Assembly (NCBI GenBank): GCA_027489835.1
Contig: JAIXZF010000253.1
Span: forward strand, 1 to 41,993
Reading direction: 5' to 3'
Origin: Hyphomicrobiales bacterium
GTDB lineage: Bacteria; Pseudomonadota; Alphaproteobacteria; Rhizobiales; Beijerinckiaceae
Length of the DNA: 41,993 nucleotides
Both the position numbers and the translations under genes were made by a program. Positions 1-41,993 of this stretch are shown here, piece by piece. Each line of letters opens with the position of its first letter. Positions within the stretch are counted from its first letter, which is position 1. The notes beneath the pieces are model-generated. The model did no database searches. It worked only from the letters and a program-made list of their open reading frames with translations, and was not told the DNA's origin.

Positions 1-3000
1 CGCCGCCAGCGCGGCCGCCCGGCCTTCATCGTCGCCCTGCATCCGCGCCAGCGCCCACCGGTTCACCAGCTGGCGGCGCTCCTGCAAGACCTCGCGCTCG
101 GCCTCCCGCAGGCGCTTGTTGCGCTCGTAGCCTTCGGCGATGCGGGCCGAGGTGAAGCCTGACGCCCGGGCGATGATGTCCCAGGCATCGAGCCGATCGC
201 GCTCGATGATGGGATCACCGCGCACGTTGAGCACGCCCTCGTTGGCGAAGCGGTAGGAGCGCAGCAGATCCGCGATCGCCTTGGGAGCGAGCATCTCGGC
301 GCCGCGCATGAACTTGCCCTCGCTGATGAGGTGAAGCCCCTGCCCGACGTTGACGACGGTCGAGCCGGTGACGCCAAGAGCCGCCACGATCAACTCGCGA
401 TACCAGCTGCGCCCCTCCTGATTGCCGTCCGGCATCCGCAGGAAGAAATCGGGCATGCCCAGCCGCGATGTAAGGTCGAGGCGGGCCAGCTGGCCGGGCA
501 CACCCTTCAGGATCATGCCGCCGATGTCCGGGCCGAACAGGCTGAGCACGTGCCCTTCCATCTCGGCCTTGAAGTCGCGTGGATCATCGCCGTCGTCGAA
601 CAGCAGCCCGGCCAGCGCCATCAGCACGTTGTAGCCCGCGAAGCCGGTCACGCCGGCCAGCAGCGTCATCATCCCCATGATGCCGGCCAGCTGGTAGCGG
701 GCCTCGCGCCTGGCCTGCGGACTTTCACCCTTGGTCGCCTGATGGACGTCGCGCAGCAGGCGATACCACATGTTCAGCTGGTAGCTCTGGAACACCAGCA
801 GCACCTTGGCCGTGTCGCTTTGCAGCACCCGGGCCCGCGAGGAGTTGGCGTAGTCGAAATGCGCCTTCCAGGTCAGGTCGTGCGCCGTGTTGACCGCCTC
901 GCGATGATTCTCGCCCTGCTCACGCGCCAGCCGGTAGGCGGCAAGCGCCGTGACCTCGCGGTTCATCACCTCCGCCTTGTGGAAGGCCCAGGCGATCACG
1001 TTCATCACCTTCGCCCTGAGCGGCGAATACTGAACGCAGGTGTCGCCGAGCCCGGCGAGATCGTGCGTCTGCGTGCGGTCGACCAGACCCGACTCGTGGA
1101 ACGCCGCCAGCGCAGCGCGCTCGTCGGGAGTGATGCGGGACGAGAGCTTGGCGTCGCCCCTGCCGGCGAGGAAGTCGCGCGAGGCTCCGAGCACGGCCGC
1201 CGACGCCTTGGCGACACCGCCGAGCCTGGCCCCGAGAACCGGAATGCCCAGCATGACCGTCTGCGACAGGTTCACCAGCGCGGCCGCCGGCGACGCGGCC
1301 AGATACCAGACGAACATGGCCGACGTCACCGCCTGTGCGGCACGGGTGCCGGTCGGGTTCATCACCCATTTGTGGCGCAGCCGCATCTCGTTGACGAGCA
1401 TCTGGCCGCGCGTCTGGTCGTCGGACAGGCGGGCCTGCTCGGCCGCCTCGTTCAGGCTCTCCTGCAGGTCGAGCCCGTGCTTGAGCCGCGCCATCTGGTG
1501 CGCGGCATGGAACATGTGCGAGCCGAAGGTGCGCAGCGCATCGCGCTCGTAGCCGGCCGTGCCCTTGCGGTGGATGAAGCGCTTGCGCATCGACAGGTCG
1601 GGCATCGTCTGAAGATAACGCTGCCAGATCGCATCGAGCACGGCGTCATCGACGCCGGCCTGTCCCAGCAGCGTTTCGATCTGCGCGATGATGCGGGGAT
1701 CCATGGCCTGGCGGACGTCGGAGCCATTGTCGAGCACGCCGGCCTCGACCGCCGCGCTCGGGTTGGTGCGCGCGAATTCCGCGCGCAGCTGCACCGCCGC
1801 GCGATCACGATCAGCCGAGCGCTCGAAGCGCGAGAAGGAGAGCACAGAGCCGTCCAGGTCCTTGACCGTGACGAAGTAGCGGCCGAAGCGGCCCAGCGGG
1901 AAGTACGGCGCCGGCACCCGGCTTTCCTCGAACGCCTGCCTGAGCTTCGTCATGCGCGCCTTGGCTGCCCATTCGCCCTTGGTCGCCGCGGCGTACCGGT
2001 TCTCGCGCGCCTGCTCCAGCGCGAGCCGCCTGTCTTCCTTGCTCAGGCTCGGATCGCGCTCGATGCGCTGGCGCTCCGCCTGATACGCCTTCTCGGCCTG
2101 CCGGCGGGCGATCTCCATCGCCTTCTGCACGTTCGCCATGATGATGGCGTCGAGCTCCTCGGCCTGCTTCGCATAGGCATCGCGCACCTCCTGGAAGAGC
2201 GCGCGTCCCTTGGGAGAGAGAGCGAGATACCGCGACCGCAAGGCCTCCCAGCCGGGCGGCGGGCCGTCCTCGCCATAGGCGCTGGCCGGCATGGACGGAT
2301 CGGCGCCGGCCAGCGTCGCCTCGTGCATCAGGTCCGCGAGTTCGCGGCCCTTGGTCTTGCCGCCCTCGCTCAGCCCGAGCCGGGTGTAGCCAAGCCAGCG
2401 CTGCGCGACCTGGTCGGCCTCGTCGTGCTTGCGTCCGCGGTAGGCGTCCATCTCGCGCTTGACGAGCAGATAGTCGTCGACCGCGCGCATGTTCGGCCGC
2501 TTGAGCTCGGAGAAGTAGTTCAGCGGCACGAGCCCGAGCATCGCGGGCTTGAAGTCCGTCCAGCGCCCGCGCAGATCCTCGCGGAAGCGGCGGTCGCGCT
2601 GCGCCGGCGTCGAATCGTCGATCGATGCCTTGCGGGTTACTCCGCTGCCTGGCGCCTGTTCTCCGGGCGCCGGTGCTTGAACGCCTCTTCCGCCAAGTCG
2701 TCCAGCGCGTTCATCTCGCGCCGCAGCGATTCGATTTCGGAGGGCGTCAGCATCCCGGAAATTGCGGAGGTACGCGGCCTCGGGGCCTGTGAGGGCGGAA
2801 GGTTCAATGCCAATTTCGTCTCTGACGACATCGCCGAACCTCCTTTCCACGTCGCGGATCATCGCCGCAGTCGCCGACATATCGCCTTTTCGGGCCGCAT
2901 TGACAAGCAGCACCGAGCCGACAACTTCCCCGCCGCCCTGCCTAACGTGGTTCGCAAGATCACCTAGCGTCGAACCCATGACGCTGACATCGTCGACCAG

Positions 3001-4824
3001 CACATATCGAGCGCCCTGCTTGATCGGCCCATCGAACGCGACCCGCGAGACAAGCCTTTCAGCTGCGCCGGCTCCGGTATGAAAAGCACGATTGGCTTGC
3101 AGCACGTCTCGGCCAACTCGCGCGCCCGCCTCTGTTGCAAGAAGACCCGCCAATACGCTCGGGATCGCGTTCTTGCCTGAAGCTTCGACCGCGCGCACAG
3201 GCAGGAAGATCACGTCCGGACCGAGACGCCTCACGGCCGCGATCAGATGCGGCGGCGTCACGTCTCCAACCAAGCGGATCGCGGCTTCGCCGTCGCCGGC
3301 CTTGGCCGCGCGATAGTCCGGGTGCCGCTTCAGCGGAGCGTCATTGCTGAAAGCGCTCAGCACGGGAGCGTCCGAAGGAAGCCCCATCCTCCGGGTCTGG
3401 CCGCCATCGATCGCCGCCCGGCCCAGCATCATGCCCAGCGTGACCTCTGGCGGGGCATCGACGCGGAACTCGCCAGCGATGGCCGCATCGAACACGTCCT
3501 GCGCCGTGCGGTAACCCAGGCCCTCGAACCTGTTGCGGATCTGCGCGAGCAGATTCAGAACCCGCCGCAGCGCGGCGCGCGCCATGACACCGAGACCCCG
3601 CCCGGGCGTGGCGCCCGCAGCAGCGTCGGCGGCATAGAACCCGAAGGTGTAGGCATGCACCTCGTCTTCGGACATCTGCGCAAGATCGTGCCGGGGCAGC
3701 CGCGACCGCAGGGCGGCCCGCATGCGCTCGGTTTCGAGCGTCAGGATCTGGCGGTCGCGGTACGGGACGAGCCCCATGATGTCGAGCGCATGCCACGCCT
3801 CGTGATAAGTCGTCTCGGCGATCTTGGCTCGCGCCGCGCCGTCCATAGCGATCGAGATCAGCGCACCGATTGGCCCCCGCCCGCCGGCTGCGCCCGTCTC
3901 GAACAGGCCGCTGATACGCCATTTGCGCATCAGGTCGGAGCGCCCGGACTGCCGAACGGCCAGATCGCCAGCCAAGCCAGCGTCAATCACCTGAGGCGTT
4001 GCGACCGCAACGGCTTCGCGCCCAACGACGTTGTCGACAATGCGATGCACCAGGCGCGCCAGATCCTCGAGGTGCGACTGTGGCTCCGCGCCGTCGGCCT
4101 CGATCGAGGCCTTTGCCTGGGGCGCCGGCTGTTTCGGCCGCAGTGCATCAATCACCTCAAGGTGCCGCGCACGCGCTTTGGCCAGATCCTCGGCTCCGCT
4201 CCATTCGGCGATCTGCGCTTCGAGCTGCGGCATCTGCCGCTCCATCTCGGCAAGCCGTGTGGCGGACGTCGCCGGCGCATAGGGCAGGCCCTTCACCCTG
4301 TTGAGGATGCGGATGCCCAAGCCGGTCGCATCGGCCGTTTCGACATTGTCGACGTTGACCTCTTCGACCAGCTCCCCGGTCAACACCAGCGTGAAGGCAA
4401 AGGTGTCCCTCCAGCGATCGAGGTCGACCTTAAGGCCGGCGATCACGCCTTCGAGCGGCCCGGGGTCGCCCTTCAATCGGGCCCGGGCCGCAGCGAGTAC
4501 GGTCGCGCCAATCTCGCTCGGCTTGGTCAGCGGCGCGCCGTTGAGCGTGGCGACCGGCTCGACCTTCAGCGCGGCCTCGACTGTCGCCGCATCGGCCTCT
4601 TGCTTCGGGATGCGCAGTTTCAGCGCGGCGACGTCCTCTCGGAGCCTGCGGACCACATCGCGGATCCTGAATTGGTCGCGGTCGTGGTTCTGGCGCGCGC
4701 TCTCCAGTTTCTTGACGCGCTGCCTCAGGTCCATCTCTTCCAGGATGAGCGGGTTTCCCGATGCGGCCGCCTTCATCTCCGCGGCATTCGCCGCTTCACC
4801 AGCGATGTCCTCGACCACGCGCAT
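1..4824 (-). pseudogene. Giant phage polyvalent protein (helicase-adjacent tail, HExxH zincin metallopeptidase, phosphoribosyltransferase, PLxRFG domain); 5' part lost at IS junction, 3' end runs off the window
   Basis: Absent from the ORF track because no stop falls inside the window. Minus frame translated by hand (checked codon by codon for ~2580-3960, spot-checked elsewhere): RVVEDIAGEAANAAEMKAAASGNPLILEE (~4820-4735), TYHEAWHAL (HEAWH 3804-3790), HPDYRAAKAGD...YVLVDDVSVMGSTL (~3325-2965), APYFPLGRFGRYFV (PLGRFG 1899-1882). Confidence 0.85.
2637..2831 (-). CDS. 64-aa protein nested in an alternative frame of the polyvalent-protein gene, just after the PRTase domain (TraO-like candidate)
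   Basis: ORF MSSETK...MLTPSEIESLRREM...; strong Shine-Dalgarno AAGGAGGT (2845-2838) 6 nt before the ATG. Confidence 0.55.
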   Translation of the reverse strand: MSSETKLALNLPPSQAPRPRTSAISGMLTPSEIESLRREMNALDDLAEEAFKHRRPENRRQAAE

Positions 4825-5310
4825 GCTCGACAACGCCGTGCTGAAGGATCTGCTGGGAAAAAACTGATGACGCCTGCGGCGCGGTTCGCGGCGGTGGAGC
4901 GCGTGATGGTCGATCACGATTACTCCGAGCGGCGCGCCTGCAGGCTGATCGGAGTGGATTGGTCGAGCTTCCAGTATGAGCGGGCGGGCGGCGGCGACGC
5001 CTCCGTCCGCGCTCGTCTGAGAGAGCTTGCCAACGCGCGCCGCCGGTTTGGCTACCGGCGGCTGGCGATCATGCTCAAGCGGGACGGCGTGCCGATGAAC
5101 TTTAAGAAGGTCTACCGGCTCTACAAGGAGGAGCGGCTGATGGTGCGCAAACGTGGCGGCCGCAAGCGCGCGCTCGGCACGCGGGCGCCGATGGCGATCC
5201 CGCAGGGGCCGAACCAGCGCTGGAGCCTCGACTTTGTCTCCGACGCGCTCAACGACGGCCGGCGCTTCCGTGTGTTCGCAGTCGTCGACGACTTCACGAT
5301 GGAGTGCCTG
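4823..5310 (+). mobile_element. IS3-family (IS407-group-like) internal fragment: end of orfA, -1 frameshift site, 5' part of orfB
   Basis: MLDNAVLKDLLGKN* with slippery GGGAAAAAAC (~4855-4864), then SERRACRLIG...RRFGYRRL...PNQRWSLDFVSD...VVDDFTMECL; neither IS end is present. Confidence 0.9.
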
Positions 5311-5361
5311 TGACGTGCTCCCCGTTTTCCCGCCGGTCATAAGTTAGGTCCGGCTTCGTTT
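5311..5361 (-). mobile_element. Right end (last transposase codons and IRR) of an IS3-family element whose body continues at 31672-31912
   Basis: Minus strand reads AAAC GAA GCC GGA CCT AAC TTA TGA...GGGGAGCACGTCA; joins in frame to ...RPGQGQN at 31672 to give ...RPGQGQNEAGPNL*. Confidence 0.75.
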
Positions 5362-5481
5362 TGATCCGGTCCCATTTGTTGGACCGCCGGATGGTGGAGT
5401 TTCCGGCCTGCTTCACGGCGTCTGGCTGGCTGCGCCGCCGGAGTTCTGCAACGAGATCGGTGGTTTGTTGCCAATTGCCCC
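5362..5481 (-). mobile_element. Right end of a second IS3-family element (orfB C-terminus and IRR); left end at 31370-31671
   Basis: Minus strand encodes GAIGNKPPISLQNSGGAASQTP*. Terminal TGATCCGGTCCCATTTGTTGGACCG...TGGAGTTTCCG mirrors TGATCCGCCCCGACGAAACTGGACCG...TGGAGTTTTCCG read leftward from 31671. Flanking GTTT at 5358-5361 and 31672-31675. Confidence 0.8.
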
Positions 5482-6236
5482 GCCACCTTGTTCTGCGGCT
5501 TTGCTGCCAAACGCAAAAGCAGCTGAAAAGGCCGGCATATCGCGGGTGTGTGCGCCCTGCGCCATTCTCTGTCACCCGTCCGTCTTGGCAGAACCGGGGC
5601 AGTTTAACTGCCGGTTCTCAGCTTGACACTAGGCTAGTGCGGTACTGCACCATAACCCTAGCTAGTATGAGAGGTTGCTGTCTTCGATGGGCCTACAGCA
5701 AACCCTCTTGCGTGACTCTGCGGGCAACTCCGCCAGATCAACGGGTATAGCGACATGCAGGCCATGTTGGGCATCGTCCCTGCCGCATGCGCCGACGAGC
5801 TCAACCAAAAGGATGCGTTCGAGCAGTTATGAGCCGACGCCAATCCGCTGCAGCCGGTTCACGGGAGCCTTCAGGCCTCGGCTAAGCTCAACTTCAGCTT
5901 ACGACCATCGCTGTCGGAGGACAGCGAAACGGACATGCTGCGATACGTCCGCGGAAGCCGCCAAGCACTTTGTGCTTGCCCAAACTGGCGAACGGCTCGC
6001 GCAGAGTCAGATAGCTGTCAACGCTAGCGACCTGCGTGTCATGGCCGTGGCAATAAGGAACGACTTTCTGACGCGGCGAGACGAAGAGATCCCGGAAAAC
6101 TTAGAGAACACGCTGCGATGATGCGAGCCTGTCCTCAATGCTTTTGAGTCGTCACTTTCGATCAAGGATCACAACTAAGTGTGGATAACGCTGGTCCCGA
6201 ACTTGTCTTACGTTACTCGGGCTTCAAACTTGCCAT

Positions 6237-8516
6237 GTGACATTTCACGCCCATTCGCTTGATAGTGATGCGACGAAGGCGAGCTGGCAGCAGCTTTTGC
6301 CCCATCTCGAGGGCGTGGCTCGGTTAGCGGGCGAGCGGGCTCGTCCGTTTAGGTTCGAGCAGCTGTCGCGATTGGTGGGCCTGGCGCACGATCTGGGGAA
6401 GTATTCCGCCGCCTTCCAGTCCTACATCTCAGGCCATGGCACGAGCCCCGACCATGCCACCGCGGGCGCCCAGGTTCTAATGCATATGGCTGCGGGCGCT
6501 GGTCCCTATGAGCGCGTCGCGGCGCAGCTCGCCGCCTTCGCCGTTGCCGGTCACCATAGCGGATTGCCCGACCGCGGCTCGATCGACGAGCCCGGAACGT
6601 TGGAGCACAGGCTAATCAAGCCGATAGAGCCGCTCGACCCTTGCTGGCGGGACGAGCTGCCACTCGCTTTGTCCGGCTGCTTCGGGCCGCGCTCGCTGCA
6701 GCCGTCTACTGGCGAGGAAGCCTTCCAGCTGGCCTTCCTGGGCCGCATGATCTTCTCGGCTCTCGTCGACGCGGATTTTATCGACACCGAAACGTTTTAC
6801 GCAGAGCACAAGAAGCGCAGGCCCGACCGTAGTTGGCCGGCGTTGATCGACATTCTGCCGGGGCTCATCGGTCGCTTCGACGCGGAGATGGCCCGCAAGG
6901 CGGCCGACGCGAAGCCCGGTCGCGTCAACGCGCTGCGCACCGAGATACTCGCTGTCGTCCGCGCCAAGGCGAAGCTGCCACGCGGCGTTTACACGCTTGA
7001 CGTGCCTACGGGAGGGGGCAAGACGCTGGCGTCACTCGGCTTCGCGCTGGACCACGCGCTTACACACGGAATGCGCCGCATCCTCGTCGCCATTCCCTTC
7101 ACGTCGATCATCGAGCAGACGGCGAAGGTCTTCGGCGAGGTGCTGGGAGAGGGTGTGGTGCTCGAGCACCATTCCGGCATCGAGCAGGAGGAACGCGCAA
7201 GCGCGTCGGAGGGCGAGCGCCAAGCCTCCGACAAGCTGCGCCTGGCGATGGAGAACTGGGCGGCGCCGGTCGTGGTCACCACCAACGTTCAGCTCTTGGA
7301 AAGCCTCTTCGCCGACCGGACCTCGCGCTGCCGCAAGCTGCACGCGTTGGCGGACGCTGTAATCATCCTCGACGAGGCGCAGACCATTCCGCTGCCGGTG
7401 CTGCGGCCCGCCATCGCGGCGCTGCGGGAGCTGGCGCTGAACTATGGCGCGACCATCGTGCTGTGCACCGCCACGCAGCCCGCCCTCGCCGCGCCGGAAG
7501 GGGAAGGCACGGACGGCTTCATGGGCGGCTTCGCGCCGAGGCCGGTCGAGCTCGCACCGGATCCAGCGGCGCTTCACGCGGCCTTCCGGCGCGTGCAGCT
7601 TGATGTCCGGACGACGCCGATGACCGACGCCGAGCTGGTGGACGAACTGGCCGGCTCGCCACAGGGCCTCATCATCGTCAACACGCGCGGCCACGCGCTC
7701 GCGCTTCACCGCGCGGCCGCGGCCGCCGGCCTCGAAGGCCTCATGCATCTGAGCACCCGGCAGATCGCGGCGGACCGTGGTCCGGCGTTGGAGACCATCC
7801 GCGCGCTGCTGAAGGACGAGGCGCCCTGCCGCGTGATCGCCACGTCTCTGGTGGAGGCGGGGGTCGACCTCGACTTCCCGCACGTGTGGCGCGCCGAGGC
7901 GGGGCTCGACCAGATCGCGCAGGCGGCCGGTCGCTGCAACCGGGAAGGGCGGCGGCTTGTGGAGGGCAGTGTCGTCACGGTGTTCCGGGCTGCGGAACAC
8001 AGAACGCCGCGAGAGATTCAGGCTCTTGTCAACGCGATGCGCAGCACGAGGGAGAGCCACGCCGACCTATTCTCGCCCGAGGCAATGCGGCGCTACTTCC
8101 GCGAGGTCTACTGGGCACGCGGACCAAAGGAACTCGACCGACACGATGTGCTGGGTGCGTTCAAGATCAGCGGCGGTCAACTCTCCTTCGCCTACCGCAC
8201 CGTCGGCGAGCGCTTCCGCTTGATCGAAAGCGGCATGGAGCCGGTGATCGTGCCTATCCATCAGGCGGCGATCGAAGCGGTCGCCGGGGTGGCGGGCGGC
8301 TGGTTGCCGGCGGGCGCGGCCGCGCAGCGGCTTCAACGGCACATCGTGCTGGTGCCGCCGAAGGCACGACAGCGCCTGCTCGCCAATGGCCGCGCCAAAT
8401 TCGTGGACAAGGAGCGCCAGTTCGTGGTGCTGACCGACATGACCCTCTACACGCCCGAGATCGGGCTACTGTGGGGGGATGCGGACTACCTGTCGATCGA
8501 AAGCCTGTTCGCATGA
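6237..8516 (+). CDS. cas3: CRISPR-associated HD nuclease/helicase Cas3 (type I-C)
   Basis: HD motifs LAHDLGK, GHH, LVDADFID; Walker A PTGGGKT; DEAQ; QAAGRCNREG. Confidence 0.97.
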   Translation: MTFHAHSLDSDATKASWQQLLPHLEGVARLAGERARPFRFEQLSRLVGLAHDLGKYSAAFQSYISGHGTSPDHATAGAQVLMHMAAGAGPYERVAAQLAAFAVAGHHSGLPDRGSIDEPGTLEHRLIKPIEPLDPCWRDELPLALSGCFGPRSLQPSTGEEAFQLAFLGRMIFSALVDADFIDTETFYAEHKKRRPDRSWPALIDILPGLIGRFDAEMARKAADAKPGRVNALRTEILAVVRAKAKLPRGVYTLDVPTGGGKTLASLGFALDHALTHGMRRILVAIPFTSIIEQTAKVFGEVLGEGVVLEHHSGIEQEERASASEGERQASDKLRLAMENWAAPVVVTTNVQLLESLFADRTSRCRKLHALADAVIILDEAQTIPLPVLRPAIAALRELALNYGATIVLCTATQPALAAPEGEGTDGFMGGFAPRPVELAPDPAALHAAFRRVQLDVRTTPMTDAELVDELAGSPQGLIIVNTRGHALALHRAAAAAGLEGLMHLSTRQIAADRGPALETIRALLKDEAPCRVIATSLVEAGVDLDFPHVWRAEAGLDQIAQAAGRCNREGRRLVEGSVVTVFRAAEHRTPREIQALVNAMRSTRESHADLFSPEAMRRYFREVYWARGPKELDRHDVLGAFKISGGQLSFAYRTVGERFRLIESGMEPVIVPIHQAAIEAVAGVAGGWLPAGAAAQRLQRHIVLVPPKARQRLLANGRAKFVDKERQFVVLTDMTLYTPEIGLLWGDADYLSIESLFA

Positions 8517-8527
8517 GATGAGGCGGT

Positions 8528-8580
8528 GGAGATTGAAGTGGAATGAACCATTGACTATGACTCGGTTGAATGGCATGTGG
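8528..8580 (+). promoter_or_regulatory. Putative sigma70-type promoter with an adjacent mini-CRISPR target site and PAM
   Basis: TTGACT at 8551-8556 (-35-like; the -10 is weak and uncertain); protospacer-like 8528-8544 followed by GAA 8545-8547 (TTC PAM on minus strand). Confidence 0.6.
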
Positions 8581-8629
8581 GTCGTCGCGTGTTCGCACTC
8601 CCGCGACCGCGCTCGACAAGGTCTCTTCA

Positions 8630-8731
8630 ATGAAGAAGCCGAAGCGGAGCAACCGAGAGCGTTGGGTGGATGCGATCGCATTCGCCCTGGCTGTGTTCGT
8701 GAAGCTCCTTCTCTACCTGCGGCTGACTTGA
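8630..8731 (+). CDS. 33-aa basic/hydrophobic single-TM peptide, candidate CRISPR-repressed toxin
   Basis: MKKPKRSNRERWVDAIAFALAVFVKLLLYLRLT*; AAGG about 8 nt upstream; lies between the promoter and the mini-CRISPR; below the ORF-track size cutoff. Confidence 0.6.
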   Translation: MKKPKRSNRERWVDAIAFALAVFVKLLLYLRLT

Positions 8732-8740
8732 TCGCCGCCC

Positions 8741-8825
8741 GCCGCCTCCAGTTGGGGCGTGGATTGAAACATTCCTCTCCAATCTCCGAAAAAGGACGCC
8801 CCTCTGCGCTATGCAGAGGGGCGCA
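8741..8825 (+). ncRNA. Degenerate mini-CRISPR / crRNA-like regulatory RNA (CreA/CreR-like)
   Basis: Pseudo-repeat GCCGCCTCCAGTTGGGGCGTGGATTGAAAC (8741-8770) resembles the array repeat; ~24-nt spacer ATTCCTCTCCAATCTCCGAAAAAG; then repeat-like 11-bp hairpin CGCCCCTCTGC/GCAGAGGGGCG (8797-8823). Confidence 0.8.
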
Positions 8826-8834
8826 TTTCGCGCC

Positions 8835-9503
8835 ATGACCCACGGCATCCGCCTGCTCGTCTCCGGCGACCTTGCCTGCTTCACGCGGCCGGAGATGAAG
8901 GTCGAGCGCGTCTCCTATGACGTGATGACGCCCTCGGCCGCGCGCGGCATTCTCGAGGCGATCCACTGGAAGCCGGCCATCCGCTGGATCATCGAGGAGA
9001 TTCACGTACTGGAGCCGATCCGCTTCCAGTCGATCCGGCGCAACGAGGTCGCGTCCAAGGCCTCCGCCACCCTGGCGCGACGGGCGATGAACGCGGGCGA
9101 TCTCTCCGGCCTCGGCATCGTGGTGGAGGAGGAGCGCCAGCAGCGCGCGGCCACCGTGCTGTCGAGGGTGCGATACTTGATCAAGGCGCGCTTTGAGATG
9201 ACGCCGAAGGCGGGGCCGGACGACAACCCTGGCAAGCATGCCGAGATGGCGCGCCGCCGCGCGCGCGCCGGCCAGTGCTTCCACCAGCCCTGCCTCGGCG
9301 TGCGTGAATTTCCGGCCCGGTTCGAGCTCATGGACGATGGCGCGCCGACCCCGGTCGCCAAAGCGCCCGAGACGCGTGATCTCGGCTTCATGCTCTACGG
9401 CATCGACCATGCGCGGGGCGGAGCCTCGCTGTTCTTCCGCGCCCGGCTGGAGCGCGGCGTGCTGCGCGTGCCGCCGCCCGATAGCGAGGAGATCCGCCGA
9501 TGA
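8835..9503 (+). CDS. cas5: Type I-C Cas5 (Cas5c/Cas5d) crRNA-processing subunit
   Basis: GDLACFTRPEMKVERVSYDVMTPSAARGILEAIHWKP; GQCFHQPCLGVREF. Start taken at ATG 8835. Confidence 0.96.
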   Translation: MTHGIRLLVSGDLACFTRPEMKVERVSYDVMTPSAARGILEAIHWKPAIRWIIEEIHVLEPIRFQSIRRNEVASKASATLARRAMNAGDLSGLGIVVEEERQQRAATVLSRVRYLIKARFEMTPKAGPDDNPGKHAEMARRRARAGQCFHQPCLGVREFPARFELMDDGAPTPVAKAPETRDLGFMLYGIDHARGGASLFFRARLERGVLRVPPPDSEEIRR

Positions 9504-11266
9504 GCGCGCTTGCGTCTCTGGCCCGCGCCTATGAGCGCATGGCCGGAAGGGGAGAGGTCCCGAGTTTCGGCTATTCGACGCAAGGGATCGGCTATGTGAT
9601 CGGCCTGAGGCCGGATGGTGGCGTGGTGGGCGCGCCGTGGGCCATCGGCGGCGGCGAGGGTCGCAAGCGGACGCCACGGGCGATCGCGGTCCCGCAACCC
9701 GTCAAGCGCACCGTCGCGATCTCGCCGAACTTTTTGTGGGACAAGACGGCCTACGCCTTGGGCGTGACGGCGGGGGACGAAAAGCGCACGGCGGCCGAAC
9801 ATGCCGCCTTCAAGGCGCGGCACAAGGAGTGGTTGGGAGGCACGCAGGACGAAGGCCTGCTGGCGCTGCTCGCCTTCCTGCGCGGCTGGTCGCCCGAACG
9901 CTTCGTGGAGCTCGGGTGGCCGGAGGAGATGCGCGACCAGAACGTCGTCTTCGCGCTGGAAAGCGAGCGGCTAAACGACCGATATCTTCATGACCGCGAC
10001 GAGGCGCGCTCCCGCTGGGCGCGGATCGGCGTGGACGGGGCGGGACGGGAGGCCGCATGCTTGGTCACCGGAGAGCGTGGGCCGGTGCAGCGCCTACACC
10101 CCGCCATCAAGGGCGTCTGGGGCGCGCAGACTGCCGGCGCCTCGATCATCTCGTTCAACCTGAACGCCTTCACCTCCTACGGCAAGGAGCAGGGCGACAA
10201 CGCGCCGGTCTCCGAGGCCGCAGCCTTCGCCTACACCACCGCGCTCAACCGCTTCCTCGAAAAGGGCAGCGGCCATCGCCTGCAGATCGGCGACGCCTCC
10301 ACCGTCTTCTGGGCGGATGCCTCCGACGCCGCCGTGGCCGAGCAGGCCGAAGGTTTCCTTGCGGGCCTGATGGGCGTCGTCGACGAGACCGAGGAAAGCC
10401 GCAAGATCAAGGGGCTGCTGGAGCGGGTCGCCACGGTGCAGCCGGTCGCGAGCTTCGCACCCGCCCTGCCGGATGTGCGGGTGCACGTGCTGGCGCTGGC
10501 GCCCAACGCTGCGCGGCTCTCCGTGCGCTTCTACGTTGAGGACGATTTCGGCGAGATCGCCAGGCGCTATCTGGCGCATATCGAACGGATGCGGATCGAG
10601 CCGCCGCCGCGCGATCCCGCGCTGCCGATCTGGCGCATGCTGGTCGAGACGGCGGCACTGCGGAAGTCCGAGAACGTGCAGCCCAACCTCGCCGGCGAAT
10701 GGCTGCGCGCCATTCTGACCGGCGCGCCCTATCCCTTGACGCTGCTCGCCTCGGTCATCACCCGCATCCGCGCCGACCACGACGTCAACGCGACGCGCGT
10801 GGCGATCCTGAAATCCGTTCTGATCCGCAACTTCAAGATGAAGGGAGACAAGCTCGTGGCGCTCGATCCGGACAATGCCGACCCCGGCTATCTGCTGGGG
10901 CGGCTCTTCGCGGCCTACGAACGGGCTCAGGTGGCGGCGCTCGGCCGCGACGTGAACGCCACGATCAAGGACAAGTTCTACGGCTCGGCCTCGGCCCAGC
11001 CGCGCAAGATATTTCCGCTTCTCGACCGCGGCTCGGCGAACCACCTCTCGAAGGTGGGCAAGAAAAGCCCAGGCCAGCGCGTGAACCTCGAAAAGCTGAT
11101 TGGGGAGATCATGGCGTTGATGACGCCCAACGGCGACCCATACCCCGCCAGCCTGCCTGACCGCAGCCAGGCCCTCTTTGCGCTCGGCTACTATCACCAG
11201 CGCTCGAGCTTCTTCGCCAAATCCGAAATCGTCGATGCTAAGGAGGCCTCTGATGCCAACTCTTGA
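9500..11266 (+). CDS. cas8c: Type I-C large subunit Cas8c/Csd1
   Basis: NFLWDKTAY, CLVTG...RLHPAIKGV, SFNLNAFTSYGKEQGDNAPVS, APNAARLSVRF, YLLGRLFA, FALGYYHQR; ATGA overlap with cas5. Confidence 0.96.
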   Translation: MSALASLARAYERMAGRGEVPSFGYSTQGIGYVIGLRPDGGVVGAPWAIGGGEGRKRTPRAIAVPQPVKRTVAISPNFLWDKTAYALGVTAGDEKRTAAEHAAFKARHKEWLGGTQDEGLLALLAFLRGWSPERFVELGWPEEMRDQNVVFALESERLNDRYLHDRDEARSRWARIGVDGAGREAACLVTGERGPVQRLHPAIKGVWGAQTAGASIISFNLNAFTSYGKEQGDNAPVSEAAAFAYTTALNRFLEKGSGHRLQIGDASTVFWADASDAAVAEQAEGFLAGLMGVVDETEESRKIKGLLERVATVQPVASFAPALPDVRVHVLALAPNAARLSVRFYVEDDFGEIARRYLAHIERMRIEPPPRDPALPIWRMLVETAALRKSENVQPNLAGEWLRAILTGAPYPLTLLASVITRIRADHDVNATRVAILKSVLIRNFKMKGDKLVALDPDNADPGYLLGRLFAAYERAQVAALGRDVNATIKDKFYGSASAQPRKIFPLLDRGSANHLSKVGKKSPGQRVNLEKLIGEIMALMTPNGDPYPASLPDRSQALFALGYYHQRSSFFAKSEIVDAKEASDANS

Positions 11267-12227
11267 ACACCGCCACGACATCGTCTTCTTCTTCGACGTC
11301 ACGAACGGCAACCCAAACGGCGATCCCGATGCGGGCAACATGCCGCGCATGGACCCCGAGACCAATCACGGCCTCGTCTCGGACGTCTGCCTCAAGCGCA
11401 AGATCAGAAACTACACCGAGTTGGCGAAGGGCGGCCAGCCGGCGTGGCGCATCTACGTGCAGGAGGGCGCGATCCTCAACGAGCGCCACCGGGAGGCCTA
11501 TGCGGCGATCCGTGGCGAGGCGGCGGCGCCGGCAAAGGGGAAAGACGGCAAGGACAGCGGCAAGCTCAACCCCAAGGACGAAACCGAAGGCAAGGCGCTG
11601 ACGAAGTTCATGTGCGACAACTTCTTTGACATCCGCACGTTCGGCGCGGTGATGAGCACGGGCGTCAACGCAGGCCAAGTGCGCGGCCCCGTGCAGGTTG
11701 CCTTCGCAAAGTCCGTCGACCCGATCCTGCCGCTGGAGATCTCGATCACCCGCATGGCGGCGACAAACTCGCAGGAGAAGGCCGACCGCGACAAGGGCGG
11801 CGACGACGGCGACGCCCGCACCGAAAACCGCACGATGGGTCGCAAGCACATCGTGCCTTACGGGCTCTACCGTGCCCATCTGTTCGTCAACGCCGCGCTA
11901 GCGGCACGCACCGGCTTCGGCGACGCAGACCTCGCCCATCTGTTCGAGGCGCTCGGCCAGATGTTTGAGCACGACCGCTCGGCCGCGCGAGGCGAGATGG
12001 CGGCGCGGCGCGCCATCGCCTTCCGGCACGCTTCGCTGCTGGGCCAGGCGCCGGCTCACGCCCTGTTCGACCGGGTCACTACCCACCGCCGCTTCGGAGG
12101 CGAGCTGCATCCGGTCGGCGACACGCGCCTCGACAACGCGCCGCCGGCCCGCAGCTTCGGCGATTACGAGATCCGCATCGACCGCGAGAACCTGCCCGCC
12201 GGCGTCGAGATCATCGAGATCGTCTGA
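11253..12227 (+). CDS. cas7: Type I-C backbone subunit Cas7/Csd2
   Basis: FDVTNGNPNGDPDAGNMPRMD, SDVCLKRKIRNY, FFDIRTFGAVM, QVRGPVQ, TMGRKHIVPYGLY; AAGGAGG SD before ATG 11253. Confidence 0.97.
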   Translation: MPTLEHRHDIVFFFDVTNGNPNGDPDAGNMPRMDPETNHGLVSDVCLKRKIRNYTELAKGGQPAWRIYVQEGAILNERHREAYAAIRGEAAAPAKGKDGKDSGKLNPKDETEGKALTKFMCDNFFDIRTFGAVMSTGVNAGQVRGPVQVAFAKSVDPILPLEISITRMAATNSQEKADRDKGGDDGDARTENRTMGRKHIVPYGLYRAHLFVNAALAARTGFGDADLAHLFEALGQMFEHDRSAARGEMAARRAIAFRHASLLGQAPAHALFDRVTTHRRFGGELHPVGDTRLDNAPPARSFGDYEIRIDRENLPAGVEIIEIV

Positions 12228-12232
12228 CCCCG

Positions 12233-12874
12233 ATGGAGGAGGATGACGCGTCGATCCCGCTCTCCGCCATCCAGCACGCGGTGTACTGCCCGCGTCAGGC
12301 CGGCCTCATCCATCTCGACCGGCTGTGGGCGGAGAACCGCTTCACGGCGGAAGGGCAGATCGTCCATGCCCGCGTCGACGAGGCGGGCGGGCGGCGGGTG
12401 CGCGGCGTGCGGCGGCAGACCTCGCTGCCCCTCGCCTCCGCCCGGCTTGGCATCGCCGGCGTCGCCGACATGGTGGAGTTCATCGACGAGGGCGGCCTGG
12501 AGCGTCCGTTCCCAATCGAGTTCAAGCGCGGCAAGCCCAAGGCGCACCGCGCCGATGAGGCGCAGCTGTGCGCGCAGGCCCTGTGCCTCGAGGAGATGAT
12601 GGGCCGGGCCGTGCCCGAGGGTGCCCTGTATTACGCCGAGACCAAGCGCCGCCTCGTGATCGCGTTCGACGCCGAGCTCAGGGCGCTAACGGAGACGGCG
12701 GCGGCCGAGTTGCGCGCGATGTTCGCCGGCGGCCGCGTGCCGGGAGCCCTCTATCGCGCCGAGCGCTGCCGGGCCTGCTCGCTGATAGAGCTGTGCCGGC
12801 CCAGGGCCCTGTCGCGCTCTGCGCTCAACTGGCGCCAGCATTCCGTGGAGCGCCTGCTCGGGAGTGGTCTATGA
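12233..12874 (+). CDS. cas4: CRISPR-associated exonuclease Cas4
   Basis: YCPRQ, GVADMVEF, PIEFKRG, QLCAQALCLEEM, C-terminal CRACSLIELC Fe-S cysteines. Confidence 0.96.
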   Translation: MEEDDASIPLSAIQHAVYCPRQAGLIHLDRLWAENRFTAEGQIVHARVDEAGGRRVRGVRRQTSLPLASARLGIAGVADMVEFIDEGGLERPFPIEFKRGKPKAHRADEAQLCAQALCLEEMMGRAVPEGALYYAETKRRLVIAFDAELRALTETAAAELRAMFAGGRVPGALYRAERCRACSLIELCRPRALSRSALNWRQHSVERLLGSGL

Positions 12875-12887
12875 AGCATGTACTTCC

Positions 12888-13922
12888 ATGAAGCGACTGC
12901 TCAATACGCTGTATGTTACGACCGAAGGGGCAGGCCTGCGCAAAGACGGTGAGAACGTGGTGGTCACCGTGGAGAATGCCGAGCGTCTTCGCGCGCCTCT
13001 GCACATGCTGGGCTCTATCGTTGCCTTCGGTCCTGTCTTCGTCTCGCCCGCGCTGATCGGCGCGTGCGCTGGCACGGGGCTTACAATCGTCCTGCTCGAC
13101 CGCACGGGTCGCTTCGAGGCGCGTATCGAGGGGCCTGTCGCCGGCAACGTCCTACTGCGGCGCGCCCAGTATCGAGCCGCTGATGCGCCAGACGAGATCG
13201 TGCGTAGCTTCGTCATGGGCAAGGTCGCCAACCAGCGCAGCGTTCTGATGCGCGGGTTGCGTGACCATCGCGACTCCATGGATGTGGTGGCGAAGGCGGC
13301 GCTCGATTTCACCGTCCAGCGCCTTGCCTTCATCCTGCGGCGCGTGGCGCACGAGACTGGTGGAATTCAGGCGCTGCGCGGTGCCGAAGGCGAGGCCGCC
13401 CAACTGTACTTCAGCGTGTTCGACCATCTGATCCGCATTGACGACGTCCATCTCCGTTTCCACGGCCGCTCGCGCCGTCCGCCGCTCGACGCGGTCAATG
13501 CGCTGCTGTCGTTCCTGTACACCCTGCTGACTCATGACTGCCGCTCAGCTGCCGAGGGCGTCGGGCTCGATCCAGCCGTCGGCTTCCTGCACCGTGACAG
13601 GCCGGGCCGGCCGAGCCTTGCGCTCGACCTGATGGAAGAGCTGAGGCCTGTGCTTGCCGACCGCTTGGCACTTTCGCTGATCAATCGCCGCCAACTTTGC
13701 GGCACCGATTTCGAGCGGCGAGACGGCGGCGCAGTCTGGCTGACGGACGCTGCTCGCAAAACCGTCTTGGCCGCATGGCAAGAGCGCAAGCGCGAAGAGC
13801 GTCGTCACCCTTTCCTCGATGAGGCCGTACCGCTCGGTCTGTTTCCGCATGTACAGGCGCAGCTTCTGAGTCGCCATTTGCGTGGTGACCTTGACGCCTA
13901 TCCTCCTTGGCTCTGGAGCTGA
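12888..13922 (+). CDS. cas1: Type I-C integrase Cas1
   Basis: MKRLLNTLYVTT, GNVLLRRAQY, LRGAEGEAA, RSRRPPLDAVNALLSFLY, GFLHRDRPGRPSLALDLMEELR. Confidence 0.97.
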   Translation: MKRLLNTLYVTTEGAGLRKDGENVVVTVENAERLRAPLHMLGSIVAFGPVFVSPALIGACAGTGLTIVLLDRTGRFEARIEGPVAGNVLLRRAQYRAADAPDEIVRSFVMGKVANQRSVLMRGLRDHRDSMDVVAKAALDFTVQRLAFILRRVAHETGGIQALRGAEGEAAQLYFSVFDHLIRIDDVHLRFHGRSRRPPLDAVNALLSFLYTLLTHDCRSAAEGVGLDPAVGFLHRDRPGRPSLALDLMEELRPVLADRLALSLINRRQLCGTDFERRDGGAVWLTDAARKTVLAAWQERKREERRHPFLDEAVPLGLFPHVQAQLLSRHLRGDLDAYPPWLWS

Positions 13923-13944
13923 TGCCCATGCGGTGGGTGCCCGT

Positions 13945-14235
13945 ATGATGGTGCTGGTGACCTACGACGTGGCCGTGAGCGATCCTGGCGGCGCGCGGCG
14001 CTTGCGCCGCATCGCCAGGGCCTGCCGCGACCACGGCCAGCGTGTTCAATTCTCCGTATTCGAGATCGAAGTCGAGCCGGCGCAATGGGCTTTGCTGAAG
14101 GCGAGGCTCGAATCCATCATAGACCCAAAAGTCGACAGCCTGCGCTGCTACCATCTCGGCGCTAACTGGACGCGACGTGTGGAACACTTCGGCGCCAAGC
14201 CCGCGCTTGATCTCAATGGGTCACTGATAGTCTGA
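13945..14235 (+). CDS. cas2: Cas2 (96 aa)
   Basis: MMVLVTYDV...RRLRRIARAC...GQRVQFSVFE...DSLRCYHLG. Confidence 0.96.
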   Translation: MMVLVTYDVAVSDPGGARRLRRIARACRDHGQRVQFSVFEIEVEPAQWALLKARLESIIDPKVDSLRCYHLGANWTRRVEHFGAKPALDLNGSLIV

Positions 14236-14418
14236 TCATCCCGCGAACCTTAAGCGTGCCACGAAAGCGTGGCCTGTTCGCGCTTCCGCTAACTGTATCA
14301 ATCCACTCACAGACGCGACCCCGCGTTAACATTCCGTTCAGAGCGAAGCCGCCGCTGGCGCCAGGTTCGCGGAATCGACTGAGTTTCCACATCCCCCTCA
14401 ATGCTTTAGGTAGAGGAG
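14236..14418 (+). promoter_or_regulatory. CRISPR leader
   Basis: Non-coding segment between cas2 and the first repeat, with GCGAACC/GTTCGC inverted motifs; degenerate repeats are at the opposite end of the array. Confidence 0.8.
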
Positions 14419-17400
14419 GTCGCTCCCTCACGGGAGCGTGGATCGAAACCGCAAACTGCAGCATCTGTGTCCCCGGAGCCTGAGGTCGCTCCCTCACGGG
14501 AGCGTGGATCGAAACAACATCGACGGGGTTGTTCACTCGAACATCATCGGGTCGCTCCCTCACGGGAGCGTGGATCGAAACACTTCGATGTCCATGACAG
14601 GACCCTTTCGGATGGTCGCTCCCTCACGGGAGCGTGGATCGAAACGGCGTCTACGCGGCATGCGTGACCGGCAACATCGGTCGCTCCCTCACGGGAGCGT
14701 GGATCGAAACACCCCGTGACCGTCTGTCTGACAGCCGAGCAGTGGTCGCTCCCTCACGGGAGCGTGGATCGAAACCTCGACTGCGCCCTGTCGTACCGGG
14801 GCTCGCGGGGTCGCTCCCTCACGGGAGCGTGGATCGAAACGGCGCGGCGCTGAGCGGCGTGGCGCAGGTGGCGAGGTCGCTCCCTCACGGGAGCGTGGAT
14901 CGAAACTCTTTAAGGGATTGGGTTACACTAGTGTCACCCTGTCGCTCCCTCACGGGAGCGTGGATCGAAACAGCGAAATGGCAGCCAGGCCGATTCAGGA
15001 AACAGAGGTCGCTCCCTCATGGGAGCGTGGATCGAAACATGGTCGCATCGCTGCTGCTCAACCAGCGGCCTTGTCGCTCCCTCACGGGAGCGTGGATCGA
15101 AACCGCGCGCATCCCGCTTGTGGTCTATTCGGCTGCCCGTCGCTCCCTCACGGGAGCGTGGATCGAAACGAGGAACGGCTGACGGACGCCATCAGCCGCC
15201 TCGGTCGCTCCCTCACGGGAGCGTGGATCGAAACATTGCCCATGTGGTGCACGGCCTCACACCCTGGGGTCGCTCCCTCACGGGAGCGTGGATCGAAACC
15301 ATGTCGTAGAGGTCATCGTCGCGGCGGATGAGGGTCGCTCCCTCACGGGAGCGTGGATCGAAACCGCGACTTCGTCACGGACGGGAACCCGCTCTCGGTC
15401 GCTCCCTCACGGGAGCGTGGATCGAAACTTCCATGGTATGGGCTCCGCGCGCCTCACATGCTCGTCGCTCCCTCACGGGAGCGTGGATCGAAACACGATA
15501 GTCGAAGCTGCCGGAGAGAGCCGCAAGCCGTCGCTCCCTCACGGGAGCGTGGATCGAAACCCCGACTCGTTGACGCGGTTGAGCTGCGCGAGGGTCGCTC
15601 CCTCACGGGAGCGTGGATCGAAACCCGCGTCTCCTGCGGCCCCGCAAGCGGCTGGTGGGTCGCTCCCTCACGGGAGCGAGGATCGAAACTCCACCTGCGA
15701 GGGGTGGTTGACACGGGCATCGCCGTCGCTCCCTCACGGGAGCGTGGATCGAAACATGAGCAATGACGCGACGGGATCAGCGACGAAAGTCGCTCCCTCA
15801 CGGGAGCGTGGATCGAAACACGAAAGAACAGGTGCGGCTCAAAGAGCATCGCCAGTCGCTCCCTCACGGGAGCGTGGATCGAAACTGCCACCGCTCCATT
15901 GGGCGAGCGCGGATCCGGTGTCGCTCCCTCACGGGAGCGTGGATCGAAACAAGATGCGTCCTGATCCGGTCGCCGAGCTTGACGGGGTCGCTCCCTCACG
16001 GGAGCGTGGATCGAAACAGGTGGCCGCGCTGCCGCTCGGCGGCGGGCAATCGTCGCTCCCTCACGGGAGCGTGGATCGAAACTCGTCCAAGGCCGGCGTC
16101 CAGTCATAGGCCGACGCGTCGCTCCCTCACGGGAGCGTGGATCGAAACCGTTCTACTCGGGCAGCAAGGGCCTCGTTCGCATGTCGCTCCCTCACGGGAG
16201 CGTGGATCGAAACTGGCGGAAGCGTGCAACGCCTCCACGGCCTCGAGCGTCGCTCCCTCACGGGAGCGTGGATCGAAACACCGACATCGTCATGGCCTGG
16301 ACGGATGCCGCCAGTCGCTCCCTCACGGGAGCGTGGATCGAAACTCTCCGGTCATCGTCGCGCCGGTCGAGGGCGGCGTCGCTCCCTCACGGGAGCGTGG
16401 ATCGAAACTGCGTCAACAGATGTTGGTTGCCGCTCGTCGCCGTCGCTCCCTCACGGGAGCGTGGATCGAAACATCGCCAATCTGCTGTCCTCGGCCGGCT
16501 TCGTCGTCGCTCCCTCACGGGAGCGTGGATCGAAACGCCGTCGAATTCTACCTCGACACCCTCGCTTAACCGGTCGCTCCCTCACGGGAGCGTGGATCGA
16601 AACTCCGAAATCGCCGACGCGGCGTTCGACGAAACCCTGTCGCTCCCTCACGGGAGCGTGGATCGAAACCTGTCCGACGTGACCGAACGGCGCGGCCTCG
16701 ATTGTCGCTCCCTCACGGGAGCGTGGATCGAAACGCGCCCACCTCGAATAGCCCTTCGCCGATGAAGGCGTCGCTCCCTCACGGGAGCGTGGATCGAAAC
16801 CATTGCGGAGACCTCGCGACTCAGACGCAGCCGCGGTCGCTCCCTCACGGGAGCGTGGATCGAAACAACGTCGAGGTGCTGGACCGGCGCGTCCGGCGGC
16901 GTCGCTCCCTCACGGGAGCGTGGATCGAAACACCATCATCGATGCGGAATGGCGACCCGAAAACGTGTCGCTCCCTCACGGGAGCGTGGATCGAAACGCC
17001 GCCATGGTCCGGTGGATGCCATTGACATCAAGGTCGCTCCCTCACGGGAGCGTGGATCGAAACATCTGCGTGGCTGGAATGCGGGGCTTCTGAATGTGTC
17101 GCTCCCTCACGGGAGCGTGGATCGAAACACCAACGCCGCGTGCAGCTGGCCGACTTCGTCGGGGTCGCTCCCTCACGGGAGCGTGGATCGAAACGCCTGA
17201 TGACGGATGCTGAGCGCCGCGCGGCTGGAGTCGCTCCCTCACGGGAGCGTGGATCGAAACTCGACGCAGGTGGTGGGACTGAGCAGCGGAGACGGTCGCT
17301 CCCTCACGGGAGCGTGGATCGAAACTCGCGCAACGCGTCGCGCGCCTGGAGCAACCGACGGTCGCTCCCTCACGGGAGCGTGGATCGAAACTCCATAGCG

Positions 17401-18961
17401 CAGGCAAGATATGGCTCGCGACGACGTCGCTCCCTCACGGGAGCGTGGATCGAAACACCACGAAGGAGCCGGTGACGCCCTCGATCCGGAGTCGCTCCCT
17501 CACGGGAGCGTGGATCGAAACTAGGCACCGGTGAAAATCCGGCCCTAGCCATATCGTCGCTCCCTCACGGGAGCGTGGATCGAAACTCGGTCTTGGTCGT
17601 GTCAGCCGTTTGCGCGCCGGCGGTCGCTCCCTCACGGGAGCGTGGATCGAAACTCCTTAGAGGCTCTGGGCGAAAGCCCGGTGAGTGGTCGCTCCCTCAC
17701 GGGAGCGTGGATCGAAACCACCTTCCGGACACCGACACCATCGACGCCGAGGGTCGCTCCCTCACGGGAGCGTGGATCGAAACTCGGCGTGGCTGCGGTG
17801 AGAGGCGGTTGCCCAGTGTCGCTCCCTCACGGGAGCGTGGATCGAAACGCCCAGCATGGCACATCTGGCGACACGGGCGGCTAGTCGCTCCCTCACGGGA
17901 GCGTGGATCGAAACCTGCAAGTGCGCCTGACCACAAGTGCCAGTAACGTCGCTCCCTCACGGGAGCGTGGATCGAAACTCCTGAAGGCCCGCAGGCTGGA
18001 CCTGCCAGTTATGAGGTCGCTCCCTCACGGGAGCGTGGATCGAAACGCCGATCAGCATGAAGGGCCGCGCGGGCGTGAGGTCGCTCCCTCACGGGAGCGT
18101 GGATCGAAACATCCTTGACCAGCCGCCAACGGGCTCAACCTACGGTCGCTCCCTCACGGGAGCGTGGATCGAAACACATGCACGCGGCTGCCGTCGGCCC
18201 CGTAGAGCGCGTCGCTCCCTCACGGGAGCGTGGATCGAAACGCCTATGACGGGCAGACCCGCGCGCTGATCGCGCTGTCGCTCCCTCACGGGAGCGTGGA
18301 TCGAAACCTGCAAGGGCTCCGCACATGGGATGCGTTCGGCAAGGTCGCTCCCTCACGGGAGCGTGGATCGAAACCAGATGGACGGGCCGGGCTATACCAA
18401 CCCGTATCGTCGCTCCCTCACGGGAGCGTGGATCGAAACTCGAGCGCCTTGCCCACGGCCTCGGGGGTCGGCGGTCGCTCCCTCACGGGAGCGTGGATCG
18501 AAACAGCGCGGCCGTCATCAGGCGCTGCACCTGCGTGGCGTCGCTCCCTCACGGGAGCGTGGATCGAAACCGCATGTTCGCCAAGCCCTTCCTGATGGCC
18601 GCCGGTCGCTCCCTCACGGGAGCGTGGATCGAAACATCTTGTTGGCATGGGCCGCGACGCCGCTGTTCGCGTCGCTCCCTCACGGGAGCGTGGATCGAAA
18701 CGCGTTCGGGGGGATCTACTGATGGCCGCGCCCGTGTCGCTCCCTCACGGGAGCGTGGATCGAAACAACAACACTGTCGCGCCTTTCCGCAACGCCGCCG
18801 CGTCTCTCCCTCACGAGAGCGTGGATTGAAACACGATGTCGATGTCTGCACCAACCGAGCCGCGGTGGTCGCTTCATTAGAGGAGCTAGGATCGCAACCA
18901 TGCCATCACAACTTTGTGGCCGGGCAGCCGGTCGCTGCCTCGCAGGGGCGTGGATTTAAAC
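14419..18961 (+). CRISPR. Type I-C CRISPR array, 31-bp repeat GTCGCTCCCTCACGGGAGCGTGGATCGAAAC; 70 repeats and 69 spacers by manual count
   Basis: 67 near-identical repeats (14419 to 18736; single-base variants at 15008 and 15659) plus three degenerate trailer repeats (18802, 18868, 18931); spacers ~32-37 bp; stem CGCTCCC/GGGAGCG. Confidence 0.99.
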
Positions 18962-20658
18962 TACATGACAAGTGCGGCCTGCCTGTTCCAATCCAACGGC
19001 AGTGCGATGCCTGGTGCGATATCCGCCCCTGTGATCGACAGCGCGGCATTTCCTTCGAGGTAAGCTTCAACCAACTTAGGTTTGAGAAAAGCCAGCCGCA
19101 GCAACTGTGCGACATAGCGCTCGCTGACCCCCTCCTGGGCTGCGATCTCCCGCATTGAACCGGCGCGGCCGGTCGTCAAATCGTCATACCAGGTCACAGC
19201 TCGGGAGAGTGCCTTGATGAGCGACTTGTCGAGTGGCGCCGATAGATCGGCTCCCTCATTCGGCGGCACCATAAGATGCAGGGTCTGCCCCCGGCGGACA
19301 AAGCGCCCCGCGACTTCGATGGTCGTGGCAGGCCCGTCGTTTCGCCCCTTACTCTGGTCGCGCTCGCCTATGGCGACAGAGCCCAATGCGTCGCGCGTTA
19401 ACATGAGACTAAGGCCGTCGCGGCGAATGGTGATGCGTTCCAGCAGGCGCGGGAGTGCTTGGCGCTGCGAAGGCCCGGTCGGTTGCTGCAGCTCGCTTGC
19501 CAGCCTCGCTGCCTCGCTCGCCCGTTGCGCGATCGAGTCAGGGGAGGCTTCATCCTTCATCAGCGTCGCCATCAGCCATGAGCGGTCAACGAGCTTCGTG
19601 GTCAACGTCCGGAGAACCAGCGGTTCGATCTCTCCGGCCGGTATGCGCAAGGCCTCGGCAACCTCGGGCCTTGTGACATAGTAGCGGTAGCGCCGGCCCG
19701 CCTTCGTGGTGTGACTGCCGATCAAGCCGTTGCCAGCCTCGTCGAACAGCAGGCGCGACAGCAGATTGGCATCCTTGGCGTTGGCGCGCACGCGGCCCTC
19801 CTGCTTGCCGGCGGAGAGACGCTGCTGAACGGCCTCAAACGTCTCGGGCGCGACAATCGCCTGGTGTTGCGCCTTGAAGCGCTCGCCCCTGTGAGCGATC
19901 TCGCCGGCGTAGATGGGGTTGGCCAGGATTGCGCGCAGATGCCCGAGGCTGAAGGGACGCGCGCCCCACTCCCGGTTTGAAGCCGATTTAAAGGCGCGTG
20001 TCACAACGTGCTTGCGGTCGAGTTCTTCCTTCAACCTGCGGATACCGCCAAGGATTAGGAAGCGCTCAAAGATGTCGCGAATGATCGCTGCCTCTTCGTC
20101 CACGATCCTGAGCGTGCGCCCGTCTGCGGCGTAACCCATAGGCACGAACCCGCCCATCCAGAGGCCCTTCTTCTTGGACGCGGCGATTTTGTCCCGGATG
20201 CGCTCGCCTGTGACCTCGCGCTCGAACTGCGCGAAGGACAACAGCACGTTCAGCGTCAGGCGCCCCATTGAGCTGGTCGTGTTGAACGATTGCGTCACGG
20301 AGACAAAGGACACCCCTTTCGTATCGAAAACCTCGACCATCCGGGCGAAGTCGGTGAGCGAGCGGGTGAGCCGGTCGACCTTGTAGACCACGACAGTGTC
20401 GATCAACTCTGCATGGATGTCGGACAGCAGGCGCTTGAGCCCGGGGCGCTCCATGGAGCCGCCGGAGAAGCCCCCGTCGTCGTAAGATGTGGCGAGCGTT
20501 CTCCAACCTTCATGGCGCTGTGAAGCGACATAGGCCTCGCAGGCCTCGCGCTGGGCATGAAGGGAGTTGAACTCCTGTTCCAGCCCCTCCTCCGAGCTTT
20601 TGCGCGTGTAGATCGCGCAGCGGATTGTCCGGAGCTTTTGGTTGATACGATCACGCAT
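18961..20658 (-). CDS. Large serine recombinase (resolvase plus recombinase domains)
   Basis: RCAIYTRKSSEEGLEQEFNSLHAQRE, YDDGGFSG, VVVYKVDRLTRS, TSSMGRLTLNVLLSFAQFEREVTGERIRDK. Confidence 0.95.
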   Translation of the reverse strand: MRDRINQKLRTIRCAIYTRKSSEEGLEQEFNSLHAQREACEAYVASQRHEGWRTLATSYDDGGFSGGSMERPGLKRLLSDIHAELIDTVVVYKVDRLTRSLTDFARMVEVFDTKGVSFVSVTQSFNTTSSMGRLTLNVLLSFAQFEREVTGERIRDKIAASKKKGLWMGGFVPMGYAADGRTLRIVDEEAAIIRDIFERFLILGGIRRLKEELDRKHVVTRAFKSASNREWGARPFSLGHLRAILANPIYAGEIAHRGERFKAQHQAIVAPETFEAVQQRLSAGKQEGRVRANAKDANLLSRLLFDEAGNGLIGSHTTKAGRRYRYYVTRPEVAEALRIPAGEIEPLVLRTLTTKLVDRSWLMATLMKDEASPDSIAQRASEAARLASELQQPTGPSQRQALPRLLERITIRRDGLSLMLTRDALGSVAIGERDQSKGRNDGPATTIEVAGRFVRRGQTLHLMVPPNEGADLSAPLDKSLIKALSRAVTWYDDLTTGRAGSMREIAAQEGVSERYVAQLLRLAFLKPKLVEAYLEGNAALSITGADIAPGIALPLDWNRQAALVM

Positions 20659-21202
20659 TGGCGGCCTCGGGCATCGTGTCAGTCCGCACCTTGGCTGCGT
20701 TCTTGTTGCGGCTGTTGCTGCGCGTGAGGCCAAAGAACAGCCAGCCATTCCAGTTCGTGCCGGTGATTGCCCTGGCGATGCTGGACAGCGAGCAGTAGGT
20801 CACCTCGTTCCAGACGTAGCCGTCTGTGAGCACGATGACGCGATGGGTGGTGCCCTGCCACACACGGATGAACAGCGTGCCCGGCTTGATCGAGGACATG
20901 CCCAGAACCTCCTCAAAGCGCCCATCTCGCGCGGCTGCAGCCAGCTGGCGCAGACGGCGCTTTGTGGCAGGTGACAGACCGCCGAAATTGGCGATCTGAA
21001 CCTCATGGGCCAGTGCCCTGCGCAGCAAGCCGCTGCGAAAGCCGCGCGGGGCGGGACGGCCCGTGACCTTCAGCCAGCGCGAGCGCAGCGCATCAAGGTC
21101 AAGCTCGTCCAACTGCGACAGCAGCGCTGCGACATCGATGCGGGATGCTCGGGACTCGTCCGGCCCTGCCGGCGCTCCCACCCTGCTCTGCTTGCCCATC
21201 AT
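20651..21202 (-). CDS. DUF2924-family protein
   Basis: KPGTLFIRVWQGTTHRV...YCSLSSIARAITGTNWNGWLFFGL; overlaps the recombinase start. Confidence 0.88.
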   Translation of the reverse strand: MMGKQSRVGAPAGPDESRASRIDVAALLSQLDELDLDALRSRWLKVTGRPAPRGFRSGLLRRALAHEVQIANFGGLSPATKRRLRQLAAAARDGRFEEVLGMSSIKPGTLFIRVWQGTTHRVIVLTDGYVWNEVTYCSLSSIARAITGTNWNGWLFFGLTRSNSRNKNAAKVRTDTMPEAANA

Positions 21203-21801
21203 GAAGCGGCCTCGACGGAGGTCGTAGCTGAATGCCCGGCGGCTATCCGGTAAATGCTCGTACCGTCCTGTCGCACGGTGCGTTCGATGGCGTGACCGCG
21301 TTGGCGCAAGCCCGTCAGGGCCGCCCGCGTCGTATGCGCCAGCCATCCCGTCGCGGCCGTAAGCTCGTTGATGCTGGCGCCGGTCTCCCGTCGCAGAAGG
21401 TTGATGACCTCGGCCAGTTTGCTGCCGATTCGAGGCAAGGCAGTTGCCGCAGAAGCGGCAGCCGTCGAAGCCGCATTGATAGGGCGTGGCTGCGCATCCT
21501 CGCAAAGAGTATCGCTGTTCGGCAGCGAGGGTCCCCGCTCCTCTTCGGTCTCGATGCCGAGCGCAGCCAGGCCCTGCGGGCTGATCCGGTAGGCGATCGG
21601 TTCTGGCACCGCATCGAAGTCGGTATCAGAACACACCCGTTCGTGTTCCAGCTCGATCAGCGATCTGGCAAGAAGTGTCGCCAACACCGTCTTCGCCGCG
21701 CCGCCGCGCAGGCGCTCCGGTAGTTCGATCCGCAGATTCTGCCGCTGCGAGGCGGCTGACAGAATAACAAGTTGCGTGGCGGTCAATGAATGCTGAGGCA
21801 T
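21199..21801 (-). CDS. DUF3489-family wHTH-like protein
   Basis: LTATQLVILSAASQR; GSKLAEVINLLRRETGASINELTAATGWLAHTTRAALTGL; ATGA overlap with the DUF2924 gene. Confidence 0.88.
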   Translation of the reverse strand: MPQHSLTATQLVILSAASQRQNLRIELPERLRGGAAKTVLATLLARSLIELEHERVCSDTDFDAVPEPIAYRISPQGLAALGIETEEERGPSLPNSDTLCEDAQPRPINAASTAAASAATALPRIGSKLAEVINLLRRETGASINELTAATGWLAHTTRAALTGLRQRGHAIERTVRQDGTSIYRIAAGHSATTSVEAAS

Positions 21802-22023
21802 GCTCGGGCTCCGTTTCAATAAACGGAGCAAAGCGCCCCGTCACTGATTGGAGCCCCGAACCCGCGCACTGCGGATGGGGCTGGGCCAAGGCGGCGTGCG
21901 GGGGACCGCTGCTGCACGAACAGCAATGCTTGCTGTGACGGCAAAGGGAAGTGCTTTCGCGGCATCCGCTTGGTCAATTGCGGCAGACCGCACCCTGGCC
22001 AATTGACGGCCGATCCGGCAAGT

Positions 22024-22668
22024 CTAGTGCGGGGCTGACATGATCGACATGACTTTCTGGCATTGAGGTCTTATGAACTTGGTGCGCGCCTGAGCCAGGT
22101 TGCCGGGCATAGCCGCCCGTGGGGACTTGACGACCCCCCAGGCGCGCTCACTCCCTCTTGATGCTGATCTGCTGCCGCTGCTTTCCTGAAGGCTCTGGAC
22201 TGTGATGGCGTAGACCGGGTTGAGCCTATTCCAGAGCGTGCCATCCACGTTTACGCCGGCCTGGAACCAGTCATGCGTGCCGGCGAAGAGGCCCGTGCAG
22301 ACTGCGCGCATTACGGGCGCGGTTTCGCTCCAAAGCAGGCTGAGACTGGCGAAGGGCGGGCGGGTCTTCGCGCCACTGATGGTGACAGTGATGGAGATCC
22401 TCTTGGGGGCCGGCCTGGTGAGAGGCGCTGGATATCAGGCGACGACGATGCCGCAGTCATCCATCCAGGTCGCGCCAATATGGCCATGCTCACGAACAGC
22501 CGCGGCTGCGCGCTTGCGTTCTGCCACGTCCCAGCGCAGCGCTTCGAGGCTTTCACCTACTGCGAGCTTTGCGGTCGCGACATCACCCAGCGCCTCCAGC
22601 TCCGCGAGAAGTGAGGCGCGCTCGGCGTCCGGTTTCGTTGGCGGCTTCGACGACAATTCTGATCTCAT
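22024..22668 (-). pseudogene. Hypothetical gene interrupted by one in-frame TGA
   Basis: ORFs 22435-22758 and 22024-22311 share a frame and are separated only by the stop at 22435-22437. Confidence 0.4.
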
Positions 22669-22859
22669 GGTCCGTTGCGATCCGCTGCCGGCAACTGAAC
22701 GTGGAGCCGGCCCGGAACAGAATAGAACCCCGTAAGGCATTTGTAGTAAGGTCGCCACGTTATTGATATCCGCCGCGTCCCGGTAGCCATTTCTGGCCTG
22801 CGCGACAACGATTACGCGCTTGTCGCGCAGCGCTTCGCTCCGCTATCGAGCAGCGAAGT

Positions 22860-23220
22860 CCCCCGCCAGGCTGCGTGCACCACGGCGACCGCGGATCGCA
22901 ATACGCGGCTGGGCTCTACCGACAGGCGCTCGCCGACCATGGGCTCGTCGGATCGATGGGGCGTCGCGGCAATCCGTACGACAACGCCAAGGCCGAGAGC
23001 TTCAAGAAGATGCTCAAGGTCGAGGCGGTCTACCCGATGGCTTATGAAGCCTTCGAAGACGTTGCCGCCGACCTTCCCCGCTTCATCGAGGAGGTCTACA
23101 ACGAGACACGCCTGCACTCGGCGCTCGGCTATCTCAGCCCGCGCCAGTTCGAGGACCAACACGCCCGGCTTATGGTCAAAACCGCAGCCTGAACCTGTCC
23201 GGAGACGGGGGCGCACTCCA
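22860..23220 (+). mobile_element. IS3-family 3' remnant (integrase core C-terminus and IRR)
   Basis: [10 protein letters not shown]...[17 protein letters not shown]...[19 protein letters not shown]; ends TGTCC...GGGGCGCACTCCA. Followed by IS21-IR-like AAATCGGCGTCCAATGTTGACCCC. Confidence 0.88.
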
Positions 23221-23756
23221 AATCGGCGTCCAATGTTGACCCCTTTGTTATAGGGCGCTTCTGCAAGCGGACGCCCCGGCGCAGCTGTTCGCCGTTGCGC
23301 AGGCGGGGATGAACCGACGACGGCCCCGGACTGCGCATAACCATTGCAGAGTCGATGCCCAAGGTTGGGCACACAGCCATCGTGGAGCTTCGAAAAAATG
23401 CGGACGGCTCCGAAAGGTCGGTGGTCTTGGCCGCCATCCAGCGCAACGACTTCCTGTCAAAGTTTAAAAGGCTCTGGGGGGGGTGGGCGCAGTCCTACCC
23501 CCAACGGACAAGCCGTCCCGCTTTCGCGCTTGGGCCAGAGGAGAGAGGACATATCACAACCCCCAGAAGCGGCCAGCGAGTGGGTCCAACATCGGGGGCA
23601 GGTCAGGCCCGACCCGAGGTTCCTGGTAGGGTGACTCCATGGCAGCATCAGGCTGAATACCCTGATGCCAAGCGAACTGATCAGGGGTCGCGCCTATAAA
23701 ACTCCCAGCTAGGTCGTGCGGACAAACCTGATCTGGCATCGGATTGTCCATACGAC

Positions 23757-26700
23757 CTAGGCGAAGGCGAAGTCTGCGGACGAAAACTGATTAGGCTGAT
23801 GACCAATGAACCAAACTTGTGTATTGCCGTCAACGATGAGTACGGTGCCATTGATAATACTGGAAAAAATCAAGTTTGATTGGACTTGCACGAAACTATT
23901 TAGAGCTGTGCCCTCCAAACGTACAACATCGTTAACACCAGAGACTTCGAAGTCATTCATTACCTTTATGCCCGAGTTTGCAGTTACAATGAACGTATCG
24001 TTTCCACCACCAGTTGTGCCATCGCCCCCATAGAAATAGTCGAAACCGGTTGGTCCACCGATGAGCGTATCGTTACCTTCGCCGCCAACCAGTACATTGA
24101 AAGCGTTGCTGACATTATCCGTAGCACGCAATGTGTCAGCGCCTCCTTCACCATAGAGCCAATCTTGGCCGAGCCCGCTTTCGAGCGAGTCGTCATTAGC
24201 CCCGCCAGAGATGATGTCATCGTCATCGTCGCCAGATATTGTATCGTTGCCGTCATATCCCCAGAGGCTATCGGCCCCTTGACCGCCGTGCAGGACATCT
24301 GCGCCACTGCCTCCGATCAGGACGTCAGCGCCGTCGCCGCTCCAGAGGGCGTCATCACCATCTTGCCCGTCCAATGAGTCGTTGCCAGCCCCGCCTTGCA
24401 ACAGGTCACCACCGGAGCCACCGATCAGGGTATCTGCTCCCAACCCCCCCACGAGAACATCGTCGTTCATGCTGCCAATGATGCTGTCATTGCCGGCACG
24501 CCCGTCGATGAAGGCCCCGATCGCCGTATTCCCGGGACTGGCGCTGCTGGGACCAAGGTGAAGACTGCCAGCCGTAATCGCGTCGTTTCCGCCACCCGAG
24601 ATAAGCGCCTCAACATTCTTGTCCGCCAGCACAAGAACAAGGTTCCCGGTGCTCTGGAAAATGGCTGTATCATAGCCTTCTCCGCCATCAATGAGGTATC
24701 CGAAGGTCCCCGTCGCCGGTTTGTCCTCGCTGTCAAAAAACAACGTGTCATCACCGGCTAGACCATACAAATCATCCGTTCCTGCCCCTCCGGCCAGAAC
24801 ATCATTCTTGCTGTTTCCTCGAAGAATGTCGTTCCCGCCGTTTCCGAAAAGCGTAACCGCATACGGGCCCAAGTTTGTGATCACATCGTTGGCATTGCCG
24901 GTGATGGCCCCGTCAGAGGTATGGGTACCAGCATTGATCTGTAAATCAACGCCATGGATGAAATAAGACGCTGCATTCGAGTTGGGGTAATTTTGGGACA
25001 ACACAGCCATATCGATGAACGACTGCACGAGATTGCCGTTCTCACTGGTGTATTTGAATCCGTCGCCAAGCGGGCTTCGGCTGTAGCCAACCGTCTCATA
25101 GGCAAACGCTGCGTCGCCATAGACCCGGACAGCGCCGCTCTGCGTGAAACTCCCGAACCCGTGCACCTTGCTGCCATCGGGCAATTGCAACGCGCGATTG
25201 TCTGTTGTGAGGTTGAATTCGGTGATGCCAAGCGCCGTCAGGGTGCTCAGTTCGGAAGCTGTGCTGACGCCGTCCTGGTTTGCGTCCTTCCAGACCCGGA
25301 ATTCGCCCCAGCGCGTGTCCGCTGCCGTCAGCTTGCCGTCATTGTTGCTGTCATACAGCGTCCGGATCGCCTGCACGTCGGTATCGTCCGGATTTGCGGT
25401 CTGGACGGCAAAGCTGACTTCCTTGGCCTGGGAAATCACCCCATCCGCCCCGGCGTTGCCGTTGGCTGCAAGATCGATGACCAGCAGTCCGTCGGTCGGC
25501 CCGGCCCAGGCTGTCTGTTCCTTGAAGCCATCACCATCGACGTCGAAATACACCGTCGAATCAATCCGGGACGTGATGTCGACGCCGTCATTGTTGAGAT
25601 CGAGCACGAGCGGCTCGAACCAGTCGAAATCCCAGCCGTCAAAGATCGAACTTGTCCATCCGCCGGTATAGTACGACGTGCCATAGCCGGAGTTGTCCCA
25701 ACCAAGCCAGGTGTCGTCGCCTCCGGAGCTTGCATTCTCGATGTTCACGTAAGGAAGGGTCGAGTTGTAAGCCCCTCCAACGTCAATATCGTAGCCTCCC
25801 GCGCTAAAGTCGAAGGCCGGGCCGAACTGCGGCTCGATCGACAAGACAGATGGGACTGCCGAATCCGTCGCGCCGCCGTGGAAAGCACTGCGTCCGACCT
25901 CATGCGTCAGCGCATTGACAGCGCTTTCGTCCATGCGCGCCAGATGGGCATCATTGAGCGAGCGGCTCGACAGCCAGGACGTGAAGTCATCGTACAGCTT
26001 GCTGATGCCGACCAACAGGCCGTCCGGCCCATAATCTTCGCGCGTCTGTACATCCGCGCGCTGGTCCAGCGGGTCATAAAGCAGTCTTGTCTGAAGTGGA
26101 TTCCCGGGCGTGGCAGAATTGTCCTCGTAGGTCTCCCACTTAACCAACTCACCGTACGGGTTGAAAAGCTGCTGCCCTGTCAATGGATCGATGATGGTGT
26201 GCGCACGTGCCTCAGTCCATTGCACGTCTCCGGTGGCACCATTTATCCTTGTGTTGGTGACAGTTAAGACGCCAAATTCGGGGTCAAACACCTGTGCGCC
26301 CGCCAGAATCGTGTCCTCAACACCGGTGCGGGCCGGACTGCCCGCAGCTGCACGTGCAGCATTGATTTCCGCTGCGTTCAGTGGCTCGGCAACCGAGCCT
26401 GGCGTACCCCAATAGGCCGGGTCGTTCTGATAGGTGACGTTGCTGGCGGATTTAATGAGTGCGCCGTTTGACCCGTTTGAGTTGGAATCGTCGATAGCGC
26501 CGGTTGGGACTGGAATATATGTTAGGTTTTTGTCGTTGATCGCTTCTTTCGCGAAATTCGCCGCTGCCCAGCCCTGCTCCATCTCAGTCTTCGTGCCCCT
26601 CGCAACAGTTTCCTCATAGCGGCTGCCATAGGCGACTGCTTGGCTCCCTGTGCTGGCGACGGGGTTGTCTTTATAGGGTAGTTCGTTCCCGTTTGGCTGA

Positions 26701-26906
26701 CGGAGGTTTGGGTCGCCTTCCTTTACAAAAAGCGTCCCATATGGAGCGGTGGTCTGAAAGGTATCATTCGGTCCTCTCGCTCCACCATGCAATTCTTTGA
26801 CAGTATCTCCGAATTCATTGACAAGACGCAGAAATCTATGGCTTGCTGTTCCACCAGTCACGGCTATTGGAAAGCTCCAAACTTGAATTGAGTATTGACC
26901 GGGCAT
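23757..26906 (-). CDS. RTX calcium-binding secreted protein with FrpC-like self-processing module and uncharacterised N-terminal domain
   Basis: Many GGxGxDxL nonapeptides in the C-terminal third; EPLVLDLNNDG...FDVDGDGFKEQTAW...DGLLVID...LRTLYD-like/VWKDANQDG module; AGGAG SD before ATG 26906. Confidence 0.88.
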   Translation of the reverse strand: MPGQYSIQVWSFPIAVTGGTASHRFLRLVNEFGDTVKELHGGARGPNDTFQTTAPYGTLFVKEGDPNLRQPNGNELPYKDNPVASTGSQAVAYGSRYEETVARGTKTEMEQGWAAANFAKEAINDKNLTYIPVPTGAIDDSNSNGSNGALIKSASNVTYQNDPAYWGTPGSVAEPLNAAEINAARAAAGSPARTGVEDTILAGAQVFDPEFGVLTVTNTRINGATGDVQWTEARAHTIIDPLTGQQLFNPYGELVKWETYEDNSATPGNPLQTRLLYDPLDQRADVQTREDYGPDGLLVGISKLYDDFTSWLSSRSLNDAHLARMDESAVNALTHEVGRSAFHGGATDSAVPSVLSIEPQFGPAFDFSAGGYDIDVGGAYNSTLPYVNIENASSGGDDTWLGWDNSGYGTSYYTGGWTSSIFDGWDFDWFEPLVLDLNNDGVDITSRIDSTVYFDVDGDGFKEQTAWAGPTDGLLVIDLAANGNAGADGVISQAKEVSFAVQTANPDDTDVQAIRTLYDSNNDGKLTAADTRWGEFRVWKDANQDGVSTASELSTLTALGITEFNLTTDNRALQLPDGSKVHGFGSFTQSGAVRVYGDAAFAYETVGYSRSPLGDGFKYTSENGNLVQSFIDMAVLSQNYPNSNAASYFIHGVDLQINAGTHTSDGAITGNANDVITNLGPYAVTLFGNGGNDILRGNSKNDVLAGGAGTDDLYGLAGDDTLFFDSEDKPATGTFGYLIDGGEGYDTAIFQSTGNLVLVLADKNVEALISGGGNDAITAGSLHLGPSSASPGNTAIGAFIDGRAGNDSIIGSMNDDVLVGGLGADTLIGGSGGDLLQGGAGNDSLDGQDGDDALWSGDGADVLIGGSGADVLHGGQGADSLWGYDGNDTISGDDDDDIISGGANDDSLESGLGQDWLYGEGGADTLRATDNVSNAFNVLVGGEGNDTLIGGPTGFDYFYGGDGTTGGGNDTFIVTANSGIKVMNDFEVSGVNDVVRLEGTALNSFVQVQSNLIFSSIINGTVLIVDGNTQVWFIGHQPNQFSSADFAFA

Positions 26907-26920
26907 CTTTATCTCCTGAT

Positions 26921-27421
26921 TCACCGATTAATACGAATCACCTTTGGCAGTAAAATTGAAGCTCGAACGTCCGGAGTAAATCCGACCTGGTTCGCTGGCC
27001 ATTTAACTCTGAGTTGCCAATGCCATGGAGAGGTAGAGCAACCCTGCCGGTCACATGACTGTGCTGTGTACTTCCTATCAATAAGGCAGGCATATCCCGC
27101 GACAGTTCGACTGCATGCACCACCTGCCTCCGCGATAATGTTGAGCAGCTTGGAGGTCTCGTTATCTCCGCGGCTGACAATTTTGTGACGAAGATACTTT
27201 TCCTTTCCGCTTTCTTCTCCAGGCAGCGCCGAGAGCATCGTCGTGTCGAAATACTCGCTTCTCGGCCCGCTCCCGTAGCTGGGGCTAATAGTAAAGGGCG
27301 CAGGCGCGCAGGCTGTCAGGGCCGCCTGCATCGCAAGGCACAGCGCAGGCCATTGCAAGACGCGCGCGAGAAGGGATCGATTGCGTGCAGCGCCGTCTAC
27401 ATCACCAAGTGACTCAGTCAT
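26921..27421 (-). CDS. Putative lipoprotein directly upstream of the RTX gene
   Basis: Hydrophobic stretch ending in lipobox LTAC; four further Cys; stop 14 nt before the RTX start. Start codon uncertain. Confidence 0.55.
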   Translation of the reverse strand: MTESLGDVDGAARNRSLLARVLQWPALCLAMQAALTACAPAPFTISPSYGSGPRSEYFDTTMLSALPGEESGKEKYLRHKIVSRGDNETSKLLNIIAEAGGACSRTVAGYACLIDRKYTAQSCDRQGCSTSPWHWQLRVKWPANQVGFTPDVRASILLPKVIRINR

Positions 27422-27780
27422 TATAGGCGCTTCCATCAGGCATCGTCGCGCAGAGTCATTTATATGTAGTTCAGATGTTATTTGTGCATTGCGTCTCAAT
27501 TTCGATGACGCTAGTGACAGCCACTCGTGCTGTCGATTGTGTATTTTACCATTGGGTCTATTGCGGATGGTTCGCTTCCATTTCTGTGATGAATACAAGG
27601 CGGCGTGCCTCAGGCGGTGCATCGTCCAGAGCAGTTCAGCAGGGTCCATCCCGCCAGCCTAGCGGCTCGCCAATAGCCCGCAATCCCCTGCCCGGGAACG
27701 CATCCCCGCCGTCGATTCGACCAGACCAGCAAGGCCCGGAGTCGGGCTGTTTGCGATCGTCAGGGCTTCACCCGTGGGCC

Positions 27781-27943
27781 AGCTGCCCCTTCCCTGCCAA
27801 GCAACGGTCGGAGTGAGCGCGGCGGCAGCCGCCTTGCAAGGCATCCAACCGTATCCCCGAGGGTCCCTCGGTCGGAGCCTCCTTGCAAGCCGTCTTCGTG
27901 GCCACCGCGCCTTGATCACCCGACCGGCAGCGAAGGGCGCAGC
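27781..27943. promoter_or_regulatory. Long nested inverted-repeat element upstream of a truncated small gene
   Basis: Nested pairings GCTGCCCCTTC/GAAGGGCGCAGC, GGTCGG/CCGACC, GCGCGG/CCGCGC, CTTGCAAGG/CCTTGCAAG and apical CCGAGGG/CCCTCGG. Confidence 0.5.
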
Positions 27944-28072
27944 CGGACCAACCAACGGGAGACACCCAACATCACCACCACCAACCAGCCCAACCGTCCG
28001 AGCCACACGCTCTTCATGGTCGAAGGCGACAAGGACGACGCCATCTGGACCGAGATCGGCGTCTTGTGGGGG

Positions 28073-28212
28073 CGCGCCAGGACGTGTTCGACTATAGCGA
28101 GATGTTCGATAACCCCACCGTGAAGCATGCGCGAAACGGGATGCTGTCACACGCCGGGTTCAAACAACAGCACACAACGCAATCCGAGGACGTCTGGAAA
28201 CCTCGGGGCGAT
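28073..28212 (+). mobile_element. Degenerate IS3-family 3' remnant
   Basis: ARQDVFDYSEMFDNPTVKHARNGMLS resembles IS3 orfB C-termini; IRR-like GTCTGGAAACCTCGGGGCGAT. Confidence 0.7.
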
Positions 28213-28281
28213 GCTGTTCGGCTTGATCAGGATCACCGGGTCGACGCCTCAGCGTTCGAAGTCTTCTTGGATGGTCGCGTG

Positions 28282-29286
28282 TCAGTTGTGTCGCTCAGCA
28301 GCCAGACCGGCCCGGAACCTTCCAAGGATGTCCAGAGCAACGTCATTGTATTCGCTCCGGGCGAACTCCTGCCTGTCGATCTCGCCCGCACGGAGCGCGT
28401 CCAACAGGTCGCCCAGGCATTCAGAGATCGCCGCGACGGAATCGAGCGAGGCAAACCGTGTTCCCCTCGGAGCATTCACGCCCAGACTGCTCCATGTCTG
28501 AAAGACAGTCTTCAAAAGCTCTCTTTTTGGTATCATGCCGTTGCGCATCACACGCCAAAAAAGCTGATCCTCGGTCAGCCGGAAGCGCTTGTAGACCAGA
28601 TTGTTGAATTCCAGGGCCCACCGATAGGAGCCCCCGGAGCGGTATCGGTCACCATCATTGGCGTACGCCAGCTTCTCATCAAGGGCATCCTGCAATAGCA
28701 GCGCATCACGAAAGCTGCAGGTCCACGCGCATCGCTCAGCGTCAGCTTCATTGACGGGACCTTCGAAGCGCACCTCTTCGCCAGGCTCAAGCACGACGTC
28801 GTCTGGATGGGGAAGCGGGTTTGGGACAGGCTTGCCGTCGCGCTTGGCCTGTTCAATTTCAGCCCATTTTACATCACAGTATAGCTGCCACTGCGAATGT
28901 TGGTCTTGCAACTCGCGCCCGGCCTGGCAGAGGGCGCGTTCGATGCGCTGCAAGGCATCTCGCTGTGCAAGGGGGTTTCCGCGCGCTGCTGCTGCCATCT
29001 GTGCCCGCACGATCGCCTCATGCATCGGGATCGAAACGGTCTTGCCCGTGTCCTTGACCTGTACGGGCGCCATAGCAAGACGCACGGTCGTGGCATTAAG
29101 CCCCTGCCCTCCCGGCGGCAGGGCCAAGTCTGGTCTGCGCTTGGGCCGCCCCTTGGGATTGCCGCTCTGGCCAGGCTTGAACCGTCCGACTCGGGGAGGC
29201 TGGGCGCCACCGATGCCGATCAGCTCGCGCTTGACCTTCTCCACCACATGCGGTGGGATTTGGCCGGCACGGTCCTCTCCAGCCAT
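28282..29286 (-). CDS. DUF5681-domain protein
   Basis: PPRVGRFKPGQSGNPKGRPK motif; starts 1 nt after the methylase stop. Confidence 0.8.
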   Translation of the reverse strand: MAGEDRAGQIPPHVVEKVKRELIGIGGAQPPRVGRFKPGQSGNPKGRPKRRPDLALPPGGQGLNATTVRLAMAPVQVKDTGKTVSIPMHEAIVRAQMAAAARGNPLAQRDALQRIERALCQAGRELQDQHSQWQLYCDVKWAEIEQAKRDGKPVPNPLPHPDDVVLEPGEEVRFEGPVNEADAERCAWTCSFRDALLLQDALDEKLAYANDGDRYRSGGSYRWALEFNNLVYKRFRLTEDQLFWRVMRNGMIPKRELLKTVFQTWSSLGVNAPRGTRFASLDSVAAISECLGDLLDALRAGEIDRQEFARSEYNDVALDILGRFRAGLAAERHN

Positions 29287-29287
29287 G

Positions 29288-30631
29288 TCAGCGCTCCTCG
29301 GCTGCGGCGGCAGACGCTGAAGCGCTTCCACGCTCGTCGGCAACCTCCTCGAACCGCTGATCTGTTCCTGCAAGCGTCGCGTGCTTGCCCGTCAGCCTTT
29401 CCCAGCGGGCAATAATGGTATCGGAATAGGCGGGATCGTATTCGAGCAGGCGGGCCTGGCGCCCGCAGGTCTCGGCCGCGATCAGCGTGGTGCCGGAGCC
29501 CCCGAAGATGTCGAGCACAATCTCGCCGCGCCTCGAGCAGTCCTTGATGGCGTCGGCCACCAGCGCCGTCGACTTGACGGTCGGATGCATCGCGAGCTCG
29601 TCCATGCGCTGGCCACCCACGCTGCTGATGCCGGGATAGTCCCAGACATTGGTTCGATAGCGTCCGGTTTCGCCGAGGCCAAAGCTATTGGTGTGGGCGG
29701 CTGTGCCCACTTTGAACACGAAGACCAACTCATGCTTGGAGCGATAGAAGCTGCCCATCCCTCCATTGCTCTTGTTCCAGACACAGAGGTTCTTCAGTTC
29801 GGTGAAGGCGTCCTCGCCGGCGTCAAGCAGCTCGCGCATATGTCGCCAGTCCATGCAGACAAAGGCCACGGCGCCGTCGCGGCAAACCGCAGCTGAATTG
29901 GTAAGGGTCGCGGTCAGAAACCGCGTGAACTCGATGCGCGTCATCTCGCCCGCCGCCATCGCGAACTCGCGGTGGCGCACAGAGCCGAGCCCACAGACGT
30001 GACCGTCAATCTGCACGTTGTAGGGCGGATCGGTAAAGACGAGATCGGCTGGCTCATTGCCCATCAGACGCGCCACATCTTCGGATGAGCGGGCATCGCC
30101 GCACAGCAGCCGATGCCGGCCCAGACGCCACATCTCGCCAAAGCGCGTCACCGGGTTCAAGGGCCGGGGCAGGATCACGTCGACCGCAGGCCTTGGTTCG
30201 ATCCTAGCCTCACGGGCCTGCTCCAGGGTGAAGTCGATCTCGGCGATCGAGAAGCCGGTCAGCGATAAGTCGAAGTCGAGCTCAGCCAACGCCTCGAACT
30301 CGATTGCCAGGATTTCGGTGTCCCATCCGGCATTGAGCGCAAGCTTGTTGTCCGCCAGAACGTAGGCCCGGCGCTCAGCTGGGCTTAGATGTGATAGGCG
30401 CAGGGTAGGCACCTCATGGAGCCCCAGCTCTTTAGCTGCTATCACTCGCCCATGCCCGGCGATGATCTCCGCTTCGTCGCTGACGAGCACAGGATTGGTG
30501 AAGCCAAAGCGCCGCATGCTCTCGGCGATTTGCCGGATCTGCTTGCGCGAGTGCCGCCGAGCGTTGTTAGGGTAAGGGCGCAGCGACGTGAGCGGCGCCA
30601 TCTCGATCTTCGGATTTGTATGCATCATCAT
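29288..30631 (-). CDS. ParB-like N-terminal domain fused to N4/N6 DNA methyltransferase
   Basis: LRPYPNNARRH...FGFTNPVLV...IIAGHGR; catalytic FTDPPYN; HPTVK; SAM motif VLDIFGGSGTT. Confidence 0.93.
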   Translation of the reverse strand: MMMHTNPKIEMAPLTSLRPYPNNARRHSRKQIRQIAESMRRFGFTNPVLVSDEAEIIAGHGRVIAAKELGLHEVPTLRLSHLSPAERRAYVLADNKLALNAGWDTEILAIEFEALAELDFDLSLTGFSIAEIDFTLEQAREARIEPRPAVDVILPRPLNPVTRFGEMWRLGRHRLLCGDARSSEDVARLMGNEPADLVFTDPPYNVQIDGHVCGLGSVRHREFAMAAGEMTRIEFTRFLTATLTNSAAVCRDGAVAFVCMDWRHMRELLDAGEDAFTELKNLCVWNKSNGGMGSFYRSKHELVFVFKVGTAAHTNSFGLGETGRYRTNVWDYPGISSVGGQRMDELAMHPTVKSTALVADAIKDCSRRGEIVLDIFGGSGTTLIAAETCGRQARLLEYDPAYSDTIIARWERLTGKHATLAGTDQRFEEVADERGSASASAAAAEER

Positions 30632-30919
30632 TGGAACTTGGTTCGCTTCAGGCGAACAAAGGTGAAACAAACATTTGGATTGGCAAGCAAAAAAGTAATT
30701 CGATCACGCAGCCAGCAGTCTGACGAATCTGCCTATCTTCAAAACTCCTTCAAGCGCGCTTGAAGAAATTCGCAAAACCTTCAAAAATGTGATTTTCTTC
30801 AAAAAGAACGTTTGTTTGGATTGTCGAACACCTGCATTCGCTGGTTGGCGCTGATCATCGGCAAAAAGACCGCGAATCACCGATCGATCCGTTGCCACGT
30901 CAAAGCGCGGTCTACCCTT

Positions 30920-31108
30920 TCGCCTGGCGACACCGCCGTTGCACGTAACGGCAATCAGGTCCCAGCAAGAAGCAATGCGAAACCGCATTATGACGATCGG
31001 GCGCCGTCAAACGCCAACCGCTTCCCGCCTTACGACTATTGCATCCCGCAAAACGACAATCGGAAACCGCCTAAGCGCACACCAGTTCCGACAAACGACA
31101 CATCTGCC
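30920..31108. repeat. Degenerate 21-bp-period tandem array (6 clear units, up to 9)
   Basis: Units start with CCG at 30983, 31004, 31025, 31046, 31067 and 31088; consensus approximately CCGcnwwACGACaatc. Confidence 0.65.
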
Positions 31109-31369
31109 GGCCGCTTCTGCAACAGGGCAGCCTCTTGAAAACATGCGTTCTAGCGCAGAAAACGTAGGTGAAAGCGCTTGGAAGCTGACGTCTTGAACGA
31201 GTTCCCCGAGGCCAAAGCCGTATGAGGCCTGACGAGTTGTCCTGAAAAATGCGCAGGTTAACAGGCAAGAACAGGTAGAACAGGCAAGCGGACGGCAAGC
31301 AGGTTGCGGCTACCCGGTGCTGAGATTTTCAACGGCACCCGGAGAGCAGTTCGCTCAGACCTGCGCCCA

Positions 31370-31671
31370 CCATGCGGGCGAACCTCATTGTAGTATCTGA
31401 GCCAATCCTCCATCTTTTCGCGCGCATCCGCAAGTGTCAGGAACCAGTGGGTGTTCAGGCATTCGCTGCGGAAGCGTCCGTTAAAGGCTTCGATGAAGGC
31501 CTTCCGACAGATCTCCGCCACAGGCACGCCGTCAGCGCCCTGCTTCAGAATGAACGCCTTCTGGGCCTCCGAAAACTTGCTCGCCTTCATCGTCTTCCGC
31601 TCCTCCCAGCCAAGGGATGATGGCGCGGAAAACTCCAGCCTCAAACGGTCCAGTTTCGTCGGGGCGGATCA
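31370..31671 (-). mobile_element. Left end of an internally deleted IS3-family element (IRL, orfA N-terminus fused to orfB C-terminus)
   Basis: IRL TGATCCGCCCC from 31671; MKASKFSEAQKAFILKQGADGVPVAEICRKA fused at ~31499 to FIEAFNGRFRSECLNTHWF...YNEVRPH. Confidence 0.88.
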
Positions 31672-31912
31672 GTTTTGGCCCTGTCCGGGCCGGGTTGCGA
31701 ACATTGATGGCGCGAGGCCGCCGAGGCTCGAATGGGGTCTGACGGTGTTGTAGTCGATACGCCAAGCCTCGATGATCCGGCGCGCCTCGGCAAGCGAGGA
31801 TAAGACGTGCTCGTTGAGGCATTCATCGCGTAGCCGTCCGTTGAAGCTCTCGACGAACGCATTCTGGATCGGCTTGCCGGGCGTGATGTAGCGCCATTCG
31901 ATGCCGGTATCC
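31672..31912 (-). mobile_element. IS3-family (IS407-group-like) orfB C-terminal fragment
   Basis: [35 protein letters not shown]...[15 protein letters not shown]; joined directly to phage DNA at ~31912. Confidence 0.9.
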
Positions 31913-32287
31913 GGGGCGATCCGCGCCGAGATCGAGGAACAGCGCAAGTCGTGCGACCTCGACGCGACGCAGTCCCCGGTCTGGCCCGACGACTGGTCGG
32001 AGCCCGAGCGAGAGCAGATGCGCGCGATCAAGCGCGCGGGGCTGGTCGCAGCACTGTCCGGCGCACCGCATTCGACCCGCGTGCTGCTGGAGACTTGCGG
32101 AGCGCTGCGCCAGATCGCGGCGCAGGCCATCGCGGACGCCGCCAGCCAGGGGCTCGTGAGCAAGCTGGTAACCGGCGGCGTCGTCATCGAGGGCGGCAGC
32201 GAGCCACTGAAGGTGCGCCGCATCGCCGACCTCCTCATCAACGCATCCGTCATCGTCGAAGAAATCGCGAAAGGATCCCCCGCATGA
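31913..32287 (+). pseudogene. 5'-truncated phage hypothetical gene
   Basis: Open frame with high-GC codon usage from the IS junction to a TGA overlapping the next ATG. Confidence 0.55.
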
Positions 32288-32703
32288 CGCAGAACTTCCC
32301 CTTCACGGGCAATCTGGTGCTGGAGTTCTGCTGCGCTTGCGGGATTCCGTTCGGCATCGAGGCCGACCGCCAACGGCGGCTGCGGGACAACCCGGGCTCC
32401 ACCTTCTACTGCACTTCGGGGCACGCGATGCACTACGCCGGCAAGAGCAAGGCTGACCAGCTTGCCGAGCAGTTGAGCCGCGAACGCCAGCGCATCGCGG
32501 AAATGGAAGACACGATCGCCTTCGTCGAGAACCAGCGCGCGCTGGCGGCCCGTCAGGCGGCCGCGGCCAAGGGCCAGGTCACCAAGCTGAAGCGCCGCGC
32601 GGCTGCCGGCGTCTGCCCGTGCTGCAACCGGTCCTTCGAGAACCTGTCCCGCCACATGAAATCGAAGCACCCGACGTTCGCGGCCGAAGAGGTCGCAGCA
32701 TGA
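32284..32703 (+). CDS. Phage zinc-finger/coiled-coil protein
   Basis: CCACG, FYCTSGH, coiled coil, [21 protein letters not shown]; ATGA overlaps on both sides. Confidence 0.8.
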
Positions 32704-32879
32704 TCTTCGATTACGAGTTCCACCCGGACAGCTATTTCCGCCCGAGACCGGGCGTGGCTCGCGTCGTGGTCAAGCTCAAACGGCTGTCGCCGACCGGCCA
32801 AGAGTGGCTGCGCCGCTATAACGAGGCTGCCTGGGCCGGCAAGCTCGATCACGGCGCTCACTGGGGCGGCGTGCAATGA
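32700..32879 (+). CDS. Small phage hypothetical protein (59 aa)
   Basis: [10 protein letters not shown]...; ATGA coupling at both ends. Confidence 0.65.
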
Positions 32880-33214
32880 CGCCTCGCTATTTCCATGGAG
32901 GCCCCCGCGGGCTCATCAAGTTGCGGCCGCCAAGCGAAACGGGTGTGCGCTCGATCGGGCACATGTTGGCCCCCTCCATCGTGCGCAACGACCGCGTCTT
33001 CGTGACGACCGAGTTTGCAGCGGCGGTCATTTATGCGGCCTCGCACGGCAAGGGCGTCGTCTACGAGGTGGAGCCCGTCGGCAAGCTCGAACACGACCCC
33101 GATTGCTCGCAACCCGGGCTCTCCTTCCAGTGCCCCGCGGCTCGCATCGTGCGCGTCGTCATCCCCAAGCCCAACGACCTCAAGCGCGCACGAAAGGCGA
33201 TGCTGTCCGCATGA
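32876..33214 (+). CDS. Arr-like ADP-ribosyltransferase-fold protein
   Basis: YFHGG, RVFVTT, VYEVEPVGKLEHDPD and SFQCPAARIVRV parallel Arr motifs as recalled (FYHGT, VYFT, VYxVEPTGxFExDPN, SYRS..LRVV). Confidence 0.6.
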   Translation: MTPRYFHGGPRGLIKLRPPSETGVRSIGHMLAPSIVRNDRVFVTTEFAAAVIYAASHGKGVVYEVEPVGKLEHDPDCSQPGLSFQCPAARIVRVVIPKPNDLKRARKAMLSA

Positions 33215-33729
33215 AAGCTCTCACCGTCTGGCAGCCTTGGGCGAGCCTCATCGCGATCGGCGCCAAGCCCTACGAGTTTCGGGGCTGGAAACCGCCACGC
33301 GCCATCATCGGCCAGCGCATCGCCATCCATGCCGGCGCGCGACCGATCAAGGAAAGCGAAGTCCGCGCACTGCTGCTGGGATTGAACAGCGAGCAGCATC
33401 TTGTGTGCCTGCATGGCGACATTGCCATCCCTGCCCTCAAGCGGGTGCTCGCAAGCCTGGTCGATTCCGGCGACCACCTGTTCATGCAGGAACCGCCGCC
33501 TCCGCTGCCGCCGCTGTCTCACATCGTCTGCACGGCAATCGTCGGCGAACCGAAGCGGGGAGATGTCTGCGCTCGCGAGTTTGGAGCGTCGTCCGGCAAT
33601 GACAGCGACCGTGAAGGCACCTTCAACTGGGGTTGGCCGATGCTGCACGTGCAGCCGTGTGAGCCGCCGATTCCTGCGAAAGGGGCACAGGGCCTGTGGG
33701 ACTACCATGGCCTCGGGAGGGCGGCATGA
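33211..33729 (+). CDS. ASCH-domain protein
   Basis: MKALTVWQPWASLIAIGAKPYEFRGW, IAIHAG, PIPAKGAQGLW. Confidence 0.88.
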   Translation: MKALTVWQPWASLIAIGAKPYEFRGWKPPRAIIGQRIAIHAGARPIKESEVRALLLGLNSEQHLVCLHGDIAIPALKRVLASLVDSGDHLFMQEPPPPLPPLSHIVCTAIVGEPKRGDVCAREFGASSGNDSDREGTFNWGWPMLHVQPCEPPIPAKGAQGLWDYHGLGRAA

Positions 33730-34574
33730 GCGACATTCTCACCCCGTCAGCCGCAGAACCCGCCAAGCCGATCACCGCCAAGCAGATCCGCGTCGCCCTG
33801 CGCGGCACCTTCGCACCGCCAGCGTGGAGGATCTTCGACGAGGTCGGAAACGGGACTGGGCGCGACCTGACCAACTGGCTCGACTGCGTCGCCGTCGGGA
33901 TATGGCCATCAGTCGGCCAGGAACTTGTCGGTGTCGAGATCAAGGTCAGCAAGGCGGACCTCAAGCGCGAGATCGACAATCCGGCGAAGACCGAGGCCAT
34001 GATGAAGTACATGGACCGGTTCTATCTTGCGTGCCCGGCCAACATCGCAGGGGCCGACGATGTGCCCAGGACATGGGGGCTGATCAACGTTTGGGAGTCC
34101 CGCACGCGCATCGTCAAGAAGGCGCCTGCGCTGACGCCTCAGCCGCTTGATCGAAGCCTGTTGGCGGCGCTGCTGCGTAGGGCAGGTGAAACGGACGACG
34201 GCGTCGTCAACGCTGCGGTCAGCAAGGCCTTGGCCGAGCAGCGCGCCAATGAGGAGCAGCGGATTACGGCGCGCGTCGAGTCCGAGAGGCGTGCCATGCA
34301 GGCGCGAGGCAAGGATGCCGAACAGCGATTGGCGACTGTCTTGCAGGCAGCAGGGATCGGCGAGCACGAATGGGTTAACTGCGAGCAGCTTGGCCGGGTC
34401 GTCGGCGCCGTCTACCGTTCGGGCATCTTCTGTTCCTATAGCGGGCTTTCCAGCGTCGCAAAGTCCGTCGAACGCTCGGCTTCTGAGTTGAAGAAGGCAC
34501 TGGACGAGATCGACGCACTGGCGCGAGGAGCCGAGAGCGCCGAAGCCGCGAACGTCGCGGGGCAGCAGCCATGA
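33726..34574 (+). CDS. MmcB-like PD-(D/E)xK nuclease-domain phage protein
   Basis: FDEVGNGTG...LDCVAVGIWPS...GVEIKVSKADLKRE...DRFYLACP...WGLI. Confidence 0.75.
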   Translation: MSDILTPSAAEPAKPITAKQIRVALRGTFAPPAWRIFDEVGNGTGRDLTNWLDCVAVGIWPSVGQELVGVEIKVSKADLKREIDNPAKTEAMMKYMDRFYLACPANIAGADDVPRTWGLINVWESRTRIVKKAPALTPQPLDRSLLAALLRRAGETDDGVVNAAVSKALAEQRANEEQRITARVESERRAMQARGKDAEQRLATVLQAAGIGEHEWVNCEQLGRVVGAVYRSGIFCSYSGLSSVAKSVERSASELKKALDEIDALARGAESAEAANVAGQQP

Positions 34575-36322
34575 GCAGCCAGAACCGCAAGATCCTCGTC
34601 GCGGACCTTCTGTGCGGCGCCGGCGGCTCGTCGACAGGCTGCGCACGAGCACTTCGCGAGCTCGGGCTCGACATGGAACTTGTGTGCGTCAACCATTGGC
34701 CCGTCGCGATCGACACGCACCAGCGCAACCATCCGGAGGCTCGGCACTACGTTCAGGACATCGCTTCCGTTCGCCCGCACATCATTGTGCCGGAGGGCTA
34801 TCTCGACCTGCTCATGGCGTCGCCGACGTGCACCCATCACAGCGTCGCCCGGGGCGGCAAGCCAACGTCGGATCAACAGCGCTCCGATCCATGGCACATC
34901 ATCACTTGGCTGACTGAGCTTCGCGTCAGGCGGATCATCATCGAGAACGTCTGGGAGTTCACCGGCTGGGGTCCGGTCGACCCAAACACAGGTAAGCCGA
35001 TCAAGAGCCGCAAGGGTGAGTACTTCAATGCATGGATCGACGTGATCCGGCGTTTGGGCTTTGACCCCGAATGGCGCAAGCTCAATGCGGCCGACTATGG
35101 CGACGCGACGACGCGCCAACGCTTCATCCTCATGGCCCGATCCGACCGCAGGCGCGTGATATGGCCTGCGGCGACGCATACCAGGCCGGGCAACGACAAG
35201 CTCGCACCGTTTCCAGGCCTCAAGCCCTGGCGGCCGGCCCGCGAGATCATCGACTGGTCGAAGAAGGGAAAGTCCATCTTCGGACGGAAGAAGCCGCTGG
35301 CCGCGAAGACGCTGGCGCGCATCGAGGCGGGCGCGGTCAAATTCGGCTGGCCCGAACCCTATCTCGTGATCCTGCGCCGGCACATGGACGGCCGCAGTGT
35401 CGATGCGCCGTTGCCAGCGCTCGCGACCGGCGGGCATGTGGCGCTGGCCCAACCCATCGTTCTTTCGCGTCACTCGGAAGGCGCTCCGCGATCCATCGAC
35501 GAGCCGACGCCGACGCAGGTCGCCAAGCACAGCCACATGCTGATCGAGCCATTCCTTGCGACGGTGGCTCATGGCAGCGACCCGGAGGACCCCACGGCCG
35601 ACATTCGGCGCGCAAAGAGCATCGATCACCCGCTCGGAACAGTGCAGGCCGGCGGCGGCAAGTTCGCGCTCATCTCGCCCTACTACGGATCGGGCTCGGG
35701 CGAGACCTGCACGGACGCCGGCGCCCCTCTTCCGACCATCACTGCCAAGAACCGCTTCGGCCTCGTCGTTCCCGTCACGCAGTCCGGAGGCGGCGCTGGC
35801 GCGCGCCCCTTGGAGCAGCCAGTCCCCACGATGACCACGGCCAAGGGCGGAGAATTCGCACTCGTCATGCCGGTCACCCATGACGACGGCTCCGATCGCG
35901 CGCGCGCTGCAGACGATCCGCTCCCGACGATCACGGGGGCCAACCGCGGCGAACTCGCCTTCATCGTGGCGCAGCATGGCGAGCGGCCCGGCCAAACGCC
36001 CCGCGTGCATGACATCGACCTTCCGGCGCCAACCATCGCCGCCACCGGTCACGTCGATCTCATCGAGCCGGGACAGCACTTCGACATCCTGTTCCGGATG
36101 CTCGAGCCCGAGGAATTGGGCGCGGCAATGGGGTTCGACGACGAAGATCAGATCTATGAGTTCGCCGGCACCAAGACCCAGAAGATCAAGCAGATCGGCA
36201 ATGCCGTCTCGGTCAGGAAGATGCAGGCCTGCGTGCGGTCGATCATGGCGGATGCCGTGCCGGGCCACGGTCGAATCGATGCCGAACCGGCGATCGAGAA
36301 TCTTGCAGAGGACGCTGCATGA
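34571..36322 (+). CDS. Phage DNA cytosine (C5) methyltransferase
   Basis: ADLLCGAGG (motif I), ASPTC (IV), IIENVWEF (VI), YGDATTRQRF (VIII), QIGNAV (X). Confidence 0.92.
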   Translation: MSSQNRKILVADLLCGAGGSSTGCARALRELGLDMELVCVNHWPVAIDTHQRNHPEARHYVQDIASVRPHIIVPEGYLDLLMASPTCTHHSVARGGKPTSDQQRSDPWHIITWLTELRVRRIIIENVWEFTGWGPVDPNTGKPIKSRKGEYFNAWIDVIRRLGFDPEWRKLNAADYGDATTRQRFILMARSDRRRVIWPAATHTRPGNDKLAPFPGLKPWRPAREIIDWSKKGKSIFGRKKPLAAKTLARIEAGAVKFGWPEPYLVILRRHMDGRSVDAPLPALATGGHVALAQPIVLSRHSEGAPRSIDEPTPTQVAKHSHMLIEPFLATVAHGSDPEDPTADIRRAKSIDHPLGTVQAGGGKFALISPYYGSGSGETCTDAGAPLPTITAKNRFGLVVPVTQSGGGAGARPLEQPVPTMTTAKGGEFALVMPVTHDDGSDRARAADDPLPTITGANRGELAFIVAQHGERPGQTPRVHDIDLPAPTIAATGHVDLIEPGQHFDILFRMLEPEELGAAMGFDDEDQIYEFAGTKTQKIKQIGNAVSVRKMQACVRSIMADAVPGHGRIDAEPAIENLAEDAA

Positions 36323-36537
36323 CCGATCCGCCACCCACAGGAGACGAATGCACCTGCGGATCGTGCGAGCAGGCCCGCCGACGGTCTTCGGACGGCCGCT
36401 GCCGCGCATGCGACGGAACGGGCGTCGTGCTCTCCGCTCTCGGCGCGCCGCGCCCATGCTCCCGATGCCGCAGTGACGACTTCCGCGGATGGTCCGCCCA
36501 GCTTCAACCACCATTGGAGGTTCCACACGATGAGTGA
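36319..36537 (+). CDS. Small Cys-rich (zinc-finger-like) phage protein
   Basis: CTCGSC, CRACDGTG, PCSRC; ATGA overlap with the methylase. Confidence 0.6.
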   Translation: MTDPPPTGDECTCGSCEQARRRSSDGRCRACDGTGVVLSALGAPRPCSRCRSDDFRGWSAQLQPPLEVPHDE

Positions 36538-36949
36538 CCTGCAACATCTGCCCAAGCTCTCGACATTCCTGAAGGTGCTTTCGGCTGACCTGACCCAGCA
36601 CGCGCTGGCTCTTCAGGCTTATCCTGCCGGCGCCGTTGCGGAGGTGGCCCCGAACCTTGAGGTGATCGTGCAAGGCGTCGTGGCGCTGGAAGCGAGGGTC
36701 GAGCAGCTCGAAGCCGTCGCGGCCGATCTCGGCATCCTCGATGACGCCGGCGCCGATCGACCCGAGCCGGACTGCAATGATCGGCCGGCGATCGAGATCA
36801 CGGCCGCCGGCTATGCAGCGCTCGGTGACGCGCCCCAGGCTGGCACGGTTGTGTCGTTTGCCAGGGCGCGAAAGGCCGCGGAGCAGCGCAGGCTGCAACT
36901 GGCGATCGACAGGATGGGCAACAGCGACCCGCCTGGCAGCATTGCCTAG
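36530..36949 (+). CDS. Phage hypothetical protein
   Basis: GGAGG SD before ATG 36530; helical, coiled-coil-like content. Confidence 0.6.
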   Translation: MSDLQHLPKLSTFLKVLSADLTQHALALQAYPAGAVAEVAPNLEVIVQGVVALEARVEQLEAVAADLGILDDAGADRPEPDCNDRPAIEITAAGYAALGDAPQAGTVVSFARARKAAEQRRLQLAIDRMGNSDPPGSIA

Positions 36950-37038
36950 CGGCCCTCGCCTTGCCGCGCCCCCCGCAAAGAGGTAATTTGCTCCCATACC
37001 GCGCATGAGGCGCCGAACCCGGACCGGGTAAGCGCACC

Positions 37039-37806
37039 ATGGCGGGCTCCTCCTCCGCATCCTCGACGCCCTCACCCGCCCGTCACGCGACCGTGCTGGA
37101 CATCCAGCGCGCGCTGGTGTCGCACGGTTATCAGCCCGGACCCCTTGATGGGGCATGGGGAGCGCGCACCGACGGTGCCCTCCGGCAGTTCCAGCGCGAC
37201 CGCGGCCTCATCGTTGACGGCATCGTCGGCCCGCGCACCAAGCTCGCGCTCTGGCCCAATCTGGTCGCGAGCCGCATCGCCGTGGCCGCCCCCAGCGTGC
37301 CGCTCTGGCTGACGCTTGCCATCGCCGAGATCGGCCAGCGCGAGGCCTCGGGGCGCGACTCCAACCGCCGCATCATCGCCTACCGCACCCTTGGCAGAAC
37401 GACCAGCGACGCTGCGACCGAGGATGGTTCCAGGCCATGGTGCGCGGACTTCGCCAACGCAATGCTTGAGGTCGCCGGCGTGCCCGGCACGCGTTCCGGC
37501 CTTGCGCGCAGCTTCGAGCGATCGCCGGAATTCGTCCGCCTCGCCGGCCCGGCGCTCGGCGCCATCACCACCTTCTGGCGCGGTGCCAAGGCCAGCGGCA
37601 AGGGCCATGTCAACTTCTATGCCGGCCAGCTGTCCAGCGGGCGCATCATCGGCGTCGGCGGCAATCAGAGCGACGCGGCGACCGCGGCCGAATACGGCAC
37701 AGCGCGCCTCGTCGCCTACTGGTGGCCGCGCTCCGCTCCAGCGCCGGCCATCGGCCATACGCCTCCCATTATTCGGCCCACTGCCCGCGAGGGCCGCGAA
37801 ACCTGA
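37039..37806 (+). CDS. Endolysin: peptidoglycan-binding domain plus TIGR02594/NlpC-P60-like peptidase
   Basis: IQRALVSHGYQPGPLDGAWGARTDGALRQFQRDRGLIVDGIVGPRT; PWCADF, GHVNFY, GGNQSD. Confidence 0.88.
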   Translation: MAGSSSASSTPSPARHATVLDIQRALVSHGYQPGPLDGAWGARTDGALRQFQRDRGLIVDGIVGPRTKLALWPNLVASRIAVAAPSVPLWLTLAIAEIGQREASGRDSNRRIIAYRTLGRTTSDAATEDGSRPWCADFANAMLEVAGVPGTRSGLARSFERSPEFVRLAGPALGAITTFWRGAKASGKGHVNFYAGQLSSGRIIGVGGNQSDAATAAEYGTARLVAYWWPRSAPAPAIGHTPPIIRPTAREGRET

Positions 37807-37847
37807 TCTCCGTCCGGGCGGATCCCGGTTGAACGAAGGAACATGCC

Positions 37848-38123
37848 ATGTCGAACGACACCAGCCGCACCATGAGGGCGAAAGTGAAGGTCGGGGCGGT
37901 CACGCCGTACCCGAATGCCAGCGGGGAAGTCACGCAGGAAATCCTGCATTTCCACGGGGTCGCGGCGACCAAGTACCCCGCCGACGGCAGCGACGAGGAC
38001 AACACCTTCGCCAAGTTCTCGCCTTCGCTGAACCTGCAGCTTCACCTCGCCAATCCGGCGCTGATCGGCAGGTTCAAGCCGGGCGACACCTTCTACATCG
38101 ACTTCACCCCCGCGCCGGGCTGA
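37848..38123 (+). CDS. Phage hypothetical protein
   Basis: AAGGA SD; MRAKVKV...EDNTFAKFSPS...FKPGDTFYIDFTPA. Confidence 0.75.
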   Translation: MSNDTSRTMRAKVKVGAVTPYPNASGEVTQEILHFHGVAATKYPADGSDEDNTFAKFSPSLNLQLHLANPALIGRFKPGDTFYIDFTPAPG

Positions 38124-38179
38124 TCCGTCGCGCCTGCATCCACCAGCCGGCCCGGCCGGCCCAACCCGAAAGGTCACCC

Positions 38180-38638
38180 ATGTCTGCCCTACGAAAACTG
38201 CTCCCCGCTGCGATCCTGCTTCTGGTCCTCGGCCCCTTCGTCATGCCTGCGTTCGCTCAGGCCGCGTCCTCGACATCCGTGGTCATCCCGTGGGGAGACT
38301 GGGCCGCAGCCGCGCTGATGACCGTGTCGGCCGTCGTCCTCCCGGTCATCACCTGGGGCCTTCGCCTGCTGCCCGAGCAGTTGCAGTCGCTGGTCCGAAC
38401 TGCGCAGGTCGAGCAGCTGCTCGCGAAGGCGGTTTCCTATGGCATCAACGCAACCGCGGGAGCCGCGCAAGGCAGGTCGCTGACGGTCGACATCGGCTCG
38501 GAGGTCGCGCGCCACGCCGTTGGCTACACCATCGAGCAGGGCCCGCGCTGGGTCGAGGCGTGGCTCGGCGGGCAGGAGGGAATCCGAAAGCGGATCATCG
38601 CCCGTCTGGACGTCATGCCGACGGCGGCGCTGCAATGA
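38180..38638 (+). CDS. Holin-like membrane protein
   Basis: Signal/TM segment plus a second TM; in the lysis cassette; AAGG SD. Confidence 0.65.
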   Translation: MSALRKLLPAAILLLVLGPFVMPAFAQAASSTSVVIPWGDWAAAALMTVSAVVLPVITWGLRLLPEQLQSLVRTAQVEQLLAKAVSYGINATAGAAQGRSLTVDIGSEVARHAVGYTIEQGPRWVEAWLGGQEGIRKRIIARLDVMPTAALQ

Positions 38639-38736
38639 GCCGCCGCGCGCCCGGCTGGATAGCGCTCGCGATCGTGGCGCTGTTCGCGCTCGTGATCGCG
38701 TCGCAGGCGATCATGCTGGGGTTCGCCTCCCGGTGA
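38635..38736 (+). CDS. 33-aa single-TM peptide in the lysis cassette
   Basis: MSRRAPGWIALAIVALFALVIASQAIMLGFASR; ATGA and GTGA overlaps with its neighbours. Confidence 0.55.
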   Translation: MSRRAPGWIALAIVALFALVIASQAIMLGFASR

Positions 38737-38984
38737 GCGCCATCTTCGCAGCCATCGCGAAGCTGTTCGTGGACGCCTTCGGCAAGGCGCTGCTCGAGAT
38801 CTGGGCCGATGCCCGGCGCGAGCGGCTTGCCAACGATCTGGGGGCGGCCCGGGCACAACATCAACTCGACCAACAAGTCATGGGAGCGGCAGATGACCAG
38901 GCCCGTATCAATGCAGCGCATCGCGGTGGCGCTCGCGGCGTCGCTGACGCTCTTGCTGAGCGCCTGTCAGCACCAGGGCGCTAA
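38733..38984 (+). CDS. Putative i-spanin (Rz-like)
   Basis: GTG start, N-terminal hydrophobic helix, helical tail; overlaps a lipoprotein gene in another frame. Confidence 0.6.
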   Translation: MSAIFAAIAKLFVDAFGKALLEIWADARRERLANDLGAARAQHQLDQQVMGAADDQARINAAHRGGARGVADALAERLSAPGR

Positions 38985-39189
38985 CCTCCAATGGGGATCG
39001 GTCGCGCGGGAAGTTGGGCGCCAGGCAGCATGGGCCCCGGCCTGCCCGACGCCGACCGAGCGCCAGAAGCTCGTGACGATCAAGGCGGAGCTCGAAGCCG
39101 CGATCGCGGCCGGCGCGGCGCCCGATACCTTGGCATCGGAGTGGGACCGGCTCGACTCCGCCTCCCGAGCCTGCCGCGGCCAGCGCTGA
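38893..39189 (+). CDS. Putative o-spanin (Rz1-like lipoprotein)
   Basis: GGGAG SD; lipobox LLLSAC; starts inside the i-spanin gene. Confidence 0.7.
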   Translation: MTRPVSMQRIAVALAASLTLLLSACQHQGANLQWGSVAREVGRQAAWAPACPTPTERQKLVTIKAELEAAIAAGAAPDTLASEWDRLDSASRACRGQR

Positions 39190-39590
39190 TGCCGTACCTG
39201 TTTCCGTCCAAGCCCGGCCGCATCCTCGAATGGGAGCACGGGCTCATCATGCTCGCCATCGGCCTCGTCCTGATGCTGCCGGACCCGACCATGGTCGGGC
39301 CGCTGTTCGAGCCGCTGCTCGACATCATGCCCGAGAAGGCGTGGGCTGCCCTGATGTTCGTGATGGGCGTGATCCGCTGCGCGGCGCTCGTGGTCAACGG
39401 TCTGGCTCCGACGGGCTCGCCGCTGGCGCGCATGGCGGTTTCGCTGATGGCGGCTCCCATCTGGGCGCTGGCCTCCTACACCTTCCTGCTCGCGGCTCCG
39501 GTCGGGCTGTGGGCGGCGTCCGTCTACGTCGTGCTCGCCGGGTTCGAGCTGAAGATCATGTGGTCCGCTGCGCGGGATCTGAAGGGCTGA
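39189..39590 (+). CDS. Multi-TM phage membrane protein (holin candidate)
   Basis: About four hydrophobic segments; TGATG overlap with the o-spanin. Confidence 0.7.
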   Translation: MPYLFPSKPGRILEWEHGLIMLAIGLVLMLPDPTMVGPLFEPLLDIMPEKAWAALMFVMGVIRCAALVVNGLAPTGSPLARMAVSLMAAPIWALASYTFLLAAPVGLWAASVYVVLAGFELKIMWSAARDLKG

Positions 39591-39595
39591 GCCTC

Positions 39596-39808
39596 ATGAA
39601 CTGGACTCCTGAGGTTTGGGTCGCCTTCATCACCGTCGCGGGCGCCATCGTCACGGCCGCCTTCGCGCTGCTGAAGCCGACGAGCAAGGACGAGCCGACC
39701 AAGGCGCCCGTCATTCTCATGCGCTTCGACGCGGAGCACGTGCCCACGGCGCGCGCGCTCGACAACATCCAGCGCATCGCCGATGGTGTTGAAGAACGCC
39801 GACCGTGA
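39596..39808 (+). CDS. Small single-TM phage protein
   Basis: MNWTPEVWVAFITVAGAIVTAAFALLK...; last gene before the att region. Confidence 0.6.
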   Translation: MNWTPEVWVAFITVAGAIVTAAFALLKPTSKDEPTKAPVILMRFDAEHVPTARALDNIQRIADGVEERRP

Positions 39809-39918
39809 CCCCCGCGAGAGGTCTGGAACTGGGTTACATGGTGGGCAACATAAGAGAGGCATAGGCCTAAAGAATATCTATACATAACAAATACTTAGAT
39901 TTTTGCGAGCGTTCGATA

Positions 39919-39939
39919 CGAATCCCGCCCTGTCCGCCA
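39919..39939 (+). other. tRNA(-Ser-like) 3'-end fragment; probable att core marking the right prophage/island boundary
   Basis: CGAATCCCGCCCTGTCCGCCA = T-loop, acceptor arm and CCA without the rest of a tRNA; preceded by an AT-rich arm (39860-39905). Confidence 0.75.
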
Positions 39940-40469
39940 TTTGCCCCTGATTTCGTAAAACTGCGGCCTGCTGCGTTCGAAGACGGCCCGTCAGCTGATA
40001 ACCTGACCATTCAAGGCAATTTCCGGCGCTGGTCCAGTTACATCGCGATCTTGTTGATGCCGAGCAAGAGATCGCGCAGAGAAGCCGCAATCGGAAAGCC
40101 TTAGCCTCTGTCGCTGTGATGGGCGCGCAAGCGTCCTTCAATGAAGTCTGCCGGATCTGGCAGGAGTTCTCCTTTGCCCACGGCGCTGGGCAGGTGGACG
40201 CCGCCGGCCTGTTCAACGCCGGCCTCGACGGCGGCAAGTGCGGCGACAGGAGACTTTGCTCAGGCAAGCCCCGCTACGGCATCCGCTGGTGGGCTCTGCC
40301 GCCCGGGCAAACGAGGGTCACAGCAAAGTGTAGCGTCCGGTGGCTTCGCATATTGGCGGACTTCGCTATGTATCGGCGTCAGGAGTTGCAGACATTCGCG
40401 CCGTGTCCGTGGTTGGACCCCGCGGGGACCGCAGCCGTAGATGGCTTGCGCGACGAAGGAGGGACTGCA

Positions 40470-40970
40470 TTGATCCATGAACCTATGAGCCGTCGTGACT
40501 TTGTAACGATGGGCTTGGTCGCTGGCGGCGCTGCGCTGCTGACCAGAGCACCCGGCTTCATCTCGCCGGCCCGGGCGCAAGGCCTCCCTCCGACGCCGAC
40601 GATGCGGGGCGGCGCCAACAATTACATCCCCGGTGCGGCCATCGTTCCGCGCATCGGAAAGGGCGGCTTCTGGATGTCGGGCACTGTGCGGCGGGCTGGC
40701 GATGGCGCGCCGCTCGCCGGCATGCGTGTTCAGATCTGGGCGCACACCACCGAGGGACGCGAAGATGACCCGCATAGCCACGGAGCGACACTGACCGGTC
40801 CGGACGGCGTATTCCGGCTCGAGATGCCTCAGATCGTTCCGGCCTTCGGGCAGGCGCATGGGCATCTCGCCTTTGAAGGCGACGGCTTTAAGACCGTCTT
40901 CCTGCGTCCTGTCATGGCCAGTGCGCGCGATACGAGCCTCAGCGCCCACTTCGTGCTTCAACCGGTCTGA
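40470..40970 (+). CDS. Tat-exported intradiol dioxygenase-like protein
   Basis: SRRDFV twin-arginine signal; SGTVRRAGDGAPLAGMRVQIWAH...TGPDGVFRL...HGHL; AAGGAGG SD before TTG 40470. Confidence 0.75.
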   Translation: MIHEPMSRRDFVTMGLVAGGAALLTRAPGFISPARAQGLPPTPTMRGGANNYIPGAAIVPRIGKGGFWMSGTVRRAGDGAPLAGMRVQIWAHTTEGREDDPHSHGATLTGPDGVFRLEMPQIVPAFGQAHGHLAFEGDGFKTVFLRPVMASARDTSLSAHFVLQPV

Positions 40971-40975
40971 GCCGT

Positions 40976-41602
40976 ATGAAGTCATCGCGCGCGGCGCCCG
41001 TCCGCGCCGCCCTGGTCTGGGCCGGTCTGGCGACAGCTGTCGCGGCGCCGCTGGGCATCGCAGCGATGAGCCCGCTGCTGGCATGGCGTGATCCGGTGTA
41101 CATCGCGTCCGGCTTCGCCGGCATCCTGGCGCTCTGCCTTGTCCTGATGCAGCCATTGCTGGCGGGTGGACAGCTGCCGGGCCTGCCCGCGAAGCCTGGC
41201 CGGCTCATCCACCGCTGGGCGGGGGCCGGGCTGGTCGCCATGGTCGTCGCCCATGTCGCAGGGCTGTGGCTGACGAGCGCTCCCGACGTCATCGACGCGC
41301 TGCTCTTTCAATCGCCGACACCGTTCTCCGTCTGGGGCGTTGTCGCCATGTGGGCCGTCTTCGCAGCCGCCTTGCTGGCGATCCTGCGAGGTCCCCTGCG
41401 CATCCGTCCGAGAATCTGGCGCCTCGGCCATTCGGGCCTGGCGGTGTCGATCGCGGTGGGCAGCGTGATTCACGCGATGCTGGTCGACGGCGCGATGGGG
41501 CAATGGTCCAAGGCGGCGCTCTGCCTGCTTGTGCTCGCTGCCCTGATCAAGGTTCTGGCCGATCTGCGCACATGGAAGCTCATCAGGCGGCCCAATGCGT
41601 GA
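40976..41602 (+). CDS. Ferric reductase-like transmembrane (heme b) protein
   Basis: About six TM helices with spaced His (IHRW...VAHV; LGHS...VIHA). Confidence 0.8.
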
Positions 41603-41820
41603 ACCAGCGCTTCGCTGCGGGCGACACCTGCGATAGAAGACGCGGCCGGCAGCTTGGCAATCCGGCCAAGGCTGGCCGCCATCGCCGCAACTCGGCAGCC
41701 GGCACGGCCCCGACGCCAACCTGCGAACCGACATGCGGGCAACCAACGCGGCGCGTTGTGGTTCAGTGGTCGAACGGTGCAGCCGGCTTTACGGGTGCCG
41801 CTCTCATATCTGAGGATTCC

Positions 41821-41993
41821 ATGCCGTCGATCGTCTCCGTCCGTAATCTGAGGAAGACCTATACCTCCGGCTTCGAGGCGCTGAAGTCCGTCAATCTGGA
41901 CATCGAGGAAGGCGAGATCATCGCGCTGCTCGGCCCGAACGGCGCCGGCAAGACGACGCTGATCTCCACCATCTGCGGGATCGTGCAGCCGAG
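41821..41993 (+). CDS. ABC transporter ATP-binding protein (partial, runs off the window)
   Basis: [14 protein letters not shown]...[15 protein letters not shown] Walker A; GAGG SD. Confidence 0.9.

What the first reader, a model, noticed from the sequence alone, without database searches (positions are those of the whole stretch)
8528..8825. Mini-CRISPR between cas3 and cas5 whose spacer targets the adjacent promoter with a TTC PAM
Seen: a pseudo-repeat (8741-8770, ending GCGTGGATTGAAAC), a short spacer and a repeat-like hairpin. Spacer nt 1-17 (ATTCCTCTCCAATCTCC) match the minus strand of 8528-8544 (ATTCCACTTCAATCTCC) at 15/17, with mismatches at positions 6 and 9. The target is preceded by 5'-TTC and lies 6 bp from a TTGACT -35 box. 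Established: TTC is the type I-C PAM; every sixth guide base is flipped out in Cascade; short or partial guides support binding and repression without Cas3 cleavage (CreA/CreR-type RNAs). Inference: Cas5 processes this RNA and Cascade represses the promoter driving the peptide ORF, the guide itself and possibly cas5-cas2, forming a feedback loop that anti-CRISPRs or cas loss would release.
Basis: partly seen in the sequence, partly recalled or inferred. Interest (0 to 1): 0.92.

Follow-up and report, generated by a model that had tools for sequence, protein, structure and literature searches.

The report
CRISPR-silenced micro-peptide before cas5c
Between two CRISPR genes sits a tiny guide-like RNA gene that matches a likely promoter just upstream, and that promoter would drive a 33-amino-acid peptide of an unnamed conserved family, likely a membrane toxin set free when a phage disables CRISPR; this kind of RNA switch is already described, but a cargo this small appears to be new.

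Summary
Observation confirmed. The spacer (8771-8787) matches the minus strand of 8528-8544 at 15/17 with a TTC PAM; 0 of 2000 shuffles reach that, and it is the genome's only such site. In 30 of 48 distinct related type I-C elements the spacer matches its own locus (32 of 2256 cross-pairs), with TTC in 29 of 30 in a PAM-blind search and mismatches concentrated at positions 6 and 12. This layout (cas3, target, promoter, cargo, solitary repeat, 3' hairpin, cas5c) is the published type I-C crlRNA/CRISIS circuit, so the switch is known. New here is the cargo: ORF 8630-8731 belongs to an unnamed 31-33-aa family conserved at protein level, predicted as one hydrophobic helix with an invariant mid-helix Lys/Arg. 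Best reading (0.55): Cascade represses a toxin-like membrane peptide and the cas5-cas2 genes, a minimal anti-anti-CRISPR fail-safe. Toxicity, the promoter and the RNA are untested; 8 of 38 loci with a target show no clear ORF. The scan earlier noted a compact I-C self-repressing guide in another genome (e1-8723452), with no peptide mentioned in the lines shown.

The parts
6237..8516 (+). cas3 (HD nuclease + helicase), open frame of 759 aa
   Evidence: TIGR01596 passes its cut-off, TIGR01587 100.2 vs cut-off 102.45; translation
8528..8544 (-). Target (protospacer) of the guide, 15/17 match
8545..8547 (-). 5'-TTC PAM
   Evidence: TTC in 29 of 30 related matches found PAM-blind
8551..8579 (+). 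Predicted sigma-70 promoter: -35 TTGACT, 17 nt, extended TG, weak -10 CATGTG; start near 8585-8587 (inferred)
   Evidence: not found by the strict scan
8581..8618 (+). Predicted 5'-UTR hairpin; a second small hairpin holds the AAGG ribosome site and the AUG
   Evidence: 8575-8640: -26 kcal/mol, z -2.03
8630..8731 (+). 33-aa ORF (MKKPKRSNRERWVDAIAFALAVFVKLLLYLRLT), member of an unnamed 31-33-aa single-helix hydrophobic family; candidate toxin
8740..8770 (+). Pseudo-repeat: 6-bp hairpin 8743-8759 plus 11-nt handle 8760-8770; predicted Cas5c cut between 8759 and 8760
   Evidence: weak Rfam CRISPR-DR9 match, 18.3 bits, E 0.3
8771..8796 (+). Spacer-like guide; only the first 17 nt pair with the target
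8797..8823 (+). 3' hairpin (11 bp, loop 8808-8812); a guide from 8760 to the loop would be 49-53 nt; its 3' arm holds a purine run 13 nt before the cas5 ATG; reads as a terminator only on the minus strand
8835..9503 (+). cas5c (predicted processing nuclease), 11 nt behind the hairpin
   Evidence: TIGR01876
9500..14235 (+). cas8c, cas7c, cas4, cas1c, cas2
14419..18832 (+). CRISPR array, 68 repeats of 31 nt, spacers 33-37 nt

Best explanation
The 318-nt cas3-cas5c gap holds a solitary repeat with a 17-nt match to a TTC-flanked site beside a likely promoter, and a conserved 33-codon ORF; the RNA is predicted to guide Cascade to silence that promoter, keeping a likely membrane-toxic peptide switched off. 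Steps: (1, shown) target, PAM, -35 box, ORF, pseudo-repeat, spacer, hairpin and cas5c lie in this order, and spacer and target covary across related loci. (2, inferred from the CRISIS experiments) a transcript from about 8586 is cut by Cas5c at 8759/8760 and trimmed in the loop at 8808-8812, giving a 49-53-nt crlRNA. (3, inferred) Cascade binds 8528-8547 next to the -35 box; 15-17 paired bases, against 33-37-nt array spacers, would allow binding without Cas3 cleavage. (4, inferred from anatomy) the hairpin ends 11 nt before cas5c and is not a plus-strand terminator, so the same promoter would also feed cas5c-cas2 and the guide itself: a negative feedback loop. (5, shown) the ORF is conserved as protein; (predicted) it forms one helix, residues 8-32, hydrophobic, with D14 and K25 on one face. 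(6, hypothesis) when an anti-CRISPR, an RNA decoy or a cas mutation removes Cascade, the peptide would accumulate and depolarise the membrane, giving dormancy or abortive infection. Rough odds: guide real and repressing 0.9; peptide made and functional 0.85; its function toxic 0.55 overall.
For: Covariation 30 of 48 vs 32 of 2256, PAM-blind TTC 29 of 30; with all 17 positions scored, matches at position 6 are 7 of 30 and at 12 are 11 of 30, against 28-30 of 30 at positions 1-5; 38 of 48 have a target if one bulge is allowed, TTGAC beside it in 17 of 38 vs 2 of 152 and 8 of 151; unique genomic target. Geometry fits the tested I-C crlRNAs: 11-nt handle, 48-50 nt, 3' end in a hairpin loop, TSS 37-46 bp downstream of the target; here 49-53 nt and about 38-43 bp. 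Peptide: gap-free 33-aa alignment with three cargo ORFs of other I-C loci; among those three, codon positions 1/2/3 are identical at 13-22/20-24/8 of 32, and against the window 11-15/15-16/8-10 of 32; a profile built without the window's peptide ranks it second of 10,176 short genome ORFs, and 0 of 5000 shuffles reach its BLOSUM sum; 18 representatives at E<=0.001 (one is the window's own), mostly 31-33 aa; K/R25 in 18 of 18, W12 in 18 of 18, polar residue 14 in 18 of 18; one helix, mean pLDDT 84. Type I toxins are mostly <60-aa single-helix membrane peptides whose positive charges are often essential (PMC12648545, passages). Tested cargos in this slot or under CreA control are toxic when released. 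About 30 of 38 target-bearing loci carry a small ORF of several unrelated kinds (sorted by eye), as expected of an exchangeable cargo slot.
Against: No expression or toxicity data. The -10 box is poor and the strict scan finds no promoter. The peptide matches no known toxin: 0 Pfam families, no NCBIfam match near a cut-off, 0 PADLOC, no PDB match better than E 1.5; the Atlas gives unnamed clusters at 0.83 and a DinQ-like cluster at only 0.79 with low recognition, which is not support. 8 of 38 target-bearing loci show no clear ORF (L084, L144, L155, L172, L202, L204, L205, L206), so the circuit can run as plain cas autorepression. In the Cas5 clade holding all 9 family or family-like loci, 39 of 49 lack the element, and the nearest Cas5 (L001, 78%) has a 6-nt gap: it is easily lost. 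The window's peptide is a divergent member (8.4 bits on the leave-out profile; 17 of 4851 scored block shuffles reach that). The whole-region fold pairs the pseudo-repeat's 3' arm with the cas5 start region instead of forming the Cas5c hairpin. The pseudo-repeat stem test is only moderately enriched (32 of 38 vs 104 of 266).
Confidence: 0.55

Rival explanations
1. CreR-type autorepression is the purpose: the guide tunes cas5c-cas2 expression, and the peptide is a non-toxic leader whose translation protects the long leader from termination or steers the fold between the Cas5c hairpin and pairing with the cas5 ribosome site.
For: 8 of 38 target-bearing loci lack a clear ORF, e.g. L204, L205 and L084 run from promoter straight into the pseudo-repeat; cas5c follows the hairpin by 11 nt; alternative folds involve the cas5 start, and a covarying 11-16-bp helix covers the cas5 ribosome site in L005, L008, L011, L015, L193; CreR in I-C was predicted in 10.1101/2023.03.10.532045 (passages).
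Against: A mere translated leader needs no conserved W12, K/R25 and hydrophobic helix; conservation is spread over the peptide rather than in a C-terminal arrest motif.
Confidence: 0.3
2. The peptide is a CRISPR-tuned accessory that is not toxic by itself: a direct anti-phage membrane factor (for example blocking DNA entry) or a partner of a host membrane protein or of Cascade.
For: CRISIS cargos protect against phage at their repressed level and include 2TM and 3TM proteins; all 9 family or family-like loci fall in one Cas5 clade (96 SH-aLRT); strong profile hits in 401 genomes of the order lie only in cas3-cas5 gaps (4 of 4, all training members).
Against: 39 of 49 loci of that clade lack it; unrelated small ORFs fill the same slot elsewhere; 33 aa leaves little room for sensing.
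Confidence: 0.11
3. The element is a decayed relic or chance match with no present function at this locus.
For: Weak -10, weak pseudo-repeat hairpin, divergent peptide; family-like ORFs in L006, L015 and L088 look broken by a premature stop or frameshift (weak profile scores).
Against: Perfect seed apart from position 6, intact PAM, handle and ORF; 0 of 2000 shuffles and a unique genomic site; third-position GC of the ORF 0.79 against 0.58 overall.
Confidence: 0.04

Closest known systems
CRISIS / type I-C crlRNA-regulated cargo (Nezha, Gabija, Wukong etc.; 10.1101/2024.12.27.630466, parts 1-3 of 6 read plus passages; supplements closed)
   Same: cas3-[target, promoter, cargo]-solitary repeat-cas5c order; TTC PAM; about 16-17 nt match with position 6 free; 11-nt handle; 3' hairpin giving about 50 nt; target 37-46 bp before the start site.
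   Different: The cargos whose size is given there are enzymes of 440-1026 aa, others are 2TM/3TM or multi-gene systems; the main text has no occurrence of 'peptide' or 'ORF'. Here the cargo is 33 aa, in an alphaproteobacterial Cas5 clade, and untested.
CreTA / CrePA (CRISPR-repressed toxin-antitoxin; 10.1101/2024.01.05.574328 passages; 10.64898/2026.06.02.729485 parts 1-2 of 6; PMC12737573 passages)
   Same: Degenerate mini-CRISPR in the cas3-effector gap whose partial guide silences a small neighbouring gene's promoter beside its -35 box.
   Different: Described in I-B and I-F; toxins are RNAs with mini-ORFs (rare or proline codons) or a 103-aa KilAC protein that blocks division. Here I-C, one transcript for cargo and guide, and a predicted membrane helix.
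CreR / regulatory mini-arrays (10.1101/2023.03.10.532045 passages; PMC10120712 passages and Table 1)
   Same: Guide targets the promoter upstream of the Cascade genes; I-C examples were predicted (Figure S7, not seen; 7% of 1206 I-C loci with mini-arrays).
   Different: CreR is defined as lacking a coupled toxin; here a conserved ORF lies between promoter and guide.
Type I toxin peptides (TisB, DinQ, Ibs, Hok; PMC12648545 passages)
   Same: Under 60 aa, one hydrophobic helix, conserved charged residues, structured 5' UTR.
   Different: No sequence match to any such family; control would be by Cascade at the promoter, not by an antisense RNA; toxicity untested.

Membership tests
Type I-C crlRNA / CRISIS | Solitary repeat directly before cas5c with a hairpin and conserved 11-nt handle | tested here: met
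Type I-C crlRNA / CRISIS | Partial spacer match to a TTC/TTA-flanked site upstream of the cargo, mismatches at 6/12 | tested here: met
Type I-C crlRNA / CRISIS | Target beside the -35 box, start site 37-46 bp downstream | tested here: inconclusive
   predicted about 38-43 bp, -10 weak; no mapped start
Type I-C crlRNA / CRISIS | About 50-nt RNA ending in the loop of a 3' hairpin | tested here: inconclusive
   geometry gives 49-53 nt; no RNA data
Type I-C crlRNA / CRISIS | Cascade-dependent repression of the promoter | not testable with these tools
   needs a reporter
Type I-C crlRNA / CRISIS | Cargo is an anti-phage system, toxic when derepressed | not testable with these tools
   no PADLOC or Pfam match; needs phage and toxicity assays
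CreTA / CrePA | Repressed gene is a toxin | not testable with these tools
   anatomy only
CreTA / CrePA | RNA toxin with mini-ORF (CreT) or KilAC protein (CreP) | tested here: not met
   33-codon ORF conserved as protein; no Pfam match
CreR | Guide targets the promoter feeding the Cascade genes | tested here: inconclusive
   no room for another promoter between hairpin and cas5c, no plus-strand terminator; transcript not mapped
CreR | No coupled toxin-like gene | tested here: not met
   conserved ORF 8630-8731; whether it is a toxin is open
Type I toxin-antitoxin | Small single-helix hydrophobic peptide | tested here: met
   33 aa, 19-residue hydropathy 2.07, helix 8-32
Type I toxin-antitoxin | Antisense RNA that pairs with the toxin mRNA | not tested
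   no search made; a minus-strand terminator-like site lies at 8824-8796

The most novel reading that the evidence does not exclude
Type I-C Cascade keeps a whole hidden class of unannotated micro-peptide toxins silenced in the cas3-cas5c gap: a 33-aa membrane-helix family (this window), a basic hairpin-like family ending in Glu-Pro-Pro, and 50-60-aa hairpin-plus-helix peptides. This would be the first CRISPR-repressed type-I-toxin-like membrane peptide and the smallest protein-based CRISPR fail-safe, a complete promoter-toxin-guide circuit in about 300 nt.
Probability: 0.5. Interest if true: 0.72.

Novelty: new variant of a known kind. Interest (0 to 1): 0.58.

Why it matters
It answers an open question put in a 2025 review (PMC12737573, passages: do CRISPR-coupled toxins exist in other CRISPR types and with other cellular targets?) with a directly testable candidate. 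Surveys that start from annotated genes between cas3 and cas5c would miss ORFs of 24-60 aa, so many I-C loci filed as plain autorepressors may carry a kill switch: 47 of 180 non-identical loci with a cas3 end had a long gap with a solitary repeat. It bears on how I-C systems persist, how AcrIC phages fare, and on using native I-C systems for editing; a 300-nt cassette would also be a compact AcrIC screen or biocontainment part.

Tried and rejected
RNA-seq: no RNA holder was listed; no evidence either way. Four-copy complex prediction: no verdict, score 0.10. Rfam: only sub-threshold matches (CRISPR-DR9 E 0.3, PyrR E 0.84, sR43 E 2). Phage mimic (Cracr-like) of this guide: 0 matches with a 20-nt pattern, 3 with an 18-nt pattern that diverge after the pattern and show no repeat context: rejected as chance. 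Peptide relative P0006 against plasmids and phages: no match. The word-index protein search does not take 33 aa, and the alignment was too variable for a viral-contig scan, so occurrence in viral contigs is open. A second Atlas look with P0006 did not complete. Weak profile hits in 7 other genomes (E 1.8e-4 to 0.009) are parts of longer two-helix proteins or other frames: rejected. Other targets of the guide in the genome: none. Second solitary repeat in the genome: none at 1 mismatch. Array self-targets: only 17-22-nt partial matches. The 53-aa reading from 8570 was set aside because the family aligns from Met 8630 and 8570 lies inside the predicted promoter. The upstream ATG 8811 for cas5 was set aside because relatives align from 8835. 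Dropped rows: L081 (own copy), L085, L086; for loci with gap of 120 nt or less, handle under 35 nt from cas5 or under 200 nt upstream were left out (57 kept of 210, 48 after removing near-identical spacers); targets were sought only 500 nt upstream, which misses long-cargo loci such as L075-L077; the tree used 137 loci and is the quick, unfinished-bootstrap version.

Full report
Setting. The window carries a complete type I-C locus: cas3 6237-8516, cas5c 8835-9503, cas8c, cas7c, cas4, cas1c, cas2 and an array of 68 repeats at 14419-18832 with 33-37-nt spacers. The finding lies in the 318-nt cas3-cas5c gap. Close Cas5 relatives are mostly alphaproteobacterial.

Pseudo-repeat 8740-8770 shares 13 of its last 14 nt with the array repeat and has a 6-bp stem ending at the 11-nt handle. 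The next 17 nt match the minus strand of 8528-8544 at 15 positions (mismatches 6 and 9) behind 5'-TTC. None of 2000 shuffles of the 500 nt upstream reaches 15/17, and no other TTC or TTT site in the genome reaches 12 of the 15 scored positions. An 11-bp hairpin follows at 8797-8823. The promoter is a prediction: TTGACT, 17 nt, extended TG, CATGTG; the strict scan does not report it.

Relatives show the match is selected. From 210 cas5c loci, 185 included the cas3 end; a handle motif was present in 43 of 52 gaps of 201-600 nt and 1 of 114 gaps of 120 nt or less. For 48 non-redundant spacers, the best PAM-blind match in the own upstream 500 nt reached 12 of 15 in 30 cases, against 32 of 2256 cross-locus pairs; 29 of the 30 had TTC and one TTT, whereas cross hits had mixed PAMs. 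With all 17 positions scored, positions 1-5 match in 28-30 of 30, position 6 in 7, position 12 in 11, and pairing falls to chance at 18. With one bulge allowed 38 of 48 have a target, on either strand, and exact TTGAC lies next to it in 17 of 38 versus 2 of 152 and 8 of 151 control windows. Ten of 48 have no target in range; some carry kilobase cargo. Kin are not independent, but the spacers differ from locus to locus, so the agreement has been kept through many changes.

The switch is known. The CRISIS preprint (10.1101/2024.12.27.630466; parts 1-3 of 6 read; passages) shows for type I-C that a solitary repeat before cas5c yields a 48-50-nt RNA with an 11-nt handle and a 3' end in a hairpin loop, which represses 4.8- to 60-fold a promoter whose start lies 37-46 bp from a TTC/TTA target, and that for three systems tested the cargo becomes lethal under AcrIC9. 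The window fits: 49-53 nt to the loop, predicted start about 38-43 bp away. I-C CreR-like elements and mini-arrays were also predicted earlier (passages).

The cargo is the new part. ORF 8630-8731 aligns without gaps to 33-aa ORFs in the same slot of L005, L188 and L193 (21-27% identity). Among those three the third codon position is identical in 8 of 32 codons each time, while positions 1 and 2 are at 13-22 and 20-24 of 32: selection acts on the protein. A profile built without the window's peptide ranks it second among 10,176 short ORFs of the genome; the score is modest (8.4 bits; 17 of 4851 scored block shuffles reach it; 0 of 5000 by BLOSUM sum). A search of 1.84 billion representatives gave 18 hits, one the window's own, mostly 31-33 aa, unnamed or 'hypothetical'; their genomic context could not be read. 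In an 18-member alignment W12 and K/R25 are invariant, residue 14 is always polar (D in 11) and lies 20 degrees from residue 25 on a helical wheel, with hydrophobic residues between. AlphaFold2 gives one helix, 8-32. There is no match in Pfam, NCBIfam, PADLOC or the PDB. In 401 genomes of the order the only strong hits are the four cas3-cas5c copies used for training. All 9 family or family-like loci fall in one Cas5 clade of 49, of which 39 lack the element (quick tree).

The slot is exchangeable. By eye, of 38 target-bearing loci 4 carry this family, 2 family-like ORFs (one broken), 3 other short hydrophobic helices, 13 a basic family ending in Glu-Pro-Pro (one doubtful), 6 a 47-62-aa group with a C-terminal hydrophobic helix, 2 others, and 8 none or unclear.

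Mechanism. One transcript from about 8586 would carry peptide, guide and cas5c onward: the hairpin ends 11 nt before the cas5c start and reads as a terminator only on the minus strand. Cas5c would cut at 8759/8760; Cascade with the short guide would sit at 8528-8547, block RNA polymerase at the -35 box and hinder read-through from cas3, without enough pairing to recruit Cas3 (established for partial guides; passages). This is a negative feedback loop. If Cascade is inhibited or lost, peptide and cas genes rise together. Size, single helix and conserved charges resemble type I toxins (PMC12648545, passages), and the tested cargos under CreA or crlRNA control that I read about are toxic on release, so I commit to a membrane-depolarising fail-safe at 0.55. 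Against it: no family match, no data on expression or toxicity, frequent loss, cargo-free forms, and a predicted alternative fold that pairs the pseudo-repeat with the cas5 start. Pure autorepression with a non-toxic leader peptide gets 0.3, a non-toxic accessory 0.11, a relic 0.04.

Novelty. Searches of the held library found no description of CRISPR-repressed micro-peptides or of this family; the CRISIS main text has no occurrence of 'peptide' or 'ORF'. The library lacks most subscription papers, and the bioRxiv supplements (CRISIS Supplementary Data 1, the content of CreR Figure S7) could not be seen and may list such loci. Verdict: a real type I-C crlRNA circuit, a new variant of a known kind through its micro-peptide cargo. 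Interest 0.58; 0.72 if the peptide proves toxic.

Noticed in passing
L152:2807-2878, L153:2804-2875, L156:2345-2416, L149:2773-2844, L100:693-767, L103, L020, L122, L060, L128, L115, L141, L034: A second unnamed cargo family of mostly 24-49 aa: basic start, alternating hydrophobic pattern, near-invariant Pro at the end of a Glu-Pro-Pro motif. In L149, L152, L153, L156 the two Pro codons directly precede the stop, as in the proline-codon CreT of P. aeruginosa; codon positions 2/3 identical at 17-21/7-14 of 23. No Pfam match for those scanned.
   Followed up: partly
L043:2739-2888, L101:1849-1989, L026/L037:2753-2914, L061, L105, L140, L158: A third, looser cargo group of 47-62 aa with a polar N-terminal part and a hydrophobic C-terminal helix, in beta-, gamma- and deltaproteobacterial-type loci.
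   Followed up: partly
L005, L008, L011, L015, L193 (last 110 nt before cas5): An 11-16-bp helix of differing sequence pairs a pyrimidine-rich stretch 5' of the pseudo-repeat with the cas5 ribosome site, enclosing the whole guide; these loci lack a strong 3' hairpin. Cas5c cutting might control its own translation. The window has a 3' hairpin instead.
   Followed up: partly
L006:2701-2733, L088, L015:2758-2934: Family-like ORFs that look broken by a premature stop or a frameshift while the guide is kept (L015 15/15 by inspection); profile support weak.
   Followed up: partly
L204, L205, L084: Minimal forms without cargo: promoter runs straight into the pseudo-repeat; in L084 a tRNA-like sequence sits in the gap (seen by eye, not run through ARAGORN).
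   Followed up: no
L075-L077, L121, L130, L136, L138: Loci with kilobase cargo genes (where the cas3 end was seen: L076, L130, L138) and a solitary repeat before cas5c, probably the published CRISIS loci; targets lie beyond the 500 nt searched.
   Followed up: no
L005, L008, L095, L103, L105, L115, L128, L144: Several guides fit their target only with a one-base bulge, often at position 6.
   Followed up: partly
L051, L169, L025 (gap before cas5): A related ORF of about 110 aa sits between cas3 and cas5 without a detected solitary repeat.
   Followed up: no
window 4857-5313 and 18961-20748: An IS3-family transposase fragment upstream of cas3 and a large serine recombinase directly behind the array; 0 of 36 same-genus genomes searched carry this cas5: the locus is likely mobile.
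   Followed up: no
window 23757-26924 (-): 1055-aa ORF with calcium-binding RTX-type repeats; all family matches far below cut-off.
   Followed up: no

Follow-up and report, generated by a model that had tools for sequence, protein, structure and literature searches.

A 33-codon ORF in the cas3-cas5c gap of a type I-C CRISPR locus is very probably a real peptide gene, and it is put forward, with moderate probability, as a candidate membrane-peptide toxin that would be repressed by Cascade and would share its promoter with cas5-8-7. This reading was built on three observed elements: the layout of the intergenic cassette, a unique 15/17 guide match with a TTC PAM, and a relative of the peptide kept in frame at another locus. 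The main interest lay less in this single ORF than in a recurring slot with three classes of peptides. The window (the whole 41,993-nt stretch of DNA that was analysed) contained the complete locus in the order cas3, a 318-nt gap, cas5c, cas8c, cas7, cas4, cas1, cas2, and the CRISPR array, whose repeats number about 68-70; the gap contained, in order, the guide target with a predicted promoter, the 33-codon ORF, a degenerate repeat, and the guide. The features, in window coordinates, were as follows:

6237..8516, plus strand: cas3, HD nuclease-helicase (TIGR01587, TIGR01596)
8528..8544, minus strand: guide target, matched at 15/17 positions (guide positions 6 and 9 differ)
8545..8547, minus strand: TTC PAM
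8551..8579, plus strand: predicted promoter read by eye, with -35 TTGACT (8551-8556), a 17-nt spacing, and a weak -10 (8574-8579)
8581..8617, plus strand: hairpin in the leader, at the inferred transcript 5' end, with no counterpart seen in the related locus L005
8618..8621, plus strand: weak SD-like AAGG, 8 nt ahead of the ATG and predicted to be base-paired
8630..8731, plus strand: gene of the 33-aa peptide, with basic N-terminus, predicted amphipathic helix 8-32, and D14/K25 on one face
8741..8770, plus strand: solitary degenerate repeat, the final 11 nt (8760-8770) being the would-be 5' handle
8771..8787, plus strand: guide segment matching the promoter-side target
8797..8823, plus strand: 11-bp hairpin after the guide (z -3.8), also pairing the sole SD-like GAGGGG before cas5c
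8835..9503, plus strand: cas5c, followed by cas8c, cas7, cas4, cas1, cas2, and the array

Because its flanks carried an integrase-core transposase fragment, a serine recombinase, DUF2924, DUF3489, and a ParB-methylase, and because cas5c was not found in the 36 congeneric genomes searched, the type I-C locus looks mobile; the mobile setting suggested by the initial annotation agreed with these two observations and with the patchy spread of the locus. The surroundings displayed (i) a very large open frame at 1-5343 (minus strand) with what we take to be a PLxRFG-like motif, overlapping the transposase fragment at 4850-5313 (plus strand), and (ii) the serine recombinase with DUF2924 and DUF3489, an RTX-repeat protein, and a ParB-methylase fusion among 18961-21831, 23757-26924, and 29288-30670 (all minus strand); taken together, they may be signs of an integrated mobile element.

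The ORF (ATG 8630, TGA 8731, 33 aa) had exactly the coordinates at which it was initially read, and a public gene caller gave the same 33-aa product (P0001) and not the 53-aa form starting at ATG 8570. That longer form was rejected: its start lay inside the predicted promoter and had no SD, the gene caller took 8630, and the peptide of L005 (L-numbers denote related loci) aligned from Met1; used as query, the 53-aa extended ORF matched itself alone. The ORF was letter-identical in contigs from runs X2 and X3 of one study, so that an assembly error is unlikely, the two runs not being independent of each other. Shuffling the dinucleotides of the cassette 5000 times gave an equally hydrophobic ATG ORF of 24-65 aa in 0.12% of cases, and in 2.6% at a looser hydrophobicity cut-off of 1.4. 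The codons were typical of the host genome, where the first ones were common, and the codon-usage check gave neither tandem rare codons nor a Pro-Pro-stop in the ORF. The stop codon ended 9 nt upstream of the 30-nt pseudo-repeat (stop 8731, repeat 8741), as previously described.

The translation and leader signals fared less well than initially drawn. The AAGG proposed as SD was present 8 nt before the ATG, but it was weak (-3.3 kcal/mol, the second weakest among 43 cassette ORFs scored) and predicted to be paired inside a small hairpin. A leader hairpin could form, but the pairing drawn earlier was not the favoured one (-6.6 kcal/mol versus -8.3 kcal/mol for the best fold of those 24 nt), and no counterpart was present in L005, the closest relative. 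An alternative leader register reached -19.8 kcal/mol over 8581-8632 (z -3.05, for a stretch picked after the fact), and the leader fold over 8575-8660 had a z of only -0.52.

The hydrophobic helix noted in the peptide rested on a real stretch (best 17-residue Kyte-Doolittle mean 2.18), and AlphaFold gave a single helix over residues 8-32 with a mean pLDDT of 84; D14 and K25 lay within this stretch, and thus the helix would be amphipathic and not a clean anchor. On the helical wheel, D14 and K25 were 20 degrees apart, likewise in L005, and charges counted from Met1 fell on the same helix face in the query, L005, L109, L067, L021, and L122, which counts in favour of the toxin reading. The predicted structure was a small amphipathic single helix with a polar strip, the build expected of a toxin of the TisB/DinQ kind. 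A homo-tetramer prediction of the peptide scored 0.12, the model giving no answer.

Family searches returned no match for the peptide in Pfam (E up to 1), NCBIfam, PADLOC, or PHROGs, such searches being weak at 33 aa; searches of both large libraries with profile A2 recovered seed sequences only, and a comparison with the 20,178 small ORFs of the query's genome gave no paralogue, both being weak tests at this length. A DinQ-like lead from the ESM Atlas scored 0.79, which was below noise level and did not recur with L005, and DinQ membership through this lead was rejected.

The layout initially read as guide-matched promoter, small ORF, and pseudo-repeat was recovered with a 15/17, TTC-flanked match upstream of the ORF. 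The target site was unique in the 3.41-Mb genome, in which no second site combined PAM, seed, and even 12/15 scored matches. The candidate -35 box TTGACT lay 3 nt beyond the PAM; the promoter was an eye reading, since its -10 box was weak and it went uncalled by the consensus scan. Of 39 related cassettes with a minus-strand target, 14 had TTGAC no more than 17 nt past the PAM. Ten positions of the repeat handle (the last 11 nt) equalled those of the array repeat, and the Rfam match of the repeat to CRISPR-DR9 was weak (E 0.25, below the gathering score). A cut within the hairpin loop (8808-8812) would yield a 49-53-nt RNA starting at 8760. The repeat was 64 nt from the cas5c start, the scan called no plus-strand terminator, and no Rfam antitoxin match was found in 8400-8900. 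In the window, the local hairpin at 8797-8823 is predicted to pair the SD-like word in place of the long stem of the L005 type; such a long stem could be opened by a ribosome translating the small ORF or by a Cas5c cut.

The initial annotation had assigned the cassette to the CreTA/CrePA layout. The order promoter, ORF, guide was indeed present, but the closest described arrangement is type I-C CRISIS, rather than I-F CrePA or archaeal CreTA. In the CRISIS preprint (bioRxiv 10.1101/2024.12.27.630466), measured I-C loci made 48-50-nt RNAs ending in the hairpin loop, crlRNA targets had a TTC PAM, and the start site was 37-46 bp from the PAM with 5- to 60-fold repression; the start inferred here near 8584-8586 is compatible with that distance, the promoter being eye-read and uncalled by the consensus scan. 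The query cassette resembled the CRISIS loci described there in having (i) its cargo in the I-C slot between cas3 and cas5c, (ii) a lone repeat with an intact 11-nt handle directly before cas5c, (iii) upstream of the cargo, a site with a partial guide match (15/17), a mismatch at position 6, and a TTC PAM, where the layout has TTC/TTA, and (iv) a 3' hairpin some 50 nt beyond the handle, and its geometry (TTC PAM, mismatch 6, predicted ~50-nt RNA, and hairpin) equalled that of the tested I-C loci. The difference lay in the cargo: the CRISIS cargo presented in that text consisted of annotated defence proteins (Nezha, Gabija, Sir2, nucleases, TIR, and 2-3TM proteins), while the query encoded an unannotated 33-aa helix. 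The CRISIS search, as set out in the same text, began at annotated intervening genes (bioRxiv 10.1101/2024.12.27.630466).

The comparison was also applied to CrePA, CreTA, CreR, and type I toxins. CreP was a 103-aa KilAC-domain cell-division inhibitor of an Acinetobacter type I-F system (bioRxiv 10.1101/2024.01.05.574328); the query likewise had a protein ORF downstream of the target of a crRNA-like guide in the gap between cas3 and the effector genes, but it was 33 aa, belonged to type I-C, and was without KilAC domain (no Pfam match, E up to 1). CreT toxins were RNAs composed of a mini-ORF and a hairpin (PMC8501985; bioRxiv 10.64898/2026.06.02.729485), with examples from haloarchaeal I-B (PMC8501985) and from P. 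aeruginosa I-F, the latter a proline-codon toxin (bioRxiv 10.64898/2026.06.02.729485). As in CreTA, the query was an intergenic cassette of about 300 nt, and a guide represses the toxin there, in H. hispanica together with cas genes: in that species, one guide controls toxin and cas genes via two promoters. CreT mini-ORFs had about 5-6 codons and acted through the codons, whereas the query had 33 codons conserved as residues.

CreR was described as widespread, seen in I-C, and defined by the lack of a coupled toxin gene (bioRxiv 10.1101/2023.03.10.532045); the query shared with it a degenerate repeat and a guide aimed at a promoter upstream of the effector cas genes, but differed by a conserved ORF between target and guide. 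TisB is described as a helix that spans the membrane, bears its charges along a narrow strip, and forms antiparallel salt-bridged dimers, and type I toxins are noted to be without sequence conservation (PMC8309996). Similar to TisB and DinQ (PMC8309996; PMC11449926), the query had an amphipathic helix of ~30 aa with a narrow charged strip, a positive charge near the C-terminus, and a structured leader; unlike them, it gave no sequence-family match, and its candidate antitoxin would act on promoter DNA via Cascade and not by mRNA pairing. The likeness to TisB is one of predicted build, not of membership. The control logic as such has already been published (CreTA, CrePA, CreR, and CRISIS). The literature searched (CrePA, CreR, Cracr, the Shmakov preprint, and reviews) yielded no I-C cargo under crlRNA control that was a small membrane peptide, and the texts covered did not speak of micro-ORFs in the gaps of I-C loci, though CRISIS Supplementary Data 1, CreR Fig. 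S7, and the journal versions could list such ORFs.

The sequence comparison of the query peptide with that of L005 (33 aa each, in the same slot) gave 9/33 ungapped identities (M1, P4, R9, E10, W12, D14, A17, K25, and L30), with at most five at other offsets; none of 1000 shuffles reached the alignment score, which was the best of 42 comparisons. Met and Trp excluded, six of the seven common residues had different codons, and pS and pN were 0.78 and 0.52. Frame conservation in homologues, the absence of which had been named beforehand among the findings that would refute the toxin reading, was therefore observed with L005. Class B, to which the query belongs, was one of three cargo classes (A, B, and C) grouped by eye, and its peptides had 27-52 aa, a short basic/proline start, a frequent Trp near positions 10-12, and an amphipathic helix. 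Pairwise likeness to the query was seen in only three of ten look-alikes, namely L005 and, weakly, L021 (p 0.008) and L127 (p 0.019), and was lacking in the seven other class-B peptides; a class-B leave-one-out profile gave p 0.014 with two of 11 members failing, and class B may accordingly hold more than one family. The sequences point to one convincing orthologue (L005) plus a looser class. Pro was found at aligned position 4 in nine of ten class-B peptides, with Pro-Pro at positions 4-5 in L005, L011, and L109.

The survey covered the best 80 of 583 confirmed cas5c relatives in GTDB and at least 110 metagenome stretches in which a repeat handle closely precedes cas5c. Among the GTDB loci (best 80 of 583), cas3 lay upstream in 71, the gap was at least 200 nt in 20, and 17 of these 20 had the handle. 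A hydrophobic 24-65-aa ATG ORF was present in 11 of the 17 gaps of at least 200 nt with the repeat (one of them, in L076, incidental to a 2-kb cargo), in none of the three gaps of at least 200 nt without it, and in none of the 51 shorter gaps (71 cas5c relatives). Among the matches listed, 59 non-redundant loci had no more than 600 nt between cas3 and the repeat; of these, 48 showed a perfect 5-nt seed with PAM, the other 11 having one seed mismatch (four), no match (two), or the repeat within 50 nt of cas3 (five). In another selection of 59 matched modules, made separately and also among the matches listed, the target lay 170-310 nt upstream in 50. The guides were diverse (45 distinct 11-mers among 50 loci of the matches listed) and matched a foreign cassette in only 33 of 2450 crosses, indicating that guide and target change together. 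A hydrophobic ATG ORF of 24-65 aa between target and repeat was found in 28 of 50 cassettes, against 1/50 on the reverse strand and 2.9 in shuffles, and one with an SD-like word in addition in 24, against 0 and 0.42; this margin was large despite ORF cut-offs set after data inspection, kin that were not independent, and inclusion of the query among the 50.

The cassette, intact or broken, was present in 17 of the 80 closest cas5c relatives (best 80 of 583, labelled by hand). On a cas5c tree from a quick search (81 rows), the seven intact class-B loci needed six changes, the shuffled mean being 6.8, and L001, the sister of the query's cas5c (support 96), had a gap of only 6 nt; the cassette is repeatedly gained or lost. 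The Stappia loci L010 and L011 (gaps of 132 nt and 565 nt) had the gap start in common and the cassette in L011 alone, which suggests a gain or loss at that point. Broken cargo, read by eye, comprised an in-frame stop (L006), apparent frameshifts (L015, L110, and L136), a truncation (L029), and a deletion (L161); such breakage would fit a costly gene and equally a dispensable one. In the L006 cassette (2633-3000), the stop stood where class-B peptides carry Trp, and the L006 guide equalled that of L015 at most positions, yet its own seed was mismatched. A rule that no intact cargo occurs without a working guide was not clean: L020 had an intact-looking ORF and no guide match, and intact ORFs stood beside guides with one seed mismatch in L043, L122, and L146.

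As a Cascade-repressed membrane toxin, the peptide would act as follows. By analogy with I-C loci tested by others, Cas5c would cut the repeat to give a roughly 50-nt guide RNA, and Cascade carrying it would bind beside the -35 box without Cas3 cleavage and lower transcription. One transcript would carry the peptide, the guide, and cas5-8-7 and would close a negative-feedback loop; a single shared promoter is suggested because only 64 nt separate repeat and cas5c, no plus-strand terminator was called, and there was neither room nor signals for a second promoter. The Cascade–guide complex would keep the promoter low, with the weak, paired SD as a second brake; if Cascade were inhibited by an anti-CRISPR or cas genes were lost, transcription would rise, Cascade would be restored if possible, and peptide would be made. 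Judging from peptide anatomy, the helix would enter the inner membrane, probably pairing via the D14/K25 face, depolarise the cell, and arrest growth; carriers of anti-CRISPRs would be removed in this way and the mobile locus helped to persist.

Of the alternatives, cas autoregulation of the CreR type survived best, though it is considered unlikely: the guide would throttle cas5-8-7, and the ORF would be a barely translated, harmless or decaying passenger. Cargo-free cassettes did exist (L085, L155, L160, L165, and L206), which shows the guide to be of use even where no peptide is encoded and autoregulation alone to be viable; an intact guide stood beside broken cargo in L015, L110, L136, and L161, the SD was weak and predicted to be occluded, the repeat was close to cas5c, and CreR is described as widespread and seen in I-C (bioRxiv 10.1101/2023.03.10.532045). 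A passenger, however, is at odds with the intact frame and host-like codons, the residue-level conservation with L005, and the strong enrichment of hydrophobic ORFs in the slot, and a functionless one would not retain an amphipathic helix across loci. The shared promoter probably drives cas5-8-7, so autoregulation would belong to the module on both readings.

Regulatory roles are common among small membrane proteins, and the ORF could encode a real membrane protein that is no self-poison but, under tuning by Cascade, either acts against phages as a minimal effector of the CRISIS type or modulates a membrane protein of the host. This is less likely still than pure autoregulation. Slot and control are those of CRISIS, which according to the preprint protects at repressed levels and has transmembrane effectors, among them Longwang (2TM) and Guanyin (3TM) (bioRxiv 10.1101/2024.12.27.630466), but 33 aa are too short for much phage sensing, PADLOC gave no match, and CRISIS cargo is, in the same text, itself toxic when de-repressed, as upon AcrIC9 expression (Shu et al., bioRxiv 10.1101/2024.12.27.630466), so that the effector reading merges with the toxin reading.

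Quite improbable is a leader ORF for coupling, in which the ribosome finishing the ORF would open a stem hiding the cas5c ribosome-binding site. A long-range stem was predicted around the guide, covering the cas5c start region, in L005, L008, L011, L015, L109, and L185, and its 5' arm began close behind the stop in L005, L008, L011, and L109; in the window, however, the SD-like word of cas5c lay in a local hairpin beginning 65 nt after the stop, beyond the reach of a terminating ribosome, and coupling needs no conserved amphipathic helix. Least probable of all was a CreT-type RNA toxin, a transcript poisoning translation via rare or proline codons with the peptide incidental, since, although all CreT toxins surveyed are RNAs with a mini-ORF and hairpin (PMC8501985; bioRxiv 10.64898/2026.06.02.729485) and P4 was kept in nine of ten aligned peptides, codon usage was ordinary without tandem rare codons or Pro-Pro-stop, the first codons were common in the genome, the SD was weak whereas CreT requires strong initiation, and residues rather than codons were conserved.

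Extending the preferred reading of a Cascade-repressed membrane toxin, we tentatively propose, at a confidence somewhat short of even, that I-C loci in several bacterial lineages may carry unannotated Cascade-repressed micro-peptides in one interchangeable slot: (i) TisB-like helices, (ii) 49-62-aa hairpin-plus-helix peptides, and (iii) 24-aa Glu-Pro-Pro-stop peptides, perhaps as the commonest type I-C anti-anti-CRISPR device; with the same reserve, the query may be viewed as a membrane toxin of type I with an RNA antitoxin that acts on DNA via Cascade. If the peptide is toxic, small membrane toxins and RNA-guided Cascade repression would be joined in a ~300-nt cassette missed by annotation, the persistence of mobile I-C loci and the punishment of anti-CRISPR phages would be explained, and deleting or inhibiting I-C Cascade in carrier strains could be lethal.

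The other two cargo classes differed in peptide design. Class A (24-29 aa, ending Glu-Pro-Pro-stop) was found in 13 loci (L087:795-866, L097, L100, L106, L117, L121, L125, L133, L146, L167, L182, L191, and L194), mostly with a strong SD and an alternating hydrophobic pattern, the EPP-stop end being invariant in the 13 loci (among the matches listed); L175 ended EHP instead, and variants L020, L034, L060, and L093 extended beyond the prolines. The Pro-Pro-stop end resembled that of the P. aeruginosa proline-codon toxin, but in class A the whole peptide was conserved; class A possibly represents a ribosome-stalling peptide toxin. Class C (49-62 aa, with a hairpin-like first half and a hydrophobic C-terminal helix) was found in L026:2753-2914, L037, L043, L061, L090, L096, L113, L123, L129, L131, and L132, and further in L135, L137, L141, L148, L153, L159, L162, L173, L183, and L186; carriers included Delftia species, and four class-C peptides searched against Pfam gave no match under E 0.01. 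pS exceeded pN in all pairs (66 in class A, 36 in C1, and 28 in C2), an outcome that protein-guided alignment favours.

No new peptide-bearing cassette came from the genomes searched (60 relatives, 400 members of the order, and 40 relatives of G270), and viral contigs yielded one pattern match without clear target and one possible further cassette, L215. The six plasmid loci had, by annotation, gaps of 70-111 nt in three and 13 nt in one; the remaining two displayed a 348-nt gap in which no repeat handle was seen and a cargo-free cassette. L051 (2664-3000) and L203 (553-900) had ~340-nt gaps without repeat handle and a similar short ORF with a start that we take to be GIY-YIG-like. Neisseriaceae repeats lay before cas5c in L075, L076, L077, and many oral-type metagenome loci, and the targets in L075 and L076 were 1.7-1.9 kb upstream, corresponding to large cargo as in published CRISIS loci. 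The 24-62-aa candidates, of which Delftia, Pinisolibacter, and Polycladidibacter were named carriers, are directly testable and cheap to test.
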